This document shows, piece by piece, positions 1-39,839 of a stretch of 39,839 nucleotides of DNA. Below the pieces are notes generated by a model. The model worked only from the letters and a program-made list of their open reading frames with translations, ran no database searches and was not told where the DNA came from. This stretch comes from Naegleria gruberi. Taxonomy: Eukaryota. The stretch is taken from NCBI GenBank assembly GCA_000004985.1, contig GG738940.1; one strand, given 5' to 3'. How positions within the stretch are numbered: the stretch's first letter is position 1; each line of letters opens with the position of its first letter. Both the position numbers and the translations under genes were made by a program.

Positions 1-122
1 TACGAAGGAATTTTCTCCAAAATATTACTTTCAAATATTCAAATGGATGAAAGAATTGGAAAAATTAACTGTTTACAAAAAATCATCGTAATTCGCCCAA
101 TAAATAGTGGAAATTAAAAAAA

Positions 123-1610
123 ATGTCAACAACAACTACCAAAGAATCTTCTACCGAAACAGCAACAACAAATAATCAGAGTCATGATTTTGCTTATCTC
201 GATTCATCGGATCAAATATTTCAACTCTTAATGGCCAGAGAAAAAACAAAACAATTAGAATACGAAATTAAATTAAAAGAATTAAATTTACTACAAAATC
301 AATCACTATTAAAAAAACGATCATTTGATACATTTAATCAAATGATGAATGGACATGATGATCAAGATCAATATAATTCAAGTAATGTATTAAAAAAACA
401 AAAGAAGGCAAATTTATGTCAAGATGNNNNNNNNNNNNNNNNNNNNNNNNNNNNNNNNNNNNNNNNNNNNNNNNNNATCATCATCATCATCGATAATATT
501 GTTACTCAAGAAGAAGAATTAGCCTCTGGATCTGTTGAAAATAATTTAATTCCTTCCTTTGATTTATTACCCTCAACTCAACATTCTATTGTACCATCAC
601 TAAAAACCAATCCACTCACATCATCACCAACAACACCAAGTAATTCAGGTTTAGTTGGTTCTTCATCTGATAATAAGAGAACCTATCAATCTATGATATC
701 GGCACTTTCCTTAACACAACATCAAGAAGCAGCTGATAATGAAGAGGCATCATCACCAACATCACCAAATAGTACAAATAATCAGTCTTTATTGGATCAA
801 TCCACTTTGGAATCTGATAAGAAAAAGACAAGAAGAACAAAAACTAAGACATCTTCATCTTCTGCTTCAAATAAGAATTGTAGAGATGATTCTTCCCTGC
901 GATTATTAACACGTAAATTTATTCATTTAATTGCTGATGCAAAAGATGGTGTTTTGGATTTAAATCATGCAGCAGAAACACTAAGTGTTCAAAAACGTAG
1001 AATTTATGATATTACCAATGTATTAGAAGGAATAGGATTAATTGAAAAGAAATCTAAGAATAATATTCAATGGCTAGGTACAGGTATTGCAGTAAATGCA
1101 CCTGAAAATTGTGAGCAAGTTAAAATCATTCAAAATGAAATTGCTCAAATTGAATATCAAGAAAGACAAGTTGATCAATTAATTTATCATGTACAGGAAT
1201 CTCTTAGATGCTTAAACGAAAGTGAACAAAATAGAAGATTAGCATTCGTTACCTATGATGATGTTTTAGATATTTCAACATTGAAGGATAGAACTGTTAT
1301 TGCTATTAAAGCTCCTTCAGGTACAACTTTAACAGTTCCTGATCCTGATGAAGGTATGGAAATGGGAAAGAGAAGATATCAAATATTTTTGAAATCACCT
1401 GCTGAACCTATTGATGTTTATCTTGTGGATAGAGATTCTGATCAACAACAACAAGCTAATCATTCTGGAGATCCAATGTTGGAAAATGTTGTGACGACAC
1501 CTGTTAATCAAACATTTGAAGAAAAACAAGCTAATCAACAAACTAATAGTGGTGATGATTTTATGTTTGAAATGGAATCTGGTGAAGGTGTATCTGATTT
1601 GTTCTTATAA
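123..1610 (+). CDS. E2F-family transcription factor (winged-helix DNA-binding domain, dimerisation coiled coil, marked box, C-terminal pocket-protein-binding motif); contains the 50-N gap at 427..476
   Basis: The motif RRIYDITNVLEGIGLIEKKSKNNIQWLG is the canonical E2F DNA-binding signature. Downstream are a leucine-zipper/coiled-coil segment, a marked-box-like segment (KRRYQIFLKSPAEPIDVYLV) and a C-terminal EGVSDLF tail resembling the Rb-binding D-x-x-DLFD motif. The ATG sits after an A-rich leader. Confidence 0.8.
   Translation: MSTTTTKESSTETATTNNQSHDFAYLDSSDQIFQLLMAREKTKQLEYEIKLKELNLLQNQSLLKKRSFDTFNQMMNGHDDQDQYNSSNVLKKQKKANLCQDXXXXXXXXXXXXXXXXXIIIIIDNIVTQEEELASGSVENNLIPSFDLLPSTQHSIVPSLKTNPLTSSPTTPSNSGLVGSSSDNKRTYQSMISALSLTQHQEAADNEEASSPTSPNSTNNQSLLDQSTLESDKKKTRRTKTKTSSSSASNKNCRDDSSLRLLTRKFIHLIADAKDGVLDLNHAAETLSVQKRRIYDITNVLEGIGLIEKKSKNNIQWLGTGIAVNAPENCEQVKIIQNEIAQIEYQERQVDQLIYHVQESLRCLNESEQNRRLAFVTYDDVLDISTLKDRTVIAIKAPSGTTLTVPDPDEGMEMGKRRYQIFLKSPAEPIDVYLVDRDSDQQQQANHSGDPMLENVVTTPVNQTFEEKQANQQTNSGDDFMFEMESGEGVSDLFL
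427..476. other. assembly gap (50 N) inside the E2F CDS
   Basis: N run in the sequence; (ATC)n triplets abut it. Confidence 0.99.
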
Positions 1611-1752
1611 AGTCTTATTTTACTACTCTACTTCTTAATAACTTTTAATGTGGATACATTGAGCGACAAATTTTCCTCAATAAAATCAAAATTAGGTATG
1701 ATATTCACTAGAACGGCCTAAATAATAATAGATTCTGAATCAAGAAGAAGAA

Positions 1753-2880
1753 ATGGCAAGACAATATTACAACTCCAATTCTTCAAATGATAGTGGATCT
1801 GGAGATGATATGATGTACATGACTGACGACGAGGACATGTTCAGAGAAATTAACTCTATGGAAGATTACTTCTCTCAAAGTCAAGAAACAAACACAAGCC
1901 CTGGACAATCCGATCAAAATTATGAAGATATCAAATGGGAGGATGACCCTAATGAAGATTTCCATGGCTTTACAACTCAATCAGATTCAGCCAATGTATT
2001 CTTATGTGATGAATGGCTAGTAGTGCTGGTAGAAGTGTTGAAAGAAGAAGTCTTTCTAAACAAATGGATTCATTTGCACCTCCTCCTCCAGTTATGAGAG
2101 GTAAGGAATCTTCATTGTATTCATTGCCTCCACCACCATCATCAGAATCAAGAAGTAGATCCTCCCTTGGTAATACTATCCTTCCTTAAGAAGGATGAAA
2201 AAGCTCCAAAAGAAAAAGAAAATGAAGAAAAGGCCAAAAACCCACTGTCCAATCAATCTCATGCGTCATTCTTTGCAAACTTTAAACCGAGCACTATGGT
2301 TACACTTAATACAAATCAGTTACCTGAAAATGTGAGACAAGTCTCTAAAGTTACTCAAGCACAACAAAAACCAACAGAAGATTCTACAAGTACAGCCGAA
2401 GACGAACTTGCTGAAACACTTTCCAAATTGAATATCAATAACACTGCCCTCACCACTAAATTTGATCCAAAGAAGATTACTTTCACTCTTGAAAAGAAAG
2501 GAAGCAAGGAAGTTTATGACTTGACCAACCCTTCCAAAGAGAAGAAGTCCATTCCATCATTCAATCCAGGAGATGTTATTCAATTTTCAGTTAAGAATAA
2601 TAATGAGAAAGAATTTATCGAAAAGACAAACCTGATTGTGGGTACAACTATTCCAATAAGGTCGATTGTCACATTCTCTGACAAGTCAACTGGCTTTACT
2701 CAAATGAAAGAAACAGTTGCCACAAGTCAAATAGTACAAATTCCAAATATAAGAGTAACTAATCCAACATGCAAGAAGAAGGCAAAGATTGTCACAATTG
2801 TATTATTTGTTAAATTTATCGAGTCCGGAAAAGAAAGAATTTTCACAACCAAGAGAAGAATAATGGTTGTTAATAAATAA
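1753..2880 (+). CDS. hypothetical acidic / Ser-Pro-rich protein. The reading frame is interrupted twice: frame 1 to frame 0 near 2010, and back to frame 1 near 2185. The C-terminal ~200-aa globular region is of unknown function.
   Basis: Long ORFs in the same frame (1753..2097 and 2167..2880) are separated by a single in-frame TGA. Between about 2013 and 2189, frame 0 reads as low-complexity coding sequence (MASSAGRSVERRSLSKQMDSFAPPPPVMRGKESSLYSLPPPPSSESRSRSSLGNTILP), while frame 1 reads as Leu-rich noise. No family assignment is possible from sequence. Confidence 0.35.
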
Positions 2881-2997
2881 TTTTCACCTTATTGATTTAA
2901 CCATGTGTTATGTAAAACGCAATCAAACGAAATTCTCCTTTGCAATGAAACAAGCTATTATCATTATATCAAGGATATATTCAAGGATTTAATAAAA

Positions 2998-3070
2998 TCC
3001 CGTGTAGTCCAATGGCTAGGATACCTGGCTTTCACCCAGGAGGTCCGGGTTCAATTCCCGGCATGGGAGG
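2998..3070 (+). tRNA. tRNA-Glu (anticodon UUC)
   Basis: The sequence is TCCCGTGTAGTCCAATGGCTAGGATACCTGGCTTTCACCCAGGAGGTCCGGGTTCAATTCCCGGCATGGGAG(G). It has a 7-bp acceptor stem with one G-U pair. The anticodon stem is CCTGG/CCAGG with loop CTTTCAC, so the anticodon is TTC. The T-arm is CCGGG-TTCAATT-CCCGG with the GTTC motif. It closely resembles eukaryotic tRNA-Glu-TTC genes. Confidence 0.85.
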
Positions 3071-3162
3071 ATGATTTTACCCTTTAAATATTATTATCAT
3101 AAATTGTTGTCTTTATTTCTCATGTTATATTCAAGGTGATTAGAGAAAAATTGTCAATTATT

Positions 3163-3615
3163 TTACAAGGATGGTTTGATGATTGGCTTTGATGGCTTCT
3201 TGCATGTCTTTCTCTTGATACAAATCTTCTTCTTAATTGACTTGCAACACTTCTTCTTTCCACCAACTAATTTGAATTTCTTACAAATCTTCTTTCCCTT
3301 TGAACGTTTCAAACACTTCTTATAATACTTCTTCTTGATACATCTTGGGGGAATGACAATTGACTTGGCACAATACTTCTTCTTATTATATTTAACACAT
3401 TTAGAAAGAGTCTTCTTGTGCTTACAGAACTTGATTGTCTTATGCTTGGCACAGAAGAATTTCTTCTTAATGAGACAACATTTCTTGACTGATTTTCTCT
3501 CCTTACAGTATTTAACCTTCTTATACTTGGCACATTTCTTTGCCCATGAAACAATCTTACACTTTTTAACATATCTACATTTGGCAACCTTCTTATTGTA
3601 GGAATCAACAGTGTA
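3163..3615 (-). CDS. Lys/Cys-rich periodic-repeat protein. This is the 3' part of a gene: the ORF is open up to the edge of the gap and ends at a TAA at 3163..3165. Its function is unknown.
   Basis: Reverse-complement translation gives 150 sense codons with no stop: YTVDSYNKKVAKCRYVKKCKIVSWAKKCAKYKKVKYCKERKSVKKCC...KKICIKRKTCKKPSKPIIKPSL*. Cys recurs every ~9 residues among Lys. The ORF track misses it because there is no in-frame start within 60 codons. The underlying DNA shows a 27-nt imperfect periodicity. Confidence 0.45.
   Translation of the reverse strand, partial: YTVDSYNKKVAKCRYVKKCKIVSWAKKCAKYKKVKYCKERKSVKKCCLIKKKFFCAKHKTIKFCKHKKTLSKCVKYNKKKYCAKSIVIPPRCIKKKYYKKCLKRSKGKKICKKFKLVGGKKKCCKSIKKKICIKRKTCKKPSKPIIKPSL
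3330..3600. repeat. imperfect tandem periodicity of ~27 nt (cttggcaca... / ttcttcttaat... units) underlying the K/C-rich ORF
   Basis: Recurring cttggcaca and ttcttctta motifs lie at multiples of 9 codons (by eye). Confidence 0.4.
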
Positions 3616-4429
3616 NNNNNNNNNNNNNNNNNNNNNNNNNNNNNNNNNNNNNNNNNNNNNNNNNNNNNNNNNNNNNNNNNNNNNNNNNNNNNNNNNNNNN
3701 NNNNNNNNNNNNNNNNNNNNNNNNNNNNNNNNNNNNNNNNNNNNNNNNNNNNNNNNNNNNNNNNNNNNNNNNNNNNNNNNNNNNNNNNNNNNNNNNNNNN
3801 NNNNNNNNNNNNNNNNNNNNNNNNNNNNNNNNNNNNNNNNNNNNNNNNNNNNNNNNNNNNNNNNNNNNNNNNNNNNNNNNNNNNNNNNNNNNNNNNNNNN
3901 NNNNNNNNNNNNNNNNNNNNNNNNNNNNNNNNNNNNNNNNNNNNNNNNNNNNNNNNNNNNNNNNNNNNNNNNNNNNNNNNNNNNNNNNNNNNNNNNNNNN
4001 NNNNNNNNNNNNNNNNNNNNNNNNNNNNNNNNNNNNNNNNNNNNNNNNNNNNNNNNNNNNNNNNNNNNNNNNNNNNNNNNNNNNNNNNNNNNNNNNNNNN
4101 NNNNNNNNNNNNNNNNNNNNNNNNNNNNNNNNNNNNNNNNNNNNNNNNNNNNNNNNNNNNNNNNNNNNNNNNNNNNNNNNNNNNNNNNNNNNNNNNNNNN
4201 NNNNNNNNNNNNNNNNNNNNNNNNNNNNNNNNNNNNNNNNNNNNNNNNNNNNNNNNNNNNNNNNNNNNNNNNNNNNNNNNNNNNNNNNNNNNNNNNNNNN
4301 NNNNNNNNNNNNNNNNNNNNNNNNNNNNNNNNNNNNNNNNNNNNNNNNNNNNNNNNNNNNNNNNNNNNNNNNNNNNNNNNNNNNNNNNNNNNNNNNNNNN
4401 NNNNNNNNNNNNNNNNNNNNNNNNNNNNN
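3616..4429. other. assembly gap (814 N)
   Basis: N run. ORFs in the track that span it (3605..5152 on minus, 3611..4447 on plus) are artefacts of translating N. Confidence 0.99.
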
Positions 4430-5455
4430 TTTCGTATAGTTCAATAGAGTTTCTGCTGCCTTATTCACATACTTTATAAGTTTATCATTGGCAGTCATGA
4501 CAACAATTGCATCAACCATTCCTTCAAGAATTTGAATAAGTTCACTACTTTCCTCATTAGAATCTCTTAAACTTGAAGAGATTGTTGGTGGTGATTTGTT
4601 TGTTGGTAAAGAAATATTTGAAGAAATGTAAAGTTTCAGATAACGTTGTCCTGAATTTCTGTAATTTGCCAAACAAAGTTTAAAATCATCTTCCTTCTTC
4701 AATGTAATAATATCATCATCTTCATCCTTATATTTCAATTGAATTTGATTGGTAGAGGAAAGAATTGGTTTTCTAGATAAAACTTCCATTTTAACTTTTT
4801 GTAAAGTTAACTCATCCTCAGGAGAGAATCTTAAAATTGTTGCATCTGATTGATTTTCAAGAGAATCATAACATTTAATCATTATATCACTAGTAGGAAT
4901 ATTACTATTCGAATTAAAACTATGAACACTATCATTATCATTCATTGTTGATTGATAGGAAGTCATTGACCTAGTTTCCAGTGATGGTTTTCCTTGCATT
5001 ATTGTTCCTTGATAACTTGATTGATTTTCCATTGTTGTATTGCTGGTAGAGGAGGGTGGATCATCTTCCTCTGTGAGAAATTCATTGTGTTGAACTAGGT
5101 AGTCTAATTGTTTTTTCAATCTTTTACGATGACCTAATTTGGATATTTTCAAGTCTTTGACTAAATCATCATCAGTTAATTCTAATAATTCTGCACCTGT
5201 AATATCCCTATATATATATATATATAAAATATTGAAATTGGAAGAATAAACGAAAGAAGAATTAACCTACATTTTTTCAAATTCCTTGCAATAGTCTTGC
5301 AAATCAATTGATTTTAACCACAGAGACACATCTTTAGCACTCCAATCACAAATAGCCTTTTCCAATAACTTTTTCCTAATTTTAATCTTTTCATCGTCGT
5401 CAGTGGTGGATGTTGAATTTTTGTTACCCTTGAAGAAACCAGCAAGTTTTTTCAT
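4430..5455 (-). CDS. SAM-PB1-PAS domain protein, 5' portion. Exon 1 is 5455..5271, the intron is 5270..5208 (63 nt, GT..AG), and exon 2 runs from 5207 down into the gap.
   Basis: The SAM domain is split by the intron: ...WSAKDVSLWLKSIDLQDYCKEFEK | MDITGAELLELTDDDLVKDLKISKLGHRKRLKKQLDYL. The PB1 domain is ILRFSPEDELTLQKVKMEVL...QLKYKDEDDDIITLKKEDDF (type-I/II PB1 signature YKDEDGD). A PAS-like start (ILEGMVDAIVVMTANDKLIKYVNKAAETLL) then runs into the gap. Confidence 0.6.
5209..5226. repeat. (TA)9 microsatellite inside the intron of the SAM-PB1-PAS gene
   Basis: tatatatatatatatata read directly. Confidence 0.9.
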
Positions 5456-6014
5456 CTTTTTGAATGTTGAATGATGTGGAGAAGTAATGTTGTTTTTTTT
5501 TAATGTTTTTTTTGAAGTCTATAAAATTCTCCATTAATGGATGCCTTCAAAAATGCCGTCAAATGTCAATGTTAGAATATGTCCAAATTAGTGTTTTATA
5601 ATAAGAACTAGCTAGATGCAACAGTTTGGAAATAACAACATCTAAATTCTCAAAGTGGAAAGAGGTAATTGTTTTTAAACATTTCCTTACTGATATTTGG
5701 TTCATTATAGTATTTCGAAAACAATTACTCAATACAACTTATTAACAAAGATTATCAGTGCACTTTTTTATCTAAAATATTTAACACCTGCATTATGATA
5801 TGCAATACGATGATGTCCTATGAAGATCGAATAAGAACATCACAAAAGGTCCATTTTATTTTCGCGCTCTTTTTTGTATGAAGATTTAACCTCAATGGAC
5901 GTTAAAATATCAGAAAAAAAAGCCTTACAGAAGAGGGAAGTTTTGAGGCTCAAGCATATCTGTAATCATACTACAGCCTTATTAAAATTGTTTTGTGTAT
6001 AGACGAGAGAAGAA

Positions 6015-7769
6015 ATGGATGCAAGAGCTGCTGCATGTTTGAGTGATGATGAGGATGAGTTTCAAACATTTACTACCTCAAGACCAACAGAAGAGGAATA
6101 CAATCAATTGAATATCACTGGAATTTCGGAAGATTTGTTGATGAATAATAATGTAATTTTTGATACTTCTAACTTGGATAAGTATAATGAGGATGAGGAA
6201 AATATGTACACTGCAAGAAGTCACATGACTCAGGCAACTCCGAGAACAAGTAGATTGTATGAAAAGAAGATTGTTCCTCAACAAGGAGTTCCTTTGAGAG
6301 ATCCAATAGAGCATCATCAAATCATTTCAAGAGCATCTGATTGTATCAAACATTTAAAAACAGCTTTAAATTCACCAATTAACACCAGTAGTACACAAGA
6401 GGAATCCAAGAATGCACTCTCATCACTCAGGATGATGGATGAGCTTGACTATTCCTCTCAGTATGAAATTTACCAATCTCCTTATGAACAAAAATTGAGC
6501 AAGGTTTCTCAATTGAAGGCTAAACTCACAGAGAAAGCATCTCCAAGGTATATGGAACCTAAGAAGCAAATCACCCCTCCAAAAGAAACGTTCTCTCCTC
6601 AACTCAATAGTAAATCAGCAAAATCCTCCCCAAGATATTTGGATTTTATGAAATCTCCAAAGCAAGAGAAAACTGCAAGACAAATAGTTCAAGAGAAGAA
6701 GGATTTGGAACTTTCAAGAAGAATGCCATATGTTAAAACTTCACCAAGCAAGACAATTACCTCTCCAAGAAATATTACCTCCCCTAAATCAAGAAGCAAC
6801 TCTTTTAAATCTGACCCACCCCATATACCAGCCCTTCCAAACAAGAACTCAACTGGTAAAAAAACAACTCTCGTTAAAAAGCTAAAAGGAGACAATTTAT
6901 TGCAAGTTAGTGATATTAATGAAAGTTTTGAAGAAGAAAACCTATTGGATGAAAGTATTGAAGAAAGTGCATTATACGATAATGATGACGATAACGAATT
7001 TTCAAACATTGAAACCACTTTGAACGAGTTAGATCATATAGATGAAATTGGATTGGAAAGTCCACCAGACACATTATTTATTACTTCTGACAATTTAGAA
7101 CAGCTCATAGAAGAAAGGAACAAACAAGAAGAAAATGACCCACCAACTGATGTAGATATTGTAGATCAAAGTCAATCACCTGAATCGTCAGAAAATGATG
7201 AATTCCATATTTCAATTGACGAAGATGCGGTGTTTAACAATGAAAACGTCGAAGAGGCCCCAGAGCATGCTGATGAGATAACCATTGGCAATGATGAAAA
7301 GCAAATTGAGAAATTAGATGATATTTCCTCTGAAACCCAAGTTGAAGAAAGTGAACTACAAGAAACACCCATTGAAGTATCTGACCTCTCCACTACTTCA
7401 AATGTTGGAGATTCAATGGAAACAGAGATAGCTGGACACTTCACAACTTCCAATGTTGAAGAAATACAAGAAACACCTGTTAAACTATCTGAGCACTGCA
7501 CTGAAACTATAGAATCAGAGAGTGCAAGTATCATTCCTGAAGATGTTTCCCAAGTCGAAGCGAAATCAGAAGGGGGAATCGAAAATTCTCCAAGTAAGGT
7601 AGATACTGAATTTGAAACATCAGACAAAGTATTAGTAGATGAAGTGTCCTCAGCCGAAAATTTTCAAACAGAAGAACCAATCATAGGAACAATCCAAGAA
7701 AAACCCCAAAAGCCAAAAAAGAAGAATAACAAGAACAAAAAGAATAAGAATAAGAACAAGAAAAAGTAA
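6015..7769 (+). CDS. hypothetical acidic, Ser/Thr/Glu-rich low-complexity protein with a basic KKKNNKNKKNKNK C-terminal tail
   Basis: 584-codon ORF starting at an ATG. Composition is acidic; the C-terminus is lysine-rich, resembling a nuclear localisation signal. There are no recognisable domains. Confidence 0.55.
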   Translation: MDARAAACLSDDEDEFQTFTTSRPTEEEYNQLNITGISEDLLMNNNVIFDTSNLDKYNEDEENMYTARSHMTQATPRTSRLYEKKIVPQQGVPLRDPIEHHQIISRASDCIKHLKTALNSPINTSSTQEESKNALSSLRMMDELDYSSQYEIYQSPYEQKLSKVSQLKAKLTEKASPRYMEPKKQITPPKETFSPQLNSKSAKSSPRYLDFMKSPKQEKTARQIVQEKKDLELSRRMPYVKTSPSKTITSPRNITSPKSRSNSFKSDPPHIPALPNKNSTGKKTTLVKKLKGDNLLQVSDINESFEEENLLDESIEESALYDNDDDNEFSNIETTLNELDHIDEIGLESPPDTLFITSDNLEQLIEERNKQEENDPPTDVDIVDQSQSPESSENDEFHISIDEDAVFNNENVEEAPEHADEITIGNDEKQIEKLDDISSETQVEESELQETPIEVSDLSTTSNVGDSMETEIAGHFTTSNVEEIQETPVKLSEHCTETIESESASIIPEDVSQVEAKSEGGIENSPSKVDTEFETSDKVLVDEVSSAENFQTEEPIIGTIQEKPQKPKKKNNKNKKNKNKNKKK

Positions 7770-7775
7770 ATCTAT

Positions 7776-9275
7776 TTATTTTTGAAAGGTTGCAGACATT
7801 TCGTCATCCTCAATGAAAGAATCATCACTGTTCTTACTCATTTTCAATATTCTTCGCAGTCTATCAAGTTCTTTTCTGCATTCAGATAGCTCTCTTGATG
7901 TTTTATCCTGATAATCTGAAAAATTCTTTTGTTGCTTTACAACCAAGTCTTCCAATTCATTTCCTGAACTCTTTTCATTCCTCAGTTCGGTTTGTAACTT
8001 TTCATTCATTACTAAATTCTTCTTATTCTCTGACTCGTAATGGGAAGCTAAGTTCTTATAAAATATTACCTTCGTTTCTTCTTCAAAGTTTTGTGAACTA
8101 TTAGCTCTCTGTATTTCTTTTAGTAATTTTGATGCTTCATTCTCTGCACTAATCTTGTATTGAACAAATTCGGACCGAGTGGAAGTCAATTCATCTTTCA
8201 ATTTGTCAGCTGTGTCCTTCCAACTTTTAATTTGAGCTTCCAGCTCCTTGACCTCTCTATCTCTGCTTGCGTTTATGGAATCGATTACTGTTTGCCTGTC
8301 CATTGATGGAGAAAGTTGGGATGCCTGTGATGGAGAGGATAAGTTCTTTTTGCTGTTACTAGGTGAATCCTTCTTTGACTTTGGTGTTGAAAATGGGCTT
8401 AATTTGTTTCCCTTTAAGCTGTCTTCTTTATCATCTTGCTCTGGGAACATTTCCTCAATTTCCTCTTCGTCTGATGATGAGGATTCAGTATCCTCAAAGT
8501 AAGTGTGACCTCCTTCACCATTCATATTCATCCCACTTCTAAATCGAATGAGTTTTTGATCAATATCATTTGATATATGCATTTGGTTCAACTTTTTGAT
8601 TTCCAATGTCAGCTCTTTAATTTTTCGCTTCTTTTTATCAAGCTCTTGACTCAATTTTTCTATATACTTGGTATAGAGTCTTTCTTTATCTTCAGACCCT
8701 TCCTTTTCCTTCGATTTTGGTTTCTTTTCCTCATAAAACCCTAAACTTGTTTCTGCTCTTCCTCTTGTATCATTGAAACTCTTATTTGAAGTTATATTAT
8801 TGTGTACTTGTGTTGTATTACTGGAAACAAAGTTTTTAGTTTGAGGAGTTGGTGATATCGACCTCAATATATTACCGTTCGATTTTTCAGTTTGTAAACT
8901 TGGAAGTAACTGATTGGCACTACTTCTTTTCACTAAAAGATTTTTCCCATTAGTCGTTTGTATAGGTTGTAATAAGGTAGGTATTCCTGAGCCTACGGAA
9001 GTACCTGGAGGAGATAAATTATAATGTGTTGAAGGTTGATGAGAATGATTATATTGTTGATGATGAGGATTTATATTATTTTGAATTGATCCGTTCGATG
9101 TTGAAGGTTGAAAAGCTACAATCAAATTATTTGGGGGAGGTATATTATTTAAATATTTAGAAGGCTTTCGGGTGAACCCATTTCCATTATTTGATATCGA
9201 TGAAGTGGCAGGTAATTGAGGTGTTGGAGGAAGGTGAGCATAATGATGAGAAACTGAATTTCTGTCCAACATCAT
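7776..9275 (-). CDS. hypothetical coiled-coil protein with a Q/N/S-rich N-terminus
   Basis: 499-codon ORF. Heptad-like, K/E-rich segments are present (ELTLEIKKLNQ, KELEAQIKSWKDTADKLKDEL). It is convergent with the preceding gene, with only 6 bp between the two stop codons. Confidence 0.55.
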   Translation of the reverse strand: MMLDRNSVSHHYAHLPPTPQLPATSSISNNGNGFTRKPSKYLNNIPPPNNLIVAFQPSTSNGSIQNNINPHHQQYNHSHQPSTHYNLSPPGTSVGSGIPTLLQPIQTTNGKNLLVKRSSANQLLPSLQTEKSNGNILRSISPTPQTKNFVSSNTTQVHNNITSNKSFNDTRGRAETSLGFYEEKKPKSKEKEGSEDKERLYTKYIEKLSQELDKKKRKIKELTLEIKKLNQMHISNDIDQKLIRFRSGMNMNGEGGHTYFEDTESSSSDEEEIEEMFPEQDDKEDSLKGNKLSPFSTPKSKKDSPSNSKKNLSSPSQASQLSPSMDRQTVIDSINASRDREVKELEAQIKSWKDTADKLKDELTSTRSEFVQYKISAENEASKLLKEIQRANSSQNFEEETKVIFYKNLASHYESENKKNLVMNEKLQTELRNEKSSGNELEDLVVKQQKNFSDYQDKTSRELSECRKELDRLRRILKMSKNSDDSFIEDDEMSATFQK

Positions 9276-9589
9276 TTCAAACCAGATTAAAATTACTATT
9301 ATTTGATGATGATTATTACTACAAGGAATGATGAATTCTCACTCCAGTGATACAGACTTGACACAATAAGTTTTAAGAATTGCAATAAAGCCTTAGTAAA
9401 AATTTTTATATTGAGCAGCAACAACACAAAAACAATTAAAAGAAAAATTTTTTTTGGAGATAGTGAAGAGGAACAAGAACAACCGACACTAACGAAAAGT
9501 GTAGAGTAAGGCTAATACTGTCTGTTAAAGAAATCACGCTAGCCTCTTTTCATATTTGGAATATTCGTAAATGGTTCCAATTAAAAAAA

Positions 9590-11304
9590 ATGAATCAACA
9601 TCCCACTTCATTTCCACCTTCTCAACAAGAACAAGAATATCGGAATGGTGATGATCATAACCAAAAACAAATGTTGAGCACGAAGGCTTGTTTATCATGT
9701 AAAAATTCACATAAAAAGGTAAGAAGAAGAAATTAAAAGGAGATTGCAATCATTTGATGATCATCAAGTGCGATAAATTAATTCCTGCTTGTTCTAGATG
9801 TAAACAAAAAGGCTTTAAATGTGAATATAATTATGAAACTCCATCTTTAAAAAAGAAAAATGTTCGAATGAATCCTCTGCATAATAACAGTGCTAATGAA
9901 AATGTTAGACAAATTAAAAAGAATACAATTCAGACGTATGCTGAAATAATTTGTATTGGTTCTCCTGCATTTTCAATGGAACAAATGGAAGAGATGATAT
10001 TTATGGATACAAGTACACTTATTAATGAAAGAAAGGATATTTTGGCATATTTATTATCTGTTCAAGGATTGTGTGAGCAGAGGTTTGGATTTTTGGATTT
10101 TTCTGAAAAATCAATGCAAAGAGCAAGAGAAGTGCTGAAACACGTTTATGATCAAAACGAAAATCAATATGTGGCATGCACCTATAATCATATGGCATTC
10201 TATTTTGCAGGTACAATGGACAGGAAACGAGCTAGATTTTATTTGAGTTGTAGTGAAAACTTTATTTCGGAATTGGATATCTATGCAACCCAAAGAAATT
10301 TATCAAAACAAGAGGCTCTACAAGAAAGGCAACATTCTTTCGGATCTAATGTTGTAATGAGTGTGAGAGATTTTATGATATTTAAAAATGTTGTTGAAAC
10401 TCTTGCAAGTCAATCTAATCCTCTACCAGTTTCAGATATTCTAGAAAATACGTTTTATCAAATTGTTGGCATTGAAATTCCAGAAGAATTGAAAAAATAT
10501 GTAGATTTCAACTTGATCAATATTTATGATATTAATACATTGGAGGAGAGAATTAGAGGGTTTGAAGCTGTATTCAATATGATTCATGTTTCATTGAAAC
10601 AATCTGTTAGACCGAGTATGTGCCAAAAAATGCACGAATTTGTACAATTATTTATGCTCAATGGTGTGAGAATTTTAAAAATCTCAATAGCCAATATACC
10701 AATACCTCTCAGTAAGGAACACGAACCCTGGATTAAATTACTGGAACAAAGTGCTCTCGCGCTGACTGAAGCATCACAAACAGATTTTTTCTCTTTCATC
10801 TCACCTCTAATGATACCCTATTATCTTGCCAGTGCTAATGTAAATTTGGAGATTCTTAAATCAATTGTGGAGGGTAAACGACAAAATAATCAACCATTTC
10901 CAAGAGTTTACAGATTTGGAATTCATGAAATATTTCCAGAAGAAATTCTTACAGACACAGTTGACTATTTTCAAGTTGTCAAGAAGGATTTAAGAGCACT
11001 ACAGGTATTATCCAGTCGATACAGATACATTTCTGTCTATGTGGAAAACACTGAAAAATTATTAATACAAGCTGAAACTCAATTCGAGCATAACGTGGAA
11101 TTCACTTCTAATTCTGAAAGTAATTCATTTGATAGAACATTCTCCTACTACAAACAAATGAGACAATTCCTATTGAAAATTAATGATAAGATTGATAAAT
11201 TCCTACCTCAAGAAGAAGAACTTTTAGAATTTCTCAATGATAACGTTGATCCTTTCCTCTGTCAGGATATGGACATTTCAGAATTTAACAGTTATTTCCT
11301 GTAA
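9590..11304 (+). CDS. Zn(2)-Cys(6) binuclear-cluster (fungal-type) transcription factor. Exon 1 is 9590..9718, the intron is 9719..9768 (50 nt, GT..AG), and exon 2 is 9769..11304.
   Basis: The ATG at 9590 opens MNQHPTSFPPSQQEQEYRNGDDHNQKQMLSTKACLSCKNSHKK | CDKLIPACSRCKQKGFKC. After splicing, the cysteines follow C-x2-C-x6-C-x6-C-x2-C-x6-C, the canonical Zn2Cys6 spacing. The 9754 ORF in the track is exon 2 only. Confidence 0.7.
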
Positions 11305-11446
11305 CATTTAATATAAATTATTTAATACAACTTAATTTTTAACATTATTACAATATGTAAAATCTTAATTTCTAAATAACAACCAAATTGAAAGCAAAAA
11401 GTAAAAAACGCAGAAATTATTATTTTCTATAAATTAATTTAAAAAA

Positions 11447-11770
11447 ATGTCTGAACCTCAAGGTGCAACCCTCCGTAATGCTCGTTCTATCTACAATGCC
11501 AATGAAATGACATTGGCTATGAATGTTGCTAAATCACGTGAACGTTGCAGATGGGCTGGTGGTTACTTGAGTGTATTAACTATTGGTAGTATGGGTTATT
11601 GGGCCCTTGCTAAGAAATTCCCTGTCGGAGCCTTGATTCCTATCAGTGCTGTTGCAACCTATGCTTTGTGGGAATATGATTTAGGATATGGAAATAAATT
11701 ACATAGAATGGGTCAAGAAGCACAACAAATTCAAACCAAGGAAAGATATAAATATTTCGGAAAGTATTAA
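11447..11770 (+). CDS. small two-TM membrane protein, PLGRKT (plasminogen receptor KT)-like
   Basis: 107 aa. The motif ...VATYALWEYDLGYGNKLHRMGQEAQ matches the conserved YDLGYG-x-L-x-RM-x-EA core of the PLGRKT family. A preceding hydrophobic helix is also present. Confidence 0.5.
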   Translation: MSEPQGATLRNARSIYNANEMTLAMNVAKSRERCRWAGGYLSVLTIGSMGYWALAKKFPVGALIPISAVATYALWEYDLGYGNKLHRMGQEAQQIQTKERYKYFGKY

Positions 11771-11986
11771 ATACTCTTGTGATGATATACTTCAGCAAGC
11801 ATTGGATATGTAAATTGGATGTTATTGTTATCAGCACGGTTGATTGGTGCTATAGGCAATAATTTTGGCTCAATTTGTTTAATTATTATTATAAGGAATG
11901 CAGAAAAGGCGAATATAATTTATTTTGTAAATAAATTATTGTTTTATTAACATTTTATCATCTTTGAAGACATTACTTTTGATAAT

Positions 11987-13249
11987 TTAGTGGAACAACA
12001 TTTTAGAGATCAAATCAGGACCTAATTCTTCATAATCAGCACGTCTAATCCAACGATCTTGGAATGAAGACAAACTTGAAAGAATTGAACCACCAATCCA
12101 AACTGAATATTTACGTTCAGGAGGAGCAATAATTCGTAATCTAACAGCACCACCTACCATACGTGTCATTTCACGTGTTAAACGTTCTTGAATACCCTTA
12201 ATAAGAGTATTACCACCAGAGAGAATGACATTCTTAAACATATTCTTTCTGATATCCATATTACAATGTTGAATTGAGGTATTTAACAATTCGTGAATAC
12301 CCAATTCTTCTGAACCAATCATATTTGGTTGGAACAAAATTTCTGCAGCTTGGAAACGTTCACAATCAATATTAATAAATGTACCATCTGGTAATTGGAA
12401 TTGATTTCTGAATTCATTCTTCTTTGATTCTTGGAATAATTTCAAAGTGTGATCATAATTCAAAGCAACATAACATGAAGCTTCCTTAACATCACGAACG
12501 AAATCTAATGAAGCACTATTTTGTGTAAAATCATATCCAGAATGTTGTAACATTAATTTTGTTAAATGATTAGTAATATCACAACCTGCCAATTCACTTT
12601 TTAACATGGCATATGTTTGAGGATAACCTTCAAACACTGGAACAACGTGTGTCGATCCATCACCTGAATCTAAAACAATACCATCTAAATCACCAGTTGC
12701 ATATATTGAGAGCAATCCTTGAATTGCAAAGAATAATGAATGTGATTGGAATTTTTCAAATAATAATTGAATATACTGTTGACGATGAGTGACTGATGTC
12801 AATGGTTGTTCTGTCAATAAAATTGGGTGATCTTTTGGATTAACACGTAAATGGAAATGATAAATATGTTCTAATAACAATTCAATATCATCCCAATTTT
12901 GAACACCTTTACCTCCACGATTAATTGGATGAGATAATTCACAAATACCCTTTCTTTGATGGGCTTCCAATCCAACAAAATATGATTTTGCTTCATTCAT
13001 TTTCTCTCTTGCTCCAAATAATTTACGAGTGTCGACATGACTTTTTGGTTTTCCAATAATTGTTGGGAAAACTGCTTTTGGAAATTGTTCTCCTGCCAAT
13101 CCTGCTTTAACAAAACTACTTCCCAAATCACAAACAATGGCTCCTTGATGGTCACGAATTAAATTCATGGTATTGATGTGTCCGGTATGAGCAACAATGG
13201 TATCATCATTGATAGCTTGTGCTCTCTTATTATATGGTATATAGGACAT
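11987..13249 (-). CDS. actin-related protein (Arp1/Arp2-like; actin fold)
   Basis: IVCDLGSSFVKAGLAGEQFPKAVFPTIIGKPK corresponds to the actin N-terminal phosphate-1 region. The sequence also has LLTEQPL, IVLDSGDGSTHVVPVFEGY, SVWIGGSILSSLSSFQDRWI and a GPDLISKMLFH tail. I estimate roughly 40% identity to actin by eye, and there is an N-terminal extension. Confidence 0.75.
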   Translation of the reverse strand: MSYIPYNKRAQAINDDTIVAHTGHINTMNLIRDHQGAIVCDLGSSFVKAGLAGEQFPKAVFPTIIGKPKSHVDTRKLFGAREKMNEAKSYFVGLEAHQRKGICELSHPINRGGKGVQNWDDIELLLEHIYHFHLRVNPKDHPILLTEQPLTSVTHRQQYIQLLFEKFQSHSLFFAIQGLLSIYATGDLDGIVLDSGDGSTHVVPVFEGYPQTYAMLKSELAGCDITNHLTKLMLQHSGYDFTQNSASLDFVRDVKEASCYVALNYDHTLKLFQESKKNEFRNQFQLPDGTFINIDCERFQAAEILFQPNMIGSEELGIHELLNTSIQHCNMDIRKNMFKNVILSGGNTLIKGIQERLTREMTRMVGGAVRLRIIAPPERKYSVWIGGSILSSLSSFQDRWIRRADYEELGPDLISKMLFH

Positions 13250-13499
13250 TGTGAAAATATAAAGATACTGTTATTATTATTTCTGCACTGTTGATGAAGA
13301 ATTTTTTTTGATGAGTGAAGGTAATGGATGACATTTAAATGACAGACAGGTGAAAATAGATTACTCTATATTGTCTGATCATTAAGAGTGAAAAAACATC
13401 ATCAATTACTAATTGATGATGAAAATTAATTGAATTTGTTTTTATAGTATAGTAGTACATGCAAAATTGTTGAAATAAATAAGTAGATCTCTCACAAAA

Positions 13500-14627
13500 T
13501 TAATCCTTCTTTTTCTTCTTCTTGTCATCCTCATCATCGGAATCATCCACGTCATCTTCTCTGATATCATCCAATCCTCTTCCAACTAATTTTCTCCAAA
13601 CAATCTTTGAAATTAAGGAAAACCAAAAGATGTGAAGACAAACCAACATTGCCATCAAAGCGATCAAAGCCCAATATGGACTTAAACAATAACGTTGGAG
13701 GCAAATACCATAATCACTAACTTCAATAGGAGTCACGGAATCACTCACATAACGTACCAGATAATATCTTGATGGATAATCCCAACCTGCATAATTTGTC
13801 AATGATTTAAGAATAAGTGATGGGAAGTAAATTAATCTCAACAATAAGAAAGCCAACACAAAGAGAACAAATAATGCTGTAGTGGTGGATTCCCTTGCTT
13901 TCATGTGTTTAGAAGCCTTGGCACAGTAGAGAAAAATATCGACAACATCATGTAAAATTAATACTAATGTTCCAATACGATGATAATAAACGGAAATACA
14001 ACCATAAATCAAGCCAATAGTAACCAAGTGATGAACGAGCATTTCCCAGAAATCCTTCATCTTTTCATCAACAAAAATCAGTGTAAATAAAGCTTGAACA
14101 TAGAAACCTGCTCCTACAAGCAAATATTCTCTCATAAGTGGATATTCAAAGCCAGTGTGTTGTTCAGGATAACCAATAATTAAATGATTTAAATCAAATA
14201 ACCACGGAGTTTGTTGCAAAATTAAAAAGCCTGCAATTGATGATATTGTATAATAAAGAGAAAACCAAGTATTTTCTTGAACTCTGTGAGCTTTAGCTGC
14301 AGCTTCCTTTTCATCCTTTTTATCATTTGATTTCTTGTTCAATCCAAATAAGTGAGCAACAATTTTTTCAATAACAAGTCGTCTAACAATAAAGATAATC
14401 ACAGCAGAAATTAATACAAATTGTGTATCTTGATAAAGCCAATTACTTCTTCTTATTGGTGCAGGTTCATTACTACCAAAAATCATAGGGAAGGAATGCG
14501 GTGGACCATTTATAATACCTTCTTTTTGTGTATAAAGATAGGAATTATTAGATCCCATCACTCCGAACCAAGAATCAACCACGTGATAAAACAAGTTACC
14601 ACCAGCAGCTGTTTGAGATGAAGACAT
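13500..14627 (-). CDS. ceramide synthase (TLC / Lag1-type) multi-pass membrane protein with an acidic-then-lysine C-terminal tail
   Basis: The Lag1 motif is present: HHLVTIGLIYGCISVYYHRIGTLVLILHDVVDIFLYCAKASKHMK (conserved HH ... D..D..L..K). Several TM helices are predicted. The C-terminus reads DDVDDSDDEDDKKKKKKD. Confidence 0.75.
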   Translation of the reverse strand: MSSSQTAAGGNLFYHVVDSWFGVMGSNNSYLYTQKEGIINGPPHSFPMIFGSNEPAPIRRSNWLYQDTQFVLISAVIIFIVRRLVIEKIVAHLFGLNKKSNDKKDEKEAAAKAHRVQENTWFSLYYTISSIAGFLILQQTPWLFDLNHLIIGYPEQHTGFEYPLMREYLLVGAGFYVQALFTLIFVDEKMKDFWEMLVHHLVTIGLIYGCISVYYHRIGTLVLILHDVVDIFLYCAKASKHMKARESTTTALFVLFVLAFLLLRLIYFPSLILKSLTNYAGWDYPSRYYLVRYVSDSVTPIEVSDYGICLQRYCLSPYWALIALMAMLVCLHIFWFSLISKIVWRKLVGRGLDDIREDDVDDSDDEDDKKKKKKD

Positions 14628-14888
14628 TTTTTACGAGTGAGTTGAAATTTTGTGTGTTGAATATTTGGGCGCCAAATTTGTACGAAAAATGTAACCGTTG
14701 GGTCTTCGAAGGAAAATTAGAAAGTCTTAAGCGTGCAAGCGAAGAAGGCAGCTTGGAAGTTGTTTTTTTTCTACTTGAGATTTGTTTTAATGTTCTAATG
14801 ATGTTGTTATCATGATCACAGTGGATAACACATCAGTAAGGCTTCTAGAAACATTAATCGCTATCCCGGTGTTATCCAACTAAATCTT

Positions 14889-14948
14889 CTCTCTCCGCNN
14901 NNNNNNNNNNNNNNNNNNNNNNNNNNNNNNNNNNNNNNNNNNNNNNNN
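14889..14948. other. assembly gap (60 N) in the divergent intergenic region between the TLC and formin genes
   Basis: N run. Confidence 0.99.
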
Positions 14949-15183
14949 CCTGATCCAAATAATTTCCATGCTTCCCTAAAGGACGGTGTAATATTATGTG
15001 AGTGAGTATTCATATTACAATTATTAACTGTTTAATAATATTAATAATAATATTAATAATAATAATATTTAATAATATTGAATTTAATACAATTTAAACA
15101 ATTATAATAGATTAATTGTAAAATTACGTGGTCTTAAATATGGCAATTATCAAAAGGAAGTAAATGGAACATCATTTAAAGAA

Positions 15184-18100
15184 ATGGAAAATATTGCCTT
15201 CTTTATTCAAAATGTTCAAAAAATTGGATTAAAATGTGAATGGACAATTAGAGCATTACACAAAAATTCTGATCTTAATTCTGTTTTGAAAACTGTAATT
15301 GATTTATCAAAACATTTTGAAACCAAGTTTAGAAATTCAAATGCAGTCCAATCTAAAAACAGTAGTAGTGAAGAGGAATTATTTACTGGACCTTTCTTGA
15401 AATTACCAATTTTATTTAAACAACCATCAAATGCAACTATTGAAGTGAATGCTTCTGTACCAATGTGGAAAAGTGCATTAAGAAAGACAACCAGTGGTGT
15501 GAAATTAACAAGTGAAACTGAAACAACAACAACTCCAGCAACGACAACGACTGAGGAAAAAACATCAACTCCTACTGCCACAACTCCAATAGAGAAATCT
15601 TCACCAACAACTTTACAAAATACAGTTTCAACTCCTTCTACAGTAGAAGTTAAACCAGAAACTAAAACAACTGCATCAAATTCTAATGCAAGTTCTACTG
15701 CCACTAGTTCAAAAAGTACTGCCACTGCAAGTAAGCAGCAACCAACACAAGAAGTTGTGGAAAAGAAAGTTGAACCAACAAACAAGGATGTTAAAACAAC
15801 ATCCGCCACTGTTGCTACCAAGGAAGTGACCACAAAAACACCAGTAACTACTGAGGTCAATCCAACAAGTGATAAAAAGACAGCAACAGGAACTTCTGCA
15901 AATAATGGCAGTAGCTCAAGTTCGACATCTAATTCATCTACTGGAAATTCATCACCAAGAGAAAAGATTCCTGACAAGACTTCTCCAACAACTGCTGCTA
16001 TTCCTTCTAAGGCAATTTTAAAGCCAACTAGCAAGACAAGCAATAATACTCCTTCTACCCCTCAATCAAGTGGACAAGTGCCTGGGGAATGGACTAAATT
16101 GAAGCCAACAAATTCTGGAAATAACCTCAAAGAAGCTGCCAACTCTGAAAAGCAACCTGAATTTTTAACAAATCGATTAAGACCTGTCTCTGTAAAGATG
16201 AACGCATCACCACTATCTGAAGCACTCAAGAATGAAAATTCAACAAAGGAAACCCCAAGTACAACTGCACCTGTGGTCGAAAAGCAACCAGTGACTAAGG
16301 TTGAACCAGTTAAAGATGTCAAGACTACAACTCCTGTTACTACTAAGGAAGTTACCACAACACCTGTCAAGGAAGAAAAGCTAATTCCTCAAAAAACAAC
16401 TCCTCCAAAAGAGGTTACACCAAGTAAGGATGTTAAAAAAGATCCAGTTTCAACTCCTCAAGAAGCATCTCCTAATACTGGAGTTTCATATTTGGCTAAT
16501 TTGAAATCTACACATGCTAAGAATGTCTCAACTCCAACATCAAATGAAGTGCCAAATTTCAAGGCCCAACTGAAACCAGTTGCCAAACCAGCAAATGAAC
16601 CTTCAAATAATACACCAACATCAGTAAGTGCAACAACAGGAGGCGGTATTTTCCCAGTTCAATTGAAAAAAACAAACATTTCACTTGCATCTTTGGAAAA
16701 TAAGGAAACAACCTCTCCTTCAGGTTCCAACACAAAAACCAATTCAGGATTCGGCTCTCCAAGAAGTGATTCTGGATCAAGTACTACAAATACCAGTCAA
16801 TATGTGGCTAATGAATCTACTGCAGATTCATTGTCTGAAGATGGATCAAGTGTAATGGACTTTGATGAAGATGAAGAAGACATGAGTAATGATCAAGGAA
16901 TTTCTTATAATATTAAGAAATTGAAAGATCAAGTCACTAATCAACATCCTTCTGCTGAATATTTGTACTCACTTTACAAACTTATTGAGAAGAAATCAGT
17001 GAAATGGTGTACAAAATTCTCAGATCAAGAAGGAGGTGCCAAATATCTTGGCCAAATCATCACAACCATGAATGAAAAGAAATATAGAAGTATGAATGAA
17101 AAAACAGTTCAAGAAAGAAGTTTGAAATGTTGTCACGCTCTGATTGAAAAGGGTATTTTTGATCCATTCCTCAAGAATCCAAGTTCTGTTTCTGCGATTA
17201 CTTTCATGATTGATTCAAAAGATGGTATCAAGATTAGAATTATGGCTTTGGAAATCTTGTCATTGATTTGTACTTATAATGAACAAGGTTTTTGGACAGT
17301 TCTGGAAGGGTTAAACAGATACAAAACAGAAAAGAAGGAACCAAGAAGATTCCGTGACTTGATTGAATTCCTTAAAGTAGAAAAGGATGAAAAGTTGAAA
17401 ACTTTCTGTTTAATGTTATTGAACTCACTTATTAACACTCCTCAAGATTCGTTTATTAGAATTTTGATCAGAAATGAATTGAAACAACTTGGATTGGAAA
17501 CAGTTGTTGATAAATTGAGTAATGATCTGCAACATGATAGAATTAGAGATGAAAATTTGAAAGAACAAATTAAAGTTTTCGAAGAAGAAATGATGATTGG
17601 TTTAATTGAAAAAGAACAAGCAGGTGTTTCAGATGATTCTGAGAACACAACTGAAAATCTCTTTAAGAATTTCAAATCCGAGACTGATCCATTGAAAATT
17701 GTCAAATTACTCATCTTGAGATTGGGTGCCACAACTGGTACCTCACATTTGGTATCTATTTTACAAAATTTACTTTCCTACTCGATGAGTTCAAGTATGG
17801 ATCCAAAGTTTGAACCACAATTATTAACAAGTTGGAAGAATTTGGACAATACCATTAAATCAATGGTTCAAGCTTGTCAAATGAAAGGAGATAGTGGTAT
17901 TATTGAAGATATTGCCAAGAAGGAAAAGAATGCCAGTTTTGAGAAACAAAAACAAACTTCCAAGATTTCAAACCTCAACTTGACTATTGAAAAAACCAAC
18001 AAGGAAATTGACGAGTTGAAGAAACAAGTTGAAAATTGGAAGGTCAAATTCAATGAATCAACAAAGAATATTTCTATTCTTTCTAACCAATTGAATAATC

Positions 18101-20352
18101 TCCAAGCCAATAAGGACAACAATGCTCAACCAAATGATGTTAAAGTTGAACCAGTTCAACAAATTATTCCAATTGATACACAAATTTTCACAAAAGAAAT
18201 TGATGAACTGAAATTACTCGTTAAAGAAAAAGAGGATTCCGTAGAGAATGTAAATAAGGAGAATGACAAGCTCAAGGATCAGTTGAAAGAATTGTTAATG
18301 GAATTGGAAGAACACAGAAGAATGTCCTTCAAACAATCCTTACAAACTACTACAGGAACAGTCAGATCTAATTCTAGCAATACTTCGAGCATCTCTGAGG
18401 TCAGCAATCAGAATAGTGCTGTCATTGATCTAGAACCTTCTTTCACAACCGGTGCTGCTGGTTCTGGATTTGTACCTCCACCTCCAGGAGCTAGTGGTAG
18501 TGGATTTGTACCTCCACCTCCAACTGGAGCCTCTTCTGGTGGTTCCAGTCCTAATATTCCTCAAGTTCCAAACATGACTGGAGCTGGTTTACCTCCTCCA
18601 CCTCCTTCTGGTATTGTATCAATGTCAAAGAAGAATCCACTACCAGAATTATCAAAGAGAGCTCCAAAGAGTGCAGTTAAAAACTTTTATGGTGTTGCCA
18701 TCAATAGACATAAGGTTTCACAAACATGTTGGGTTAAAGGTGGTATTGCAGCTGAGTCTAAGGAAGTTCAAATTGATGAAGATGAATTGGAAGACTTGTT
18801 CTCAAATGCTCCAAAAAAGAACAACAAAGACGAGGAAAAGAAGCGTAAGGAATTGATATCATTTGTTGAACCACAAAAAGGAAGCGCTCTCTCAATTTTA
18901 TTGGGATATATTCGATTGGATTATTCTGAGATTAAGAGAGCCATTTTAGAAATGGATGAGGAAGTTTTGACTGCTCAAGTTGTTGATACTCTAAAGGATA
19001 AGATGGCAACTGCTGATGAATTGTCACAAATTGAGGCATACAATGGCGATGCAGATTTATTATCACCTGTAGATAAGTTTTATTTGGCCCTCAAGGATGT
19101 TCCAAGATTGGAAGGAAGATTATTCTGTTGGGCTTCAGATTTAAATTCCAAACAGAAGTATCAGAAGTTTTATCTGATTTGGAAACAGTTTTAACTGCTT
19201 CCACTCAAGTAGTTCAAAGTAGTAGATTTAAGAGATTGTTAGCTGTTATTTTGGCTATTGCTAACTTTTTGAATGCAAACTCTTCATCAAAGAAGAACGC
19301 CTATGGGTTCACATTGAACAGTTTGTCCAAGTTGCAAGACACCAAGACATCAGATAACAAGTCATCTCTCTTACAATATATCAGTTCATATTGTGAAAAA
19401 TCATTCCCTGATCTATTGAATATTAAGGAAGATTTTTCATCATTGGAGGATGCTACTCGTGTTTCCCTCGTTGAATCAGATAATGAATACAGAAAGTTAA
19501 AACAAGGATTTGAAACTATGGAAAGAGAATTACAGAATCCACAATGGGAATCCACAACTTTCAAGAATAACATGAGTGAATTCATGGAAAGTGCCACAAG
19601 ATTTTTAGATGATATTGATTCAATCTTATCAAAGATTGATGAGAAGTTAAAACAAATTGCTGAAGATTTTGCTGAGGACGAAAAGACAGTTTGTAAGAAT
19701 CCAAATGAACTCTTCCAAACCCTCAACAATTTCCTCAATAACTTTAGAAATGGTTATGAAGAACTTGTGAAACAGAGAGAAGCTGACGAAAAGAAGAAAC
19801 TCAAACAAAAAATCATGGAAGAAAAGAAGAAACAATCGGCTGCCTTCTTTTCCAATCATACCAACATGAGAAGTGAGNNNNNNNNNNNNNNNNNNNNNNN
19901 NNNNNNNNNNNNNNNNNNNNNNNNNNNGAAGCAACGATGCTCTCAAATCATCAACCATTACCAATGTACAGCAACAACCAGCAACTACGAGTCCACAAGA
20001 TTCAATTATTCCATCTTCACCACCTCCTCCACCTCCTGTTTCCTCTTCTTTAGAATCATCATCATCATCTACAAGTGAAATTGAATCATTCAATCCTCCA
20101 ACAATCAATACAGAACCAGTGTCATCGACAATTAACACAGAAACGTTATCAACAAGTACTCCAATTGAAGCTGAAACATCTGTAACAACACCATCATCAC
20201 AAGAAACCTCCTCTTCAGATGTAATGTCAGAGGCTGAACATTTAGAACTGTTGACCAAGATGAGAGACAGAAAGAAGAGTATTATGAGTGGATCTGCATT
20301 CAGAGAAAGAAGAATGACAAGATTTGCTATGGAAAGCAATGAACAACAATAA
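15184..20352 (+). CDS. diaphanous-related formin with an S/T-rich N-terminus, GBD/FH3, coiled coil, FH1 poly-Pro, FH2 and C-terminal DAD. The frame changes at ~19129 (GGG run), and the 50-N gap at 19878..19927 also changes the frame.
   Basis: The armadillo-like GBD/FH3 region reads KWCTKFSDQEGGAKYLGQIITTM...ALEILSLICTYNEQGFW. The FH1 region has GFVPPPPGASGSGFVPPPPTG...GLPPPPPSG. The FH2 region has KNFYGVAINRHKVSQTCWVK...LEGRLFCW, and continues in the -1 frame as GFRFKFQTEVSEV...NANSSSKKNAYGFTLNSLSKLQDTKTSDNKSSLL. After the gap, the adjacent frame carries a DAD-like tail: MSEAEHLELLTKMRDRKKSIMSGSAFRERRMTR (compare mDia ...MDSLLEAL..SGAAFRRKR). Confidence 0.8.
19878..19927. other. assembly gap (50 N) inside the formin 3' region
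   Basis: N run. Confidence 0.99.
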
Positions 20353-20569
20353 TTTACTAATAATTGAAAATATTCTCTTTCTAGTTCAATTACAATTTTG
20401 AATTAACTTGTGCATATTATTGCACATAAGCCAACAAGAAACAAATAATTAAATCCATTATTATCAAACGTTTTAATTAAATCTCCTTATTTTAAGCCTT
20501 TAATTCCCCTCTGTAATTATTATTATTTAAATTAGTTGATGAGAATAGTCCATAATTCCAATAATCTCT

Positions 20570-22855
20570 TCAAATGTCCACTTGCCCCTTTAAAACATCA
20601 GTAGATCGTTTCCACTGTCTATAAAAATCCGTAGTTTCCAATCTATTGGCAATGTCTCTAACATTTTTCATCACCTCAATCATCAACACATCCAAATCAC
20701 TAAATTTCACAACTTCACCATTTCTACACTTATCCAACAAGAATAGAAAATCCAATTTGACTTGATTTGAAATATTTAACTCATACATGGCATACGTTTG
20801 AATGAAAATATCATTTAGATAATTCAAATCCTTTTCTAAAATTGCTCTATTCTCCAAAGATAGCAAAAATTCAACACATAAAATATTCTCCAAATTATTT
20901 TCCTTTTCAGAATAAACATAAATCAAGTTAAAGTAACTTTCGTCTCTCATTTTCAATTCAATGCCATGACCTGTTGATTCCTCCTCCTTCCTGAAATAGT
21001 TTTTAATGATTGAAAACCATTCCATTGCAATGGCATTTCCACCCGATCCCAAAGTTATAATTAAAAAACCAAAGAATGATCCAACTCTGAAAGTAACTTT
21101 GGATTCGAATATGTAGGGAGCAATGGCAAACACCTGAAAGAGATGAGTAATAATATCCAATCTCATAAACACAGGATCATCAAAGAGTAGGTAATATTTC
21201 AGACCTTTCGTCCTCAGAGTTTTAAAATTTAGAATAAAGTCCAAAATGAATAGAAATCCAAATGCCAAAACTTCAATCATCCACCAAACCATATAGTAAT
21301 AATATGTAAAATCCACAAACTTGTCATCCATTAAATAATAATATCCAAGTGGAAGAACAGACATGGCTATGGACATACCAAATGGCCACAGCATGACAAT
21401 AATTAAATTTCCAATCCATTTTGAGAATAAAATCCTAAATGCAGTCATGTGTTCCTTCTTCACTCTGGCAATGATTTTGTAATAATATCTGGAAATAATT
21501 AGACGCAACGTCACAAAAATCAAACTCAATGAATAGGCATTTGTTAATCCAAATTGAATTGGAATTGTAATAGTTGTACAAGTGTTATCAAATCCAATAA
21601 TAATTGCATGAGAAACTATATAATAAAGTGGTGCTAAATATGGAGCTATTAACCTTCTTTTTATGGAAGGTTTCGAATAGATTGTCAATAATCCAATATA
21701 GTATATGACAAATAAAATAACCATCAATAAATATGGAATAAAGGTTTCGTCAAAAGGTGCAACTAGACAATTATTTATACCAACACCATCCACTGTATAG
21801 GCACTATAAAAATCATATCTATGTTTGGCACAATTAAAACATTCTGAAATGTAAAAATCAAATATTGACATATTTCCATTTTGGAATTTCCATTGAGATT
21901 CGGATATTTGTAAAGTTTCGTTTAAATTTAAATGAAATTTTGATGAGAATTTTGAGAAATCATTTGAAATTCCATTAAAAAATCCATTTTCATATCTATT
22001 AACTCTAAAATAGTAATAAAAATGCCATACATAGAAAACTTGGCTACACATTAAATTTTTTCCATTTACAAAAGTTAAATTTCCTTTTATAGCATTATTA
22101 AATGCCAAACCTTCCAAATAAATTGCATTTAAAATAACTTTAAAATCATTTTCAATTAATTTAATATTTTTCAAATCATCCAATTCAACATTTTCATCCA
22201 AACATAAAATTCCAATTTCCTTTAATGGAAATACATTCCATTCCTCCCATAAATATAAATCCGAATTTGGATACAAGGTAGAATTATGTGCATCCCATTT
22301 TGGAGAAAGTCCAGCAAATTGTGGACCCAACGAATAATCATCAACAATAATTAAATCAAATCTTTCTAACATACTTCCAGCAAAACAGTCAACTACGGCA
22401 CCATAGGCACTAGAATAGATTTTTGATGAGGGAAATTGTTGGGAAACGTAGTTGACTAGTGCAGGATCACAAATAATTTCCAAATCTTTACCTGAATTTT
22501 GGATTGACAAGGTTTCGTCTAGATTCGAATAACCTTTATATTTCAGTGAATAGGCATGTAGAGTGAGAAAGGAACCAACTTTTGTTTTGCAATTCTGTTC
22601 CGAAACTTGTTCAAAATATCTCGGTTTAATTATTGATAATGGCAATGATGCTTCCTGACCTTTCGAGTAATTGCAATAGGTCTGATGTGGAAATAGTCCA
22701 AAGTTTTCTCTTCCATTATTATTACAAATAGTGTCCACAAGAGTTGTATACGTTTCGTATGGTGTCATTTGATGAAATGTATTCTGTGTGATGTGTCCAC
22801 TGCTGCCAACTGTCAAGAAAAATAGGAAGAAGAAAATTGCGTAAGAATCTGTCAT
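20570..22855 (-). CDS. 7-TM receptor-like membrane protein with a large N-terminal ectodomain (class C / family 3 GPCR-like architecture)
   Basis: A signal-peptide-like N-terminus (IFFFLFFLTVGSS) is followed by a ~370-aa ectodomain. Seven hydrophobic helices follow (IPYLLMVILFVIYYIGLLTIY ... VGSFFGFLIITLGSGGNAIAMEWF), then a ~150-aa cytoplasmic tail. The family call is from topology only. Confidence 0.4.
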   Translation of the reverse strand: MTDSYAIFFFLFFLTVGSSGHITQNTFHQMTPYETYTTLVDTICNNNGRENFGLFPHQTYCNYSKGQEASLPLSIIKPRYFEQVSEQNCKTKVGSFLTLHAYSLKYKGYSNLDETLSIQNSGKDLEIICDPALVNYVSQQFPSSKIYSSAYGAVVDCFAGSMLERFDLIIVDDYSLGPQFAGLSPKWDAHNSTLYPNSDLYLWEEWNVFPLKEIGILCLDENVELDDLKNIKLIENDFKVILNAIYLEGLAFNNAIKGNLTFVNGKNLMCSQVFYVWHFYYYFRVNRYENGFFNGISNDFSKFSSKFHLNLNETLQISESQWKFQNGNMSIFDFYISECFNCAKHRYDFYSAYTVDGVGINNCLVAPFDETFIPYLLMVILFVIYYIGLLTIYSKPSIKRRLIAPYLAPLYYIVSHAIIIGFDNTCTTITIPIQFGLTNAYSLSLIFVTLRLIISRYYYKIIARVKKEHMTAFRILFSKWIGNLIIVMLWPFGMSIAMSVLPLGYYYLMDDKFVDFTYYYYMVWWMIEVLAFGFLFILDFILNFKTLRTKGLKYYLLFDDPVFMRLDIITHLFQVFAIAPYIFESKVTFRVGSFFGFLIITLGSGGNAIAMEWFSIIKNYFRKEEESTGHGIELKMRDESYFNLIYVYSEKENNLENILCVEFLLSLENRAILEKDLNYLNDIFIQTYAMYELNISNQVKLDFLFLLDKCRNGEVVKFSDLDVLMIEVMKNVRDIANRLETTDFYRQWKRSTDVLKGQVDI

Positions 22856-23319
22856 TGTTTTTTATATTGTTGTTGCTGTTGTTGTGGGATTGGACATCAT
22901 TCAAAGTTGTCAACATTCGTTTAGTTTCTTCCATTTTCGTTTATTGATCAAATTTCGTATTTAAAATTATTGGAAAGAACTATTAGGGAAAGTCTAGTCG
23001 ACATCTTACACGTTGGAATACTTTATTTTGCATTCAATTTCAAAAATATTAATATAGGTAGCAATTAAATTCAGTAATCAACCAAAAAAGGAAAAGTTAT
23101 CTTTCGAATTTAGAGAATGAACATAAATGCTGAGGAAAACATTGTTTTTAAGAAATTTCAAATCCATAAATCTTTTCAATACAATCCTGATATCTTCTTT
23201 CTATTTCTGGAAATTCACCAGAAATGGAGAATTTCTTGCTTTTACAAGCCAATTAATTGACAATAAATACTCACAACATGAGTTTAATTGTTACTACTAA
23301 AAAAATCAAAATCATCAAA

Positions 23320-23934
23320 ATGAAATTAATTCTTCTTGGTTTAGTTGTGCTCCTTTCGTCTGCTTTCTTTTTAACTTCAACGGTTAAGGCCATTGTCCAA
23401 TTTGGAAAATGTAACGATCAGATGCAATACAAACAAAATCTTCAAGTGAGTTCCCTTGTGGGTCTTTGGTATCAAGTTGCCACTTATAGAACTTTTTTGG
23501 AACGTGGAGTTTGTGCCTCCATTAATGTTACCTTAAGTAGTGATGGTTCTATGCTCAACATTGCTGAATCTCATTATAGAGGTGGTAGAAAGGACTATTT
23601 CAATTTAACTGCATCCCCAAATGCTACTACTCCTGCTAAAATGATAGTTTCCTATCAAGTACCACAAAGAAGAGACCAATTCGAAACTGTTCAATTTCCA
23701 ATACAAGTAGTCGATACTGACTATATCAGTTATTTACTCGTCTGGTCATGTGAGAATAGTAGAACTGCCTTGTATAGCAATGAAATGGCCTGGCTCTATG
23801 TAAGAACACTTGATGAAGCTTCCCATTACCAAATGAGAACTAAAGTTTGGGATCGATTGGAAGATTTTGGAATGAGAAGAACCTATTTCCAAGAAACTAG
23901 ACAAACAATGTGTGATTATAAGGAATTAGAATAG
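23320..23934 (+). CDS. secreted lipocalin (apolipoprotein D / Blc-like)
   Basis: The signal peptide is MKLILLGLVVLLSSAFFLTSTVKA. The lipocalin SCR1 motif is VGLWYQVATY (G-x-W-Y/F). An SCR2-like motif, TDYISYLLVWSCE, resembles TDYENYALVYSC of ApoD. The first ATG of the track ORF (23257) lies upstream of the signal peptide, so I place the start at 23320. Confidence 0.65.
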   Translation: MKLILLGLVVLLSSAFFLTSTVKAIVQFGKCNDQMQYKQNLQVSSLVGLWYQVATYRTFLERGVCASINVTLSSDGSMLNIAESHYRGGRKDYFNLTASPNATTPAKMIVSYQVPQRRDQFETVQFPIQVVDTDYISYLLVWSCENSRTALYSNEMAWLYVRTLDEASHYQMRTKVWDRLEDFGMRRTYFQETRQTMCDYKELE

Positions 23935-23990
23935 GTTTAATATATACAGACATGGTATTGAAAAATAAATGTGTGAATTTGAGTGTGAAA

Positions 23991-26900
23991 TTATTTTGTC
24001 TCGAGAATTGATTGTAACTTATTCAATTGTAAACTAATCTCTGTAAATGAAGGACGACTAGAAGGATCCTTATCCCAACAAACTTTTATCAGCTCTATAA
24101 ATTTCCTAGTAAATTCTGATAATTTTTCCAATGATAATTTCTTCTCTGTTGGTAAAATAAATTCACTCAACCAAACATTCATCTCCTCATTGGTAGAGAA
24201 GGGTATTTTAGGTCTTGATCCCTTTAACACATTCAATAGAACATTGTATTCATTCATACTATTTGATGAATCATTTGATCCAAATCTGTGAATTTTGTAA
24301 ACTCTAGAATTGTAATAACAGTGTTCTTCAAAGAAAACTTCCCACATGATAATGGAGAAACTGTACACATCGACCTTGGTGGTATAGGATCCACTTTCAA
24401 TCATTTCTGATGCTATATAGAAAATTGTGCCTATATTCTTAGTTGAGGCACTATCATTAGGTGTTGATAATCCAAAATCTGAAACCTTTCCAATAAAATC
24501 ATCAGTAATGAGAATATTTCCTGGTTTTAAATCTCTGAAGATGGAAATTAAAAATCAATCCAAATGATGAAACTTACCTGTGAATTATAGGAGGATTCAA
24601 TGTGTGAAGATATTTCATTCCGTTGGCAACTGAAATTAAAATATCAAGTTTTCTTTTCAAATTTAAAGTAGAAACTCCTATTCTTGAATTGTAAATCAAT
24701 CGATCCAAACTTCCATGATTAATATACTCCACAACCATATATCTGTGATTGGAGGTCATGGAAATTCCATAAAATTTGACAATATTTGGATGAGATAAAC
24801 TATTTAAAATTGCTGCTTCTCTTTCAAAATCACCTATTTCATCTCCAATTGTATCTGACTTGAGTGATTTGATAGCAACTTGTTTACCTTTCCATTTACC
24901 CAAATAAACAATCCCATTACTTCCCTCTCCTATTTTCTTTTCAATTGAAATTTCTTCAATTGGAATAATCAAAGATTGTGAAGAATTGGAATTATTTGAA
25001 TTGACCAAAAGTGGTTGACTTTCATAATAGAATGAATTTTCAATAATTTTGTCTTCCAAATTCTTTTCGGCAATTTCCTTTCTCTTGAGACGGTTTAGTT
25101 TCACATAAATATGTCTCACTCCTCTGAATGTAAGAATCAATAAAAGAATGATAACAATCATTAATAGAATTCCCAGAACCACACTTATTGGAATGATAAT
25201 TAGAGCAGAATTATCAACAATTGTATCATAACAAACGAAACCCGTAGAAAGTGGATTTTGAAGTTCTTTTCCCTTTGGACAATCTAAAATATTAATGGTG
25301 ATATTCTGAACAATATTTTGGATTGTAATATGTCCGTGTACTTGTTTCAGTTGTCTTTCTTCTATGGCAAGTGAATAGGTTACTGCATTCAGTTGATTTG
25401 GAATAAACTTTTTCGAATAAATCATACCATCTGATAAAGAAACAAAAACGTCCACTTGACTTTGTAACTTTTTGACTGGAACTCTTTCTCCATTATTGTA
25501 GGTCTGTAAATTTTCTATACTAATTGTCAGCTCTTGTCCTGGATATTGAGAGTAGATAATATCTTGATTTTCAATTACTTTTGTAACAACAGTATTATTA
25601 CCAGATATTACATCTACAGAAAGTGTGATATTGTTAAGCGGTTCTCCAATGAAATCTCCATACGATCCGGCTTCATTATGATCCTTCAAGAGAAAACTTG
25701 ATTCAATATATGGACCTGGCTCTGAAATATAAATGCAACCTCCAGAGAATAGCGCACGACTATATTTACACTCCAAATAATCCAAAATCACGAATGGTTT
25801 TGGATTTTCAACAAAAATAGCACCTCCAAGTTGGGCAGTATTATAGTCCATTGTAGCTCTCAATTCCAAAGGATCAGTACCCAATAATTTGGCATAGATA
25901 GCACCTCCCATTAGGGCACTATTGTTGTAAGCGAGTAGGTCTAATGCAATTGTCAGTCCTTCAATATAGACAGCACCTCCTTTCACTGCCTTGTTTCCGT
26001 TAAAATAGCCATCCTTAATTTGAATGGTATTTGCCTTAATATAAACTCCATTTGGTATTGTTAAATCTCCATTATTGTTAAAATCACAACTATCTAGTAG
26101 GAAAGATGACTGGACAACATCCATCAATGAATCAACACGTAGGGAAATACTAGTATTTCTAAAGTTAGTTTGAAAAAGTGAAATGTAATTGCTTTGAGAA
26201 ACGCTGATACCATTCTTAACATTATCAAAATTATTCACTTGGAACATTGTTTGTAAAGTGTTTGCAATTTGGAATACTGGATTGTTTGAAAGCAAATTAT
26301 TAAAATCATTCCATCCTATGTATAAAACATTTATGTAATAGGCAGAGAATTGAAAGTCCCCATTGCTCACCTTATTATTTTCAAATTTTGAAGACGTCAA
26401 AAAGCTCTGTCTAATAGTTACAGAGCCAGTGAAGGTATTGTGTGAAATATGAGAGGTGGATGTTCTATAAATCAAAAAATCTGAATCCTTCACTCTACTG
26501 TGAAATAAGGAAAATCCTTGTTCAACGGCAAACATGTCTTCTTGAGAAGAGGAAATAAATTGATACTTTTCAATGGTACAATTATTGAAAAATGTGCCAG
26601 GATCGAAAGATGGAATCTCTTGTACGTGTTTGATGTTTCTAAGTGTGGAATCTGTAAAATTTGCTGTAACAGTTGCATAAAATTCAACAAATTCCAATTG
26701 AGAATTTACAATGGATACAGAAATTGTTCCAAACTGACGACTTGATTCATAAATTAATGAATTATTCAGAATAGAATTCTCAATCTCTATCAATGGAACT
26801 GAAACCAAAGTATTGTCATCATTATTCATACTAAAATCATATAGTTCCAATCTCGACAACTTTAATCTATTCATGGCATTTAAATAAGTAAAGAGAGATC

Positions 26901-27375
26901 TTCCATTACATTTAAATTGAATCCTCTTGCTCTGATTAAATGGTTCCAAAATCAGACTCTGCAATGGTTGATAAGGTGCCATTCCACACTTATATTCTCC
27001 ATCCATCAAATAGACATGAACTCGAGTATTTCCAATAGAATTGGCATAGGAAATGGCATCTTCTACACTCTTGCAAGGATTATTCGGGGATGTACAATTG
27101 TGTTCCGTATTTAATGATGATGGCTGAACATAGACAATTGAATAATCATCAGATGATGAGAATGGCAACTGTTGATCTAATGATACTGATGACGGTGGTG
27201 ATGAATAATTAACTTTGTGTCCATATGGAGTGAATTCTCTTCTGGCCATACTAGTTCTCTGACCATAATGATCTCGCGGTTGTGTTGTTGTTTTTGTTGT
27301 TGTAGTCAGCACTGCTGGTAGTAGGTACCACATGAATAACAAAATGAAAATCGGGGAGATTTGGTGTCGCTTCAT
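23991..27375 (-). CDS. receptor-type TKL protein kinase with a signal peptide, a Pmp-repeat / parallel beta-helix ectodomain (GGA[IV][YF] repeats), one TM helix and a C-terminal kinase domain. Exon 1 is 27375..24578, the intron is 24577..24535 (43 nt, GT..AG), and exon 2 is 24534..23991.
   Basis: The signal peptide is MKRHQISPIFILLFMWYLLPAVL. Four F-x-x-N...GGA(V/I)(Y/F) units are present (KAVKGGAVYIEG, SALMGGAIYAKL, TAQLGGAIFVEN, ALFSGGCIYISE). The TM helix is IIIPISVVLGILLMIVIILLLILTF. The kinase domain reads IGEGSNGIVYLGKWKGKQVAIKSLK ... HTLNPPIIHR | DLKPGNILITDD...KVSDFGLS...VDVYSFSIIMWEV. The splice gives the HRDLKPGN catalytic loop, with the R codon spanning the junction. Confidence 0.75.
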
Positions 27376-27522
27376 TTTTTTCTTTGTGAGCTGGAAAATG
27401 CAAAAAGAGCTTCTACTTCAAACTTTTAATGAGGAACATTCTATTCACAAGATAACAAAAAACTGGAACACCCAAATCTGTATCTGGATAACCTCAATAC
27501 GTTTCGATATGATACTATTGCT

Positions 27523-29592
27523 TTACTGATCTAATAAAAATTCATCTAAGAATTCTTCTAATCTAGTGTGAAGGTCATTGTGAGGAGAGTCCAACATTGG
27601 TGGAGCTGAACTCACAAAGGATGTATCAATTTCATGAAGGAATTTCTCAAGTTCTAGACAAACTTCTGAAGGTTGAGCTGAAGCTGCCTTATATTTGCTT
27701 CGCATAACATTGAATGCTCTGAGATCTTTCCTCAGTAATGTAAGGTAATCAGTATTGTTATGTATCAGCGATCCAGTATGTCTGAGAGTTTTGGCTTTTT
27801 CTAAATGGACTTTTGCAGCTGCATTTAAAAAGGCGATAAGCTCCAAAGGAAAAACAGGGAACCATGGATTTTCAGTGAGTGCTGTAATTTGAATAGCACT
27901 TTGGTCTATCATTCCAGAAATTACAACAGAATCCCGTTGTGGTGATTTGGATAGAATTGAAATTCTAGCTCCATCTAGAATAAATTGATAAACTAGTTCT
28001 ATAATTTCCAAATAAAATTTGGAGCTTTCTGATGCAGAAATATTAGATCGTTCTATTGCCTTTGATTGATTGAGAATCATTTCTACCAAGCTCCAAATTT
28101 CAAAACAATTTTCAGCTGTAATTTCCGTATTGAGAATATTAATCCACTCAGCAGGGAATGGCTTTCTATGTAAAAATTCAAAAATGGCTGGCAGCCTCTT
28201 TAGAATATCTTCCACTGTAAGATCTTTCAGTTCCCTATTATCTATAAATATTATTCTGTCAAAATAAAATATCCAACCCTGTAAATTTTGTTGATATTCA
28301 GTCATAGAATCAATATCACAATCCTGTGGGAATAGTTTCTTCTCGAAAAAGGTCAAAATTTGCAAGTAGAATTTACAATTTTCAAATCTTCCTGACCAAA
28401 GTTCATATACAATAAGCTTACAATATGCCCCAGCAACCATAAAACTAGAAAAATTATCAAACACTCTAGACAGGCACTTTTTGGCCTTTTCAGCTGATTT
28501 TTCTGCTTGTTCATGAAGTCCGTATTGACATTCACAGAGTGCCTTGATAGAAAAATAGATTGAAGGCATTTCAAAATCGACTAGAGTATTGAGATCTTGA
28601 TTCTCATCAAATTTTCCAGCAAAATTTTCCAGCTCCTGCCTTGACAATAGTGGATAACCTCCAGCTACAACATCATAATAGAAATCAATCATGTTAGGTT
28701 TAGAAAGAGAAGATGTGAGAGCTGTTGATTCACTTGGTGAAGTTTTGTTAGTGGTAGTATTAGTCTTTGGTTTTGAATATGGTTCATATTGAGTTTCAGT
28801 TCTCTTCTTTTGTACAATTGATGGTGGTTGAATGTTTGGTTTCTTTTTCAAATTCCTCTTTGATTCTCTATAGTGACAATTAATTCCTCGTTGTTGGCAT
28901 GAATAACAAGATGGTTTTCTCTTATCACATTTTCTATTTGAATTATTAATTGAAAAAAGATTAGAAGAATACACGTACCTATGTTGTGATCTACAATGGT
29001 CGCATGCAATAGGAGAAAACTCTTCTGTTGACTGCTCCACAACTGTTGTACTATTAGATTTTGAATTATTACTACTATCACTACTATTTGGACTAGTATT
29101 AGAGAATATTATTGTTTCGGAATTTGTTTTTCCCAACAAAATATCACTATTTGAATCAACTATTGCCGTATTAGCTCCTCCTACTACTGTATGCATCAAA
29201 TTATTATTACTACTATTGTCAAGACTTGGATTAATTGCAGCAAAATTAAATAATTCTAAAAAGGTGCTTGGCATCATGCCTCCTCCTCCCTGCATCATCA
29301 TCATCATGTTATGTAATTGAATATCCATCTCTGAATTACTATTTTGTGTCGAAGACGAACCAACACCATGATTAAAGGCTATTGCTGGTCCCGATTCGGC
29401 TTGAAAATATGAAGAAGGAGCAGTTGAATTCATTGCCGAAGAAGAAGAAGACAGAGGCGAACCAAACGGAAACAATGAAAATCCATGTTGTTCTTGCTGT
29501 TGTTGTTGAGTATTCTGCTGCTGATACATGAAACTATTAAAATTATTATTAAAATTATTTGATGAATTCGGAGAGTTGAAATCTTGGTTCAT
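27523..29592 (-). CDS. Zn(2)-Cys(6) binuclear-cluster transcription factor, Q/N-rich; paralog of the 9590..11304 gene. It contains an in-frame 45-nt GT..AG intron at 28978..28934.
   Basis: The cluster reads ...IACDHCRSQHR[YVYSSNLFSINNSNR]KCDKRKPSCYSCQQRGINC. The bracketed 15 codons are gtacgtg...aatag. Removing them restores the C-x2-C-x6-C-x6-C-x2-C-x6-C spacing. Poly-Q and Asn-rich tracts flank the cluster. Confidence 0.65.
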   Translation of the reverse strand: MNQDFNSPNSSNNFNNNFNSFMYQQQNTQQQQQEQHGFSLFPFGSPLSSSSSAMNSTAPSSYFQAESGPAIAFNHGVGSSSTQNSNSEMDIQLHNMMMMMQGGGGMMPSTFLELFNFAAINPSLDNSSNNNLMHTVVGGANTAIVDSNSDILLGKTNSETIIFSNTSPNSSDSSNNSKSNSTTVVEQSTEEFSPIACDHCRSQHRYVYSSNLFSINNSNRKCDKRKPSCYSCQQRGINCHYRESKRNLKKKPNIQPPSIVQKKRTETQYEPYSKPKTNTTTNKTSPSESTALTSSLSKPNMIDFYYDVVAGGYPLLSRQELENFAGKFDENQDLNTLVDFEMPSIYFSIKALCECQYGLHEQAEKSAEKAKKCLSRVFDNFSSFMVAGAYCKLIVYELWSGRFENCKFYLQILTFFEKKLFPQDCDIDSMTEYQQNLQGWIFYFDRIIFIDNRELKDLTVEDILKRLPAIFEFLHRKPFPAEWINILNTEITAENCFEIWSLVEMILNQSKAIERSNISASESSKFYLEIIELVYQFILDGARISILSKSPQRDSVVISGMIDQSAIQITALTENPWFPVFPLELIAFLNAAAKVHLEKAKTLRHTGSLIHNNTDYLTLLRKDLRAFNVMRSKYKAASAQPSEVCLELEKFLHEIDTSFVSSAPPMLDSPHNDLHTRLEEFLDEFLLDQ

Positions 29593-29813
29593 TTTTTTAT
29601 TTTTGAATTTTGTTTCTATTTTGGCGGTAACCGAAACTTTTGATTCGAATTTGAGGATCTAGTTGGCTTTGGAGCTCCGTGTATGAGTTTCTTATTCTCA
29701 TGAGTTGAAATTAACAGAGTGGGTGGTGGATGGTATTTACAAGATTGGGCTGAGTTGCTATTGTTACAGGTAAAGTGCTCTTGTTGATTTTCATCAATTC
29801 CTTAGAGGGATTC

Positions 29814-31549
29814 TTAGACAACAACTTCGTGATGGTGATCGTCATCCATTGACGAAGATGCAGAACTAGTTCCATTCTGAGAAGGAGATAATTCTGATTC
29901 AATCTTTTCAGTTTGGTTGGTTGGCAATTGCAGTAAGAGCTTGTTGGATTCCATTGGACTAGTTTCAGTTGTTGGAGTGATGGTTGATGGAGATTCAATG
30001 TGAGAGCTGCCGGCAACGTGGAGCATCAGTTCCTTCTCAACCATAGAGACACCACCGGTATGACCTGTGGAACGTTGTGAAATAGAGCCATTATTGAAAC
30101 CGTGTGATTTTTGAGCATTTGTCTTGGAAATTTCAATTTCCTTAAAGGCAACTTCAGTGTTAACAAACATTGGATAAAAGAGAAAGAGAATAATGACAGC
30201 AAATATCAAAACTCCCAAACAATTGAAGAAATACCACAATGGCTATTCAATTTGTTAAATTCAAATGAGAAACCAAGTAACAACATACCTTAATGATATC
30301 AATTTCAGTAGCACCACTAGCAATACCAGCAGCAACCAATTGGAAGAGAATGCAGGCAACCAAGGCCATCAATAAACCAAAAGTAACCTTGAATGGTGAT
30401 TGAATACGTTGTTCAATCTTTCTATCAATGGATGTTCTTTCAACAGGTGCATGTGCTGATGGTAAATTAGTGGACTTTTCACTTTCAATACTTCCACGAG
30501 GAGTCATATGTCCTGTTGAGAGAGTATTTGTGGTGGTCTTGTGATATTTCTGTGAAGTTGCCATCACTGCACGTGTTGTCTTCTTGATGGTTGTAATAAC
30601 TAAAACACCTGAAATGACTGTTACAATGCCATCAAAAAGTAACATGACCAAAATGACTAAGAAACAACCAATGTAAACACCCATAGTTGGTGTTTTACCA
30701 ACCATGTCTGATTTTTGAAGGAAGAAGAAGGCAGAAACTAGACAAATCATCAATTCACACAAAATTGTAAAGACAAGTGTTGAAATATTGAGTGTCCATT
30801 GAATGATGAATAATGTTTTCTTTGAAATGGCACCCATCAATTGTGCAGTTGTCCAACTGTTTAATCATTATATTCCAATAGTTCATCATAATCATATTTA
30901 ATACACAATCAATATATTTACACACAAAAATGTAAAAAATTCACAAACTTTCAATTAAAACTTACAAAATCTTTTGGAAAAAGAACAAGACAACAAATAA
31001 AAAGGCAAAATCAGAAAACATGAAAAAGATTGTCAGTGCACCCATTAAATTCAATGCAATAAAGAAGGAACTTGACATTTGCTGACCAGTTTCACTCACA
31101 ACTTTTGCATAAATATGCATAGCATCATAAACTATACGAATCACCAAATTTGTAGATTGAATGGCAACGAAAGTAATTGCCAAGATGAACATAATCTTTG
31201 GATTTCTCTTGATGTGAATGTTTCGTATTTTGTATAAAAAGATACCCAATGCTACATAATAAATAGCAAAACATATTAAATAGAAAACAGAATTTGCCAT
31301 TGACAGTGAATTTACCCAAACAGGTAGATAATGTGAAGAAGTAACATTGGCGTATCCATCAACAAATGGTGGATTGACAATTTGAAACGGTGTTACAGTA
31401 TTCGAATCATCAATACTATTCGAATCTTGAAAATCAGCAAACATTGCATTAGTGATGAAGGCTGAAGATTGAGCGAATTTACTTTGAGTGAGTGGTATGA
31501 AGATCTTGTCCATTACCCACGGCAACATTGTCAGAAGTGCAGAAGACAT
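29814..31549 (-). CDS. 7-TM receptor-like membrane protein in three exons: 31549..30965, 30856..30289 and 30242..29814. The introns are 30964..30857 (108 nt) and 30288..30243 (46 nt).
   Basis: The three track ORFs (30962..31549, 30247..30840, 29814..30239) join through GTAAGT..AG and GTATG..AG introns, giving ...FFFQKIF|WTTAQLMGAISKK... and ...ATEIDIIK|PLWYFFNC.... In total there are seven hydrophobic helices, a long Thr-rich third intracellular loop and an S/T-rich acidic C-terminus. There is no cleavable signal peptide. The family is unassigned. Confidence 0.5.
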
Positions 31550-32565
31550 TCTTTTGTTTTTTTTTTAAAAAGTTTCATCATGACCAGTTTCGTCTATGAA
31601 AAAACAGTTTAGGATGAAAATGGCGATAATTTTCAGCAGTTTGAAGAGGTTAATGTTTTTCATGCAACTAGATGCGAATTGAGGGTATGATGATAGGGAA
31701 AGGGTTTCCAATAAAATCCTTTTTCGCATTGACTGTTTCTTTTCATGCTATCCTAAACCGGACGAATTAAATCTATGGCAACTTTGAAAAAAGCCGAGTT
31801 TATTGAAATGGCAAAAATTTCAACAACACCTTTTTGATGGCATCCAATATAGCATGTTTTACAGTTCGTTGTGAATAACATGGATGCATTTCGAATAGTT
31901 TTGAATGCATTCTTTTTTCATTGTAAAATGCATTCGAAACTGGGTGGTTGTATAAAAACATTCTACTGGCGGGAATATCGTTTAGCCTTCCGCTTGCAAC
32001 TATTTGGAAGAAACTTTTAAAAATTATTTTACAAAATCCTTCCATATTAGGAAATGCCTCAACATGTAATTTCAATAAAGAATCCCAATAACAAATCAAC
32101 AATTGCACAAGTTCATCATATATTGGACTTGATCAGCTTTATTGAAATGTTAAGGTTCTCAATAGAAGCTTAATATGAATGGTCAACTCTCAATTTGGTA
32201 AATTTGTGAGATGAATTTTTGTATTAAAATGGAAATTTTTCTTGGTTGTGTTGGTTATTATTGATTGAAACAGTCTGGTGATGTCCAAAGAAGTTTTGCT
32301 CTTCTCCTTTTTACTGTTAAATACTTTTTTGTAGTTTGTGTGAAAACACTTTACAACACAATATCCAAAAACACAACTTTCTTTCATTTACATTGTTTGT
32401 TTTAAATTCGACTCCATTTCCCACCACTGTTTACAGCAACTATTCGAATTTCTTTCTTACAAGAAAACAATAATTTGTGTTAGAGCATGTTCAAAGGAGA
32501 TGAATCTTTAAAACAAAATTTCAAGAACACAAGAATTTAAAGATATTCTTGCATGTTTAATTGCC

Positions 32566-33339
32566 ATGTTCGGATCTTTTTTCATATTTTTAATCAAATC
32601 TTCATATCAACAGTATTTCATTGTTTCTTCACTAGTGTCGACAATTAAATTGGGAACTCAATCTCATGTTAATGTTAATGAAGAAATTGTAATGGGTTTT
32701 AAAGGTGATTTTTGAAGTGTGCAGAGGGCTATTTGTGAATCGAATTTACCTTTTTATGCTATTACTTTCAAAGTGGACAATTTAAGTGTAACATCAAATT
32801 AATCGAATGTTGCCAGAACTGAATTGAACACAAAAGATGCCTTTCAATTAATGTATTCCTTAATGAGAGATTACCATCATCGGATGAAATTACTTACATC
32901 AAATTTGAATTCAATTATTCCATTCTAGGTCCATTTGCCACTTACAAAGATGATAAAGATCAAAGAACTTTTGAATTTGGTTGGAATGTGAAATTTGAAA
33001 AAGGAAAAGTTGATCAAGCTTCGTTTAGAGTTGAATATCCTTCAGAATTATTTCATGCAATGAGTCATGATGGTATATCTTCAATAGATATTAAAGAATT
33101 GAACAGAATTTCAAGGTGCTGCTGGTTCTTTCATGAGCATTAACTTGAAAGGAATGTTTTCTAATTCAACAGTTGAACTATACACTCCCAAACCCATGTC
33201 TATTAGCATTATCATTGCAGCTATTGTTTTAAGTGTTTTCTTTATGTTTATATTTGTAAAGAAGAGGGTCAATAGACAATTTGTTATTCCATTCTTTTTG
33301 AATAGAAAAATAACAAAAGCTGGTAGAGGTGTCCATTAA
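32566..33339 (+). CDS. probable multi-exon gene with very short introns. It encodes a secreted or type-I membrane protein (hydrophobic N-terminus, C-terminal TM helix plus a short basic tail). The exon structure is unresolved.
   Basis: Coding-like segments lie in different frames: MFGSFFIFLIKSSYQQYFIVSSLVSTIKLGTQSHVNVNEEI, AICESNLPFYAITFKVDNLSVTSN, PFATYKDDKDQRTFEFGWNVKFEKGKVDQASFRVEYPSELFHAMSHDGISSIDIKELNRISR and MSINLKGMFSNSTVELYTPKPMSISIIIAAIVLSVFFMFIFVKKRVNRQ. They are separated by GT..AG-bounded stretches of 30-40 nt. I could not derive a consistent splice model by eye. Confidence 0.25.
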
Positions 33340-33461
33340 ACTTCAATCCTTAAGGTATTGAGAATAATTGGTGGTGGAAAAATGCCATTCCAATTCTTTC
33401 ATACTTAATATTGACAGGAACATGGGAGTCTTCTTCGTCTTGGAAATGTTAGCAGTTTTAT

Positions 33462-34277
33462 TCAGTAGTTCGATTTCACTTCAAACACTGACCATGACAA
33501 GGCAACTAAGAAATGAATACCAGTTACCAATGCTAAAAACCAAATTTCTGTAACTCCAGAACTACTAACCAATCTTATCAAATTGTCAGGAGTTAAAAAC
33601 TTGATAGAAATGATTGATAATACCATCAATAAAACAATAAATGGCAGATAATGGTAAATCCATAAATGTTGCACCTTATCCAACCATTTCATTCCATCTC
33701 TATAAGCTCCTTCAGTGATATTTGCAACTTTCCATACTGTCTCATTGGTGTCTTGTACAAGTATCTTTGCCGTATTATTAGTAAGCTCTACAGATTGAGA
33801 AAATTGTTGTAACATTTCATTCAGTCCTTCTTGAGTTGCCTTGATGGTTTTGTCGACAATTTGATCTGTTTTATCCAGCACTGCTCTCACAAGAGAGGAA
33901 AACTCAGAGCATAACAAGGCAATATTGTTCAAAATTTCAGTTACATGGGTTTCTATCAAGTGTTGAAAATTGTCAATTTTATCCAACAATACTTTCAACT
34001 TTTGAGAAAATTGAAGTAAAATTTTGGCTGTAAAATCGTCAATCATTTCCTTGGCCTCTTGTACTGTATGAAGAGCCTGATGACCAACACGATCCACCAA
34101 TTTTTGAAACCATACTTTGCAAGTCTTTAGTTCATGTAAAGATTTCTCAACAGTTCCTTTCATGTCGTTTCGAATATTTTTCAATAGAGACTCCAACTTG
34201 TTGGTAGAGGTTTCAATTGCATGACTGACTTCTTTCGCAGCGTCCTTTCCTGCTTCTTTGCCAATACTACCTCCCAT
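33462..34277 (-). CDS. hypothetical helical / coiled-coil protein with an N-terminal MGxxxG (possible N-myristoylation) and a C-terminal hydrophobic hairpin of two TM segments
   Basis: 271-aa ORF. It starts MGGSIGKEAG, is largely alpha-helical and amphipathic, and ends ...HYLPFIVLLMVLSIISIKFL...GVTEIWFLALVTGIHFLVALSWSV. Confidence 0.5.
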   Translation of the reverse strand: MGGSIGKEAGKDAAKEVSHAIETSTNKLESLLKNIRNDMKGTVEKSLHELKTCKVWFQKLVDRVGHQALHTVQEAKEMIDDFTAKILLQFSQKLKVLLDKIDNFQHLIETHVTEILNNIALLCSEFSSLVRAVLDKTDQIVDKTIKATQEGLNEMLQQFSQSVELTNNTAKILVQDTNETVWKVANITEGAYRDGMKWLDKVQHLWIYHYLPFIVLLMVLSIISIKFLTPDNLIRLVSSSGVTEIWFLALVTGIHFLVALSWSVFEVKSNY

Positions 34278-34298
34278 CCTTTCTTTTTGTTTTTTATT

Positions 34299-35117
34299 TT
34301 AAGAATCACGTTTCGAATAAATATTANNNNNNNNNNNNNNNNNNNNNNNNNNNNNNNNNNNNNNNNNNNNNNNNNNAACTGCAATATGATCCTTTTGCTT
34401 GTTTGTGCAAAGAAATATGTCCACAAATTTTGGAACGTCTTTGAATACTTTGATTTCTGTAATTTTCTTCCAATCTCTAGAAATCTTTCGAATTATAATT
34501 CTCTGACTAGAGGGATAATGCTGCAAGATAAAAATTCGACCACTTTCATCAACATCAATGGCTCTAATTTTTGAATCAGAATTTGCTAACAATATCTCAC
34601 TCTCATTTTCGGTAAATGTTGAACCATTTCTGTTAAATGAAACTAGGTAGGTTGAATTTCTGATTTGTTTTGTTGAAAATAGTTTTCCATCAAAGGCTGT
34701 TGCTTTCTGAAGTTTCACCCTTTCGTTTGTCGATAATTCATTCGAATGAAGATTTTCATCATAAGCTGTAATTGTATCATCTCCTTTTCCATCAAATAAA
34801 TGTAAAACTTCATCATTGCTAAACAATACTAATGATGATGCTTTTCTACAATTTGTGTTTGATTTTGAAATTGGAATTAGACTTTTTCTATTGAAAAGTT
34901 CTATACAGCATTCACCAGATGTGATGCCTGCTGTGATGAAGATGTGTGTCTGTGTGGATTGAAGTCCTGTGATTTGGTTGTCAAGAATTATTTCATCAGA
35001 CAAAGTCCACTTGTGGAGCTTTTGCGTTTTCTTTGCAGTTTTGGCTTGGTTGAGCAATAAAATAATCCCACAACAAATTAGAATAATCGCAGCTATTAGT
35101 GCAATATTGTCTTCCAT
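34299..35117 (-). CDS. hypothetical type-II (signal-anchor) membrane protein. The C-terminal end is interrupted by the 50-N gap at 34327..34376.
   Basis: The N-terminus reads MEDNIALIAAIILICCGIILLLNQ, followed by a ~240-aa lumenal/extracellular domain with N-glycosylation sequons. The ORF continuity across the gap is uncertain. Confidence 0.45.
   Translation of the reverse strand: MEDNIALIAAIILICCGIILLLNQAKTAKKTQKLHKWTLSDEIILDNQITGLQSTQTHIFITAGITSGECCIELFNRKSLIPISKSNTNCRKASSLVLFSNDEVLHLFDGKGDDTITAYDENLHSNELSTNERVKLQKATAFDGKLFSTKQIRNSTYLVSFNRNGSTFTENESEILLANSDSKIRAIDVDESGRIFILQHYPSSQRIIIRKISRDWKKITEIKVFKDVPKFVDIFLCTNKQKDHIAVXXXXXXXXXXXXXXXXXNIYSKRDS
34303..34316. promoter_or_regulatory. AATCACGTTTCG element ~25-40 bp upstream of the ATG (34277) of the minus-strand gene 33462..34277
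   Basis: The 12-mer aatcacgtttcg is repeated exactly at 35139..35150, at the equivalent position upstream of the next gene. Confidence 0.35.
34327..34376. other. assembly gap (50 N)
   Basis: N run. Confidence 0.99.
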
Positions 35118-35137
35118 TTTTTACTTTATGAAACTTC

Positions 35138-35221
35138 AAATCACGTTTCGTGTAATTTCTGGTTGACTGTCACGTTTTTGTATTGACAGCAGCATTCTAA
35201 TTGACTTGGCACGTTTAAGTT
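35138..35221. promoter_or_regulatory. cluster of three CACGTTT motifs (including AATCACGTTTCG) in the 137-bp divergent promoter between the 34299..35117 gene (minus) and the VLIG-like gene (plus)
   Basis: The copies are caaatcacgtttcgtg (35138..), gtcacgtttttg (35169..) and ggcacgtttaag (35210..). Confidence 0.35.
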
Positions 35222-35254
35222 TTCACAATAATCCAAAATAAAAAACAATCAACC

Positions 35255-38200
35255 ATGGGTCTCAAGAAAGGTGCAAACAAGACTAAAACCTCCAAAACCA
35301 ATATTAGAGCAAAGGTGGTTGAATCCATTCAACGAACTCCAAAAATTACCATTGAACAGAACCGAGCTGTTAATATTCCTCGGTATCATCAAATTATATT
35401 TTCTGATCTGATCAGTAAAGAGAACTCATTGGGTGAAGCACACTGTGAGAAACCAACCACTCCATTCCTTTCTGACTCAACCGACACTGAATGTCATAAC
35501 TTTAGAGTTATGCTTGACATTATTGGTCAAGAAATCAAGTTGAGAAACGTTCAAAACCTGGAAGATGTACTGACCAGATTACGTGAACCATACAAAAAGC
35601 CAAAACAACATACGTACGAAAATCTTCCATGGGTTCTCAAAGTAGATGCTGTAACTTGGATTCAAATCTTTCTCAATTGTTGTGATGATTTTACAAGAAC
35701 AACAGTAATAAGACATATTTTACAATGCTCATCCATGCCTGTTCCTTTCATTCAAAGAGCAAATTTTGAACAAGATGGTAAATTGTCAGCTTTCAATCTA
35801 GATTACATTTTAAACGACAACGAATTACCGGTTCTTGAACAAAAGATGCTTCTCTGCTTGGACATGGGTGATAATGGTACAATAATGAAGCAATTAGTAA
35901 GAGGTTACAAGCAAATTGAATCCACGTCCATGGAATTGAGAGATGGTAATGTTGGACTATATGTCAATAGTAATTGTAAATATCCAATTGTTGCTCATAT
36001 CAACGATGAATTCAAAGCTGTTCCGTCAACCTTGAAGTCTATGCTTTCAATTGTTGATGCAGTGCTATTCATATTTGATCAGGATGGTTCACCTGAAGTT
36101 ATGGAACTCATTATAGATGAAATGAAACAGAGTAATTTGCCATACTACATGATATCTAAAGTGTCAAAGAGAACATTGGATGATTCAGATGATGCAGTGT
36201 TCGAAGAGGAGGATTATCATCCAACTCAAGGTTCCAATGATATTATTACCTGGATTAATACCATCGTCAAAACTCCTAAAAAGAGTACCTTCCAATATCC
36301 TCCCGATGTAGAAATTATCAAGAGCTATCCTATCTTTGAAAATGATCCATTAAGAGAGTTTTATTCCATTCTATTCGAGACTTTAAAAAGTGAGAAAGAT
36401 ACTGAGGGTGCAGATTTCAAAAAGAAATATTTTCCAATTACAACACATGCAAATGCAATTCAAGAAATGCAAGATCAAGTGTTTGCAAACAAGCAACTTC
36501 CATACTCAACGAAGAAAGAAGAAGAAGATTTCATTGCCCTTGGAAAGGTTACCTCTGAAAAGTATTTGACTCAAAATCCTTCCAAATTCATGATTAAACT
36601 TTTGAAGGCATTGAAATTGGCTGTAGAGAATAATTTGTTTCAACAATTATGGAATGTTTTTACATTTCATATTCATATTTTTGCCTATCCAAAAGTTCAA
36701 AACATTAAGCAAGAAGTACTTGGTTTAATTGATCAAATTGAAGAGCTTGAAAATTCGAATCAGCAACCTAATGAACCTCAAGCTAAGGACTTGGAAAAGA
36801 AAAAGTCAGAGTTGGAACAAGAAAAGAAAAAATTAGAGAGAAAAATGCAATCAGAATCGATTGGTGTTGAACATTTCTGGAGAGAAATTTTCCATATTTG
36901 GGTACAAATGGATAAGAAAACTATTGAGAATGTCTCAAAGAACAATGTAATGTCAGCAATACAATGTGCTATGATGACAGGATTCCCCATTGAAATTATT
37001 GATGGCGACTCCAACTCAATTAATGAACATTTCTTAGAAGAATTCTTTACAAAGCTGCCAAGCGATATTGCAAAAAGTAGAGTTCTATTTGTTTCAATTC
37101 TTGGCCATCAAAGTTCTTACAAAAGTACTGTTATGAACTCACTATTTAATAGTCAGTTTTCAATGGGTCAAGGAAAATGTACAAGAGGTGTTCAAATTTC
37201 CTTACACAAGTGTTCGCACACATCAAAATATGATTATATTGTTGCTTGTGATGTTGAAGGTTTAGAATCTGTTGAAATGGAGATTAACAAGAACTCTTCT
37301 TTTAATTCATTCTTTTATAATCATAGATTGGCTTTAGTTTCTATTTACTTGTCGCATTTAGTTCTTATTTCAAGTAAGGGTGAAGTTGACGCAACATTAA
37401 CAGGTACATTAGAAGTCTGTATTTATGCCATGGCCATGTTGAAGAAGACATTATCTCATCCTTCATTCTGTGTGGTTTCAAACAATTGTACTGACACTAA
37501 ACAAGATGCATTACTTCACAATGACAAAATCAAACAGTTATTAGTGAGAGGAGTCTCTAAATTCAATGAGCACTTTAATGAAGACGTCCAATTATCAGAT
37601 CTGGTTCCATCTCGTGAGTGCATGTATTTGACACCTGCTTTTGAACCAGAAACTAAAAACTTTACCAGAAGTTATAGTTACAGAGTACGAAAGTTGTTGG
37701 ACTATATTTTGACAATTCCAACACATCAAGATTTCTCAAACTTTGGTTCTTGGGTAACCAATCTATTGAGTGCGTGGAAATCTTTGAGAGAACACGATTT
37801 CGCTCTCTGTTATAAAGACTTGACAGAGTTAGAAAACTTCCAACAACTGAAAAACATAGGCAAAGAGTATGAGTCTTCTGTGGCACTTGAATTGGAACAA
37901 TTGGTATTGAAATATCGTACGGAAAACGTTGATTACTTGGAAGTTATTGCCAAAATTGAAGACCTTGCCTTTCAAGTATTTGAAAACTATAAGGAAAAAA
38001 TCAAAGAAGACAAATTCATGTTATGGAAAGACAAATTTACAATCAATTTTGATAATTTCAAGAATGATTACATAACAAAAAAGAAAGCAGAGATGAAAGT
38101 TGTTCAGGCATTTAAAAATACTACCAATCAAGTTGGTGACGCTATTCAGCAAGTTAACAGAAAAATCAAAGAGGAATATCAGCTATTGAAACAAATGTCA

Positions 38201-39664
38201 GAAAAAGAGAGAGAAGAAAGAATCAATACTTATTGGATGGAAAGCAGAGCCAATATCCAAAAAGTTTCTGAAGATTTCAAAAAAAGAATTGAAGAAATGG
38301 AATATGAATACCGTGGACTTGTTAGAAGATATTGGATAGAAACCAATTTATCATGCCAAGCTCTATCAAAAGAAGATGTTGACGTTGATGAAAAAGCGTA
38401 TATTCTTTTGGTAAAGGTTTCAAAAGAACAATTTAGAACACTTTTTGATCAAATTGGCTTAGAAATTAGTAAGAGAGGGAGATTTTCAATTTATGAGTTC
38501 GGTGATATGTCAACCCATTTGTCTAATCTTTACAATGGATGGTGTGGAAAGAATCATCTTGAACCTTGTATTGAAAGAAGAAAAAAGGTTTTTGGATATT
38601 GTATCAATCCACTTCTTCAGCAATACACAAAGAAGGAAACAGAGTTTGTCAATGAAAATGATCCTCTCATCAAATATGACAACACCAAACCAGTATTCAT
38701 AGCTACAGCTAATACGTCATTCAAAGATATTGTTGATGATTTTGACAATGCCAAAAACATTGCTAAAAAATTATATGATCTAATCCAGTCAATCGCAATA
38801 GATTCCTGCTATCTAAAGATATACAATTATTTGGAGAACTCCTTATTGCTTAGTAATTTAGAATTTGATTCTGCTAAATTAGCAAAGGAAAATAATTTAC
38901 TTGGTGCAAAACTTTACTTCACAAATATTGAACTATTTGCAAAGAATTATCTGGTTAAAGAACAAGAAAAAATTATTTCTCAAAATATTCAAGATCTATT
39001 GCAAGAGATGAATACTGTTATTGGAAATCATGTCCGGTTTTTAAATGAAATAATATCAAATAGTGAACCATCCAATGCTCAAGACTTGTATGAAAAGATA
39101 AAGCAACAGTCCTCATCCACAAAATATGCAAACCTTGGCTCTGAATTCACAGTAATACTTTTCAAGGATTGTAGTACTATTGGAGGAAAAATAAGCCAAG
39201 AGCTTACCAGTTTAAAAGAGAAATCTCCAATTACAACCATACCAGTATTTGAATTTGATGACCTCCTGAAAAGAAAAATTGGCTGTACTCATCAATGCCC
39301 TTGTTGTGGAGCAAAGTGTGCTCATGGTTATGGACATTCTGAAAATCATAGCACTATAGTTCACCATTTTTGCTCTTTTAGAAGCGTTCGCGAAAAGCAT
39401 TCGCAGGAGGCTTGTTTGGAGCTTTGTACTGAACAAAAACCTGGAACGCTCTGGAATGACATTCCTTGGGGTGAGTATGTTACCAAGGGAGATATGGCCA
39501 ACTGGGATGTAAAGTATGACCAGGCGTCTACCAGATCTGCAAGAATGTGGGTGAAAAAGATGTGGTCTGTTTTGGGAGAAGAGTTTTGTAAAGAATATAG
39601 AATGAAATTCAAAACAGATCCATCATGGGCTGACATAACATGGGAGAGTCTCAATATCAATTAA
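35255..39664 (+). CDS. VLIG / URGCP-like very large GTPase-family protein (1469 aa) with a non-canonical P-loop (GHQSSYKST instead of GxQSSGKST) and a C-terminal Cys/His-rich cluster
   Basis: The motif VLFVSILGHQSSYKSTVMNSLFNSQFSMGQGKCTRGVQISL matches the VLIG-family G1 region pattern [VL]LG.QSSGKSTLLN.LFG..F......CTRG. Downstream, DYIVACDVEGLESVE matches the DxEGL switch/G3 region, and NHRLALVSIYLSHLVL parallels the family's DNELATF.IGLSD block. The C-terminus reads CTHQCPCCGAKCAHGYGHSENHSTIVHHFCSF. It is a single uninterrupted ORF. Confidence 0.6.
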   Translation: MGLKKGANKTKTSKTNIRAKVVESIQRTPKITIEQNRAVNIPRYHQIIFSDLISKENSLGEAHCEKPTTPFLSDSTDTECHNFRVMLDIIGQEIKLRNVQNLEDVLTRLREPYKKPKQHTYENLPWVLKVDAVTWIQIFLNCCDDFTRTTVIRHILQCSSMPVPFIQRANFEQDGKLSAFNLDYILNDNELPVLEQKMLLCLDMGDNGTIMKQLVRGYKQIESTSMELRDGNVGLYVNSNCKYPIVAHINDEFKAVPSTLKSMLSIVDAVLFIFDQDGSPEVMELIIDEMKQSNLPYYMISKVSKRTLDDSDDAVFEEEDYHPTQGSNDIITWINTIVKTPKKSTFQYPPDVEIIKSYPIFENDPLREFYSILFETLKSEKDTEGADFKKKYFPITTHANAIQEMQDQVFANKQLPYSTKKEEEDFIALGKVTSEKYLTQNPSKFMIKLLKALKLAVENNLFQQLWNVFTFHIHIFAYPKVQNIKQEVLGLIDQIEELENSNQQPNEPQAKDLEKKKSELEQEKKKLERKMQSESIGVEHFWREIFHIWVQMDKKTIENVSKNNVMSAIQCAMMTGFPIEIIDGDSNSINEHFLEEFFTKLPSDIAKSRVLFVSILGHQSSYKSTVMNSLFNSQFSMGQGKCTRGVQISLHKCSHTSKYDYIVACDVEGLESVEMEINKNSSFNSFFYNHRLALVSIYLSHLVLISSKGEVDATLTGTLEVCIYAMAMLKKTLSHPSFCVVSNNCTDTKQDALLHNDKIKQLLVRGVSKFNEHFNEDVQLSDLVPSRECMYLTPAFEPETKNFTRSYSYRVRKLLDYILTIPTHQDFSNFGSWVTNLLSAWKSLREHDFALCYKDLTELENFQQLKNIGKEYESSVALELEQLVLKYRTENVDYLEVIAKIEDLAFQVFENYKEKIKEDKFMLWKDKFTINFDNFKNDYITKKKAEMKVVQAFKNTTNQVGDAIQQVNRKIKEEYQLLKQMSEKEREERINTYWMESRANIQKVSEDFKKRIEEMEYEYRGLVRRYWIETNLSCQALSKEDVDVDEKAYILLVKVSKEQFRTLFDQIGLEISKRGRFSIYEFGDMSTHLSNLYNGWCGKNHLEPCIERRKKVFGYCINPLLQQYTKKETEFVNENDPLIKYDNTKPVFIATANTSFKDIVDDFDNAKNIAKKLYDLIQSIAIDSCYLKIYNYLENSLLLSNLEFDSAKLAKENNLLGAKLYFTNIELFAKNYLVKEQEKIISQNIQDLLQEMNTVIGNHVRFLNEIISNSEPSNAQDLYEKIKQQSSSTKYANLGSEFTVILFKDCSTIGGKISQELTSLKEKSPITTIPVFEFDDLLKRKIGCTHQCPCCGAKCAHGYGHSENHSTIVHHFCSFRSVREKHSQEACLELCTEQKPGTLWNDIPWGEYVTKGDMANWDVKYDQASTRSARMWVKKMWSVLGEEFCKEYRMKFKTDPSWADITWESLNIN

Positions 39665-39839
39665 ACTCAAACTTATCATCTAATACTTGTACCAATCTGC
39701 TCATTTCAGTTTAGTTCAGAATATCTTCCGTCTTACTATGTCCCAACCAAGTAGTTTTAACAAATAATTTATTTGATACAAGGTTTAATCAAGATCTACA
39801 TCTTCGTCTTCTTGTTTGCTTGGTGGTGGGACTCTTCGC

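What the first reader, a model, noticed from the sequence alone, without database searches (positions are those of the whole stretch)
3163..3615. Unannotated Lys/Cys-rich 9-residue periodic ORF abutting the large assembly gap
On the minus strand, 150 codons read without a stop. They give a highly basic protein in which Cys recurs about every 9 residues between Lys clusters (K-x-x-K-K-x-K-x-C units, several CC doublets). The underlying DNA has a ~27-nt imperfect period. The ORF track missed it because there is no in-frame start nearby. It must be a downstream exon or the C-terminal part of a gene whose 5' end lies in or beyond the 814-N gap. That gene could even be the SAM-PB1-PAS gene on the same strand. 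Such K/C-periodic sequences resemble metal-binding, nucleic-acid-binding or structural (protamine- or keratin-associated-like) proteins rather than any enzyme family, and the repeat may be why the assembly broke here. The facing plus-strand ORF 3335..3601 is the Leu/Phe-rich mirror image and is not coding.
Basis: seen in the sequence. Interest (0 to 1): 0.6.

Follow-up and report, generated by a model that had tools for sequence, protein, structure and literature searches.

The report
Secreted Lys/Cys-repeat gene, mis-fused in annotation
The flagged stretch is the real, conserved C-terminal half of a secreted, very basic, cysteine-periodic protein found only in Naegleria amoebae; its front half is lost in the assembly gap, and the public annotation wrongly splices it onto the neighbouring signalling gene.

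Summary
Window 3615..3166 (minus strand) is 150 open codons followed by TAA. It has 37% Lys and 11% Cys, and Cys recurs every 9 residues (shuffle p<=1e-5). The window is an entire 39,839-bp Naegleria gruberi scaffold. The ORF is genuine coding sequence. It is 51% identical to the C-terminal module of N. gruberi NAEGRDRAFT_67458. It is 80% identical to a full-length orthologue on an SRA-derived contig (dN/dS 0.08; 16 of 17 Cys conserved). Every full-length relative (N. gruberi, N. fowleri, N. lovaniensis, environmental sequences) starts with its own Met and signal peptide. About 180 codons of this gene are therefore missing in the gap. The ORF is not unannotated: public model NAEGRDRAFT_76199 splices the SAM-PB1-PAS gene onto it across the gap. 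A 97.5%-identical metagenome contig shows that gene running 222 more codons to its own stop, so the fusion is an artefact and the gap is longer than 814 nt. The family has no Pfam, PDB or literature match, and AlphaFold models are poor. The signal peptide argues against a protamine-, keratin- or metallothionein-like role. My best inference is a secreted, disulfide-cross-linked polycationic wall, matrix or surface-binding protein, but the function is untested. Interest is modest.

The parts
3166..3615 (-). C-terminal 150 codons of a secreted Lys/Cys-periodic repeat protein. It begins with the inter-module linker 'YTVDSY' and continues through the whole C-terminal module.
   Evidence: The frame is open. 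It is 51% identical to residues 167-274 of N. gruberi NAEGRDRAFT_67458 (E=4e-29). It is 80% aa and 81% nt identical to the full-length orthologue on L007, with dN/dS 0.078 and 16 of 17 Cys conserved. It is collinear with the C-modules of the N. fowleri and N. lovaniensis members.
3163..3165 (-). TAA stop codon of the K/C gene.
3575..3615 (-). In-frame, conserved coding sequence (YTVDSYNKKVAKCR) that the public model NAEGRDRAFT_76199 treats as the 3' end of an intron (acceptor AG at 3576..3575).
   Evidence: Mapping of P0013 onto the window. These residues are conserved in P0001, P0002, P0003 and L007.
3616..4429 (.). Assembly gap (814 N). It must hold about 180 codons (540 nt) of the K/C gene's 5' part (Met, signal peptide, N-module), an intergenic spacer, and the last 669 nt plus stop of the SAM-PB1-PAS-PAS gene. 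The true length is therefore above about 1.3 kb.
   Evidence: L005 runs 748 nt into the gap from 4430. Window residue 1 aligns to residue 181 of the L007 orthologue.
4430..4472 (-). PAS-domain coding sequence (..YVNKAAETLLNYTK) of the upstream neighbour gene, treated as the 5' end of an intron (donor GTATGT at 4472) by the public model.
   Evidence: One search gives the coordinates. The Pfam PAS_8 match runs to the gap edge. P0025, P0026 and P0027 continue in frame.
4473..5455 (-). SAM-PB1-PAS gene (the N-terminal part of NAEGRDRAFT_76199). It is a separate upstream gene and not part of the K/C gene.
   Evidence: tblastn of P0013 residues 1-311. Pfam finds PB1 and PAS, and precomputed SAM domains are listed.
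2998..3069 (+). tRNA-Glu(UUC), the downstream neighbour, convergent with the K/C gene and 94 nt beyond its stop. Context only.
   Evidence: ARAGORN.

Best explanation
Window 3615..3163 (minus strand) is the 3' half of an independent N. gruberi gene for a protein of about 330 residues. The layout is a cleavable signal peptide, a short Asp-x-Tyr/Pro linker, an N-terminal Lys/Cys module, a second 'TVDSY' linker, and the C-terminal Lys/Cys module seen here. Each module is a run of roughly 9-residue units with consensus [K/V/L/A]-K-[Y/H/F/K]-K-x-x-K-[Y/F/K/V]-C, paired into 18-residue super-units.

Shown: it is coding, it is under purifying selection, it belongs to a Naegleria-restricted orphan family whose full-length members all carry signal peptides, and it is not the tail of the SAM-PB1-PAS gene.

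Inferred: the protein enters the secretory pathway. There the regularly spaced Cys form disulfides within or between chains, and the dense Lys surface with fixed aromatic positions binds a polyanionic or glycan partner. The most likely role is a structural, cross-linked component of an extracellular layer such as the cyst wall, surface coat or adhesive.

My confidence is about 0.95 for gene identity, about 0.85 for secretion, and about 0.35 for the wall/matrix role. The overall figure given refers to identity and secretion.
For: Scaffold identity: the window proteins are exact matches to N. gruberi EFC36122, EFC36127 and EFC36131, each recorded on a contig of 39,839 bp.

Homology: P0003 (NAEGRDRAFT_67458) matches at 51% identity, E=4e-29. 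A profile search of 1.84 billion representative proteins returns only 12 hits: N. gruberi (3 loci), N. fowleri FDP41_004030, N. lovaniensis C9374_009239, and environmental fragments.

Orthologue: L007 carries a full-length copy with Met and signal peptide. It is 80% aa identical, dN/dS is 0.078, and 16 of 17 Cys are conserved.

Signal peptides with AxA-type cleavage sites are present in P0001, P0002, P0003, P0014, P0016, P0017, P0018, P0019, P0020, P0021, P0024 and L007.

Separate gene: L005 is 97.5% identical to window 5719..4430 and continues 669 nt to a TAA TAA stop. Orthologues P0026 and P0027 also end after two PAS domains with no K/C tail.

Family-wide periodicity: a Cys gap of 9 accounts for 106 of 245 gaps.

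Codon use: AAG is 77% of Lys codons here against 42% in other window genes. TTC is 4 of 4 Phe codons, and there is no ATA, GTA or GTG. The N. lovaniensis family gene and the N. fowleri RPS24e gene show the same AAG bias.

There is no C-terminal hydrophobic tail or KDEL motif.
Against: The signal peptide and N-module of this particular copy cannot be seen because they lie in the gap. The nominal 814-nt gap is too short for what must be in it (748 nt from L005, plus 540 nt, plus a spacer). Either the gap size is underestimated or this copy is 5'-truncated. No expression, localisation or biochemical data were found for any family member. AlphaFold models are unreliable (pLDDT 39.5 and 49.5), so the disulfide-ladder picture is only an inference. 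The mature Cys count appears odd in some members. The AAG preference might reflect avoidance of poly-A tracts rather than high expression.
Confidence: 0.8

Rival explanations
1. It is a cationic antimicrobial or prey-killing protein, or a polyprotein precursor of such peptides, delivered to phagosomes or secreted to kill the bacteria Naegleria feeds on.
For: The family combines a signal peptide, extreme positive charge (pI about 10) and many Cys, as in defensin-like peptides. It is restricted to bacterivorous soil and water amoebae. The modules are separated by conserved linkers, as in multipeptide precursors. Codon bias is compatible with high expression.
Against: Modules of 135-165 residues are far larger than known Cys-stabilised AMPs. 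There is no similarity to defensins, saposin-like naegleriapores or any Pfam or PDB family. No amphipathic segregation is evident. Dibasic sites occur everywhere, so no defined processing sites can be recognised.
Confidence: 0.25
2. This copy is a 5'-truncated, dead duplicate (pseudogene fragment). Only the C-module was inserted between the E2F and PAS genes, which would explain why a gap of about 814 nt seems too small for a full gene.
For: The nominal gap is 814 nt, of which L005 already accounts for 748 nt. The block from 1611 to the gap is absent from the syntenic locus of a related species, L006, which suggests a recent insertion.
Against: The frame is intact over 150 codons. Sixteen of 17 Cys are conserved and dN/dS is 0.078 against the L007 orthologue. 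Codon bias is strong. The conserved linker 'YTVDSY' runs right up to the gap edge, which implies the reading frame continues upstream. Scaffold gap sizes are only estimates.
Confidence: 0.08
3. The public gene model is right: one SAM-PB1-PAS protein acquires a K/C tail by splicing 4473 to 3574 across an 898-nt intron.
For: Canonical GTATGT...AG boundaries exist, and the joined frame is open. This is model EFC36128.1.
Against: The 'intron' contains conserved coding sequence on both flanks. L005 shows 222 further PAS-gene codons and a stop inside it. The splice would cut the first PAS domain and would start the K/C module 14 residues into a conserved segment. No relative in any species has this architecture. 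In L006 the PAS gene is followed directly by E2F.
Confidence: 0.02
4. It is an intracellular nucleic-acid-condensing (protamine-like), keratin-associated-like or metal-binding protein.
For: Very high Lys and Cys content.
Against: All full-length relatives carry N-terminal signal peptides. The basic residue is Lys rather than Arg. There are no CxC/CxxC clusters and no CCxPx pentads; the Cys spacing is 9. Aromatic residues are abundant, unlike metallothioneins.
Confidence: 0.03
5. It is a chance open frame in AAG-rich simple sequence and is not a gene.
For: Three of the six frames are open over about 90-150 codons.
Against: The homologues match at E=4e-29, and the public fusion protein P0013, which contains this ORF, scores 3.8e-42 in the profile search. 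dN/dS is 0.078. The Cys spacing gives p<=1e-5.
Confidence: 0.01

Closest known systems
N. gruberi NAEGRDRAFT_67458 (XP_002677436.1, D2VF04), NAEGRDRAFT_66117 (XP_002678603.1), N. fowleri FDP41_004030 and N. lovaniensis C9374_009239. All are annotated only as 'predicted/hypothetical protein'.
   Same: They are true homologues. They share the 9-residue K/C units, the D-S/T/P-Y linkers, a collinear C-terminal module with landmarks such as VKFCK, IPPRC and GGKK.C, and a signal peptide.
   Different: The window copy is a distinct paralogue, 51% identical to 67458. It is the most Lys-rich member (37% K against 18-25%). Its 5' half is missing in the gap, and it is mis-fused in the annotation.
Cyst-wall and eggshell-type secreted Cys-rich repeat proteins (Entamoeba Jacob, Acanthamoeba Leo/Luke/Jonah lectins, Cryptosporidium COWPs)
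   Same: The general design is shared: signal peptide, tandem Cys-containing modules with fixed aromatic positions separated by low-complexity linkers, and lineage-restricted families in cyst-forming protists. This rests on my own background knowledge and on the abstract of PMC6541295 (listed).
   Different: There is no detectable sequence or profile similarity. Those families are not polycationic and have 6-8-Cys domains rather than one Cys per 9 residues. Glycan binding and wall localisation are untested here.
Naegleria/Willaertia antistasin-like secreted Cys-rich repeat proteins (PF02822; PMC12482156)
   Same: Secreted, repeated Cys-rich modules in the same genus.
   Different: They have a different motif (C..C...C..G......GC..C.C, about 26-30 aa). 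Pfam PF02822 does not hit any K/C family member even at E<=1, and none of the six family accessions or IDs searched (RefSeq XP numbers and locus number 67458) occurs in that paper's supplementary files, Table S3 included.
Cationic Cys-stabilised antimicrobial peptides (defensins, snakins)
   Same: Secreted, strongly basic and disulfide-rich.
   Different: Those peptides are 30-70 residues with 6-12 irregularly spaced Cys. This family has modules of at least 135 residues with strict 9-residue periodicity and no sequence similarity to them.
Protamines, keratin-associated proteins and metallothioneins
   Same: Compositional resemblance only (basic and/or Cys-rich).
   Different: Those proteins are intracellular, Arg-rich or built on CC/CxC motifs, and lack signal peptides. 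Relatives of this ORF are secretory.

Membership tests
Naegleria K/C-periodic secreted repeat family (unnamed; NAEGRDRAFT_67458 / 66117, FDP41_004030, C9374_009239) | Significant sequence similarity to family members over the C-terminal module | tested here: met
   BLASTP gives 51% identity, E=4e-29, to P0003. The public fusion protein P0013, which contains this ORF, scores 3.8e-42 in the profile search. The ORF is 80% identical to the L007 orthologue.
Naegleria K/C-periodic secreted repeat family | One Cys about every 9 residues between Lys-rich stretches | tested here: met
   Seven of 16 gaps are exactly 9 and eleven are 8-10, p about 1e-5. Family-wide, a gap of 9 accounts for 106 of 245 gaps.
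Naegleria K/C-periodic secreted repeat family | D-S/T-Y linker preceding the C-module | tested here: met
   'YTVDSY' sits at 3615..3598 and aligns to the linker in P0001, P0002, P0003 and L007.
Naegleria K/C-periodic secreted repeat family | Own start codon, N-terminal signal peptide and N-terminal module | not testable with these tools
   This part lies in the 814-N gap. It is present in the orthologue L007 and in every other full-length member.
SAM-PB1-PAS protein (public model NAEGRDRAFT_76199) | The K/C segment is a genuine exon of the PAS gene | tested here: not met
   L005 continues the PAS gene for 222 codons to its own stop. Orthologues P0026 and P0027 lack a K/C tail. The 'intron' flanks are conserved coding sequence.
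Protamines / sperm nuclear basic proteins | Nuclear, Arg-rich, no signal peptide | tested here: not met
   The ORF is 37% Lys against 3% Arg. Relatives have signal peptides.
Keratin-associated proteins | Intracellular, with CCxPx or Gly/Tyr repeats | tested here: not met
   There are only two CC doublets and no pentapeptide repeat.
Metallothioneins | Short proteins with CxC/CxxC/CC clusters and few aromatic residues | tested here: not met
   The Cys spacing is 9. Tyr, Phe and Trp together are about 9%.
Antistasin-like domain (PF02822) | Match to the Pfam antistasin model | tested here: not met
   No Pfam hit at E<=1 for seven full-length or partial family proteins, and none at E<=0.1 for the window ORF.
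Cys-stabilised cationic antimicrobial peptides | Microbicidal activity; small mature peptide with a defined disulfide array | not testable with these tools
   No sequence similarity. The size does not fit. Activity needs an experiment.
Protist cyst-wall lectins/structural proteins | Encystation-induced expression, wall localisation and glycan binding | not testable with these tools
   No expression or localisation data were found.

The most novel reading that the evidence does not exclude
The family is a Naegleria-specific, structurally new class of secreted polycationic proteins. One disulfide-forming Cys per 9-residue unit would build a regular ladder or hairpin stack, an as yet undescribed fold. 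This fold would form the proteinaceous, cross-linked scaffold of the cyst wall or surface coat, or else a giant defensin-like weapon against prey. Since a member is present in N. fowleri, it could be a genus-specific marker or target.
Probability: 0.3. Interest if true: 0.5.

Novelty: new variant of a known kind. Interest (0 to 1): 0.3.

Why it matters
There are three practical results. First, a public N. gruberi gene model (NAEGRDRAFT_76199 / XP_002668872.1) is a chimera of two unrelated genes, which pollutes domain-architecture databases with a false SAM-PB1-PAS plus K/C-tail architecture. Second, the scaffold gap is under-sized and can be partly filled from existing metagenome contigs. Third, a small orphan family of at least three N. 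gruberi paralogues, with members in N. fowleri and N. lovaniensis, is now defined by its architecture and repeat consensus. Biologically, nothing is known about the protein components of Naegleria's extracellular layers. A secreted, highly expressed-looking, disulfide-periodic polycation is a reasonable candidate for such a component and could serve as a genus-specific marker. It remains an uncharacterised orphan, and no mechanism is demonstrated.

Tried and rejected
- Pfam gave no hit on the ORF or on seven family proteins.
- A PDB sequence profile search gave no hit.
- Two AlphaFold2 runs (4- and 12-sequence alignments) gave pLDDT 39.5 and 49.5, too low to interpret. Foldseek against PDB with the better model gave 0 hits.
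- A word-index search with the ORF alone found only two soil fragments and missed even the identical public protein, probably because of low complexity.
- Two JGI metagenome scans (protein pattern and degenerate DNA pattern) and one IMG/VR scan found no relatives. One attempt failed because the alignment was too diverse.
- Exact-protein look-ups for P0001, P0002 and P0003 returned nothing on record.
- Literature searches by locus tag and accession returned 0 papers. Supplement searches in three Naegleria omics papers found nothing.
- The Naegleria antistasin-like family was checked and is unrelated.
- Tandem-repeat and direct-repeat finders show no DNA repeat that would explain the assembly break.
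- No further copy of the family exists elsewhere in the window.
- The gene neighbourhoods of the N. fowleri and N. lovaniensis members are unrelated to each other and give no functional hint.

Full report
WHAT IS THERE. The minus-strand frame 3615..3166 is open for 150 codons and ends in TAA at 3165..3163. The peptide has 56 Lys, 17 Cys, 9 Tyr and only 2 acidic residues, with a pI of about 10.3. Successive Cys residues are 9 apart in 7 of 16 intervals and 8-10 apart in 11 of 16. Neither count was reached in more than 1 of 100,000 residue shuffles. An iid model gives about 1e-6 for such an open frame.

At the DNA level there is no tandem repeat. TRF finds none, and the repeat finder finds only 12-29-nt matches, nearly all 69-92% identical. 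Against codon shuffles, self-identity is weak at lag 27 (z=1.6) and clear at lags 54 (z=3.9) and 81 (z=3.2). The periodicity is therefore an old, protein-level one with an 18-residue super-unit.

WHERE THE WINDOW COMES FROM. Several window ORFs are letter-for-letter identical to Naegleria gruberi proteins EFC36122, EFC36127 and EFC36131. Each is recorded on a contig of exactly 39,839 bp, so the window is one whole scaffold of the N. gruberi draft genome. Its neighbours are:
- an E2F gene at 123-1610 (+);
- an unknown gene at about 1753-2880 (+);
- tRNA-Glu(UUC) at 2998-3069 (+);
- the K/C ORF (-);
- the 814-N gap at 3616-4429;
- a SAM-PB1-PAS gene (-) starting at the other gap edge.

IT IS A REAL CODING SEQUENCE OF AN ORPHAN FAMILY. 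A word-index search with the ORF found two soil-catalogue fragments, P0001 and P0002. Both begin with a signal peptide and contain 'KYTVDSY..KKCRY[IV]KKCKIVS.AKKC', which is 76-80% identical to the start of the ORF. Searching with P0001 found N. gruberi NAEGRDRAFT_67458 (P0003, 301 aa, 'predicted protein'). Residues 167-274 of P0003 align to the ORF at 51% identity, E=4e-29.

A profile of these sequences, run against 1.84 billion representative proteins, returned only 12 hits:
- three N. gruberi loci (67458, 66117 and the public model on this scaffold);
- N. fowleri FDP41_004030;
- N. lovaniensis C9374_009239;
- environmental fragments.

No Pfam model hits any member, even at E<=1 for the seven relatives and E<=0.1 for the ORF itself. 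No PDB sequence matches, and no paper mentions any of the identifiers.

The best relative is L007, a 1,343-bp contig assembled from SRA run SRR32051688. It carries the full-length orthologue in this order: Met, signal peptide (MKQNLIIAIAITLLMAIVSLQG|ATDSY), N-module, 'KYTTVIDSYNKK', C-module, stop. Over 142 aligned codons it is 80% identical to the window ORF. Sixteen of 17 Cys are conserved, dN=0.107 and dS=1.37, giving dN/dS=0.078. This is strong purifying selection on exactly this frame.

Only the minus frame shows homology. The plus-strand Leu/Phe ORF (3335-3601) and the Arg/Ser frame (3309-3608, minus) are by-products of AAG/AAA-rich coding. Codon use also differs from other window genes. 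AAG is 77% of Lys codons here against 42% elsewhere, TTC is 4 of 4 Phe codons, ATC is 42% against 13%, and there is no ATA, GTA or GTG. The same AAG preference is seen in the N. lovaniensis family gene (71% against 25-46% in its neighbours) and in the N. fowleri ribosomal protein S24e gene (85%). This is consistent with high expression, although avoidance of poly-A tracts is an alternative explanation.

ARCHITECTURE. All full-length members share the same layout:
- a signal peptide with a small-x-small cleavage site;
- a linker rich in D-[STKP]-Y and Pro;
- an N-terminal K/C module;
- a second D-S-Y linker;
- a well-conserved C-terminal module with landmarks VK[FY]CK, CKHKKT..C, IPPRC and KG.K[IV]CKK[FY]..GGKK.C;
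- a variable basic tail.

Across the family, 106 of 245 Cys-Cys gaps are exactly 9. The 9-mer consensus is [K/V/L/A]-K-[Y/H/F/K]-K-x-x-K-[K/Y/F/V]-C. Window residue 1 corresponds to residue 181 of the L007 orthologue. About 180 codons (540 nt) of this gene are therefore missing in the gap.

THE ANNOTATION PROBLEM. The ORF is not unannotated. P0013 (EFC36128.1 / XP_002668872.1 / NAEGRDRAFT_76199, 443 aa, on this scaffold) reads SAM-PB1-'...MTANDKLIKYV' and then 'KKCKIVSWAKKC...KPSL'. Mapped onto the window, that model uses an 898-nt 'intron' from 4472 to 3575, made of the 814 N plus 43 and 41 nt of flank, with GTATGT...AG ends.

The model is wrong for four reasons.
(i) Both flanks inside the 'intron' are in-frame conserved coding sequence. 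One is the PAS motif 'NKAAETLLNYTK' (Pfam PAS_8 runs to the gap edge). The other is the family linker 'YTVDSYNKKVAKCR'.
(ii) L005, a 2,042-bp ENA metagenome contig, is 97.5% identical to window 5719..4430. It continues 748 nt into the gap. In it the PAS gene runs 222 more codons through two complete PAS domains to TAA TAA, followed by 79 nt of non-coding sequence.
(iii) The more distant orthologues P0026 and P0027 end the same way, with no K/C tail.
(iv) Every K/C relative is a stand-alone secretory protein. The N. fowleri and N. lovaniensis genes sit in unrelated neighbourhoods.

It follows that the gap must hold 748 nt, a spacer and about 540 nt, or more than about 1.3 kb in total. Either the 814-N estimate is too small, or, less likely, this copy is truncated.

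LOCUS HISTORY. In L006, a related species from a JGI metagenome, the PAS gene is followed after 106 nt by the convergent E2F orthologue, which is 69% identical to window 672-1598. This confirms that the scaffold join across the gap is sound. It also shows that the block between E2F and the PAS gene in N. gruberi is lineage-specific. That block holds the unknown gene at 1753-2880, tRNA-Glu and the K/C gene.

HOW IT PROBABLY WORKS. What is shown is that this is a conserved, selected secretory-type protein family with one Cys per 9 residues, fixed aromatic positions and a dense Lys surface. What follows is inferred. After signal-peptide cleavage the protein folds or cross-links through disulfides in the oxidising secretory pathway, and it presents a polycationic surface that binds polyanions or glycans. 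With Tyr/Pro/Asp linkers between modules, the design most resembles structural or cross-linked components of extracellular layers, such as a cyst wall, surface coat or adhesive. I put this at about 0.35.

The main rival is a cationic antimicrobial or prey-killing protein or precursor, at about 0.25. No expression or localisation data exist to decide between them. AlphaFold2 gave pLDDT 39.5 (4 sequences) and 49.5 (12 sequences), with only tentative beta-hairpins, and Foldseek found nothing. No structural claim is made.

Protamine-, keratin-associated- and metallothionein-like readings are rejected on three grounds: the signal peptides, Lys rather than Arg as the basic residue, and the lack of CxC/CxxC/CCxPx motifs. 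The Naegleria antistasin-like secreted Cys-rich proteins described in PMC12482156 are a different family.

VERDICT. The link to the SAM-PB1-PAS gene, which the public annotation also makes, is an artefact. The protein belongs to a small, uncharacterised, Naegleria-restricted family of secreted K/C-periodic repeat proteins. Novelty: it is a new variant of the broad class of secreted Cys-rich repeat proteins. The sequences are already in databases but are unnamed and unstudied. Interest is modest (0.3).

Noticed in passing
L007:632-634 (codon 115 of the orthologue): The only full-length orthologue has one in-frame TGA ('HSYKIN*CSKKKSW'), where P0001 has Thr. The gene caller split it into two genes (290-634 and 668-1264). 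It could be a sequencing or assembly error, a polymorphism, or a nonsense mutation. It is not at a Cys position, so selenocysteine seems unlikely.
   Followed up: partly
window 1611-3615 compared with L006:1937-2043: In a related species the PAS gene and the E2F gene are convergent neighbours only 106 nt apart. In N. gruberi a block has been inserted between them, holding an unknown gene (ORFs 1753-2097 and 2167-2880, no Pfam hit), tRNA-Glu(UUC) and the K/C gene.
   Followed up: partly
window 3616-4429 (gap); L005:1295-2042: ENA metagenome assembly ERZ929261 (run ERR1078381, PRJEB11402) contains contigs from an N. gruberi-like strain that are 97.5-98.8% identical to this scaffold (L001, L005). 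L005 fills 748 nt of the 814-N gap, so the stated gap size must be an underestimate.
   Followed up: yes
window 11987-13249 (-): The actin-family ORF is 420 aa as an uninterrupted ORF, and that exact product was called on the metagenome contig L001. The public N. gruberi protein in the same 90% cluster is 393 aa (EFC36130.1), which suggests a different start or an intron call in the public model.
   Followed up: no
window 9754-11304 (+) and 27523-29592 (-): Two ORFs carry the 'fungal' Zn(2)-Cys(6) binuclear cluster domain (PF00172) in this heterolobosean scaffold.
   Followed up: no
window 427-476, 14899-14948, 19878-19927, 34327-34376: Four 50-N placeholder gaps. The first interrupts the E2F coding sequence. 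The one at 19878 lies beyond the point where the formin FH2 match breaks off, about halfway through the domain (the ORF ends at 19194).
   Followed up: no
P0002 compared with P0001 (soil catalogue, SRR3989338): P0002 looks like P0001 with the interior of the N-module deleted between two similar 'KKVCD.Y' units. This is probably a collapse in protein-level assembly of a repetitive sequence rather than a real short isoform.
   Followed up: no
window 3112-3117 (-): An AATAAA hexamer lies 46 nt downstream of the K/C stop codon, before the convergent tRNA-Glu. In 30%-GC DNA this is weak evidence for a poly(A) signal.
   Followed up: no
P0018 C-terminus (N. fowleri FDP41_004030): The N. fowleri member ends in a tandem 'IDTYKPA IDSYKPT IDSYKPK IDSYKP' tail. 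This is a Tyr/Lys/Pro heptad that looks like an amplified version of the family's D-S-Y linkers. It is reminiscent of adhesive or extensin-like repeats, but its function is unknown.
   Followed up: no

What the first reader, a model, noticed from the sequence alone, without database searches (positions are those of the whole stretch)
9590..11304. Two Zn2Cys6 transcription-factor paralogs 16 kb apart share an intron position inside the zinc-cluster coding region
Both genes (9590..11304 on plus, 27523..29592 on minus) place a short phase-0 intron between the x6 spacer after the second cysteine and the third cysteine of the Zn2Cys6 motif (KNSHKK|C versus RSQHR|KC). In the second gene the intron is exactly 45 nt and stays in frame, so a naive ORF reads straight through it and stretches the spacer to 21 residues. 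A shared intron position argues that the two are old paralogs rather than convergent. It also gives a useful marker for annotating the rest of this family in the genome. The first gene's true start (ATG 9590, exon 1) is missed by the ORF track.
Basis: partly seen in the sequence, partly recalled or inferred. Interest (0 to 1): 0.5.

Follow-up and report, generated by a model that had tools for sequence, protein, structure and literature searches.

The report
Near, not shared, introns in Naegleria Zn2Cys6 genes
Two related zinc-cluster transcription-factor genes of the amoeba Naegleria gruberi each carry a short intron inside the DNA-binding-domain code, but the introns sit 4 bases apart in different phases, so this is an ordinary gene-structure and annotation finding with one curious twist: intron positions cluster in this spot across the family.

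Summary
The window is a complete 39.8-kb scaffold of Naegleria gruberi, a heterolobosean amoeba and not a fungus. Both genes and both GT..AG introns are at the stated coordinates. Splicing restores a canonical CX2CX6CX6CX2CX6C Zn2Cys6 domain in each gene (Pfam 34 and 37 bits). The proteins are full-length paralogs (22% identity over 504 aa, E=3e-24).

The central claim fails at nucleotide level. The gene 1 intron is phase 0, directly before the Cys3 codon. The gene 2 intron is phase 2, 4 nt upstream of Cys3, inside the Arg codon.

Relatives do not show a stable marker:
- Gene 1's orthologs in N. fowleri and N. lovaniensis have no intron.
- Gene 2's N. lovaniensis ortholog has its intron before Cys2.
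- Willaertia relatives have it 4 nt after the start of Cys3.
- Five positions (-21, -4, -3, 0, +4) fall within 26 nt across the family, far more clustered than chance.

On annotation, the public gene 2 model already splices the 45-nt intron. The public gene 1 model starts inside its intron and lacks Cys1 and Cys2. The family has at least 86 clusters, and every member I could name comes from Naegleria or Willaertia. It pairs the zinc cluster with a C-terminal domain whose predicted fold best matches yeast Cep3.

Overall: partly confirmed, low to moderate interest.

The parts
9590..9718 (+). Gene 1 exon 1 (43 codons, ends in phase 0). It encodes the N-terminus and Cys1-x2-Cys2-KNSHKK of the zinc cluster. 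It is absent from the public model XP_002668867.1.
   Evidence: Orthologs P0002 and P0003 carry the same KAC..C..HK[KR]C segment uninterrupted. A second strain shows one synonymous change here, against about 10 changes in the 170 nt upstream.
9719..9768 (+). Gene 1 intron, 50 nt, GTAAGA...ATCAAG, phase 0, immediately before the Cys3 codon (position 0).
   Evidence: Unspliced translation hits a stop after 5 codons. The same position, phase and length, and the same CATCAAG 3' end, occur in the N. lovaniensis paralog P0007.
9769..11304 (+). Gene 1 exon 2: Cys3 to Cys6 of the zinc cluster plus the roughly 490-aa C-terminal all-helical domain. The stop codon is at 11302-11304.
   Evidence: AF2 model. 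Cep3-like fold matches.
9689..9822 (+). Gene 1 Zn2Cys6 coding region (Cys1 to Cys6), interrupted by the intron.
   Evidence: Pfam PF00172, E=2.5e-8, 34.3 bits, residues 32-64 of the spliced protein. Motif scan.
9757..9759 (+). False start codon of the public gene 1 model (MIIK|CDK...). It lies inside the intron.
   Evidence: P0001 sequence compared with the window sequence.
28979..29592 (-). Gene 2 exon 1 (614 nt, ends in phase 2). It encodes a low-complexity N-terminus, Cys1-x2-Cys2-RSQH and the first two bases (AG) of the Arg codon.
   Evidence: The same start is used by the strain-2 ORF P0008.
28934..28978 (-). Gene 2 intron, 45 nt, GTACGT...AAATAG, phase 2, 4 nt upstream of the Cys3 codon (position -4). 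It is open in frame, so an ORF reads through it.
   Evidence: It is already spliced out in the public model XP_002668878.1. All relatives have a 6-residue Cys2-Cys3 spacer.
27523..28933 (-). Gene 2 exon 2: third base of the Arg codon, Lys, Cys3 to Cys6, and the C-terminal domain homologous to that of gene 1. The stop codon is at 27523-27525.
28876..29004 (-). Gene 2 Zn2Cys6 coding region (Cys1 to Cys6), interrupted by the intron.
   Evidence: Pfam PF00172, E=2.6e-9, 37.5 bits, residues 196-232 of the spliced protein. Motif scan.

Best explanation
Shown:
- The two genes are paralogous members of a large family of Gal4-type transcription factors. Every member I could name is from Naegleria or Willaertia.
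- Each protein has an N-terminal Zn2Cys6 binuclear-cluster DNA-binding domain followed by a roughly 450-aa all-helical domain.
- Each gene carries one short canonical GT..AG intron that must be removed to give the 6-residue Cys2-Cys3 spacer needed for the zinc cluster.
- The two introns form a near-intron pair, not a shared position. Gene 1's intron is at position 0, phase 0, directly before Cys3. Gene 2's is at position -4, phase 2.
- Across the family the intron in this 26-nt stretch is unstable. It is absent in four genes and occupies -21, -4, -3, 0 or +4 in others.

Inferred:
- The proteins bind DNA through the zinc cluster and are regulated or dimerise through the C-terminal domain, by analogy with fungal Gal4-like factors and Cep3.
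- The cluster of positions most likely (about 50%) descends from an old intron in this region that was moved by a few bases several times and lost in some lineages. Unrelated random insertions are less likely.

The confidence of 0.85 applies to the shown part (real introns, paralogs, positions near but different), not to the inferred origin of the cluster.
For: Organism, from the names of the matching public proteins.

Anatomy, phase and domain restoration.

Paralogy: BLASTP E=3e-24 over 504 aa. The trees place gene 1 and gene 2 in separate, well-supported clades (100% and 96%; 99% and 93-99%).

Intron maps read from genomic DNA of relatives:
- P0002 and P0003 (gene 1 orthologs), P0011 and P0012 have no intron.
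- P0007 is at position 0, phase 0.
- P0004, P0005 and P0006 are at +4, phase 1.
- P0009 (gene 2 ortholog) is at -21, phase 0.

Intron positions inferred from ORFs that read into the intron:
- -4 in N. fowleri P0073/P0161 and in environmental P0062.
- +4 in P0044, P0071 and P0109.
- -3 in N. fowleri P0168 compared with P0165 and P0166.

Clustering: leaving out the two window genes, 5 of 7 introns (3 of 5 distinct positions) fall in the 26-nt window. Under uniform placement P=8e-9 (2e-5 for distinct positions).

Family size and range: 86 representatives at E<=1e-30. All named members are Naegleria or Willaertia.

Against: - No transcript data were available, so splicing is inferred from homology and splice signals only.
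- The AF2 model is of moderate quality (pLDDT 67.5, pTM 0.50). Foldseek E-values to Cep3 are weak (4e-3 to 0.1). No Pfam family other than Zn_clus gave a credible match.
- Common descent of the introns is not demonstrated. Intron interiors show no similarity. Intron-less genes sit between intron-bearing ones in the tree. The 4-nt distance is not a multiple of three, so three criteria for sliding in PMC2891723 fail for gene 1 versus gene 2.
- Deep nodes of the family tree are weakly supported (21-56%).
- Six of the intron positions are inferred from protein read-through rather than read from DNA.
Confidence: 0.85

Rival explanations
1. One reading: the two introns occupy the identical ancestral position (same codon boundary, phase 0), inherited unchanged since the paralogs duplicated.
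For: Both introns lie between Cys2 and Cys3, and both are short (45 and 50 nt).
Against: Exon 1 of gene 2 is 614 nt, which gives phase 2. The only GT and AG that restore the frame give the junction AG|A, 4 nt from gene 1's junction. The zinc-cluster alignment has no gaps, so an alignment shift cannot explain the offset. Orthologs of both genes lack these positions.
Confidence: 0.02
2. The introns arose by independent insertions, or by loss followed by re-gain, at a local hot spot in the zinc-cluster code, and do not descend from one ancestral intron.
For: Intron-less members occur in both clades. The 4-nt distance is not a multiple of three. No similarity exists between intron interiors. The gene 2 orthologs differ by 17 nt. 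The -4 and +4 positions each appear in clades that are far apart on the tree.
Against: Five positions inside 26 nt of genes of roughly 2 kb need a very strong hot spot. The exon junctions are not strong AG|GY proto-splice sites. The spacings of 1 and 3 nt (-4, -3, 0) look like small shifts.
Confidence: 0.35
3. The 45-nt segment of gene 2 is coding, so the 21-residue spacer is real. Alternatively, gene 1 truly starts at ATG 9757, as in the public model, and makes a protein with half a zinc cluster.
For: The 45-nt segment is open in frame in two strains. An ATG exists at 9757.
Against: The unspliced gene 2 product falls below the Pfam cut-off (20.5 against 37.5 bits). All 56 family members with an intact domain have exactly 6 residues between Cys2 and Cys3. 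Open 45-nt frames are expected about one time in nine. Gene 1's exon 1 encodes the missing AC..C..HKK segment exactly in register with a GT donor and matches the orthologs.
Confidence: 0.03

Closest known systems
Fungal Gal4-type Zn2Cys6 zinc-cluster transcription factors (Pfam PF00172; the Zn2C6 plus middle-homology-domain 'CeGAL' architecture, e.g. Gal4, Hap1, Put3, Cep3)
   Same: The cysteine spacing is the same, CX2CX6CX6CX2CX6C. Pfam and PDB sequence matches go to Gal4, Lac9, Hap1, Put3 and Cep3 DNA-binding domains. The domain is N-terminal and is followed by a large helical domain whose predicted fold is closest to the Cep3 middle homology domain. As in fungi, introns near or in the DNA-binding domain cause truncated gene models (PMC10141177).
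   Different: The host is a heterolobosean amoeba. The C-terminal domain has no sequence-level match to Fungal_trans or any other Pfam family. All named members of the family are from Naegleria or Willaertia. No target genes or DNA sites are known.
Zinc-cluster transcription factors of Amoebozoa (22 in Acanthamoeba castellanii, 3 in Dictyostelium; PMC4053784)
   Same: These are non-fungal amoebae with lineage-specific expansions of the 'fungal-type' zinc cluster.
   Different: They belong to a different eukaryotic supergroup. I did not test how the two sets of genes are related.
Near intron pairs and intron sliding (Lehmann et al. 2010, PMC2891723; Poverennaya et al. 2020, PMC7730772)
   Same: Homologous genes carry introns less than 32 nt apart that cannot have coexisted. 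Spacings of 1 and 3 nt occur in the family (-4, -3, 0).
   Different: The gene 1 to gene 2 distance is 4 nt, not a multiple of three. Intron-less intermediates exist, and intron similarity is absent, so the published sliding criteria are not met. Sliding is itself regarded as very rare and often an annotation artefact.

Membership tests
Zn2Cys6 binuclear cluster DNA-binding domain (PF00172, Gal4 type) | Six cysteines spaced CX2CX6CX5-12CX2CX6-8C | tested here: met
   After splicing both genes read CX2CX6CX6CX2CX6C. Unspliced gene 2 has X21 in place of X6.
Zn2Cys6 binuclear cluster DNA-binding domain (PF00172, Gal4 type) | Profile score above Pfam's gathering cut-off (21 bits) | tested here: met
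   34.3 bits for gene 1 and 37.5 bits for gene 2. All 12 aligned relatives also hit.
Zn2Cys6 binuclear cluster DNA-binding domain (PF00172, Gal4 type) | Binds two zinc ions and recognises DNA (typically CGG triplets) as a dimer | not testable with these tools
   This needs biochemistry. The only support here is sequence similarity to solved Gal4, Hap1 and Put3 domains.
Fungal middle homology domain (Fungal_trans PF04082 / CeGAL architecture) | Sequence-profile match to the MHD family | tested here: not met
   No MHD family (Fungal_trans) was reported at E<=5 in any of the 12 members; the only other matches were weak ones (E 0.04 to 5) in one or two members each. PDB profile hits are confined to the DNA-binding domain.
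Fungal middle homology domain (Fungal_trans PF04082 / CeGAL architecture) | Cep3-like all-helical fold following the zinc cluster | tested here: inconclusive
   [not shown]
Shared (orthologous) intron position | Same nucleotide position and same phase in a gap-free codon alignment | tested here: not met
   Gene 1 is at position 0, phase 0. Gene 2 is at position -4, phase 2. The zinc-cluster alignment has no gaps.
Shared (orthologous) intron position | Conservation of the position in orthologs | tested here: not met
   Gene 1's orthologs P0002 and P0003 have no intron. Gene 2's ortholog P0009 has its intron at -21. Position 0 is shared only with the N. lovaniensis paralog P0007.
Near intron pair (positions less than 32 nt apart in homologous genes; PMC2891723) | Two different intron positions less than 32 nt apart in homologs | tested here: met
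   The distance is 4 nt between gene 1 and gene 2. Five positions lie within 26 nt in the family.
Intron sliding (criteria of PMC2891723) | No intron-less intermediates, distance a multiple of three, and sequence similarity between the introns | tested here: not met
   Intron-less members occur in both clades. The distance is 4 nt. Intron interiors are no more alike than shuffled sequences. Other pairs in the family (-4/-3 and -3/0) were not tested at DNA level.
Canonical U2-type spliceosomal intron | GT..AG boundaries, and removal restores the reading frame and a conserved protein | tested here: met
   GTAAGA..CAAG in gene 1 and GTACGT..ATAG in gene 2. Lengths of 45-50 nt match other family introns of 38-63 nt.
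Canonical U2-type spliceosomal intron | Spliced junction observed in transcripts | not testable with these tools
   No RNA data were reachable. The exact spliced proteins are not in the 15-billion-protein collection.

The most novel reading that the evidence does not exclude
The zinc-cluster code of this Naegleria/Willaertia transcription-factor family holds a series of intron positions (-21, -4, -3, 0, +4) that all derive from one ancestral intron. The intron would have moved repeatedly over 1 to 4 nt without changing the protein, for example through tandem splice-site shifts or through reverse splicing of the excised intron next to its old junction followed by cDNA recombination. If so, the family would be an unusually rich natural series for studying intron migration, a process whose existence is still disputed.
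Probability: 0.35. Interest if true: 0.55.

Novelty: new member of a known kind. Interest (0 to 1): 0.3.

Why it matters
Practical value:
- The public N. gruberi model of gene 1 (XP_002668867.1) lacks the first two zinc ligands.
- The public gene 2 model (XP_002668878.1) is probably fused to an unrelated membrane-protein gene.
- At least two further N. gruberi models and one N. fowleri model are damaged at the same spot.
- Annotators should therefore look for a short intron anywhere from Cys2 to just after Cys3, not at one fixed codon.

Biological value:
- "Fungal-type" Zn2Cys6 factors, probably with a Cep3-like second domain, form a large expansion in Naegleria and Willaertia. This bears on claims that the architecture is fungus-specific.
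- The tight cluster of near-but-different intron positions is a possible test case for intron migration versus hot-spot gain.

Tried and rejected
- Two scans of JGI metagenome contigs for more family loci found no confirmed relatives.
- The third word-indexed homolog search, run with the family alignment, added nothing useful.
- The N. gruberi paralog P0010 has no DNA on record, so its intron state is unknown.
- The afdb50 fold library was unavailable.
- Literature searches for Naegleria together with Zn2Cys6 or Zn_clus returned nothing. One query had invalid syntax.
- I considered alternative splice boundaries that would put both introns at one position. No other GT/AG pair keeps the frame and the cysteine spacing.
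- I tested whether the introns resemble each other, as introner-like or slid copies would. None of the 21 pairwise comparisons stood out from shuffled controls. The lowest p was 0.024 (P0005 versus P0004), which is unremarkable for 21 tests.
- I considered whether the stop-free 45-nt length is meaningful. It is expected by chance about 11% of the time.
- Strain comparison (98.5% identity) is too close to separate exon from intron by substitution pattern.

Full report
**What the window is.** A protein search with spliced gene 1 returns a 100% match to "predicted protein [Naegleria gruberi]" on a contig of exactly 39,839 bp. The window is therefore a whole N. gruberi scaffold. N. gruberi is a heterolobosean amoeba, not a fungus. 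GC content is 32%. Neighbouring ORFs encode ordinary eukaryotic proteins: E2F, a PB1 protein, actin, a TLC-domain protein, a formin, a kinase and a URGCP-like GTPase.

**Checking the observation.** The coordinates are right.
- Gene 1 (plus strand) has exon 1 at 9590-9718 (129 nt), a 50-nt intron at 9719-9768 (GTAAGA...ATCAAG) and exon 2 at 9769-11304.
- Without splicing, gene 1 hits a stop after five codons. With splicing, the product is 554 aa and reads ...KACLSCKNSHKK|CDKLIPACSRCKQKGFKCEY.
- Gene 2 (minus strand) has exon 1 at 29592-28979, a 45-nt intron at 28978-28934 (GTACGT...AAATAG) and exon 2 at 28933-27523.
- Gene 2's intron is open in frame, so the mechanical ORF 27523-29592 (689 aa) reads through it and yields a 21-residue Cys2-Cys3 spacer. 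Spliced, the product is 674 aa and reads ACDHCRSQHRKCDKRKPSCYSCQQRGINCHY.
- Pfam Zn_clus scores are 34.3 bits for spliced gene 1 and 37.5 bits for spliced gene 2. Unspliced gene 2 scores only 20.5 bits, below the 21-bit cut-off.
- No other Zn2Cys6 motif is present in the window.
- An open 45-nt intron is not remarkable at this composition (about 0.11 by chance).

Exon 1 of gene 2 is 614 nt, so the intron is phase 2. The junction is CAT AG|gtacgt...aatag|A AAA TGT, inside the Arg codon and 4 nt upstream of Cys3. Gene 1's junction is phase 0, AAG|gtaag...caag|TGC, directly before Cys3. The zinc-cluster alignment of the family has no gaps, so the 4-nt offset is real. No alternative GT/AG pair keeps the frame and the cysteine spacing. 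The two introns are a near pair, not a shared position.

**Are the genes paralogs?** Yes, and this does not depend on the introns. The proteins align over 504 residues at 22% identity (E=3e-24). In neighbour-joining trees they fall into separate, well-supported clades.

**Public annotation.**
- The public model of gene 2 (XP_002668878.1, 1168 aa) already removes the 45-nt intron.
- That model also joins the gene to an upstream multi-pass membrane-protein gene through a 320-nt "intron" (29853-29534). This intron has the odd donor GTCAAT and deletes the transcription factor's own ATG.
- The N. lovaniensis ortholog and the second-strain ORFs are not fused. The fusion is therefore probably an artefact.
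- The public model of gene 1 (XP_002668867.1, 515 aa) starts at ATG 9757 inside the intron (MIIK|CDK...) and lacks Cys1 and Cys2.
- A second N. gruberi-like strain, found in an ENA metagenome at 98.5% identity, keeps the ATG at 9590, has one synonymous change in exon 1 and has an identical intron.

**Comparative test of the "shared position" idea.** I fetched genomic DNA for nine relatives and mapped their introns. Positions are counted in nucleotides from the first base of the Cys3 codon.

| Gene | Organism | Relation | Position / phase | Intron length |
|---|---|---|---|---|
| gene 1 | N. gruberi | this window | 0 / phase 0 | 50 nt |
| P0002 | N. fowleri | gene 1 ortholog | no intron | - |
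| P0003 | N. lovaniensis | gene 1 ortholog | no intron | - |
| P0007 | N. lovaniensis | paralog in gene 1's clade | 0 / phase 0 | 50 nt |
| P0005 | Willaertia magna | relative in gene 1's clade | +4 / phase 1 | 52 nt |
| P0006 | Willaertia magna | relative in gene 1's clade | +4 / phase 1 | 54 nt |
| P0004 | environmental | relative in gene 1's clade | +4 / phase 1 | 38 nt |
| gene 2 | N. gruberi | this window | -4 / phase 2 | 45 nt |
| P0009 | N. lovaniensis | gene 2 ortholog | -21 / phase 0, before Cys2 | 60 nt |
| P0011 | environmental | relative in gene 2's clade | no intron | - |
| P0012 | N. lovaniensis | relative in gene 2's clade | no intron | - |

P0007's intron shares the same CATCAAG 3' end as gene 1's.

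ORF-style gene calls that read into an intron give further inferred positions.
- -4 in an N. fowleri gene of a third clade. The ORF call reads TINTN|RKCDR where the spliced model reads GHRKCDR. Only a phase-2 AG|A junction lets the read-through codon still encode Arg.
- -4 in the environmental sequence P0062.
- +4 in three ENA sequences, P0044, P0071 and P0109, which read x|DKK.PSC with Cys3 missing.
- -3, phase 0, in another N. fowleri gene. Its exon 1 ORF ends ...RKMHK|VS, and GTAAGT translates as Val-Ser. The spliced models read RKMHKQCDKK.

The position is therefore not conserved even between orthologs, and no single codon can serve as a family marker.

**The clustering is not chance.** Leaving out the two window genes, 5 of 7 mapped introns (3 of 5 distinct positions) lie within the 26-nt stretch from Cys2 to just past Cys3, in coding sequences of about 2 kb. 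Under uniform placement P=8e-9 for introns and 2e-5 for distinct positions. This is not simply a 5' bias. The zinc cluster lies about 100 nt into gene 1-type coding sequences but about 600 nt into gene 2-type ones.

**Origin of the cluster.** By the definition of Lehmann et al. (PMC2891723) these are near intron pairs. Three of their criteria for sliding are not met for gene 1 versus gene 2:
- intron-less members exist in both clades;
- the distance is 4 nt, not a multiple of three;
- intron interiors are no more similar than shuffled sequences.

The exon junctions are also not strong AG|GY proto-splice sites, which argues against tandem duplication. On the other hand, the series -4, -3, 0 has steps of 1 and 3 nt, the sizes classically attributed to sliding. 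Random gains would not cluster like this. Sliding is considered very rare and is often an annotation artefact (PMC7730772). I judge descent from one old intron with small relocations and losses to be about as likely as repeated loss and re-gain at a hot spot. Neither is shown.

**What the genes are and how they probably work.**
- A full HMMER scan of 1.84 billion representative proteins finds 86 family representatives at E<=1e-30 and 255 at E<=1e-10.
- All 17 representatives that carry a source name are from N. gruberi, N. fowleri, N. lovaniensis or Willaertia magna.
- UniProt already labels many of them "Zn(2)-C6 fungal-type domain-containing protein".
- The DNA-binding domain matches solved Gal4, Lac9, Hap1, Put3, Leu3, Ppr1 and Cep3 domains.
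- The remaining 450 or so residues have no credible Pfam hit.
- By inference, the proteins are Gal4-like DNA-binding regulators with a Cep3-like second domain. Membership of the fungal middle-homology-domain family is not established.
- Zinc-cluster factors outside fungi are already known in Amoebozoa (PMC4053784). In fungi, loss of the DNA-binding domain from gene models through mispredicted introns is well documented (PMC10141177).

**Verdict.**
It is wrong on phase and on "same position".
- The paralogy conclusion is right, but for other reasons.
- The annotation point is useful. Gene 1's model is truncated, and other family models are damaged at the same place: XP_002670244.1, XP_002675517.1 and N. 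fowleri FDP41_010721.
- The unexpected part is the cluster of at least five near-adjacent intron positions in one family. It remains unexplained and needs transcript data and a full codon-level survey.

Noticed in passing
window 29534-29853 (minus strand) and 29814-31549: The public model XP_002668878.1 (1168 aa) fuses an upstream multi-pass membrane-protein gene to Zn2Cys6 gene 2. It does so through a 320-nt 'intron' with the unusual donor GTCAAT, which removes the transcription factor's own ATG at 29592. The N. lovaniensis ortholog and the second-strain ORFs are unfused, so the model is probably chimeric.
   Followed up: partly
other N. gruberi and N. fowleri scaffolds (proteins P0027, P0039, P0026): Further public family models are damaged inside the zinc cluster. 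XP_002670244.1 starts MGK|CSRC, and XP_002675517.1 starts MPSCDRC. N. fowleri FDP41_010721 skips Cys3 (MHKKLPSC), whereas its alternative models read MHKQCDKKLPSC.
   Followed up: partly
L003 1501-3687 (N. lovaniensis ortholog of gene 2): The ortholog of gene 2 carries a 60-nt phase-0 intron directly before Cys2. That is 17 nt upstream of the N. gruberi position, so orthologs differ in intron position.
   Followed up: yes
[not shown]
   Followed up: partly
window 9571-9573: An out-of-frame upstream ATG lies 19 nt before gene 1's start codon in this scaffold. It is absent in the second strain, where AAATGG is AAAAAGG.
   Followed up: no
L008 and L011 (ENA sample ERZ929261, run ERR1078381): A public 'metagenome' assembly contains contigs 98.5% identical to this scaffold, which indicates a second N. 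gruberi-like strain. Its gene 2 intron is also 45 nt and stop-free, with one base change.
   Followed up: partly
window 123-1610, 11987-13249, 15184-19194, 35255-39664: The neighbouring ORFs encode an E2F-family factor, an actin, a formin (its FH2 domain is cut at the ORF end, which suggests another intron) and a URGCP-like GTPase. None is functionally linked to the finding.
   Followed up: no

What the first reader, a model, noticed from the sequence alone, without database searches (positions are those of the whole stretch)
23991..27375. Receptor TKL kinase whose ectodomain is built of chlamydial-Pmp-type GGA(I/V)(Y/F) beta-helix repeats
A single gene joins a secretory signal peptide and four F-x-x-N...GGAIY-type repeats (a parallel beta-helix fold usually seen in bacterial adhesins and autotransporters). 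After these come a TM helix and a tyrosine-kinase-like domain (HRDLKPGN, DFG). This adhesin-like ectodomain fused to a cytoplasmic TKL kinase is a striking receptor architecture and hints at a cell-surface sensing or adhesion role. The 43-nt intron splits the HRD catalytic-loop codon.
Basis: partly seen in the sequence, partly recalled or inferred. Interest (0 to 1): 0.55.

Follow-up and report, generated by a model that had tools for sequence, protein, structure and literature searches.

The report
Naegleria beta-helix (PMP-repeat) receptor kinase
This is a real two-exon gene of the amoeba Naegleria gruberi encoding a single-pass membrane receptor kinase whose outer part is a long beta-helix ending in four "polymorphic membrane protein"-type repeats, a receptor design I found in databases but not described in the papers searched.

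Summary
The window is a whole 39.8-kb Naegleria gruberi scaffold. On the minus strand, exon 1 (27375-24578), a 43-nt GTAAGT..CAG intron (24577-24535) and exon 2 (24534-23991) encode 1113 aa. The parts are a signal-peptide-like N-terminus, a ~650-aa ectodomain, one TM helix (723-750) and a complete kinase domain (809-1102, Pfam E=1e-53).

The intron splits the Arg codon of HRD. Two things support it: a gap-free alignment to the 77%-identical paralog NAEGRDRAFT_50874, and an intron at the same codon and phase in a divergent metagenomic homolog.

Corrections:
- Only one GGA motif follows a strict FxxN.
- "Chlamydial" names the repeat, not its origin.
- The public model (891 aa) lacks the signal peptide and exon 2.
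- Protostelid Amoebozoa have the same design.

Verdict: a new variant of a known kind, of moderate interest. Ligand and function are inferred only.

The parts
24578..27375 (-). Exon 1 (codons 1-932 plus the first two bases of Arg933): signal peptide, ectodomain, TM helix, juxtamembrane segment and kinase N-lobe up to H-R of HRD
   Evidence: ORF listing, sequence, splice reconstruction. tblastn of the parts maps only here in the window.
24535..24577 (-). 43-nt intron GTAAGT...CTTCAG, phase 2, splitting AG|A (Arg933 of HRD). If retained it gives an immediate TAA stop.
   Evidence: Gap-free alignment across the junction to the paralog P0002. A 52-nt intron at the identical codon and phase in the homolog L001, 4149-4200.
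23991..24534 (-). Exon 2: last base of Arg933, then DLKPGN...DFG...kinase C-lobe to residue 1113 and the stop codon (23991-23993)
   Evidence: The Pfam kinase match runs through to residue 1102 only in the spliced product.
27304..27375 (-). Signal-peptide-like N-terminus (residues 1-24: MKRHQ + ISPIFILLFMWYLLPAVL)
   Evidence: Kyte-Doolittle windows above 1.8 at residues 5-27. ISPIF(I/F)LLFM is conserved in the paralog upstream of the annotated start. No SignalP was run.
25651..27153 (-). Right-handed parallel beta-helix ectodomain (residues ~75-575), with a conserved N-terminal Cys pair (NCT..NPC, C94/C101) and a capping helix. Eight of the ectodomain's 11 N-x-S/T sequons fall in this part.
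25708..26022 (-). Block of four PMP-type coils (residues ~452-556): FNGNKAVKGGAVY, AYNNSALMGGAIY, DYNTAQLGGAIF, KYSRALFSGGCIY
   Evidence: Motif positions and chance estimate. TIGR01376 at 17.6 bits, above its cut-off of 15. Pfam Chlam_PMP at 11.5 bits, below 20.6. Profile hits concentrate on this block. The GGA columns are invariant in the four-member family alignment.
25210..25650 (-). Membrane-proximal beta-rich stalk (residues 576-722) with no family assignment. It has a conserved YPGQ motif and a DCPxG...P....C Cys pair (C699/C715).
   Evidence: Conserved columns in A2. No Pfam hit. Low-confidence beta strands in the model, pLDDT 34-60.
25126..25209 (-). Single transmembrane helix (residues 723-750), followed by a basic cluster (FRGVRHIYVKLNRLKRKE), which puts the C-terminus in the cytoplasm
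   Evidence: Hydropathy up to 3.5. The positive-inside rule is read from the sequence. Conserved in all family members.
24027..24951 (-). Protein kinase domain (residues 809-1102, interrupted by the intron): GEGSNG 816, VAIK 833, HRDLKPGN 932, DFG 952, ASE 974 (in place of APE), DVYSF 988, CWDKDPSSRP 1085. A family-specific insert lies between subdomains IX and XI.
   Evidence: PF07714 E=1.2e-53 and PF00069 E=7.6e-52. Motifs. Best solved relatives are CTR1, TAK1, TNNI3K, MLK, DLK and Roco4. The insert is conserved in L001.

Best explanation
The locus encodes a type I, single-pass receptor-like protein kinase of Naegleria gruberi. It is locus NAEGRDRAFT_76208, and the public model is truncated at both ends.

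Shown:
- A cleavable-looking signal sequence.
- An ectodomain that is one long right-handed parallel beta-helix (residues ~75-575). Its last four coils are canonical PMP-type GGA(I/V)(Y/F) coils. Its upstream coils keep only FxxN-like asparagine ladders.
- A ~150-aa beta-rich stalk with a conserved Cys pair.
- One TM helix with a basic cytoplasmic flank.
- A kinase domain with every catalytic residue (Gly loop, VAIK Lys, alphaC Glu, HRDLKxxN, DFG), most similar to TKL kinases of the CTR1/Raf, TAK1 and MLK type.

Inferred: the beta-helix is displayed outside the cell, or in the lumen of an endocytic compartment. There it binds an extended ligand such as a glycan, a cell-wall polymer or a surface protein, as other beta-helix adhesins and glycan-binding proteins do. 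Ligand-driven clustering or dimerisation then activates the cytoplasmic Ser/Thr-type (possibly dual-specificity) kinase by trans-phosphorylation. This would couple contact with prey, substrate or other cells to intracellular signalling.
For: Gene model. The paralog P0002 aligns end to end at 77% identity with no gap at the exon junction. The intron position and phase are conserved in the divergent homolog L001 (54% identity in the kinase, 37% from the PMP block to the C-terminus).

Topology.

PMP repeats.

Beta-helix fold.

Kinase integrity and TKL affinity.

Conservation of the whole architecture: N. fowleri (P0005/P0152) and an environmental relative (P0020/L001). Similar signal peptide, PMP array, TM and kinase proteins occur in Protostelium nocturnum and Planoprotostelium fungivorum.

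General precedent: protist transmembrane kinases commonly pair lineage-specific ectodomains with conserved kinase domains (PMC10463195). TM-anchored PMP proteins of Trichomonas mediate adherence (PMC6701047 and bioRxiv 10.1101/454884).
Against: There is no expression, localisation, ligand or activity data. The splice has comparative support only, with no RNA evidence.

Pfam's own Chlam_PMP cut-off is not reached by this protein alone. The signal peptide is judged from hydropathy only.

The AlphaFold model is of moderate confidence (pLDDT 71). It is poor for residues ~160-190 and for the stalk, and its alignment was enriched in PMP fragments, which could bias it toward a beta-helix.

The APE motif is ASE. 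Tagged Trichomonas PMP proteins were mostly found in ER, Golgi and lysosomes (PMC6701047), so a cell-surface location is not assured.
Confidence: 0.75

Rival explanations
1. Membrane-tethered carbohydrate-active enzyme. The beta-helix ectodomain would be a polysaccharide lyase, hydrolase or epimerase that degrades or remodels prey or biofilm glycans. The kinase would report or regulate that activity, rather than the ectodomain acting as a passive ligand binder.
Against: The matches are at fold level only (5-15% identity). Non-enzymatic adhesins (PfbA, EtpA, HMW1, pertactin, Vag8, UpaB) score almost as high. Sequence homology is specifically to PMP repeats, which have no known catalytic role. 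No CAZyme Pfam family was hit. No catalytic site was examined.
Confidence: 0.12
2. Endomembrane or phagosomal kinase. The protein would reside on endocytic or phagosomal vesicles with the beta-helix in the lumen. It would regulate phagosome maturation or trafficking rather than sense at the cell surface. This would be analogous to the vesicle-associated receptor-like kinases of Dictyostelium (recalled from memory, not tested).
For: Tagged TM-anchored PMP proteins of Trichomonas localise mainly to ER, Golgi and lysosomes (PMC6701047). Naegleria is a phagotroph. The topology found here fits a luminal ectodomain equally well.
Against: No sorting motif analysis or localisation data exist for this protein. 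Eleven N-glycosylation sequons and a long rigid ectodomain are typical of surface proteins. This differs from the main explanation only in location.
Confidence: 0.1
3. Annotation artefact or non-functional gene. The ectodomain-TM part and the kinase C-lobe would be separate or decayed genes, or the kinase would be a pseudokinase scaffold.
For: The public model XP_002668877.1 stops at ...IIHR and omits exon 2. APE is replaced by ASE.
Against: The ectodomain, TM helix and kinase N-lobe share one uninterrupted 933-codon ORF. Exon 2 continues precisely with DLKPGN...DFG and completes the Pfam domain. The paralog model is full length and colinear. The same intron site is found in a 37-54% identical homolog, with both exons conserved. 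All catalytic residues are present.
Confidence: 0.03

Closest known systems
Chlamydial polymorphic membrane proteins (Pmps; Pfam PF02415 Chlam_PMP, TIGR01376 POMP_repeat)
   Same: Both have repeated GGA(I/L/V) and FxxN-type motifs that each mark one coil of a right-handed beta-helix displayed outside the cell (PMC10715098, PMC11166332). Here there are four GGA coils and a predicted beta-helix.
   Different: Pmps are bacterial type V autotransporters with a 'Pmp middle' region and a C-terminal beta-barrel. This protein has neither. It has only four canonical coils, and it is anchored by a TM helix and fused to a kinase. The closest PF02415 hits are environmental sequences plus some archaeal, bacterial and eukaryotic entries, and none of the hits that carried an organism name was chlamydial.
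Trichomonad Pmp-like surface proteins (e.g. TVAG_212570)
   Same: These are eukaryotic proteins with N-terminal FxxN/GGA repeats that lack the autotransporter domain and are anchored by one C-terminal TM helix. They are implicated in adherence (PMC6701047).
   Different: Their cytoplasmic part is a short tail with endocytic motifs, not a kinase, and no signal peptides were detectable in them (PMC6701047). Here the tail is a ~360-aa juxtamembrane segment plus kinase domain.
Protostelid (Amoebozoa) PMP-array receptor kinases: Protostelium nocturnum EP01117_P008853 and P011690; Planoprotostelium fungivorum PRP79755.1 ('CTR1-like')
   Same: The order of parts is the same: signal peptide, PMP-repeat ectodomain, single TM helix, C-terminal PK_Tyr_Ser-Thr kinase.
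   Different: Their ectodomains are twice as long, with about 10 tandem blocks matching only the PMP part of the Naegleria profile. They have no counterpart of the Naegleria N-terminal helix or stalk. Their catalytic loops are tyrosine-kinase-like (HRDLAARN, HRDLSARN), and kinase identity to the window protein is only ~30%. Common descent of the fusion is therefore not shown, and independent assembly is plausible.
TKL-group kinases such as Arabidopsis CTR1 (Raf-like MAPKKK), TAK1 and MLK/DLK
   Same: These are the best solved-structure relatives (CTR1 E=3.5e-42, including the shared NPPI(V/I)HRDLK motif). They share HRDLKxxN together with tyrosine-kinase-like subdomains IX and XI.
   Different: Those kinases are cytosolic. 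This one is the cytoplasmic domain of a transmembrane receptor, has ASE for APE, and carries an extra insert between subdomains IX and XI.
Single-pass transmembrane kinases of protists, plants and animals (Entamoeba TMKs, oomycete and plant LRR-RLKs, animal RTK/STKR)
   Same: The general logic is the same: a lineage-specific ectodomain, one TM helix, and a TK/TKL-related kinase (PMC10463195).
   Different: The ectodomain class is different. A PMP-type beta-helix ectodomain is not mentioned in that survey's main text: 'PMP', 'beta-helix', 'Chlamydia' and 'Naegleria' each gave 0 hits.

Membership tests
PMP / POMP repeat-containing proteins (PF02415, TIGR01376) | Match to the curated repeat model above its cut-off | tested here: inconclusive
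   This protein scores 11.5 bits against Pfam's 20.6 cut-off (E=0.42), so Pfam is not met. NCBIfam TIGR01376 gives 17.6 bits against a cut-off of 15, so that is met. The paralog scores 21.6 bits and P0020 and P0005 score 25.4 and 25.6 bits, so all three meet Pfam. The longer N. fowleri model P0152 scores 17.6 bits, which is not met.
PMP / POMP repeat-containing proteins (PF02415, TIGR01376) | Repeated GGA(I/L/V) and FxxN tetrapeptides at coil spacing | tested here: met
   There are four GG(A/C)(I/V)(Y/F) motifs at 466, 490, 517 and 545, spaced 24-28 aa, with P~3e-13. There are 10 strict FxxN in the ectodomain against 3.8 expected, but only one directly precedes a GGA.
PMP / POMP repeat-containing proteins (PF02415, TIGR01376) | Detectable homology to bona fide PF02415 proteins | tested here: met
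   582 representatives at E<=1e-3 and 30 at E<=1e-10, aligned to residues ~425-585. Nine of 10 sampled hits pass the Chlam_PMP cut-off. Nearly all of the 120 listed hits carry PF02415.
Chlamydial Pmp autotransporters | C-terminal autotransporter beta-barrel and Pmp middle domain | tested here: not met
   Pfam finds no autotransporter or Pmp-middle match at E<=1. The C-terminus is a TM helix plus a kinase. The protein is therefore not a member of this family and shares only the repeat module.
Right-handed parallel beta-helix (pectin-lyase-like) fold | Three-stranded coils stacked into a right-handed helix | tested here: met
Eukaryotic protein kinase, catalytically competent | Gly loop, VAIK Lys, alphaC Glu, HRD Asp, catalytic-loop Asn, DFG Asp | tested here: met
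   GEGSNG 816, VAIK 833, FEREAAIL, HRDLKPGN 932 and DFG 952. PF07714 gives 182.5 bits over model positions 1-257 of 258. Activity itself cannot be tested with these tools.
TKL (tyrosine-kinase-like) group | Closest to TKL members, with a Ser/Thr-type catalytic loop plus TK-like subdomains IX and XI | tested here: met
   The top PDB relatives are CTR1 (3.5e-42), TAK1, TNNI3K, DLK, MLK and Roco4. True tyrosine kinases follow closely (1e-38 to 1e-31). HRDLKPGN, DVYSF and CWDKDPSSRPSF are present.
TKL (tyrosine-kinase-like) group | Placement inside the TKL clade in a kinome-wide phylogeny or by group-specific HMMs | not tested
   No kinase-group HMM library or reference kinome was available.
Type I receptor-like kinase | N-terminal signal peptide, one TM helix, N-out/C-in orientation | tested here: met
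   Hydropathy shows the signal-like segment at 5-27 and the TM at 723-750. A basic cluster follows the TM directly. The same layout is found in the paralog, P0020 and P0152. Dedicated predictors (SignalP, DeepTMHMM) were not available.
Type I receptor-like kinase | Ligand-dependent activation | not testable with these tools
   This needs experiments.

The most novel reading that the evidence does not exclude
PMP-type beta-helix receptor kinases are a previously unrecognised class of contact or pattern-recognition receptors of phagotrophic amoebae. A bacterial-type adhesin module, ultimately acquired from prokaryotes, would have been joined to TK/TKL kinases independently in Heterolobosea (Naegleria) and Amoebozoa (protostelids). 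The receptors would sense prey or substrate surface polymers and trigger feeding, adhesion or differentiation responses.
Probability: 0.2. Interest if true: 0.65.

Novelty: new variant of a known kind. Interest (0 to 1): 0.4.

Why it matters
Little is known about how free-living amoebae such as Naegleria sense prey and surfaces. The genus includes the brain-eating N. fowleri, which has an ortholog of this gene.

This gene adds a new ectodomain class, a PMP-type beta-helix, to the catalogue of eukaryotic single-pass receptor kinases. The same combination recurs in a second supergroup. This is a concrete example of adhesin-like modules being recombined with kinase domains.

It also corrects a truncated public gene model, which hides both the signal peptide and half of the kinase. 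Surveys based on the deposited proteome would therefore misclassify the protein. The practical value is a defined candidate for localisation, ligand-binding and kinase assays.

Tried and rejected
- AlphaFold with only the two N. gruberi paralogs as alignment gave pLDDT 36 and was discarded. A 56-row alignment was needed.
- The paralog's genomic locus could not be fetched. Its intron could not be checked directly, so the environmental homolog L001 was used instead.
- The word-indexed profile search did not return the family members P0020 and P0152 even though they were in the query alignment. Its hit list is therefore not a census.
- No other copy of the ectodomain or kinase lies in this window.
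- Among 270 fetched ectodomain relatives, only the Naegleria-type proteins carry a kinase.
- Genomic context of the best PMP-only hit, P0153, was uninformative about the repeat's origin.
- Literature searches found no description of a PMP-repeat or beta-helix receptor kinase, nor of these locus tags.
- A possible 51-nt in-frame GTCAGA..AAAG intron lies in the linker after the signal peptide. It corresponds to part of a 29-residue segment absent from the paralog. I left it as coding because the 5' site is non-canonical and there is no transcript evidence.
Full report
**Source and gene model.** The window is an entire 39,839-bp scaffold of Naegleria gruberi. The ectodomain query returned a 100%-identical 'predicted protein [Naegleria gruberi]' whose longest contig is 39,839 bp (accessions EFC36133.1 / XP_002668877.1, NAEGRDRAFT_76208). 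On the minus strand a 933-codon ORF runs from the ATG at 27375 to 24574. It ends because CAC AGG TAA reads into a 43-nt GTAAGT...CTTCAG intron at 24577-24535. Splicing joins AG|A, the Arg codon of His-Arg-Asp, and continues with DLKPGN to a TAA at 23993-23991. The result is a 3342-nt CDS of 1113 aa.

The deposited model (891 aa) starts at Met43 and stops at ...IIHR. It therefore lacks both the signal peptide and the kinase C-lobe.

**Support for the splice and the start.** The N. gruberi paralog NAEGRDRAFT_50874 (P0002, 1136 aa) is 77% identical from residue 1 to 1113. It has no gap at the junction (PPIIHRDLKPGN against PPLIHRDLKPGN), and the hydrophobic N-terminus upstream of the annotated start is conserved (ISPIFILLFM against ISPIFFLLFM).

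A divergent homolog sits on a 6.1-kb metagenome contig (P0020/L001). There it is called as two genes. Between them lies a 52-nt GT..AG intron at exactly the same codon and phase (CAC AG|...|A GAT TTA AAA CCA GGA AAT). Splicing it yields a 1149-aa protein that is 54% identical in the kinase and 37% identical from the PMP block to the C-terminus.

The fusion of ectodomain and kinase does not depend on the intron. The TM helix and the kinase N-lobe are in the same ORF as the ectodomain. No transcript data were available.

**Topology.** Hydropathy gives an N-terminal segment (residues 5-27, preceded by MKRH) and one strong TM segment at ~723-750. This is followed by FRGVRHIYVKLNRLKRKE, so the C-terminus is cytoplasmic by the positive-inside rule. 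The ectodomain has 11 N-x-S/T sequons and 10 cysteines.

**The repeats.**
- GG[AC][IV][YF] occurs four times (466, 490, 517, 545), spaced 24-28 residues. Composition predicts 0.0016 occurrences, Poisson P(>=4) is ~3e-13, and no more than one appeared in any of 20,000 shuffles.
- Pfam's Chlam_PMP model is below threshold for this protein alone (11.5 bits, E=0.42, cut-off 20.6).
- NCBIfam TIGR01376 POMP_repeat is above its cut-off (17.6 against 15).
- Family members pass Pfam: the paralog at 21.6 bits, and P0020 and P0005 at 25.4 and 25.6 bits.
- An exhaustive HMMER search with the two-paralog ectodomain profile found 582 representatives at E<=1e-3 and 30 at E<=1e-10. Almost all align only to profile positions ~400-560, which are residues ~425-585, and most match in several stretches (coverage histogram).
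- Nine of ten sampled hits pass the Chlam_PMP cut-off, several also with Beta_helix PF13229.
- A four-member family profile gave 205 hits, and nearly all of the 120 listed carry PF02415.
Only the first GGA is preceded by a strict FxxN (FNGN 458). The others have AYNN, DYNT and KYSR. FxxN-bearing coils without GGA continue upstream at 331, 378, 401 and 432. There are 10 strict FxxN in the ectodomain against 3.8 expected.

- Adhesins: PfbA (18.7), EtpA (18.6), Vag8, HMW1, pertactin and UpaB.

Foldseek gave the same classes with weak scores. The whole ectodomain from ~75 to ~575 is therefore best read as one beta-helix. Only its C-terminal coils keep the canonical PMP signature.

The family alignment also shows a conserved N-terminal NCT..PC Cys pair followed by a helix. 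In the stalk it shows YPGQ and DCPxG...P....C motifs. The stalk has no family assignment.

**Kinase.** PF07714 (E=1.2e-53) and PF00069 (E=7.6e-52) cover residues 809-1102 essentially end to end. All catalytic motifs are present: GEGSNG, VAIK, FEREAAIL, HRDLKPGN and DFG. ASE replaces APE. DVYSF and CWDKDPSSRPSF are of the TK/TKL type.

The best solved relatives are Arabidopsis CTR1 (3.5e-42, sharing NPPI(V/I)HRDLK), TAK1, TNNI3K, DLK, MLK and Dictyostelium Roco4. True tyrosine kinases follow a few orders of magnitude behind. This supports TKL, but no kinome-wide phylogeny was done. An insert between subdomains IX and XI is conserved in the L001 homolog.

**Distribution.**
- Whole-ectodomain relatives are few: the paralog; N. 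fowleri FDP41_009157 (629-aa NCBI model named by UniRef 'Right handed beta helix domain-containing protein', with a 915-aa version that includes the TM and the start of the kinase); and the metagenomic P0020.
- No second copy lies in the window.
- Among 270 fetched ectodomain relatives, only these carry a kinase. The family looks small (two copies in N. gruberi), not expanded.
- A full-length search did bring up three amoebozoan proteins: Protostelium nocturnum P0273 and P0272, and Planoprotostelium fungivorum PRP79755.1. Each has a signal peptide, a 1300-1500-aa ectodomain made of ~10 blocks matching only the PMP part of the Naegleria profile, one TM segment, and a kinase with a tyrosine-kinase-like HRDLAARN or HRDLSARN loop, ~30% identical to this one.
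- The design therefore exists in two eukaryotic supergroups. Nothing here shows that the fusions share an origin.

**Mechanism.** The parts list and topology of a type I receptor-like kinase, with an intact catalytic core, are shown. The rest is inferred. The rigid, glycosylated beta-helix would bind an extended ligand outside the cell or in an endocytic lumen. Clustering would then activate the kinase.

Two precedents apply. Chlamydial Pmps are beta-helical adhesins defined by the same tetrapeptides (PMC10715098, PMC11166332). TM-anchored Pmp-like proteins of Trichomonas promote adherence but have short tails with endocytic motifs and were seen mostly in ER, Golgi and lysosomes (PMC6701047).

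I consider three rivals less likely:
- A catalytic ectodomain, because of the tailspike and lyase structural neighbours. The similarity is at fold level only.
- A vesicular rather than surface location.
- An artefactual or dead gene, which the colinear paralog, the conserved intron site and the intact motifs contradict.

**Comparison and novelty.** The protein is not a chlamydial Pmp, because it has no autotransporter barrel or middle domain. 'Chlamydial' is only the historical name of a repeat found across bacteria, archaea and eukaryotes; the named hits include Methanobrevibacter, cyanobacteria, Tribonema and Tieghemostelium.

It is a member of the broad class of single-pass transmembrane kinases, whose ectodomains are known to be lineage-specific in protists (PMC10463195). 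That survey's main text does not mention PMP, beta-helix or Naegleria. Searches for the locus tags and for PMP-kinase combinations found nothing.

I therefore rate it a new variant of a known kind. It is a real and correctly read architecture that exists in databases as mis-modelled 'predicted proteins', and I could not find it described. Interest is moderate (0.4). A new ectodomain on a protist receptor kinase is not in itself surprising. The recurrence in Naegleria, including the pathogen N. fowleri, and in protostelids gives a testable lead on how amoebae sense surfaces.

Noticed in passing
window 23991-27375 (-): The public model of this gene (XP_002668877.1 / NAEGRDRAFT_76208, 891 aa) starts at Met43 and ends at ...IIHR inside the unrecognised intron. 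It therefore lacks the signal peptide and the kinase C-lobe. The N. fowleri ortholog model (FDP41_009157, 629 aa) and the metagenomic homolog (called as two genes) are truncated in similar ways.
   Followed up: yes
window 27523-29592 (-), intron 28934-28978: The neighbouring 689-codon ORF has no Pfam hit when read through. Removing a 45-nt in-frame GTACGT..AATAG intron turns CDHCRSQHR[15 aa]KCDKRKPSCYSCQQRGINC into a canonical fungal-type Zn(2)-Cys(6) cluster (PF00172, 42 bits, E=1e-10). This is a Zn2Cys6 transcription-factor-like gene in a heterolobosean.
   Followed up: yes
window ~27212-27262 (-): The window protein has a 29-residue segment after the signal peptide that the paralog lacks. 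Part of it coincides with a possible 51-nt in-frame GTCAGA...AAAG intron. The 5' site is non-canonical and this was not resolved.
   Followed up: partly
window 23257-23934 (+): A small secreted-looking lipocalin-like protein (PF00061, E=2.5e-7, with a hydrophobic N-terminus) is encoded convergently. Its stop lies only ~56 bp from the kinase gene's stop.
   Followed up: partly
window 3000-5000: GC content drops to 17-21%, against ~32% elsewhere. Long ORFs overlap on both strands (3605-5152 minus, 3611-4447 plus). TRF finds no tandem repeats. The nature of this region was not determined.
   Followed up: partly
window 123-1610, 11987-13249, 13500-14627, 15184-19194, 35255-39664: Other genes on the scaffold are an E2F/DP-family factor, an actin, a TLC-domain (ceramide-synthase-like) protein, a formin and a URGCP-like GTPase. 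The formin has FH3 plus an FH2 match that stops at model position 179 of 372 near the ORF end, so another unrecognised intron is likely. None is obviously linked to the kinase.
   Followed up: no
P0271, P0272, P0273 (Planoprotostelium fungivorum, Protostelium nocturnum): Amoebozoan proteins of 1650-1830 aa have a signal peptide, 13-19 GG[AS][ILVM] motifs (a looser pattern than GGA(I/L/V)), one TM segment and a tyrosine-kinase-like HRDLAARN or HRDLSARN kinase. One is auto-named 'CTR1-like'. This is a much larger version of the same receptor design.
   Followed up: partly

What the first reader, a model, noticed from the sequence alone, without database searches (positions are those of the whole stretch)
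34303..35221. Shared AATCACGTTTCG promoter element and CACGTTT triplet upstream of adjacent membrane-protein genes and the VLIG-like gene
The exact 12-mer aatcacgtttcg occurs twice, at 34305..34316 and 35139..35150. Each copy lies 20-40 bp upstream of the ATG of a minus-strand membrane-protein gene (starts at 34277 and 35117). The second region has two more CACGTTT copies (35171, 35211) within the 137-bp divergent promoter shared with the VLIG-like gene. An exact 12-mer repeated at the same promoter position in neighbouring genes is unlikely by chance in 40 kb. It suggests a common cis-element, possibly co-regulating these three genes. Its ACGT core gives it a bZIP/bHLH-site-like look.
Basis: seen in the sequence. 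Interest (0 to 1): 0.55.

Follow-up and report, generated by a model that had tools for sequence, protein, structure and literature searches.

The report
Shared promoter motif, three Naegleria genes
A short DNA word (core AAACGTGA, longest form CGAAACGTGATT) recurs five times in the two small gaps between three neighbouring Naegleria gruberi genes, more often than chance allows, so it is probably a shared binding site for a gene regulator; this is untested and of modest importance.

Summary
The window is a whole 39,839-bp Naegleria gruberi scaffold. It lies 27-38 and 22-33 nt upstream of the annotated or obvious ATGs of two minus-strand membrane-protein genes. CACGTTT recurs at 35171 and 35210, in the 137-bp divergent promoter shared with a genuine VLIG/URGCP-type GTPase gene.

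The cluster is still non-random. All three TCACGTTT copies and 4 of 5 CACGTTT copies fall in these two intergenic regions. In a Markov null, four copies of any complex 7-mer occur with P = 0.0007. This is also the only repeated 12-mer with two CpGs.

A 99%-identical metagenome contig fills the N gap next to copy A with 306 bp. It reveals a fifth, degenerate copy.

My best reading (about 0.5) is a transcription-factor site cluster co-regulating a lineage-specific three-gene module. Neutral micro-duplication is the main rival. No orthologous promoters, genome-wide counts or expression data could be obtained. Canonical E-box, G-box, CRE, ISRE and GAS definitions are not met. This is a modest, plausible and unproven cis-element.

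The parts
34304..34315 (-). Copy A: CGAAACGTGATT in gene orientation (AATCACGTTTCG on the + strand). It lies at -27..-38 from the ATG of the 271-aa gene. An AT-rich TAATATTTATT sits immediately upstream.
34327..34376 (.). Assembly gap of 50 N. In the 99%-identical contig L002 it is 306 bp (L002 674-979). That stretch holds the rest of the gene-1 promoter, the 3' end of gene 2, and degenerate copy A2. A2 is AATCACATTCAC at L002 689-700, -65..-76 from the gene-1 ATG. Its 17-nt block AATGTGATTTGAAGCTT matches copy B's AACGTGATTTGAAGTTT at 15 of 17 positions.
35139..35150 (-). Copy B: CGAAACGTGATT. It lies at -22..-33 from the gene-2 ATG and at -105..-116 from the GTPase ATG. It extends to a 20-nt imperfect palindrome, GAAACGTGATTTGAAGTTTC.
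35170..35177 (-). Copy C: TCACGTTT (AAACGTGA in gene-2 orientation). It lies at -53..-60 from gene 2 and -78..-85 from the GTPase. TTGACT (35163-35168) precedes it.
35210..35216 (-). Copy D: CACGTTT (GCACGTTT). It lies at -39..-45 from the GTPase ATG and -93..-99 from gene 2. TTGACT (35201-35206) precedes it.
35157..35227 (+). Two imperfect direct-repeat units of about 32 nt, at 35157-35188 and 35195-35227, spaced 38-39 bp apart. Each carries TTCTnnTTGACT, then 2-3 nt, then CACGTTT, then a diverged tail. The core is identical and the flanks are about 70-80% alike.
33462..34277 (-). Gene 1: 271-aa predicted protein NAEGRDRAFT_76210. It is all-helical with two C-terminal hydrophobic helices. It has no family assignment and is a singleton cluster.
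34377..35117 (-). Gene 2: the 5' 247 codons visible in the window. The full length is 305 aa in L002 (803-1720, minus strand). It has an N-terminal hydrophobic anchor helix followed by an all-beta domain, and no family assignment.
35255..39664 (+). VLIG/URGCP-type giant GTPase, 1469 aa, NAEGRDRAFT_82298. It is transcribed divergently from gene 2.
27499..27506 (-). Possible outlying copy: ACGTTTCG (CGAAACGT in gene orientation), 124-131 nt upstream of the ATG (27375) of a TKL-type kinase gene. It has the same orientation as A and B. The match is weak (8 nt only).

Best explanation
The repeated word is a DNA-level cis-regulatory motif. Its core is AAACGTGA (TCACGTTT on the + strand) and its longest shared form is CGAAACGTGATT. 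It is present as a small cluster of sites in the two short intergenic regions that flank gene 2.

Each of the three genes has one copy close to its ATG: A at -27 for gene 1, B at -22 for gene 2, and D at -39 for the GTPase. Additional copies (A2, C) lie 30-40 bp further out.

The inferred mechanism is that one sequence-specific transcription factor occupies these sites. The factor recognises an ACGTG-type half-site, and its class is unknown. It would switch the VLIG-type GTPase and the two small membrane proteins on or off together, as one lineage-specific module. The 137-bp region would act as a bidirectional promoter.

The copies probably arose by small local duplications and were then kept.

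Shown: the sequence pattern, its non-randomness, the gene identities and the start codons.
Inferred: factor binding, co-regulation, and any biological role.
For: - The exact 12-mer sits at near-identical distance and in the same orientation upstream of two adjacent genes.
- All 3 TCACGTTT copies and 4 of 5 CACGTTT copies in 39.8 kb lie in these two intergenic regions.
- TCACGTTT is absent from 42.8 kb of related Naegleria DNA.
- ACGTTTCG occurs 4 times against 0.15 expected.
- AAACGTG is the highest-ranking word containing G or C among 7-mers enriched within 140 bp upstream of ATGs on the scaffold: 4 of 5 copies, binomial p = 9e-5.
- The Markov null for four copies of any complex 7-mer gives P = 0.0007.
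- It is the only repeated 12-mer with two CpGs, in a CpG-poor sequence.
- A fifth copy found in the filled gap shares a different flank (TTGAAG) with copy B.
- In the C/D repeat the 7-nt core is identical while the flanks have diverged. This is the pattern expected if the core is under constraint.
- No RNA structure is associated with the copies: z-scores are -1.0, +1.4 and +0.6. This favours a DNA-level role.
- The start codons match the public annotation.
Against: - There is no functional, expression or binding evidence of any kind.
- There is no evolutionary test. The only other copy of the locus is 99% identical. The GTPase has no close homologue in other Naegleria species. Synteny with N. 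fowleri and N. lovaniensis ends about 13 kb from the cluster.
- With only five sites, 'core conserved, flanks diverged' is not statistically secure.
- The C/D pair, and possibly A/A2, are parts of local duplications, so the copies are not independent events.
- Full Bonferroni correction over all 7-mers removes the significance of the upstream enrichment.
- Transcription start sites are unknown, so some copies may lie in 5' UTRs.
- The motif matches no canonical site definition that I tested.
Confidence: 0.5

Rival explanations
1. The copies are neutral relics of small local duplications. Slippage or tandem micro-duplication (units of about 38-39 bp), plus one short dispersed duplication or gene-conversion tract between the two promoters, copied the same AT-rich intergenic segment. 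The copies are decaying and bind nothing in particular.
For: - C and D lie in a roughly 32-nt imperfect direct repeat spaced 38-39 bp apart.
- A and A2 are also 38 bp apart.
- B shares its left part with A and its right part with A2, as expected from common descent.
- All copies are in the same orientation.
- The copies are confined to about 0.9 kb.
Against: - Identity is concentrated in the CpG-containing core, while the flanks are 70-80% alike or unalignable. Neutral decay should not spare the core.
- CpG is under-represented in this sequence, at observed/expected 0.40.
- TRF finds no tandem array here.
- Each of the three genes ends up with one copy 22-45 nt from its ATG.
Confidence: 0.28
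2. The element is functional, but not as an upstream activator site. It would be either a core-promoter or initiator-proximal element, or a 5'-UTR (RNA-level) element. It would act on start-site choice, mRNA stability or translation of genes 1 and 2. Copies C and D would then be incidental.
For: - A and B sit only 22-38 nt from the ATGs, in the same orientation relative to both genes.
- In gene 1 an AT-rich TATA-like run, TAATATTTATT, directly precedes the motif.
- Leaders on this scaffold are short and A-rich.
Against: - There is no significant RNA secondary structure around any copy.
- C and D carry the same core, in inverted orientation relative to the GTPase gene and further from gene 2. 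That fits an orientation-independent DNA site better.
- The motif is absent from the other roughly 17 promoters on the scaffold, so it is not a general core element.
Confidence: 0.12
3. Pure coincidence in an AT-rich, repeat-prone 40-kb sequence that was read by eye for anything unusual.
For: - Hundreds of 12-mers repeat in the window.
- P(any shared 12-mer among 20 promoter-sized segments) = 0.136.
- The criteria (adjacency, CpG content, position) were chosen after the fact.
Against: - The joint pattern is improbable: P = 0.0007 for four copies of a complex 7-mer in these two regions.
- Two of those copies additionally extend to 12 of 12 matches at matching distances from their ATGs.
Confidence: 0.05

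Closest known systems
Homotypic clusters of transcription-factor sites in short bidirectional promoters of compact eukaryotic genomes (e.g. the yeast GAL1-GAL10 UAS; from general knowledge)
   Same: Several copies of one short word lie within 137 bp between two divergently transcribed genes. One copy is proximal to each gene. The same word also occurs in the next promoter of the cluster.
   Different: No factor, no binding data and no expression data exist here. The organism has no described promoter motifs in the searchable literature. The copies are all in one orientation and are partly embedded in a local duplication.
ACGT-core / RCGTG-core elements: plant G-box and ABRE (bZIP), E-box CACGTG (bHLH), the non-canonical CACGTT site of yeast Pho4, and hypoxia-type RCGTG (recalled from general knowledge, not tested)
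   Same: Every strong copy contains ACGT and ACGTG. CACGTT is the half-degenerate form of the CACGTG E-box/G-box.
   Different: There is no CANNTG, no CACGTG, no TGACG and no palindrome common to the copies. The conserved flanks (CGAA...ATT) have no counterpart in those elements that I can point to. The presence of bZIP or bHLH factors in N. gruberi was not examined.
Interferon-stimulated promoters (ISRE/GAS) of vertebrate VLIG/GVIN, GBP and IRG GTPase genes
   Same: A VLIG-type giant GTPase gene sits behind a compact promoter carrying repeated copies of a specific short element. It is clustered with other small genes that carry the same element.
   Different: ISRE (GAAANNGAAA) and GAS (TTCNNNGAA) are absent. 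Naegleria has no interferon system, and inducibility is unknown. The resemblance is one of logic only.

Membership tests
bHLH E-box | Hexamer CANNTG (class B: CACGTG) | tested here: not met
   There is no CANNTG or CACGTG on either strand of the 178-bp or the 137-bp intergenic region. The copies read CACGTT.
bZIP ACGT elements (G-box, C-box, CRE) | ACGT core inside a palindromic or pseudo-palindromic site (CACGTG, GACGTC, TGACGTCA) | tested here: inconclusive
   The ACGT core is present in A, B, C and D. TGACG, TGACGTCA and CACGTG are absent, and no palindrome is shared by all copies.
bZIP / bHLH regulated element | A cognate bZIP or bHLH factor encoded by the organism and binding the site | not testable with these tools
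   The N. gruberi proteome could not be queried as a whole, and no binding data exist. The transcription factors on this scaffold are E2F and two Zn2Cys6-type proteins. Their known site types, recalled from general knowledge, do not resemble the motif.
ISRE / GAS (promoters of interferon-inducible GTPases) | GAAANNGAAA or TTCNNNGAA | tested here: not met
   Neither pattern occurs in either intergenic region.
Homotypic binding-site cluster | At least 3 copies of one specific word within a few hundred bp of non-coding DNA, beyond the compositional expectation | tested here: met
   CACGTTT occurs 3 times in 137 bp, plus once (and one degenerate copy) in the neighbouring 178 bp. P = 0.0007 under a first-order Markov null.
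Conserved cis-regulatory element | Retention of the motif in orthologous promoters whose flanks have diverged | not testable with these tools
   The only second copy of the locus is 99% identical. No orthologues of the GTPase were found in other Naegleria species. Synteny is lost before the cluster.
General core-promoter element of the organism | Presence at a fixed position in a large share of promoters | tested here: not met
   The motif is absent from the other roughly 17 upstream regions on the scaffold. This is a small sample of one scaffold.
VLIG / URGCP / GVIN giant GTPases (for the flanking gene) | URGCP-like (VLIG-type) G domain scoring above the family threshold | tested here: met
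   PF25683 URGCP_GTPase scores 127.9 bits against a cut-off of 55, E = 5e-37. A precomputed weak GVIN1_C hit is recorded. The best remote hits are named VLIG-type, interferon-induced very large GTPase or URGCP-like.
W-box (WRKY site) | TTGAC[CT] | tested here: inconclusive
   TTGACT occurs 2-3 nt upstream of the core in units C and D only. These two units are one duplication event. The presence of WRKY factors was not examined.

The most novel reading that the evidence does not exclude
The three genes form an inducible, lineage-specific cell-autonomous defence module of a bacterivorous amoeba. The module would comprise a VLIG-type giant GTPase and two small membrane proteins. It would be switched on through a dedicated promoter word (CGAAACGTGATT / AAACGTGA) that plays the role ISRE/GAS elements play for vertebrate interferon-inducible GTPases. 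That would make 'giant GTPase plus private inducible promoter code' a recurring solution far outside animals.
Probability: 0.08. Interest if true: 0.65.

Novelty: new member of a known kind. Interest (0 to 1): 0.3.

Why it matters
I found no described promoter or transcription-factor site for Naegleria in the searchable literature. A validated motif would therefore be a useful first handle on gene regulation in Heterolobosea, and a possible tool for regulated expression constructs.

The cluster is also the only context clue for a VLIG-type giant GTPase in a protist. This family is otherwise known from vertebrate interferon responses. Co-regulation with two membrane proteins would suggest partners and a testable function.

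As it stands, this is one small candidate regulon on one scaffold, of a very ordinary kind (a short repeated promoter word).

Tried and rejected
1. Orthologous or paralogous promoters.
- The word-indexed protein search with the GTPase found only its own cluster.
- A concatenated query of five neighbouring proteins returned nothing. It missed even the self-hit that the collection demonstrably holds. I treat this as an artefact of concatenation and a wasted search.
- The exhaustive HMMER search found only remote relatives at 24-36% identity; the ten best-scoring I looked up were vertebrate or unnamed.
- The JGI metagenome protein scan found nothing.

2. Walking along N. fowleri and N. lovaniensis synteny from the Arp gene. 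The loci were fetched. Similarity to the window stops at the 3' end of the formin gene, about 13 kb short of the cluster.

3. Metagenome DNA scan for AATCACGTTTCGNNTAA.

4. RNA-structure hypothesis for the leaders. No fold is better than shuffles.

5. Tandem-repeat explanation via TRF. No array was detected in the promoter. The repeat finder shows only the imperfect two-unit repeat.

6. Structure-based function for genes 1 and 2. The single-sequence AlphaFold models have pLDDT 63 and 51, too low for a fold search. PDB and Pfam sequence searches found nothing significant.

7. Literature. There are no papers on Naegleria promoter motifs, on these locus tags, or with held expression tables.

8. 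CpG-to-TpG decay by cytosine methylation as the origin of degenerate copy A2. I did not pursue this, because N. gruberi is reported to have 0.28% 5mC with no CpG preference (PMC12344493).

9. The other exact matches. The 14-mer AATTGACTTGGCAC at 3358 lies in a coding-like repeat. ACGTTTCG at 22750 and AATCACGTGA at 11532 are coding. I judge all three to be chance.

Full report
**What the sequence is.** The window is a complete 39,839-bp scaffold of the amoeboflagellate Naegleria gruberi.
- An actin-family ORF at 11987-13249 is 100% identical to NAEGRDRAFT_44886, whose longest contig is 39,839 bp.
- The sequence is about 33% G+C, carries five N gaps, and is densely packed with eukaryotic genes. 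These include E2F, a formin, a TKL-type kinase, two Zn2Cys6 proteins and a TLC-domain protein.
- The two ORFs that frame the finding are annotated exactly as I read them. The 271-aa ORF at 33462-34277 (minus) is NAEGRDRAFT_76210. The 1469-aa ORF at 35255-39664 (plus) is NAEGRDRAFT_82298.

**The observation.**
- AATCACGTTTCG occurs exactly twice, at 34304-34315 and 35139-35150.
- In gene orientation both copies read CGAAACGTGATT. They lie at -27..-38 and -22..-33 from the ATGs at 34277 and 35117.
- CACGTTT occurs five times in the window, all on the + strand: 10141 (coding), 34307, 35142, 35171 and 35210.
- The divergent intergenic region between gene 2 and the GTPase gene is 137 bp.

- The window contains 239 non-low-complexity maximal direct repeats of at least 12 nt.
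- 674 distinct 12-mers occur at least twice.

Placement and clustering are nevertheless unusual.
- Drawing 20 random real 60-bp segments from the window gives a shared same-orientation 12-mer in 13.6% of trials. The figure is 1.6% if the word must have at least 5 G/C.
- This is the only one of the 674 repeated 12-mers with two CpGs, in a sequence whose CpG observed/expected is 0.40.
- The 8-mer TCACGTTT occurs three times, all in these two intergenic regions. It occurs not at all in 42.8 kb of N. lovaniensis and N. fowleri DNA.
- ACGTTTCG occurs four times against 0.15 expected.
- A scan of all 7-mers for enrichment within 140 bp upstream of about 20 ATGs ranks AAACGTG fourth. It is the highest-ranking word that contains a G or C other than the leader word GTAAAAA: 4 of 5 copies upstream, p = 9e-5 uncorrected.
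- A first-order Markov simulation of two regions with the same size and dinucleotide content gives four copies of any four-letter 7-mer in 14 of 20,000 trials. That is about 0.01 after allowing for the number of neighbouring intergenic pairs.
- Two of the copies additionally extend to 12 of 12 matches at matching distances from their ATGs.

I consider chance effectively excluded.

**New anatomy.** The GTPase's 90% cluster contained a 128-aa fragment from an ENA metagenome. Its 2,267-bp contig (L002) is 99.1-99.4% identical to window 33654-35607 and spans both promoters.
- It replaces the 50-N gap (34327-34376) with 306 bp.
- It gives the full gene 2 (305 aa).
- It shows that the true spacer between the gene-2 stop and the gene-1 ATG is 178 bp.
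- In that hidden sequence, 38 bp upstream of copy A, is a fifth, degenerate copy (A2). In gene orientation AATGTGATTTGAAGCTT matches copy B's AACGTGATTTGAAGTTT at 15 of 17 positions.
- Copy B therefore shares its 5' part (CGAAACGTGATT) with A, and its 3' part (GTGATTTGAAG) with A2.
- In the 137-bp promoter, copies C and D sit in two imperfect units of about 32 nt, spaced 38-39 bp apart. The units read TTCTnnTTGACT, then 2-3 nt, then CACGTTT, then a diverged tail. The 7-nt core is identical and the flanks have diverged.
- Each gene thus has one copy close to its ATG: A at -27, B at -22, and D at -39 for the GTPase. Extra copies lie one unit further out.
- All copies are in the same orientation on the chromosome, so they are inverted relative to the GTPase gene.
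- A weak outlying 8-nt match (ACGTTTCG, 27499) lies 124 nt upstream of the kinase gene, in the same orientation.
- At 99% identity the metagenome strain says nothing about constraint.

**The genes.**
- The 1469-aa protein matches Pfam URGCP_GTPase well above threshold.
- An exhaustive HMMER search finds more than 1,000 relatives at E < 1e-10, all remote at 24-36% identity. Of the ten best-scoring I looked up, eight carry organism names and all are vertebrates. They are annotated as VLIG-type G-domain proteins, interferon-induced very large GTPase-like, or URGCP-like.
- None of the ten best-scoring hits I looked up is from Naegleria, and the word-indexed search found no relative outside the protein's own cluster. 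The N. fowleri and N. lovaniensis proteomes are in the word-indexed collection.
- Gene 1 is predicted all-helical with C-terminal hydrophobic helices. Gene 2 has an N-terminal hydrophobic helix followed by beta strands. Both models have low confidence.
- Neither small protein matches any family or solved structure.
- 'Membrane-protein genes' and 'VLIG-like gene' are therefore fair labels.

**How it most likely works.** I commit, at about 0.5, to a DNA-level transcription-factor site cluster that co-regulates the three genes.
- The 137-bp region would act as a bidirectional promoter.
- The copies were probably generated by small duplications and then retained.

Points in favour:
- the concentration of identity in a CpG-containing core;
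- one proximal copy per gene;
- orientation-independence with respect to the GTPase gene;
- the absence of any RNA fold better than shuffles.

The main rival, at about 0.28, is that the copies are simply decaying products of local micro-duplication. With five sites I cannot separate the two readings.

A core-promoter or 5'-UTR role is possible, at about 0.12. It fits poorly with copies C and D, and with the absence of the word from the other promoters on the scaffold.

**Comparison with known elements.**
- The ACGT/ACGTG core recalls bZIP and bHLH sites.
- Canonical definitions fail, however. There is no CANNTG, CACGTG, TGACG or TGACGTCA, and also no ISRE or GAS, in either intergenic region.
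- TTGACT (W-box-like) precedes the core in units C and D only.
- The factor class therefore remains open.
- I found no paper describing Naegleria promoter motifs, or these genes.

**What could not be done.** I could not obtain genome-wide positional enrichment, co-expression data or orthologous promoters.
- Protein-based and DNA-based scans of metagenomes found nothing useful.
- Synteny with N. fowleri and N. lovaniensis is conserved from about 6.4 to 20.3 kb of the window. It is lost beyond the formin gene.
- One of three homology searches was wasted on a concatenated query that failed.

**Verdict.** This is a real, non-random repeated promoter word. It defines a plausible three-gene module around an unusual protist VLIG-type GTPase.
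- The kind of feature is ordinary, a candidate transcription-factor site cluster.
- Function is unproven.
- Interest is 0.3, and novelty is 'new member of a known kind'.

Noticed in passing
window 35255-39664: The N. gruberi VLIG/URGCP-type GTPase has only remote relatives (24-36% identity). The eight named proteins among the ten best-scoring I looked up are all vertebrate. None from other Naegleria species turned up among those ten or in the word-indexed search. This is a patchy distribution that could reflect loss, extreme divergence or gene transfer. Its P-loop reads GHQSSYKS, with Y where the canonical GxxxxGKS has G.
   Followed up: partly
window 34327-34376 (L002 674-979): The 50-N assembly gap corresponds to 306 bp in a 99%-identical metagenome contig (ENA ERZ929261). 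Filling it gives a full-length 305-aa gene 2 and a 178-bp spacer before gene 1.
   Followed up: yes
window 34287-34300 and 35235-35248: The 14-mer AAAATAAAAAACAA sits in the same orientation at -10..-23 of the gene-1 ATG and at -7..-20 of the GTPase ATG. Similar A-rich leaders (ATAAAAAACA, GTAAAAA) precede several other ATGs on the scaffold. It is probably a general leader or initiation context rather than part of the motif.
   Followed up: partly
window about 14663-14679: A near-palindromic E2F-type site (AAATTTGGCGCCCAAAT in gene orientation) lies 36-52 nt upstream of the TLC-domain gene, in the promoter it shares divergently with the formin gene. An E2F gene lies on the same scaffold (123-1610). 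In the N. lovaniensis and N. fowleri loci, TTTGGCGCC occurs only inside the called formin gene, not in the TLC-formin intergenic region.
   Followed up: partly
whole window: CpG observed/expected is 0.40, with an excess of TpG and CpA. Published methylomes report only 0.28% 5mC and no CpG preference in N. gruberi (PMC12344493). The cause of the CpG depletion is unexplained.
   Followed up: no
window 31884-31935: ATGCATT occurs three times, 21-23 bp apart (31884, 31905, 31928), flanked by TTCGAA-type words. This lies in a region without a convincing gene, upstream of the 195-aa membrane-protein ORF. Unexplained.
   Followed up: no
L005-L120 (JGI metagenome contigs, e.g. Ga0209755, Ga0123355): The pattern AATCACGTTTCGNNTAA hit more than 100 contigs of one unrelated repeat family (consensus ...CTATAGAAACCTACGGGAAATCACGTTTCGGCTAACGAATGTGATTCCGGAACGAATTA...). 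The matches are often at contig ends, and L048 has three copies 145 bp apart. This is a high-copy interspersed or satellite repeat of some other organism, not connected to Naegleria.
   Followed up: partly
window 6400-20340; L003, L004: The gene order (DUF2368 protein, actin-family protein, TLC protein, formin) is conserved between N. gruberi, N. lovaniensis and N. fowleri. Similarity stops at the 3' end of the formin gene. The right-hand 19 kb of the scaffold, including the motif cluster, has no counterpart in the fetched loci.
   Followed up: partly
L002 2211-2267: The last 57 bp of the metagenome contig do not match the window. They introduce a stop after codon 128 of the GTPase. This is a likely assembly chimera or strain-specific rearrangement.
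   Followed up: no
window 3300-3600: A run of CTTCTT- and TTGGCAC-containing repeats next to the 814-N gap reads, on the minus strand, like a Cys/Lys-rich repeat coding region. It shares a chance 14-mer (AATTGACTTGGCAC) with the divergent promoter.
   Followed up: no

What the first reader, a model, noticed from the sequence alone, without database searches (positions are those of the whole stretch)
35255..39664. Giant VLIG/URGCP-like GTPase homolog with a Gly-to-Tyr substituted Walker A and an added Cys/His cluster
The 1469-aa ORF has the diagnostic VLIG-family G-domain block (ILGHQSSYKSTVMNSLF...CTRG...DVEGL). VLIG/GVIN/URGCP proteins are best known as interferon-inducible giant GTPases of vertebrates and some invertebrates. 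A homolog in an AT-rich protist-like genome is phylogenetically interesting. The second conserved Walker-A glycine is replaced by Tyr (GxxxxYKST), which would be expected to perturb the phosphate-binding loop. That suggests a pseudo-GTPase or an unusual nucleotide-binding mode. The C-terminal C-x3-C-x-CC-x3-C-x-H cluster is not a feature I associate with the family. The gene shares a 137-bp divergent promoter, carrying repeated CACGTTT motifs, with a type-II membrane protein gene.
Basis: partly seen in the sequence, partly recalled or inferred. Interest (0 to 1): 0.7.

Follow-up and report, generated by a model that had tools for sequence, protein, structure and literature searches.

The report
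Divergent VLIG-type giant GTPase in Naegleria
The 1469-aa gene is a real but very divergent Naegleria gruberi member of the URGCP/VLIG/GVIN giant-GTPase family; its odd tyrosine in the nucleotide-binding loop is genuine, while its "extra" Cys/His cluster is the family's own conserved C-terminal domain.

Summary
The window is a complete 39,839-bp Naegleria gruberi scaffold. ORF 35255-39664 (+) is the annotated single-exon "predicted protein" XP_002668871.1 / NAEGRDRAFT_82298. It matches Pfam URGCP_GTPase well above threshold (E=5e-37). A profile of its G domain hits Sey1 and GBPs in the PDB, and an AlphaFold model (pLDDT 81.5) superposes best on GBP, atlastin, SMG9 and RNF112 large-GTPase domains.

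The P-loop is GHQSSYKST. The Tyr codon (TAC, 37118-37120) is also present in an independent 99.3%-identical metagenome assembly, so it is not a sequencing error.

C-x3-C-P-x-C-x3-C...H...H...C is 95-100% conserved across the family (Pfam GVIN1_C), and only one Cys (C1350) is specific to Naegleria.

The family is not confined to animals. Relatives occur in a dinoflagellate, a glomeromycete fungus, MMETSP/EukProt transcriptomes, Tara Oceans contigs and a compact protist contig. In that protist-type branch the "invariant" glycine is Ala in about 31% of sequences.

Naegleria sits on a long branch. It keeps K, S/T, the G2 Thr, the G3 Asp/Gly and the G4-like Asn, but changes several near-invariant residues (R641K, D689N, N706S, G632N). 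The most likely reading is a GTPase-impaired or atypical family member. It is a new member of a known kind and of moderate interest.

The parts
35255..39664 (+). Single-exon CDS of Naegleria gruberi NAEGRDRAFT_82298 (XP_002668871.1, UniProt D2W482), 1469 aa, about 170.6 kDa
   Evidence: ORF list. Exact-sequence look-up gives the accession and organism. Only long open frame here, P(no stop) about 1e-52.
35660..36154 (+). N-terminal domain (aa ~136-300) resembling the degenerate G-like domain that lies upstream of the G domain in animal VLIG/URGCP proteins ('C-D-D...C...P' and 'LDMGD...' segments)
   Evidence: hhalign against an alignment of 104 upstream regions: probability 62.7%, E=7.2e-5, 162 columns. 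No Pfam or phmmer hit. Moderate support only.
36752..37528 (+). URGCP/VLIG-type large GTPase domain (aa 500-758), with a preceding helical segment
   Evidence: Pfam PF25683 E=5.3e-37. Profile vs PDB: Sey1 8.4e-16, GBP2/5/1 about 1e-12. AF2 model pLDDT 81.5, Foldseek best hits GBP2/5/1, SMG9, RNF112, atlastin.
37103..37129 (+). P-loop / Walker A GHQSSYKST (aa 617-625). Tyr622 (TAC 37118-37120) replaces the second glycine
   Evidence: Sequence. Family column is G 98%. Same in independent contig L001. In 159 aligned G domains: 154 G, 2 A, 1 Y, 2 unmatched; the Y is a flatworm protein.
37178..37189 (+). Switch-I/G2 motif CTRG (aa 642-645) with conserved Thr643. The preceding family-invariant Arg is Lys641 here
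   Evidence: Column conservation C100, T98, R82, G100; R641K against 95-100% Arg.
37250..37264 (+). G3 / Walker B motif DVEGL (aa 666-670). The family has DTEGL; Sey1 also has DVEG
   Evidence: Sey1 alignment 'vmDvEGtd'.
37478..37486 (+). G4-like position SNN (aa 742-744). Animal members have HQN and protist-type members have LRD; only Asn744 is kept
   Evidence: Column conservation H79, Q80, N87. Alignment A1 with the protist-type members.
37316..37372 (+). Helix/strand segment YNHRLALVSIYLSHLVLIS (aa 688-706). It replaces the family 'HDNELAT...IN' motif, with D689N and N706S at positions conserved 97-99% and 96-98%
   Evidence: The equivalent Asp and Asn are also present in Sey1 and GBP in the profile alignments.
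37535..39280 (+). Long, mostly helical middle region (aa ~761-1342). Homology to relatives fades after about aa 1000
   Evidence: Coverage map of matches. AF2 secondary structure up to aa 900.
39281..39634 (+). C-terminal Cys/His domain (aa 1343-1460), GVIN1_C type. Putative metal ligands are C1344, C1348, C1351, C1355, H1365, H1370 and C1391 (plus H1361); W1417, W1432 and W1458 are also conserved
   Evidence: Pattern present in 99/149 relatives. Per-column conservation 95-100%. Alignment A4. Precomputed Pfam PF26772 GVIN1_C on the near-identical P0001. AF2 model pLDDT 73 with no PDB fold match.
35118..35254 (.). 137-bp divergent intergenic spacer with three CACGTTT copies (35142, 35171, 35210) inside a ~38-bp direct repeat (35157-35188 / 35195-35227)
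34299..35117 (-). Divergently oriented neighbour ORF (272 aa) with an N-terminal hydrophobic anchor. It is interrupted by an assembly gap (34327-34376) and has no family match

Best explanation
This is a native, single-exon Naegleria gruberi gene. It encodes a highly divergent member of the URGCP/VLIG/GVIN family of giant GTPases, which carry a GBP/atlastin/Sey1-type large G domain of the dynamin superfamily.

It keeps the family's overall plan:
- an upstream degenerate G-like domain
- the large G domain
- a long helical region
- the family's C-terminal Cys4-His2-Cys domain, probably metal-binding

Its G domain has drifted. The second Walker-A glycine is Tyr, and several residues that are near-invariant in the family, and shared with Sey1 and GBPs, are changed (R641K, D689N, N706S, G632N).

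My best reading is a GTPase-impaired protein that binds nucleotide weakly or atypically and hydrolyses slowly or not at all. On this reading its conserved helical and C-terminal modules do the work, probably by self-assembly on a membrane or particle surface as GVIN1 and GBPs do.

Shown: family membership, domain plan, reality of the Tyr, conservation of the Cys/His ligands. Inferred: loss or alteration of GTPase activity, metal binding, and any defence or coat-forming role.
For: Family membership:
- Pfam PF25683 E=5.3e-37.
- 1,314 relatives at E<=1e-3 and 1,038 at E<=1e-10 in an exhaustive search.
- PDB profile hits Sey1 8.4e-16 and GBPs about 1e-12.
- AF2 model pLDDT 81.5 with GBP, SMG9, RNF112 and atlastin as best folds.

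Domain plan:
- C-terminal ligands 95-100% conserved and all kept.
- N-terminal domain hhalign E=7e-5.

Native gene:
- Whole scaffold assigned to N. gruberi, with annotated eukaryotic neighbours.
- GC content like its neighbours.

Tyr is real: also present in the independent contig L001.

G-domain drift:
- Tyr at a column that is 98% Gly.
- 10 of 36 clade-conserved positions changed, including R641K (100% Arg), D689N (97%) and N706S (98%).
- Long terminal branch of 0.69 against a median of 0.24, and 26% median identity to relatives that share 42% among themselves.

Selection for an open frame: P(no stop) about 1e-52.

Functional analogy: human GVIN1 forms a coat on cytosolic Burkholderia, and its model shows large G domains plus a C-terminal domain (bioRxiv 10.1101/2025.03.24.645074).
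Against: - All residues that normally touch the nucleotide, other than the glycine, are kept: K623, S624/T625, T643, D666, G669 and N744.
- DVEG is also the Sey1 form of G3.
- In the closest, protist-type branch the same glycine is Ala in 30 of 97 sequences. These stay 47-92% identical to each other with every other motif intact. So a side chain at this position is tolerated in this family and need not abolish binding.
- No biochemical or expression data exist. No paper mentions the protein.
- The defence or coat role is pure analogy.
Confidence: 0.55

Rival explanations
1. It is a fully functional GTPase with a non-canonical P-loop. The protist branch of the family has a P-loop geometry that tolerates a side chain at the second glycine position (Ala commonly, Tyr here). 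The Tyr may even contribute to nucleotide or dimer contacts.
For: - GxQSSAKST occurs in 30 of 97 protist-type sequences. It has been kept across 47-92% pairwise identity, with K-S-T, GRCT[KR]G, D[TS]EGL and IN.KG all intact.
- Naegleria keeps K623, S624, T625, T643, D666, G669 and N744.
- The P-loop region is modelled with confidence as strand-loop-helix, pLDDT about 88-91.
- A flatworm family member that is otherwise canonical (HDNELAT and HQN kept) independently has GVQSSYKST.
Against: - Tyr is far bulkier than Ala.
- No other member of the protist-type set has Tyr (0 of 97).
- Naegleria also changes other near-invariant positions (R641K, D689N, N706S, G632N) that the Ala-type proteins keep.
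- From general knowledge of P-loop NTPases (for example Ras G15A), a side chain at this position normally abolishes nucleotide binding.
Confidence: 0.3
2. It is a decaying gene under relaxed constraint, on its way to becoming a pseudogene. The odd P-loop is one symptom.
For: - Between the reference and the metagenome strain there are 13 nonsynonymous and 5 synonymous differences, giving a rough dN/dS near 0.8.
- The other strain's contig carries a 5-bp deletion (36279-36283) that breaks the frame.
- Protein divergence is about 1.2%, against 0.3-0.5% for the neighbouring TLC-domain protein.
- The branch is long.
- No closer relative than about 25-31% identity appears anywhere in 1.84 billion representatives, so no ortholog is visible in other sequenced Naegleria species.
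Against: - A 1469-codon open frame in 34% GC DNA is not kept by chance (about 1e-52).
- All seven C-terminal Cys/His ligands, the conserved Trp residues and 26 of 36 clade-conserved G-domain positions are retained despite the long branch.
- The strain comparison rests on only 18 substitutions.
- The 5-bp deletion lies in a short-read metagenome assembly and may be an assembly error.
- Fast evolution is also typical of defence genes.
Confidence: 0.12
3. It is animal-derived DNA: contamination of the assembly, or a recent horizontal transfer from a metazoan.
For: The named best hits are mostly animal proteins, such as frogs, sturgeon, oyster and rotifers.
Against: - Best identity to any animal protein is only about 25-31%.
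- The gene lies within a scaffold of Naegleria genes, 137 bp from its neighbour, and has the same GC content.
- The same locus was recovered in an independent assembly.
- Its nearest neighbours in the tree are protist-type sequences that share 'SHLvlIxxKGE', not the animal 'HDNELAT'/'HQN' motifs.
Confidence: 0.02

Closest known systems
URGCP / VLIG-1 / GVIN1 giant GTPases of animals (Pfam PF25683 URGCP_GTPase plus PF26772 GVIN1_C; PROSITE 'VLIG-type G domain')
   Same: - G-domain profile match above threshold.
- P-loop context ILGxQSSxKST..N..F, switch-I GxCTRG and G3 DxEGL.
- A helical region follows the G domain.
- The C-terminal GC-x3-CP-x-C-x3-C...H...H...C...W domain has every ligand conserved.
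- There is a probable upstream degenerate G-like domain.
- The ORF is one long exon.

   Different: - Tyr replaces the second Walker-A glycine.
- 'HDNELAT' is replaced by YNHRLAL, and 'HQN' by SNN.
- It has one module only, at 170 kDa against 200-285 kDa for VLIGs (PMC8286824) and two modules in some vertebrate giants.
- Identity is only about 25-31%.
- Naegleria has no interferon system (general knowledge).
Unnamed protist-type branch of the same family (P0122 on compact protist contig L002; P0034; P0060; Polarella glacialis P0243; MMETSP/EukProt/Tara fragments; bdelloid-rotifer records)
   Same: - Nearest neighbours in the NJ tree.
- Shared 'SHLvlIxxKGE' segment and FW.E helix before the G domain.
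- Relaxed second glycine (Ala in about 31%).
- Full-length members have the same single-module length and C-terminal Cys/His domain.

   Different: - These keep the RD-type G4 ('FVLRD'), Arg in GRCT, Asp in 'FD.Q' and Asn in 'IN.KG'. Naegleria has changed all four.
- None of them has Tyr.

GBP / atlastin / Sey1(RHD3) large G domains of the dynamin superfamily
   Same: - Best sequence-profile matches (Sey1 5CA8, GBP1/2/5) and best fold matches (GBP2 6VKJ, GBP5 7E5A, GBP1 2BC9, atlastin-1, RNF112, SMG9).
- The Sey1 P-loop GSQSTGKST and its DVEG are especially close.

   Different: - No GBP-type arginine finger in the P-loop.
- Different C-terminal domains; the Cys/His domain has no solved counterpart.
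- The Pfam RHD3 and Dynamin_N scores are below their thresholds.
PseudoGTPases (for example degenerate septins, PMC10731463; the SMG8/SMG9 G-fold proteins)
   Same: The G fold is retained while canonical motif residues are substituted. SMG9 is among the best fold matches.
   Different: Most nucleotide-contacting residues are still present here. Loss of binding or hydrolysis has not been tested.

Membership tests
URGCP/VLIG/GVIN giant GTPases | Significant match to the family G-domain profile (Pfam PF25683) above the gathering score | tested here: met
   E=5.3e-37, 127.9 bits against a cut-off of 55, aa 500-758 on profile positions 73-337 of 396.
URGCP/VLIG/GVIN giant GTPases | Canonical G1 motif GxxxxGK[ST] (family form G-[VIL]-Q-S-[ST]-G-K-S-T) | tested here: not met
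   GHQSSYKST. The column is 98% Gly in 158 aligned relatives. The Tyr is confirmed in an independent assembly. All other P-loop positions match.
URGCP/VLIG/GVIN giant GTPases | G2 'G-R-C-T-[RK]-G' with the switch-I Thr, and G3 'D-T-E-G-L' | tested here: met
   GKCTRG and DVEGL. C642, T643, G645, D666, E668, G669 and L670 are kept. R641K and T667V are substitutions.
URGCP/VLIG/GVIN giant GTPases | 'HDNELAT...IN' segment and 'HQN' (animal) or 'LRD' (protist-type) G4-like motif | tested here: not met
   YNHRLAL...IS and SNN. D689N (99% / 97% Asp), N706S (96% / 98% Asn); only N744 is kept.
URGCP/VLIG/GVIN giant GTPases | C-terminal Cys/His domain (Pfam PF26772 GVIN1_C): C-x3-C-P-x-C-x3-C ... H ... 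H-R-P ... C ... W | tested here: met
   All of C1344, C1348, C1351, C1355, H1365, H1370, C1391 and W1417 are present, and each is 95-100% conserved in the family. Precomputed GVIN1_C (weak) on the 99%-identical P0001. PF26772 gave no hit in the local Pfam copy; I did not check whether that copy holds the model.
URGCP/VLIG/GVIN giant GTPases | Upstream degenerate G-like domain N-terminal to the G domain | tested here: inconclusive
   hhalign probability 62.7%, E=7.2e-5 over 162 columns. No phmmer or Pfam signal.
URGCP/VLIG/GVIN giant GTPases | GTP binding and hydrolysis; induction by infection or interferon-like signals | not testable with these tools
   No biochemical or expression data are available. 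No paper mentions the protein.
Dynamin superfamily, GBP/atlastin/Sey1-type large G domain | Large G-domain fold and sequence-profile similarity to solved members | tested here: met
   Profile vs PDB: Sey1 8.4e-16, GBP2/5/1 about 1e-12. Foldseek: GBP2 6VKJ 2.8e-11, GBP5, GBP1, atlastin-1, probability 1.00. AF2 pLDDT 81.5.
PseudoGTPase (functional class) | G fold that has lost nucleotide binding and/or hydrolysis | not testable with these tools
   Only motif evidence exists. The Gly-to-Tyr change and four other near-invariant residues are altered, but K, S/T, Thr, Asp, Gly and Asn are kept. The Ala variants in the clade argue for caution.

The most novel reading that the evidence does not exclude
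VLIG/GVIN-type giant GTPases are an old, widely distributed eukaryotic family (Discoba, dinoflagellates, glomeromycete fungi, marine plankton, animals) rather than an animal invention. Their protist branch has given up the 'invariant' second Walker-A glycine (Ala in about a third of members, Tyr in Naegleria) while still using nucleotide. That would be a P-loop binding mode not described for GTPases. On this reading the Naegleria protein is a working, non-canonical giant GTPase of a bacterivorous amoeba, possibly an ancestral cell-autonomous defence factor.
Probability: 0.25. Interest if true: 0.65.

Novelty: new member of a known kind. Interest (0 to 1): 0.4.

Why it matters
GVIN/VLIG proteins are the least understood of the four interferon-inducible GTPase families. 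A function, coat formation on cytosolic bacteria, was reported only in a 2025 preprint.

A full-architecture homologue in Naegleria, together with relatives in dinoflagellates, fungi and plankton, suggests the family predates animals, as was recently argued for Mx proteins (PMC11789081). It also shows that the C-terminal Cys/His domain is the most stubbornly conserved part of the protein.

The natural Ala and Tyr variants at the Walker-A glycine provide ready-made test cases for whether these proteins need canonical GTP binding at all.

For this single gene the finding is modest. It is an unnamed database entry that can now be assigned to a family, with one unusual residue whose effect is untested.

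Tried and rejected
- Word-indexed homologue search with the full protein returned only the near-identical metagenome fragment.
- The same search with alignment A1 returned nothing, probably because K/E-rich coiled-coil words filled the candidate list. After trimming to the G-domain core it returned only fragments shorter than 300 aa.
It was rerun on aa 300-1469, so aa 1-299 were never searched exhaustively.
- The full-length protein against PDB sequences gave nothing meaningful.
- Pfam on the N-terminal 499 aa, the C-terminal 711 aa and the last 169 aa gave nothing significant.
- PADLOC defence models gave no hit.
- Giant-virus origin was checked two ways. An IMG/VR scan with the G-domain alignment found no relative. 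BFVD fold search gave only generic atlastin/GBP/Rab-like G folds. There is no support for a viral source.
- The afdb50 fold library was unavailable, so a taxon-labelled structural survey could not be done.
- The C-terminal domain model had no PDB fold match.
- Literature searches for Naegleria with URGCP or VLIG, for the accession numbers, and for non-animal VLIGs found nothing.
- A shared origin for the Naegleria and flatworm Tyr variants was rejected. The flatworm protein groups with animal sequences at 35-38% identity and keeps HDNELAT and HQN.
- Contamination or recent transfer from animals was rejected (see rival explanations).

Full report
**What the window is.**
Exact-sequence look-ups show that five of the window's ORF products are annotated Naegleria gruberi proteins, all carried on a record of exactly 39,839 bp. 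The window is therefore a whole N. gruberi scaffold. Neighbouring ORFs encode E2F, an actin-family protein, a TLC-domain protein, a formin and a protein kinase. The ORF in question is XP_002668871.1 / EFC36127.1 / NAEGRDRAFT_82298 / UniProt D2W482, named only "predicted protein". I found no paper that mentions it, or that mentions Naegleria together with URGCP or VLIG.

**Checking the observation.**
- The ORF runs 35255..39664 on the + strand and encodes 1469 aa, about 170.6 kDa.
- It is the only long open frame in this stretch. The other five frames reach at most 136 codons. At 33.9% GC, the chance of 1469 codons without a stop is about 1e-52.
- Its GC content matches its neighbours.
- The quoted motifs are all present: GHQSSYKST at aa 617-625 (DNA 37103-37129; GGC CAT CAA AGT TCT TAC AAA AGT ACT), CTRG at 642-645, DVEGL at 666-670 and CTHQCPCCGAKCAH at 1344-1357.
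An independently assembled metagenome contig (L001, ENA ERZ929261) goes some way to answering it. It is 99.3% identical over 4.2 kb and also encodes GHQSSYKST.
- The 137-bp spacer 35118-35254 holds three of the window's five CACGTTT copies. These lie within a ~38-bp direct repeat at 35157-35188 and 35195-35227.

**Family assignment.**
- Pfam URGCP_GTPase (PF25683) matches aa 500-758 with E=5.3e-37 and 127.9 bits against a cut-off of 55. RHD3_GTPase and Dynamin_N appear below their thresholds.
- An exhaustive HMMER search of aa 300-1469 against 1.84 billion representatives found 1,314 relatives at E<=1e-3 and 1,038 at E<=1e-10. Apart from the near-identical fragment, the best was only about 25% identical.
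- A profile of the G-domain core hits Sey1 (5CA8, 8.4e-16) and GBP1/2/5 (about 1e-12) among solved structures.
- An AlphaFold2 model of aa 500-900 has mean pLDDT 81.5 and pTM 0.77. It superposes best on the large G domains of GBP2, GBP5 and GBP1, followed by SMG9, RNF112 and atlastin-1.
- Membership of the URGCP/VLIG/GVIN family, within the GBP/atlastin/Sey1 branch of the dynamin superfamily, is therefore well supported.

**The Cys/His cluster is not an addition.**
- The strict pattern C-x3-C-P-x-C-x2-3-C occurs in 99 of the 149 best relatives, from frogs to oysters to a fungus.
- Column by column, C1344, C1348, C1351 and C1355 are 100% conserved, H1365 99%, H1370 100%, C1391 95%, W1417 99% and W1458 94%. 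Naegleria keeps all of them.
- Only C1350 is specific to Naegleria; the family has Phe there in 84% of sequences.
- This is the domain Pfam calls GVIN1_C (PF26772), which is precomputed as a weak hit on the 99%-identical fragment.
- A model of aa 1290-1469 (pLDDT 73) has no fold match in the PDB. That it binds metal is inference from the ligand pattern.

**The rest of the architecture.**
- Matches to relatives cover aa ~500-950 and ~1300-1450.
- The N-terminal 400 aa have no direct sequence match. However, a profile of the region upstream of the G domain in 104 relatives aligns to aa 136-300, with hhalign probability 62.7% and E=7.2e-5. The alignment includes a 'C.D...C..P' segment and a degenerate P-loop-like 'LDMGD' strand.
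- This fits the published AlphaFold3 description of GVIN1 as having two large-G-like domains, a helical linker and a C-terminal domain. I rate this part as moderate evidence.

**How unusual is the Tyr?**
- Among 159 G domains aligned from the 150 best relatives, 154 have Gly at this position, 2 have Ala, 1 has Tyr and 2 could not be matched.
- The other Tyr belongs to a protein of the monogenean flatworm Cichlidogyrus casuarinus (GVQSSYKST). That protein keeps the animal motifs and groups with animal sequences at 35-38% identity, so its Tyr is convergent.
- In a distance tree Naegleria sits on a long branch: 0.69 against a median of 0.24, with 26% median identity to relatives that share 42% among themselves. 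Its nearest neighbours are P0125, P0122 and P0060.
- Those sequences and P0034 share a 'SHLvlIxxKGE' segment with Naegleria. They carry an RD-type G4 ('FVLRD') in place of the animal 'HDNELAT' and 'HQN' motifs.

**A protist-type branch with a relaxed glycine.**
- A profile of this subgroup retrieved 120 further fragments.
- Their sources include MMETSP and EukProt transcriptomes, the dinoflagellate Polarella glacialis, bdelloid-rotifer records and many metagenomes, among them Tara Oceans contigs.
- P0122 lies on a 12.9-kb contig of tightly packed intronless genes that include IFT121/WDR35, so it comes from a compact-genome ciliated protist.
- A Gigaspora rosea (glomeromycete fungus) member also exists.
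- In this set the glycine position is Gly in 67 sequences, Ala in 30 and Tyr in none.
- Fourteen well-covered Ala-type cores are only 47-92% identical to each other (median 56%). All of them keep K-S-T, GRCT[KR]G, D[TS]EGL and IN.KG. Ala is therefore a stable, selected variant, and a side chain at this position is tolerated in this family.

**State of the Naegleria G domain.**
- Against the whole family, it keeps G617, Q619, S620, K623, S624, T625, N628, F631, C642, T643, R644, G645, D666, E668, G669, L670, E674, E710 and N744.
- It changes Gly622 to Tyr, G632N, R641K, T667V (Sey1 also has DVEG), 'HDNE' to 'YNHR', T694L, G698Y, N706S and 'HQN' to 'SNN'.
- Against its own branch, it keeps 26 of 36 positions that are at least 80% conserved. 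The 10 changes include R641K (100% Arg), D689N (97%), N706S (98%) and G632N (91%).
- The Asp and Asn equivalents are also present in Sey1 and GBPs in the profile alignments.
- The direct nucleotide ligands are thus mostly intact, but several second-shell invariant residues are not.

**Selection.**
- The long open frame and the intact C-terminal ligand set argue for purifying selection over the long term.
- Between the reference and the metagenome strain there are 13 nonsynonymous and 5 synonymous differences, which is roughly dN/dS 0.8 by my estimate from AT-rich site counts.
- The other strain also has a 5-bp deletion (36279-36283) that breaks the frame and a 6-bp insertion after 36916.
- The neighbouring TLC-domain protein differs by only 1-2 residues in 375 between strains.
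- The numbers are small, and the deletion may be an assembly error. I take this as a hint of fast evolution or relaxed constraint, not proof.

**Mechanism.**
- Most likely (0.55) this is a GTPase-impaired or atypical family member. On that reading its helical region and its Cys/His domain carry the function, by analogy with GVIN1 and GBP assemblies on microbial or membrane surfaces. That role is inferred, not shown.
- The main rival (0.3) is a working GTPase with a non-canonical P-loop, which the Ala-type branch makes credible.
- A decaying gene (0.12) and animal contamination or recent transfer (0.02) are less likely, for the reasons given in the rival explanations.

**Novelty and interest.**
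- The protein is already in public databases, and any current Pfam scan assigns it to the family, so it is a new member of a known kind.
- I did not find two points described in the searched literature: that the family, complete with its C-terminal domain, reaches into Discoba and other protists, and that the Walker-A glycine is relaxed in the protist-type branch.
- These points are of moderate interest to people working on interferon-inducible GTPases, in the way the recent paper on the ancient origin of Mx was (PMC11789081; that paper does not mention VLIG or Naegleria).
One of its two "unusual features" is ordinary for the family, and the other is untested and less decisive than it appears.

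Noticed in passing
Related proteins P0166-P0285, P0034, P0122 (locus L002 2059-6831), P0243: A protist-type branch of the VLIG/URGCP family carries 'GxQSSAKST', with Ala in place of the second Walker-A glycine, in 30 of 97 sequences. Members have diverged to 47-92% identity yet keep all other G motifs. The branch includes the dinoflagellate Polarella glacialis and a compact-genome protist. A stable natural non-glycine P-loop of this kind seems worth a study of its own.
   Followed up: partly
window 35118-35254: The divergent spacer contains a ~38-bp direct repeat (35157-35188 and 35195-35227). Each copy reads 'TTCTnnTTGACTnnnCACGTTT'. A third TCACGTTT lies at 35141-35148. Three of the window's five CACGTTT copies are in this spacer, so it is a candidate regulatory element.
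   Followed up: partly
L001 (ENA ERZ929261), aligned to window 35517-39837: A second N. gruberi-like strain in a metagenome carries the same gene at 99.3% identity, but with a 5-bp deletion at window 36279-36283 (frameshift; the called protein starts at Met405) and a 6-bp insertion after 36916. There are 13 nonsynonymous and 5 synonymous differences.
   Followed up: partly
P0132 (Cichlidogyrus casuarinus KAL3312133.1): A flatworm family member independently has the same Gly-to-Tyr P-loop (GVQSSYKST) while keeping all other animal-type motifs. This is convergent with Naegleria.
   Followed up: partly
L002 (ENA ERZ27280268, 12.9 kb): A compact contig with eight closely spaced intronless genes: IFT121/WDR35, a VLIG-type GTPase with an Ala P-loop, a C5 DNA methyltransferase, an RRM protein, a DnaJ protein and others. 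It comes from an unidentified ciliated or flagellated protist with a very dense genome.
   Followed up: partly
This suggests two complete G-domain plus Cys/His modules in tandem, either a true duplication or fused gene models.
   Followed up: no
window 427-476, 3616-4429, 14899-14948, 19878-19927, 34327-34376: There are five runs of N (assembly gaps). The last one lies inside the neighbouring ORF 34299-35117 (-), so that gene model is uncertain at its C-terminal end.
   Followed up: no
window 34299-35117 (-): The neighbour's N-terminus is MEDN, then a hydrophobic stretch (IALIAAIILICCGIILLL), then a lysine-rich stretch. It has no family match.
   Followed up: no
window 15184-19194 (+) and 24574-27375 (-): The formin ORF ends inside its FH2 domain and the kinase ORF ends halfway through its kinase domain. 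Both genes probably continue across short introns. The kinase has a long N-terminal region before the C-terminal kinase domain.
   Followed up: no
window 39281-39634 (aa 1343-1460): The family's C-terminal Cys4-His2-Cys domain has no fold match in the PDB (model pLDDT 73). It appears to be a structurally uncharacterised, probably zinc-binding domain conserved from Naegleria to vertebrates.
   Followed up: partly
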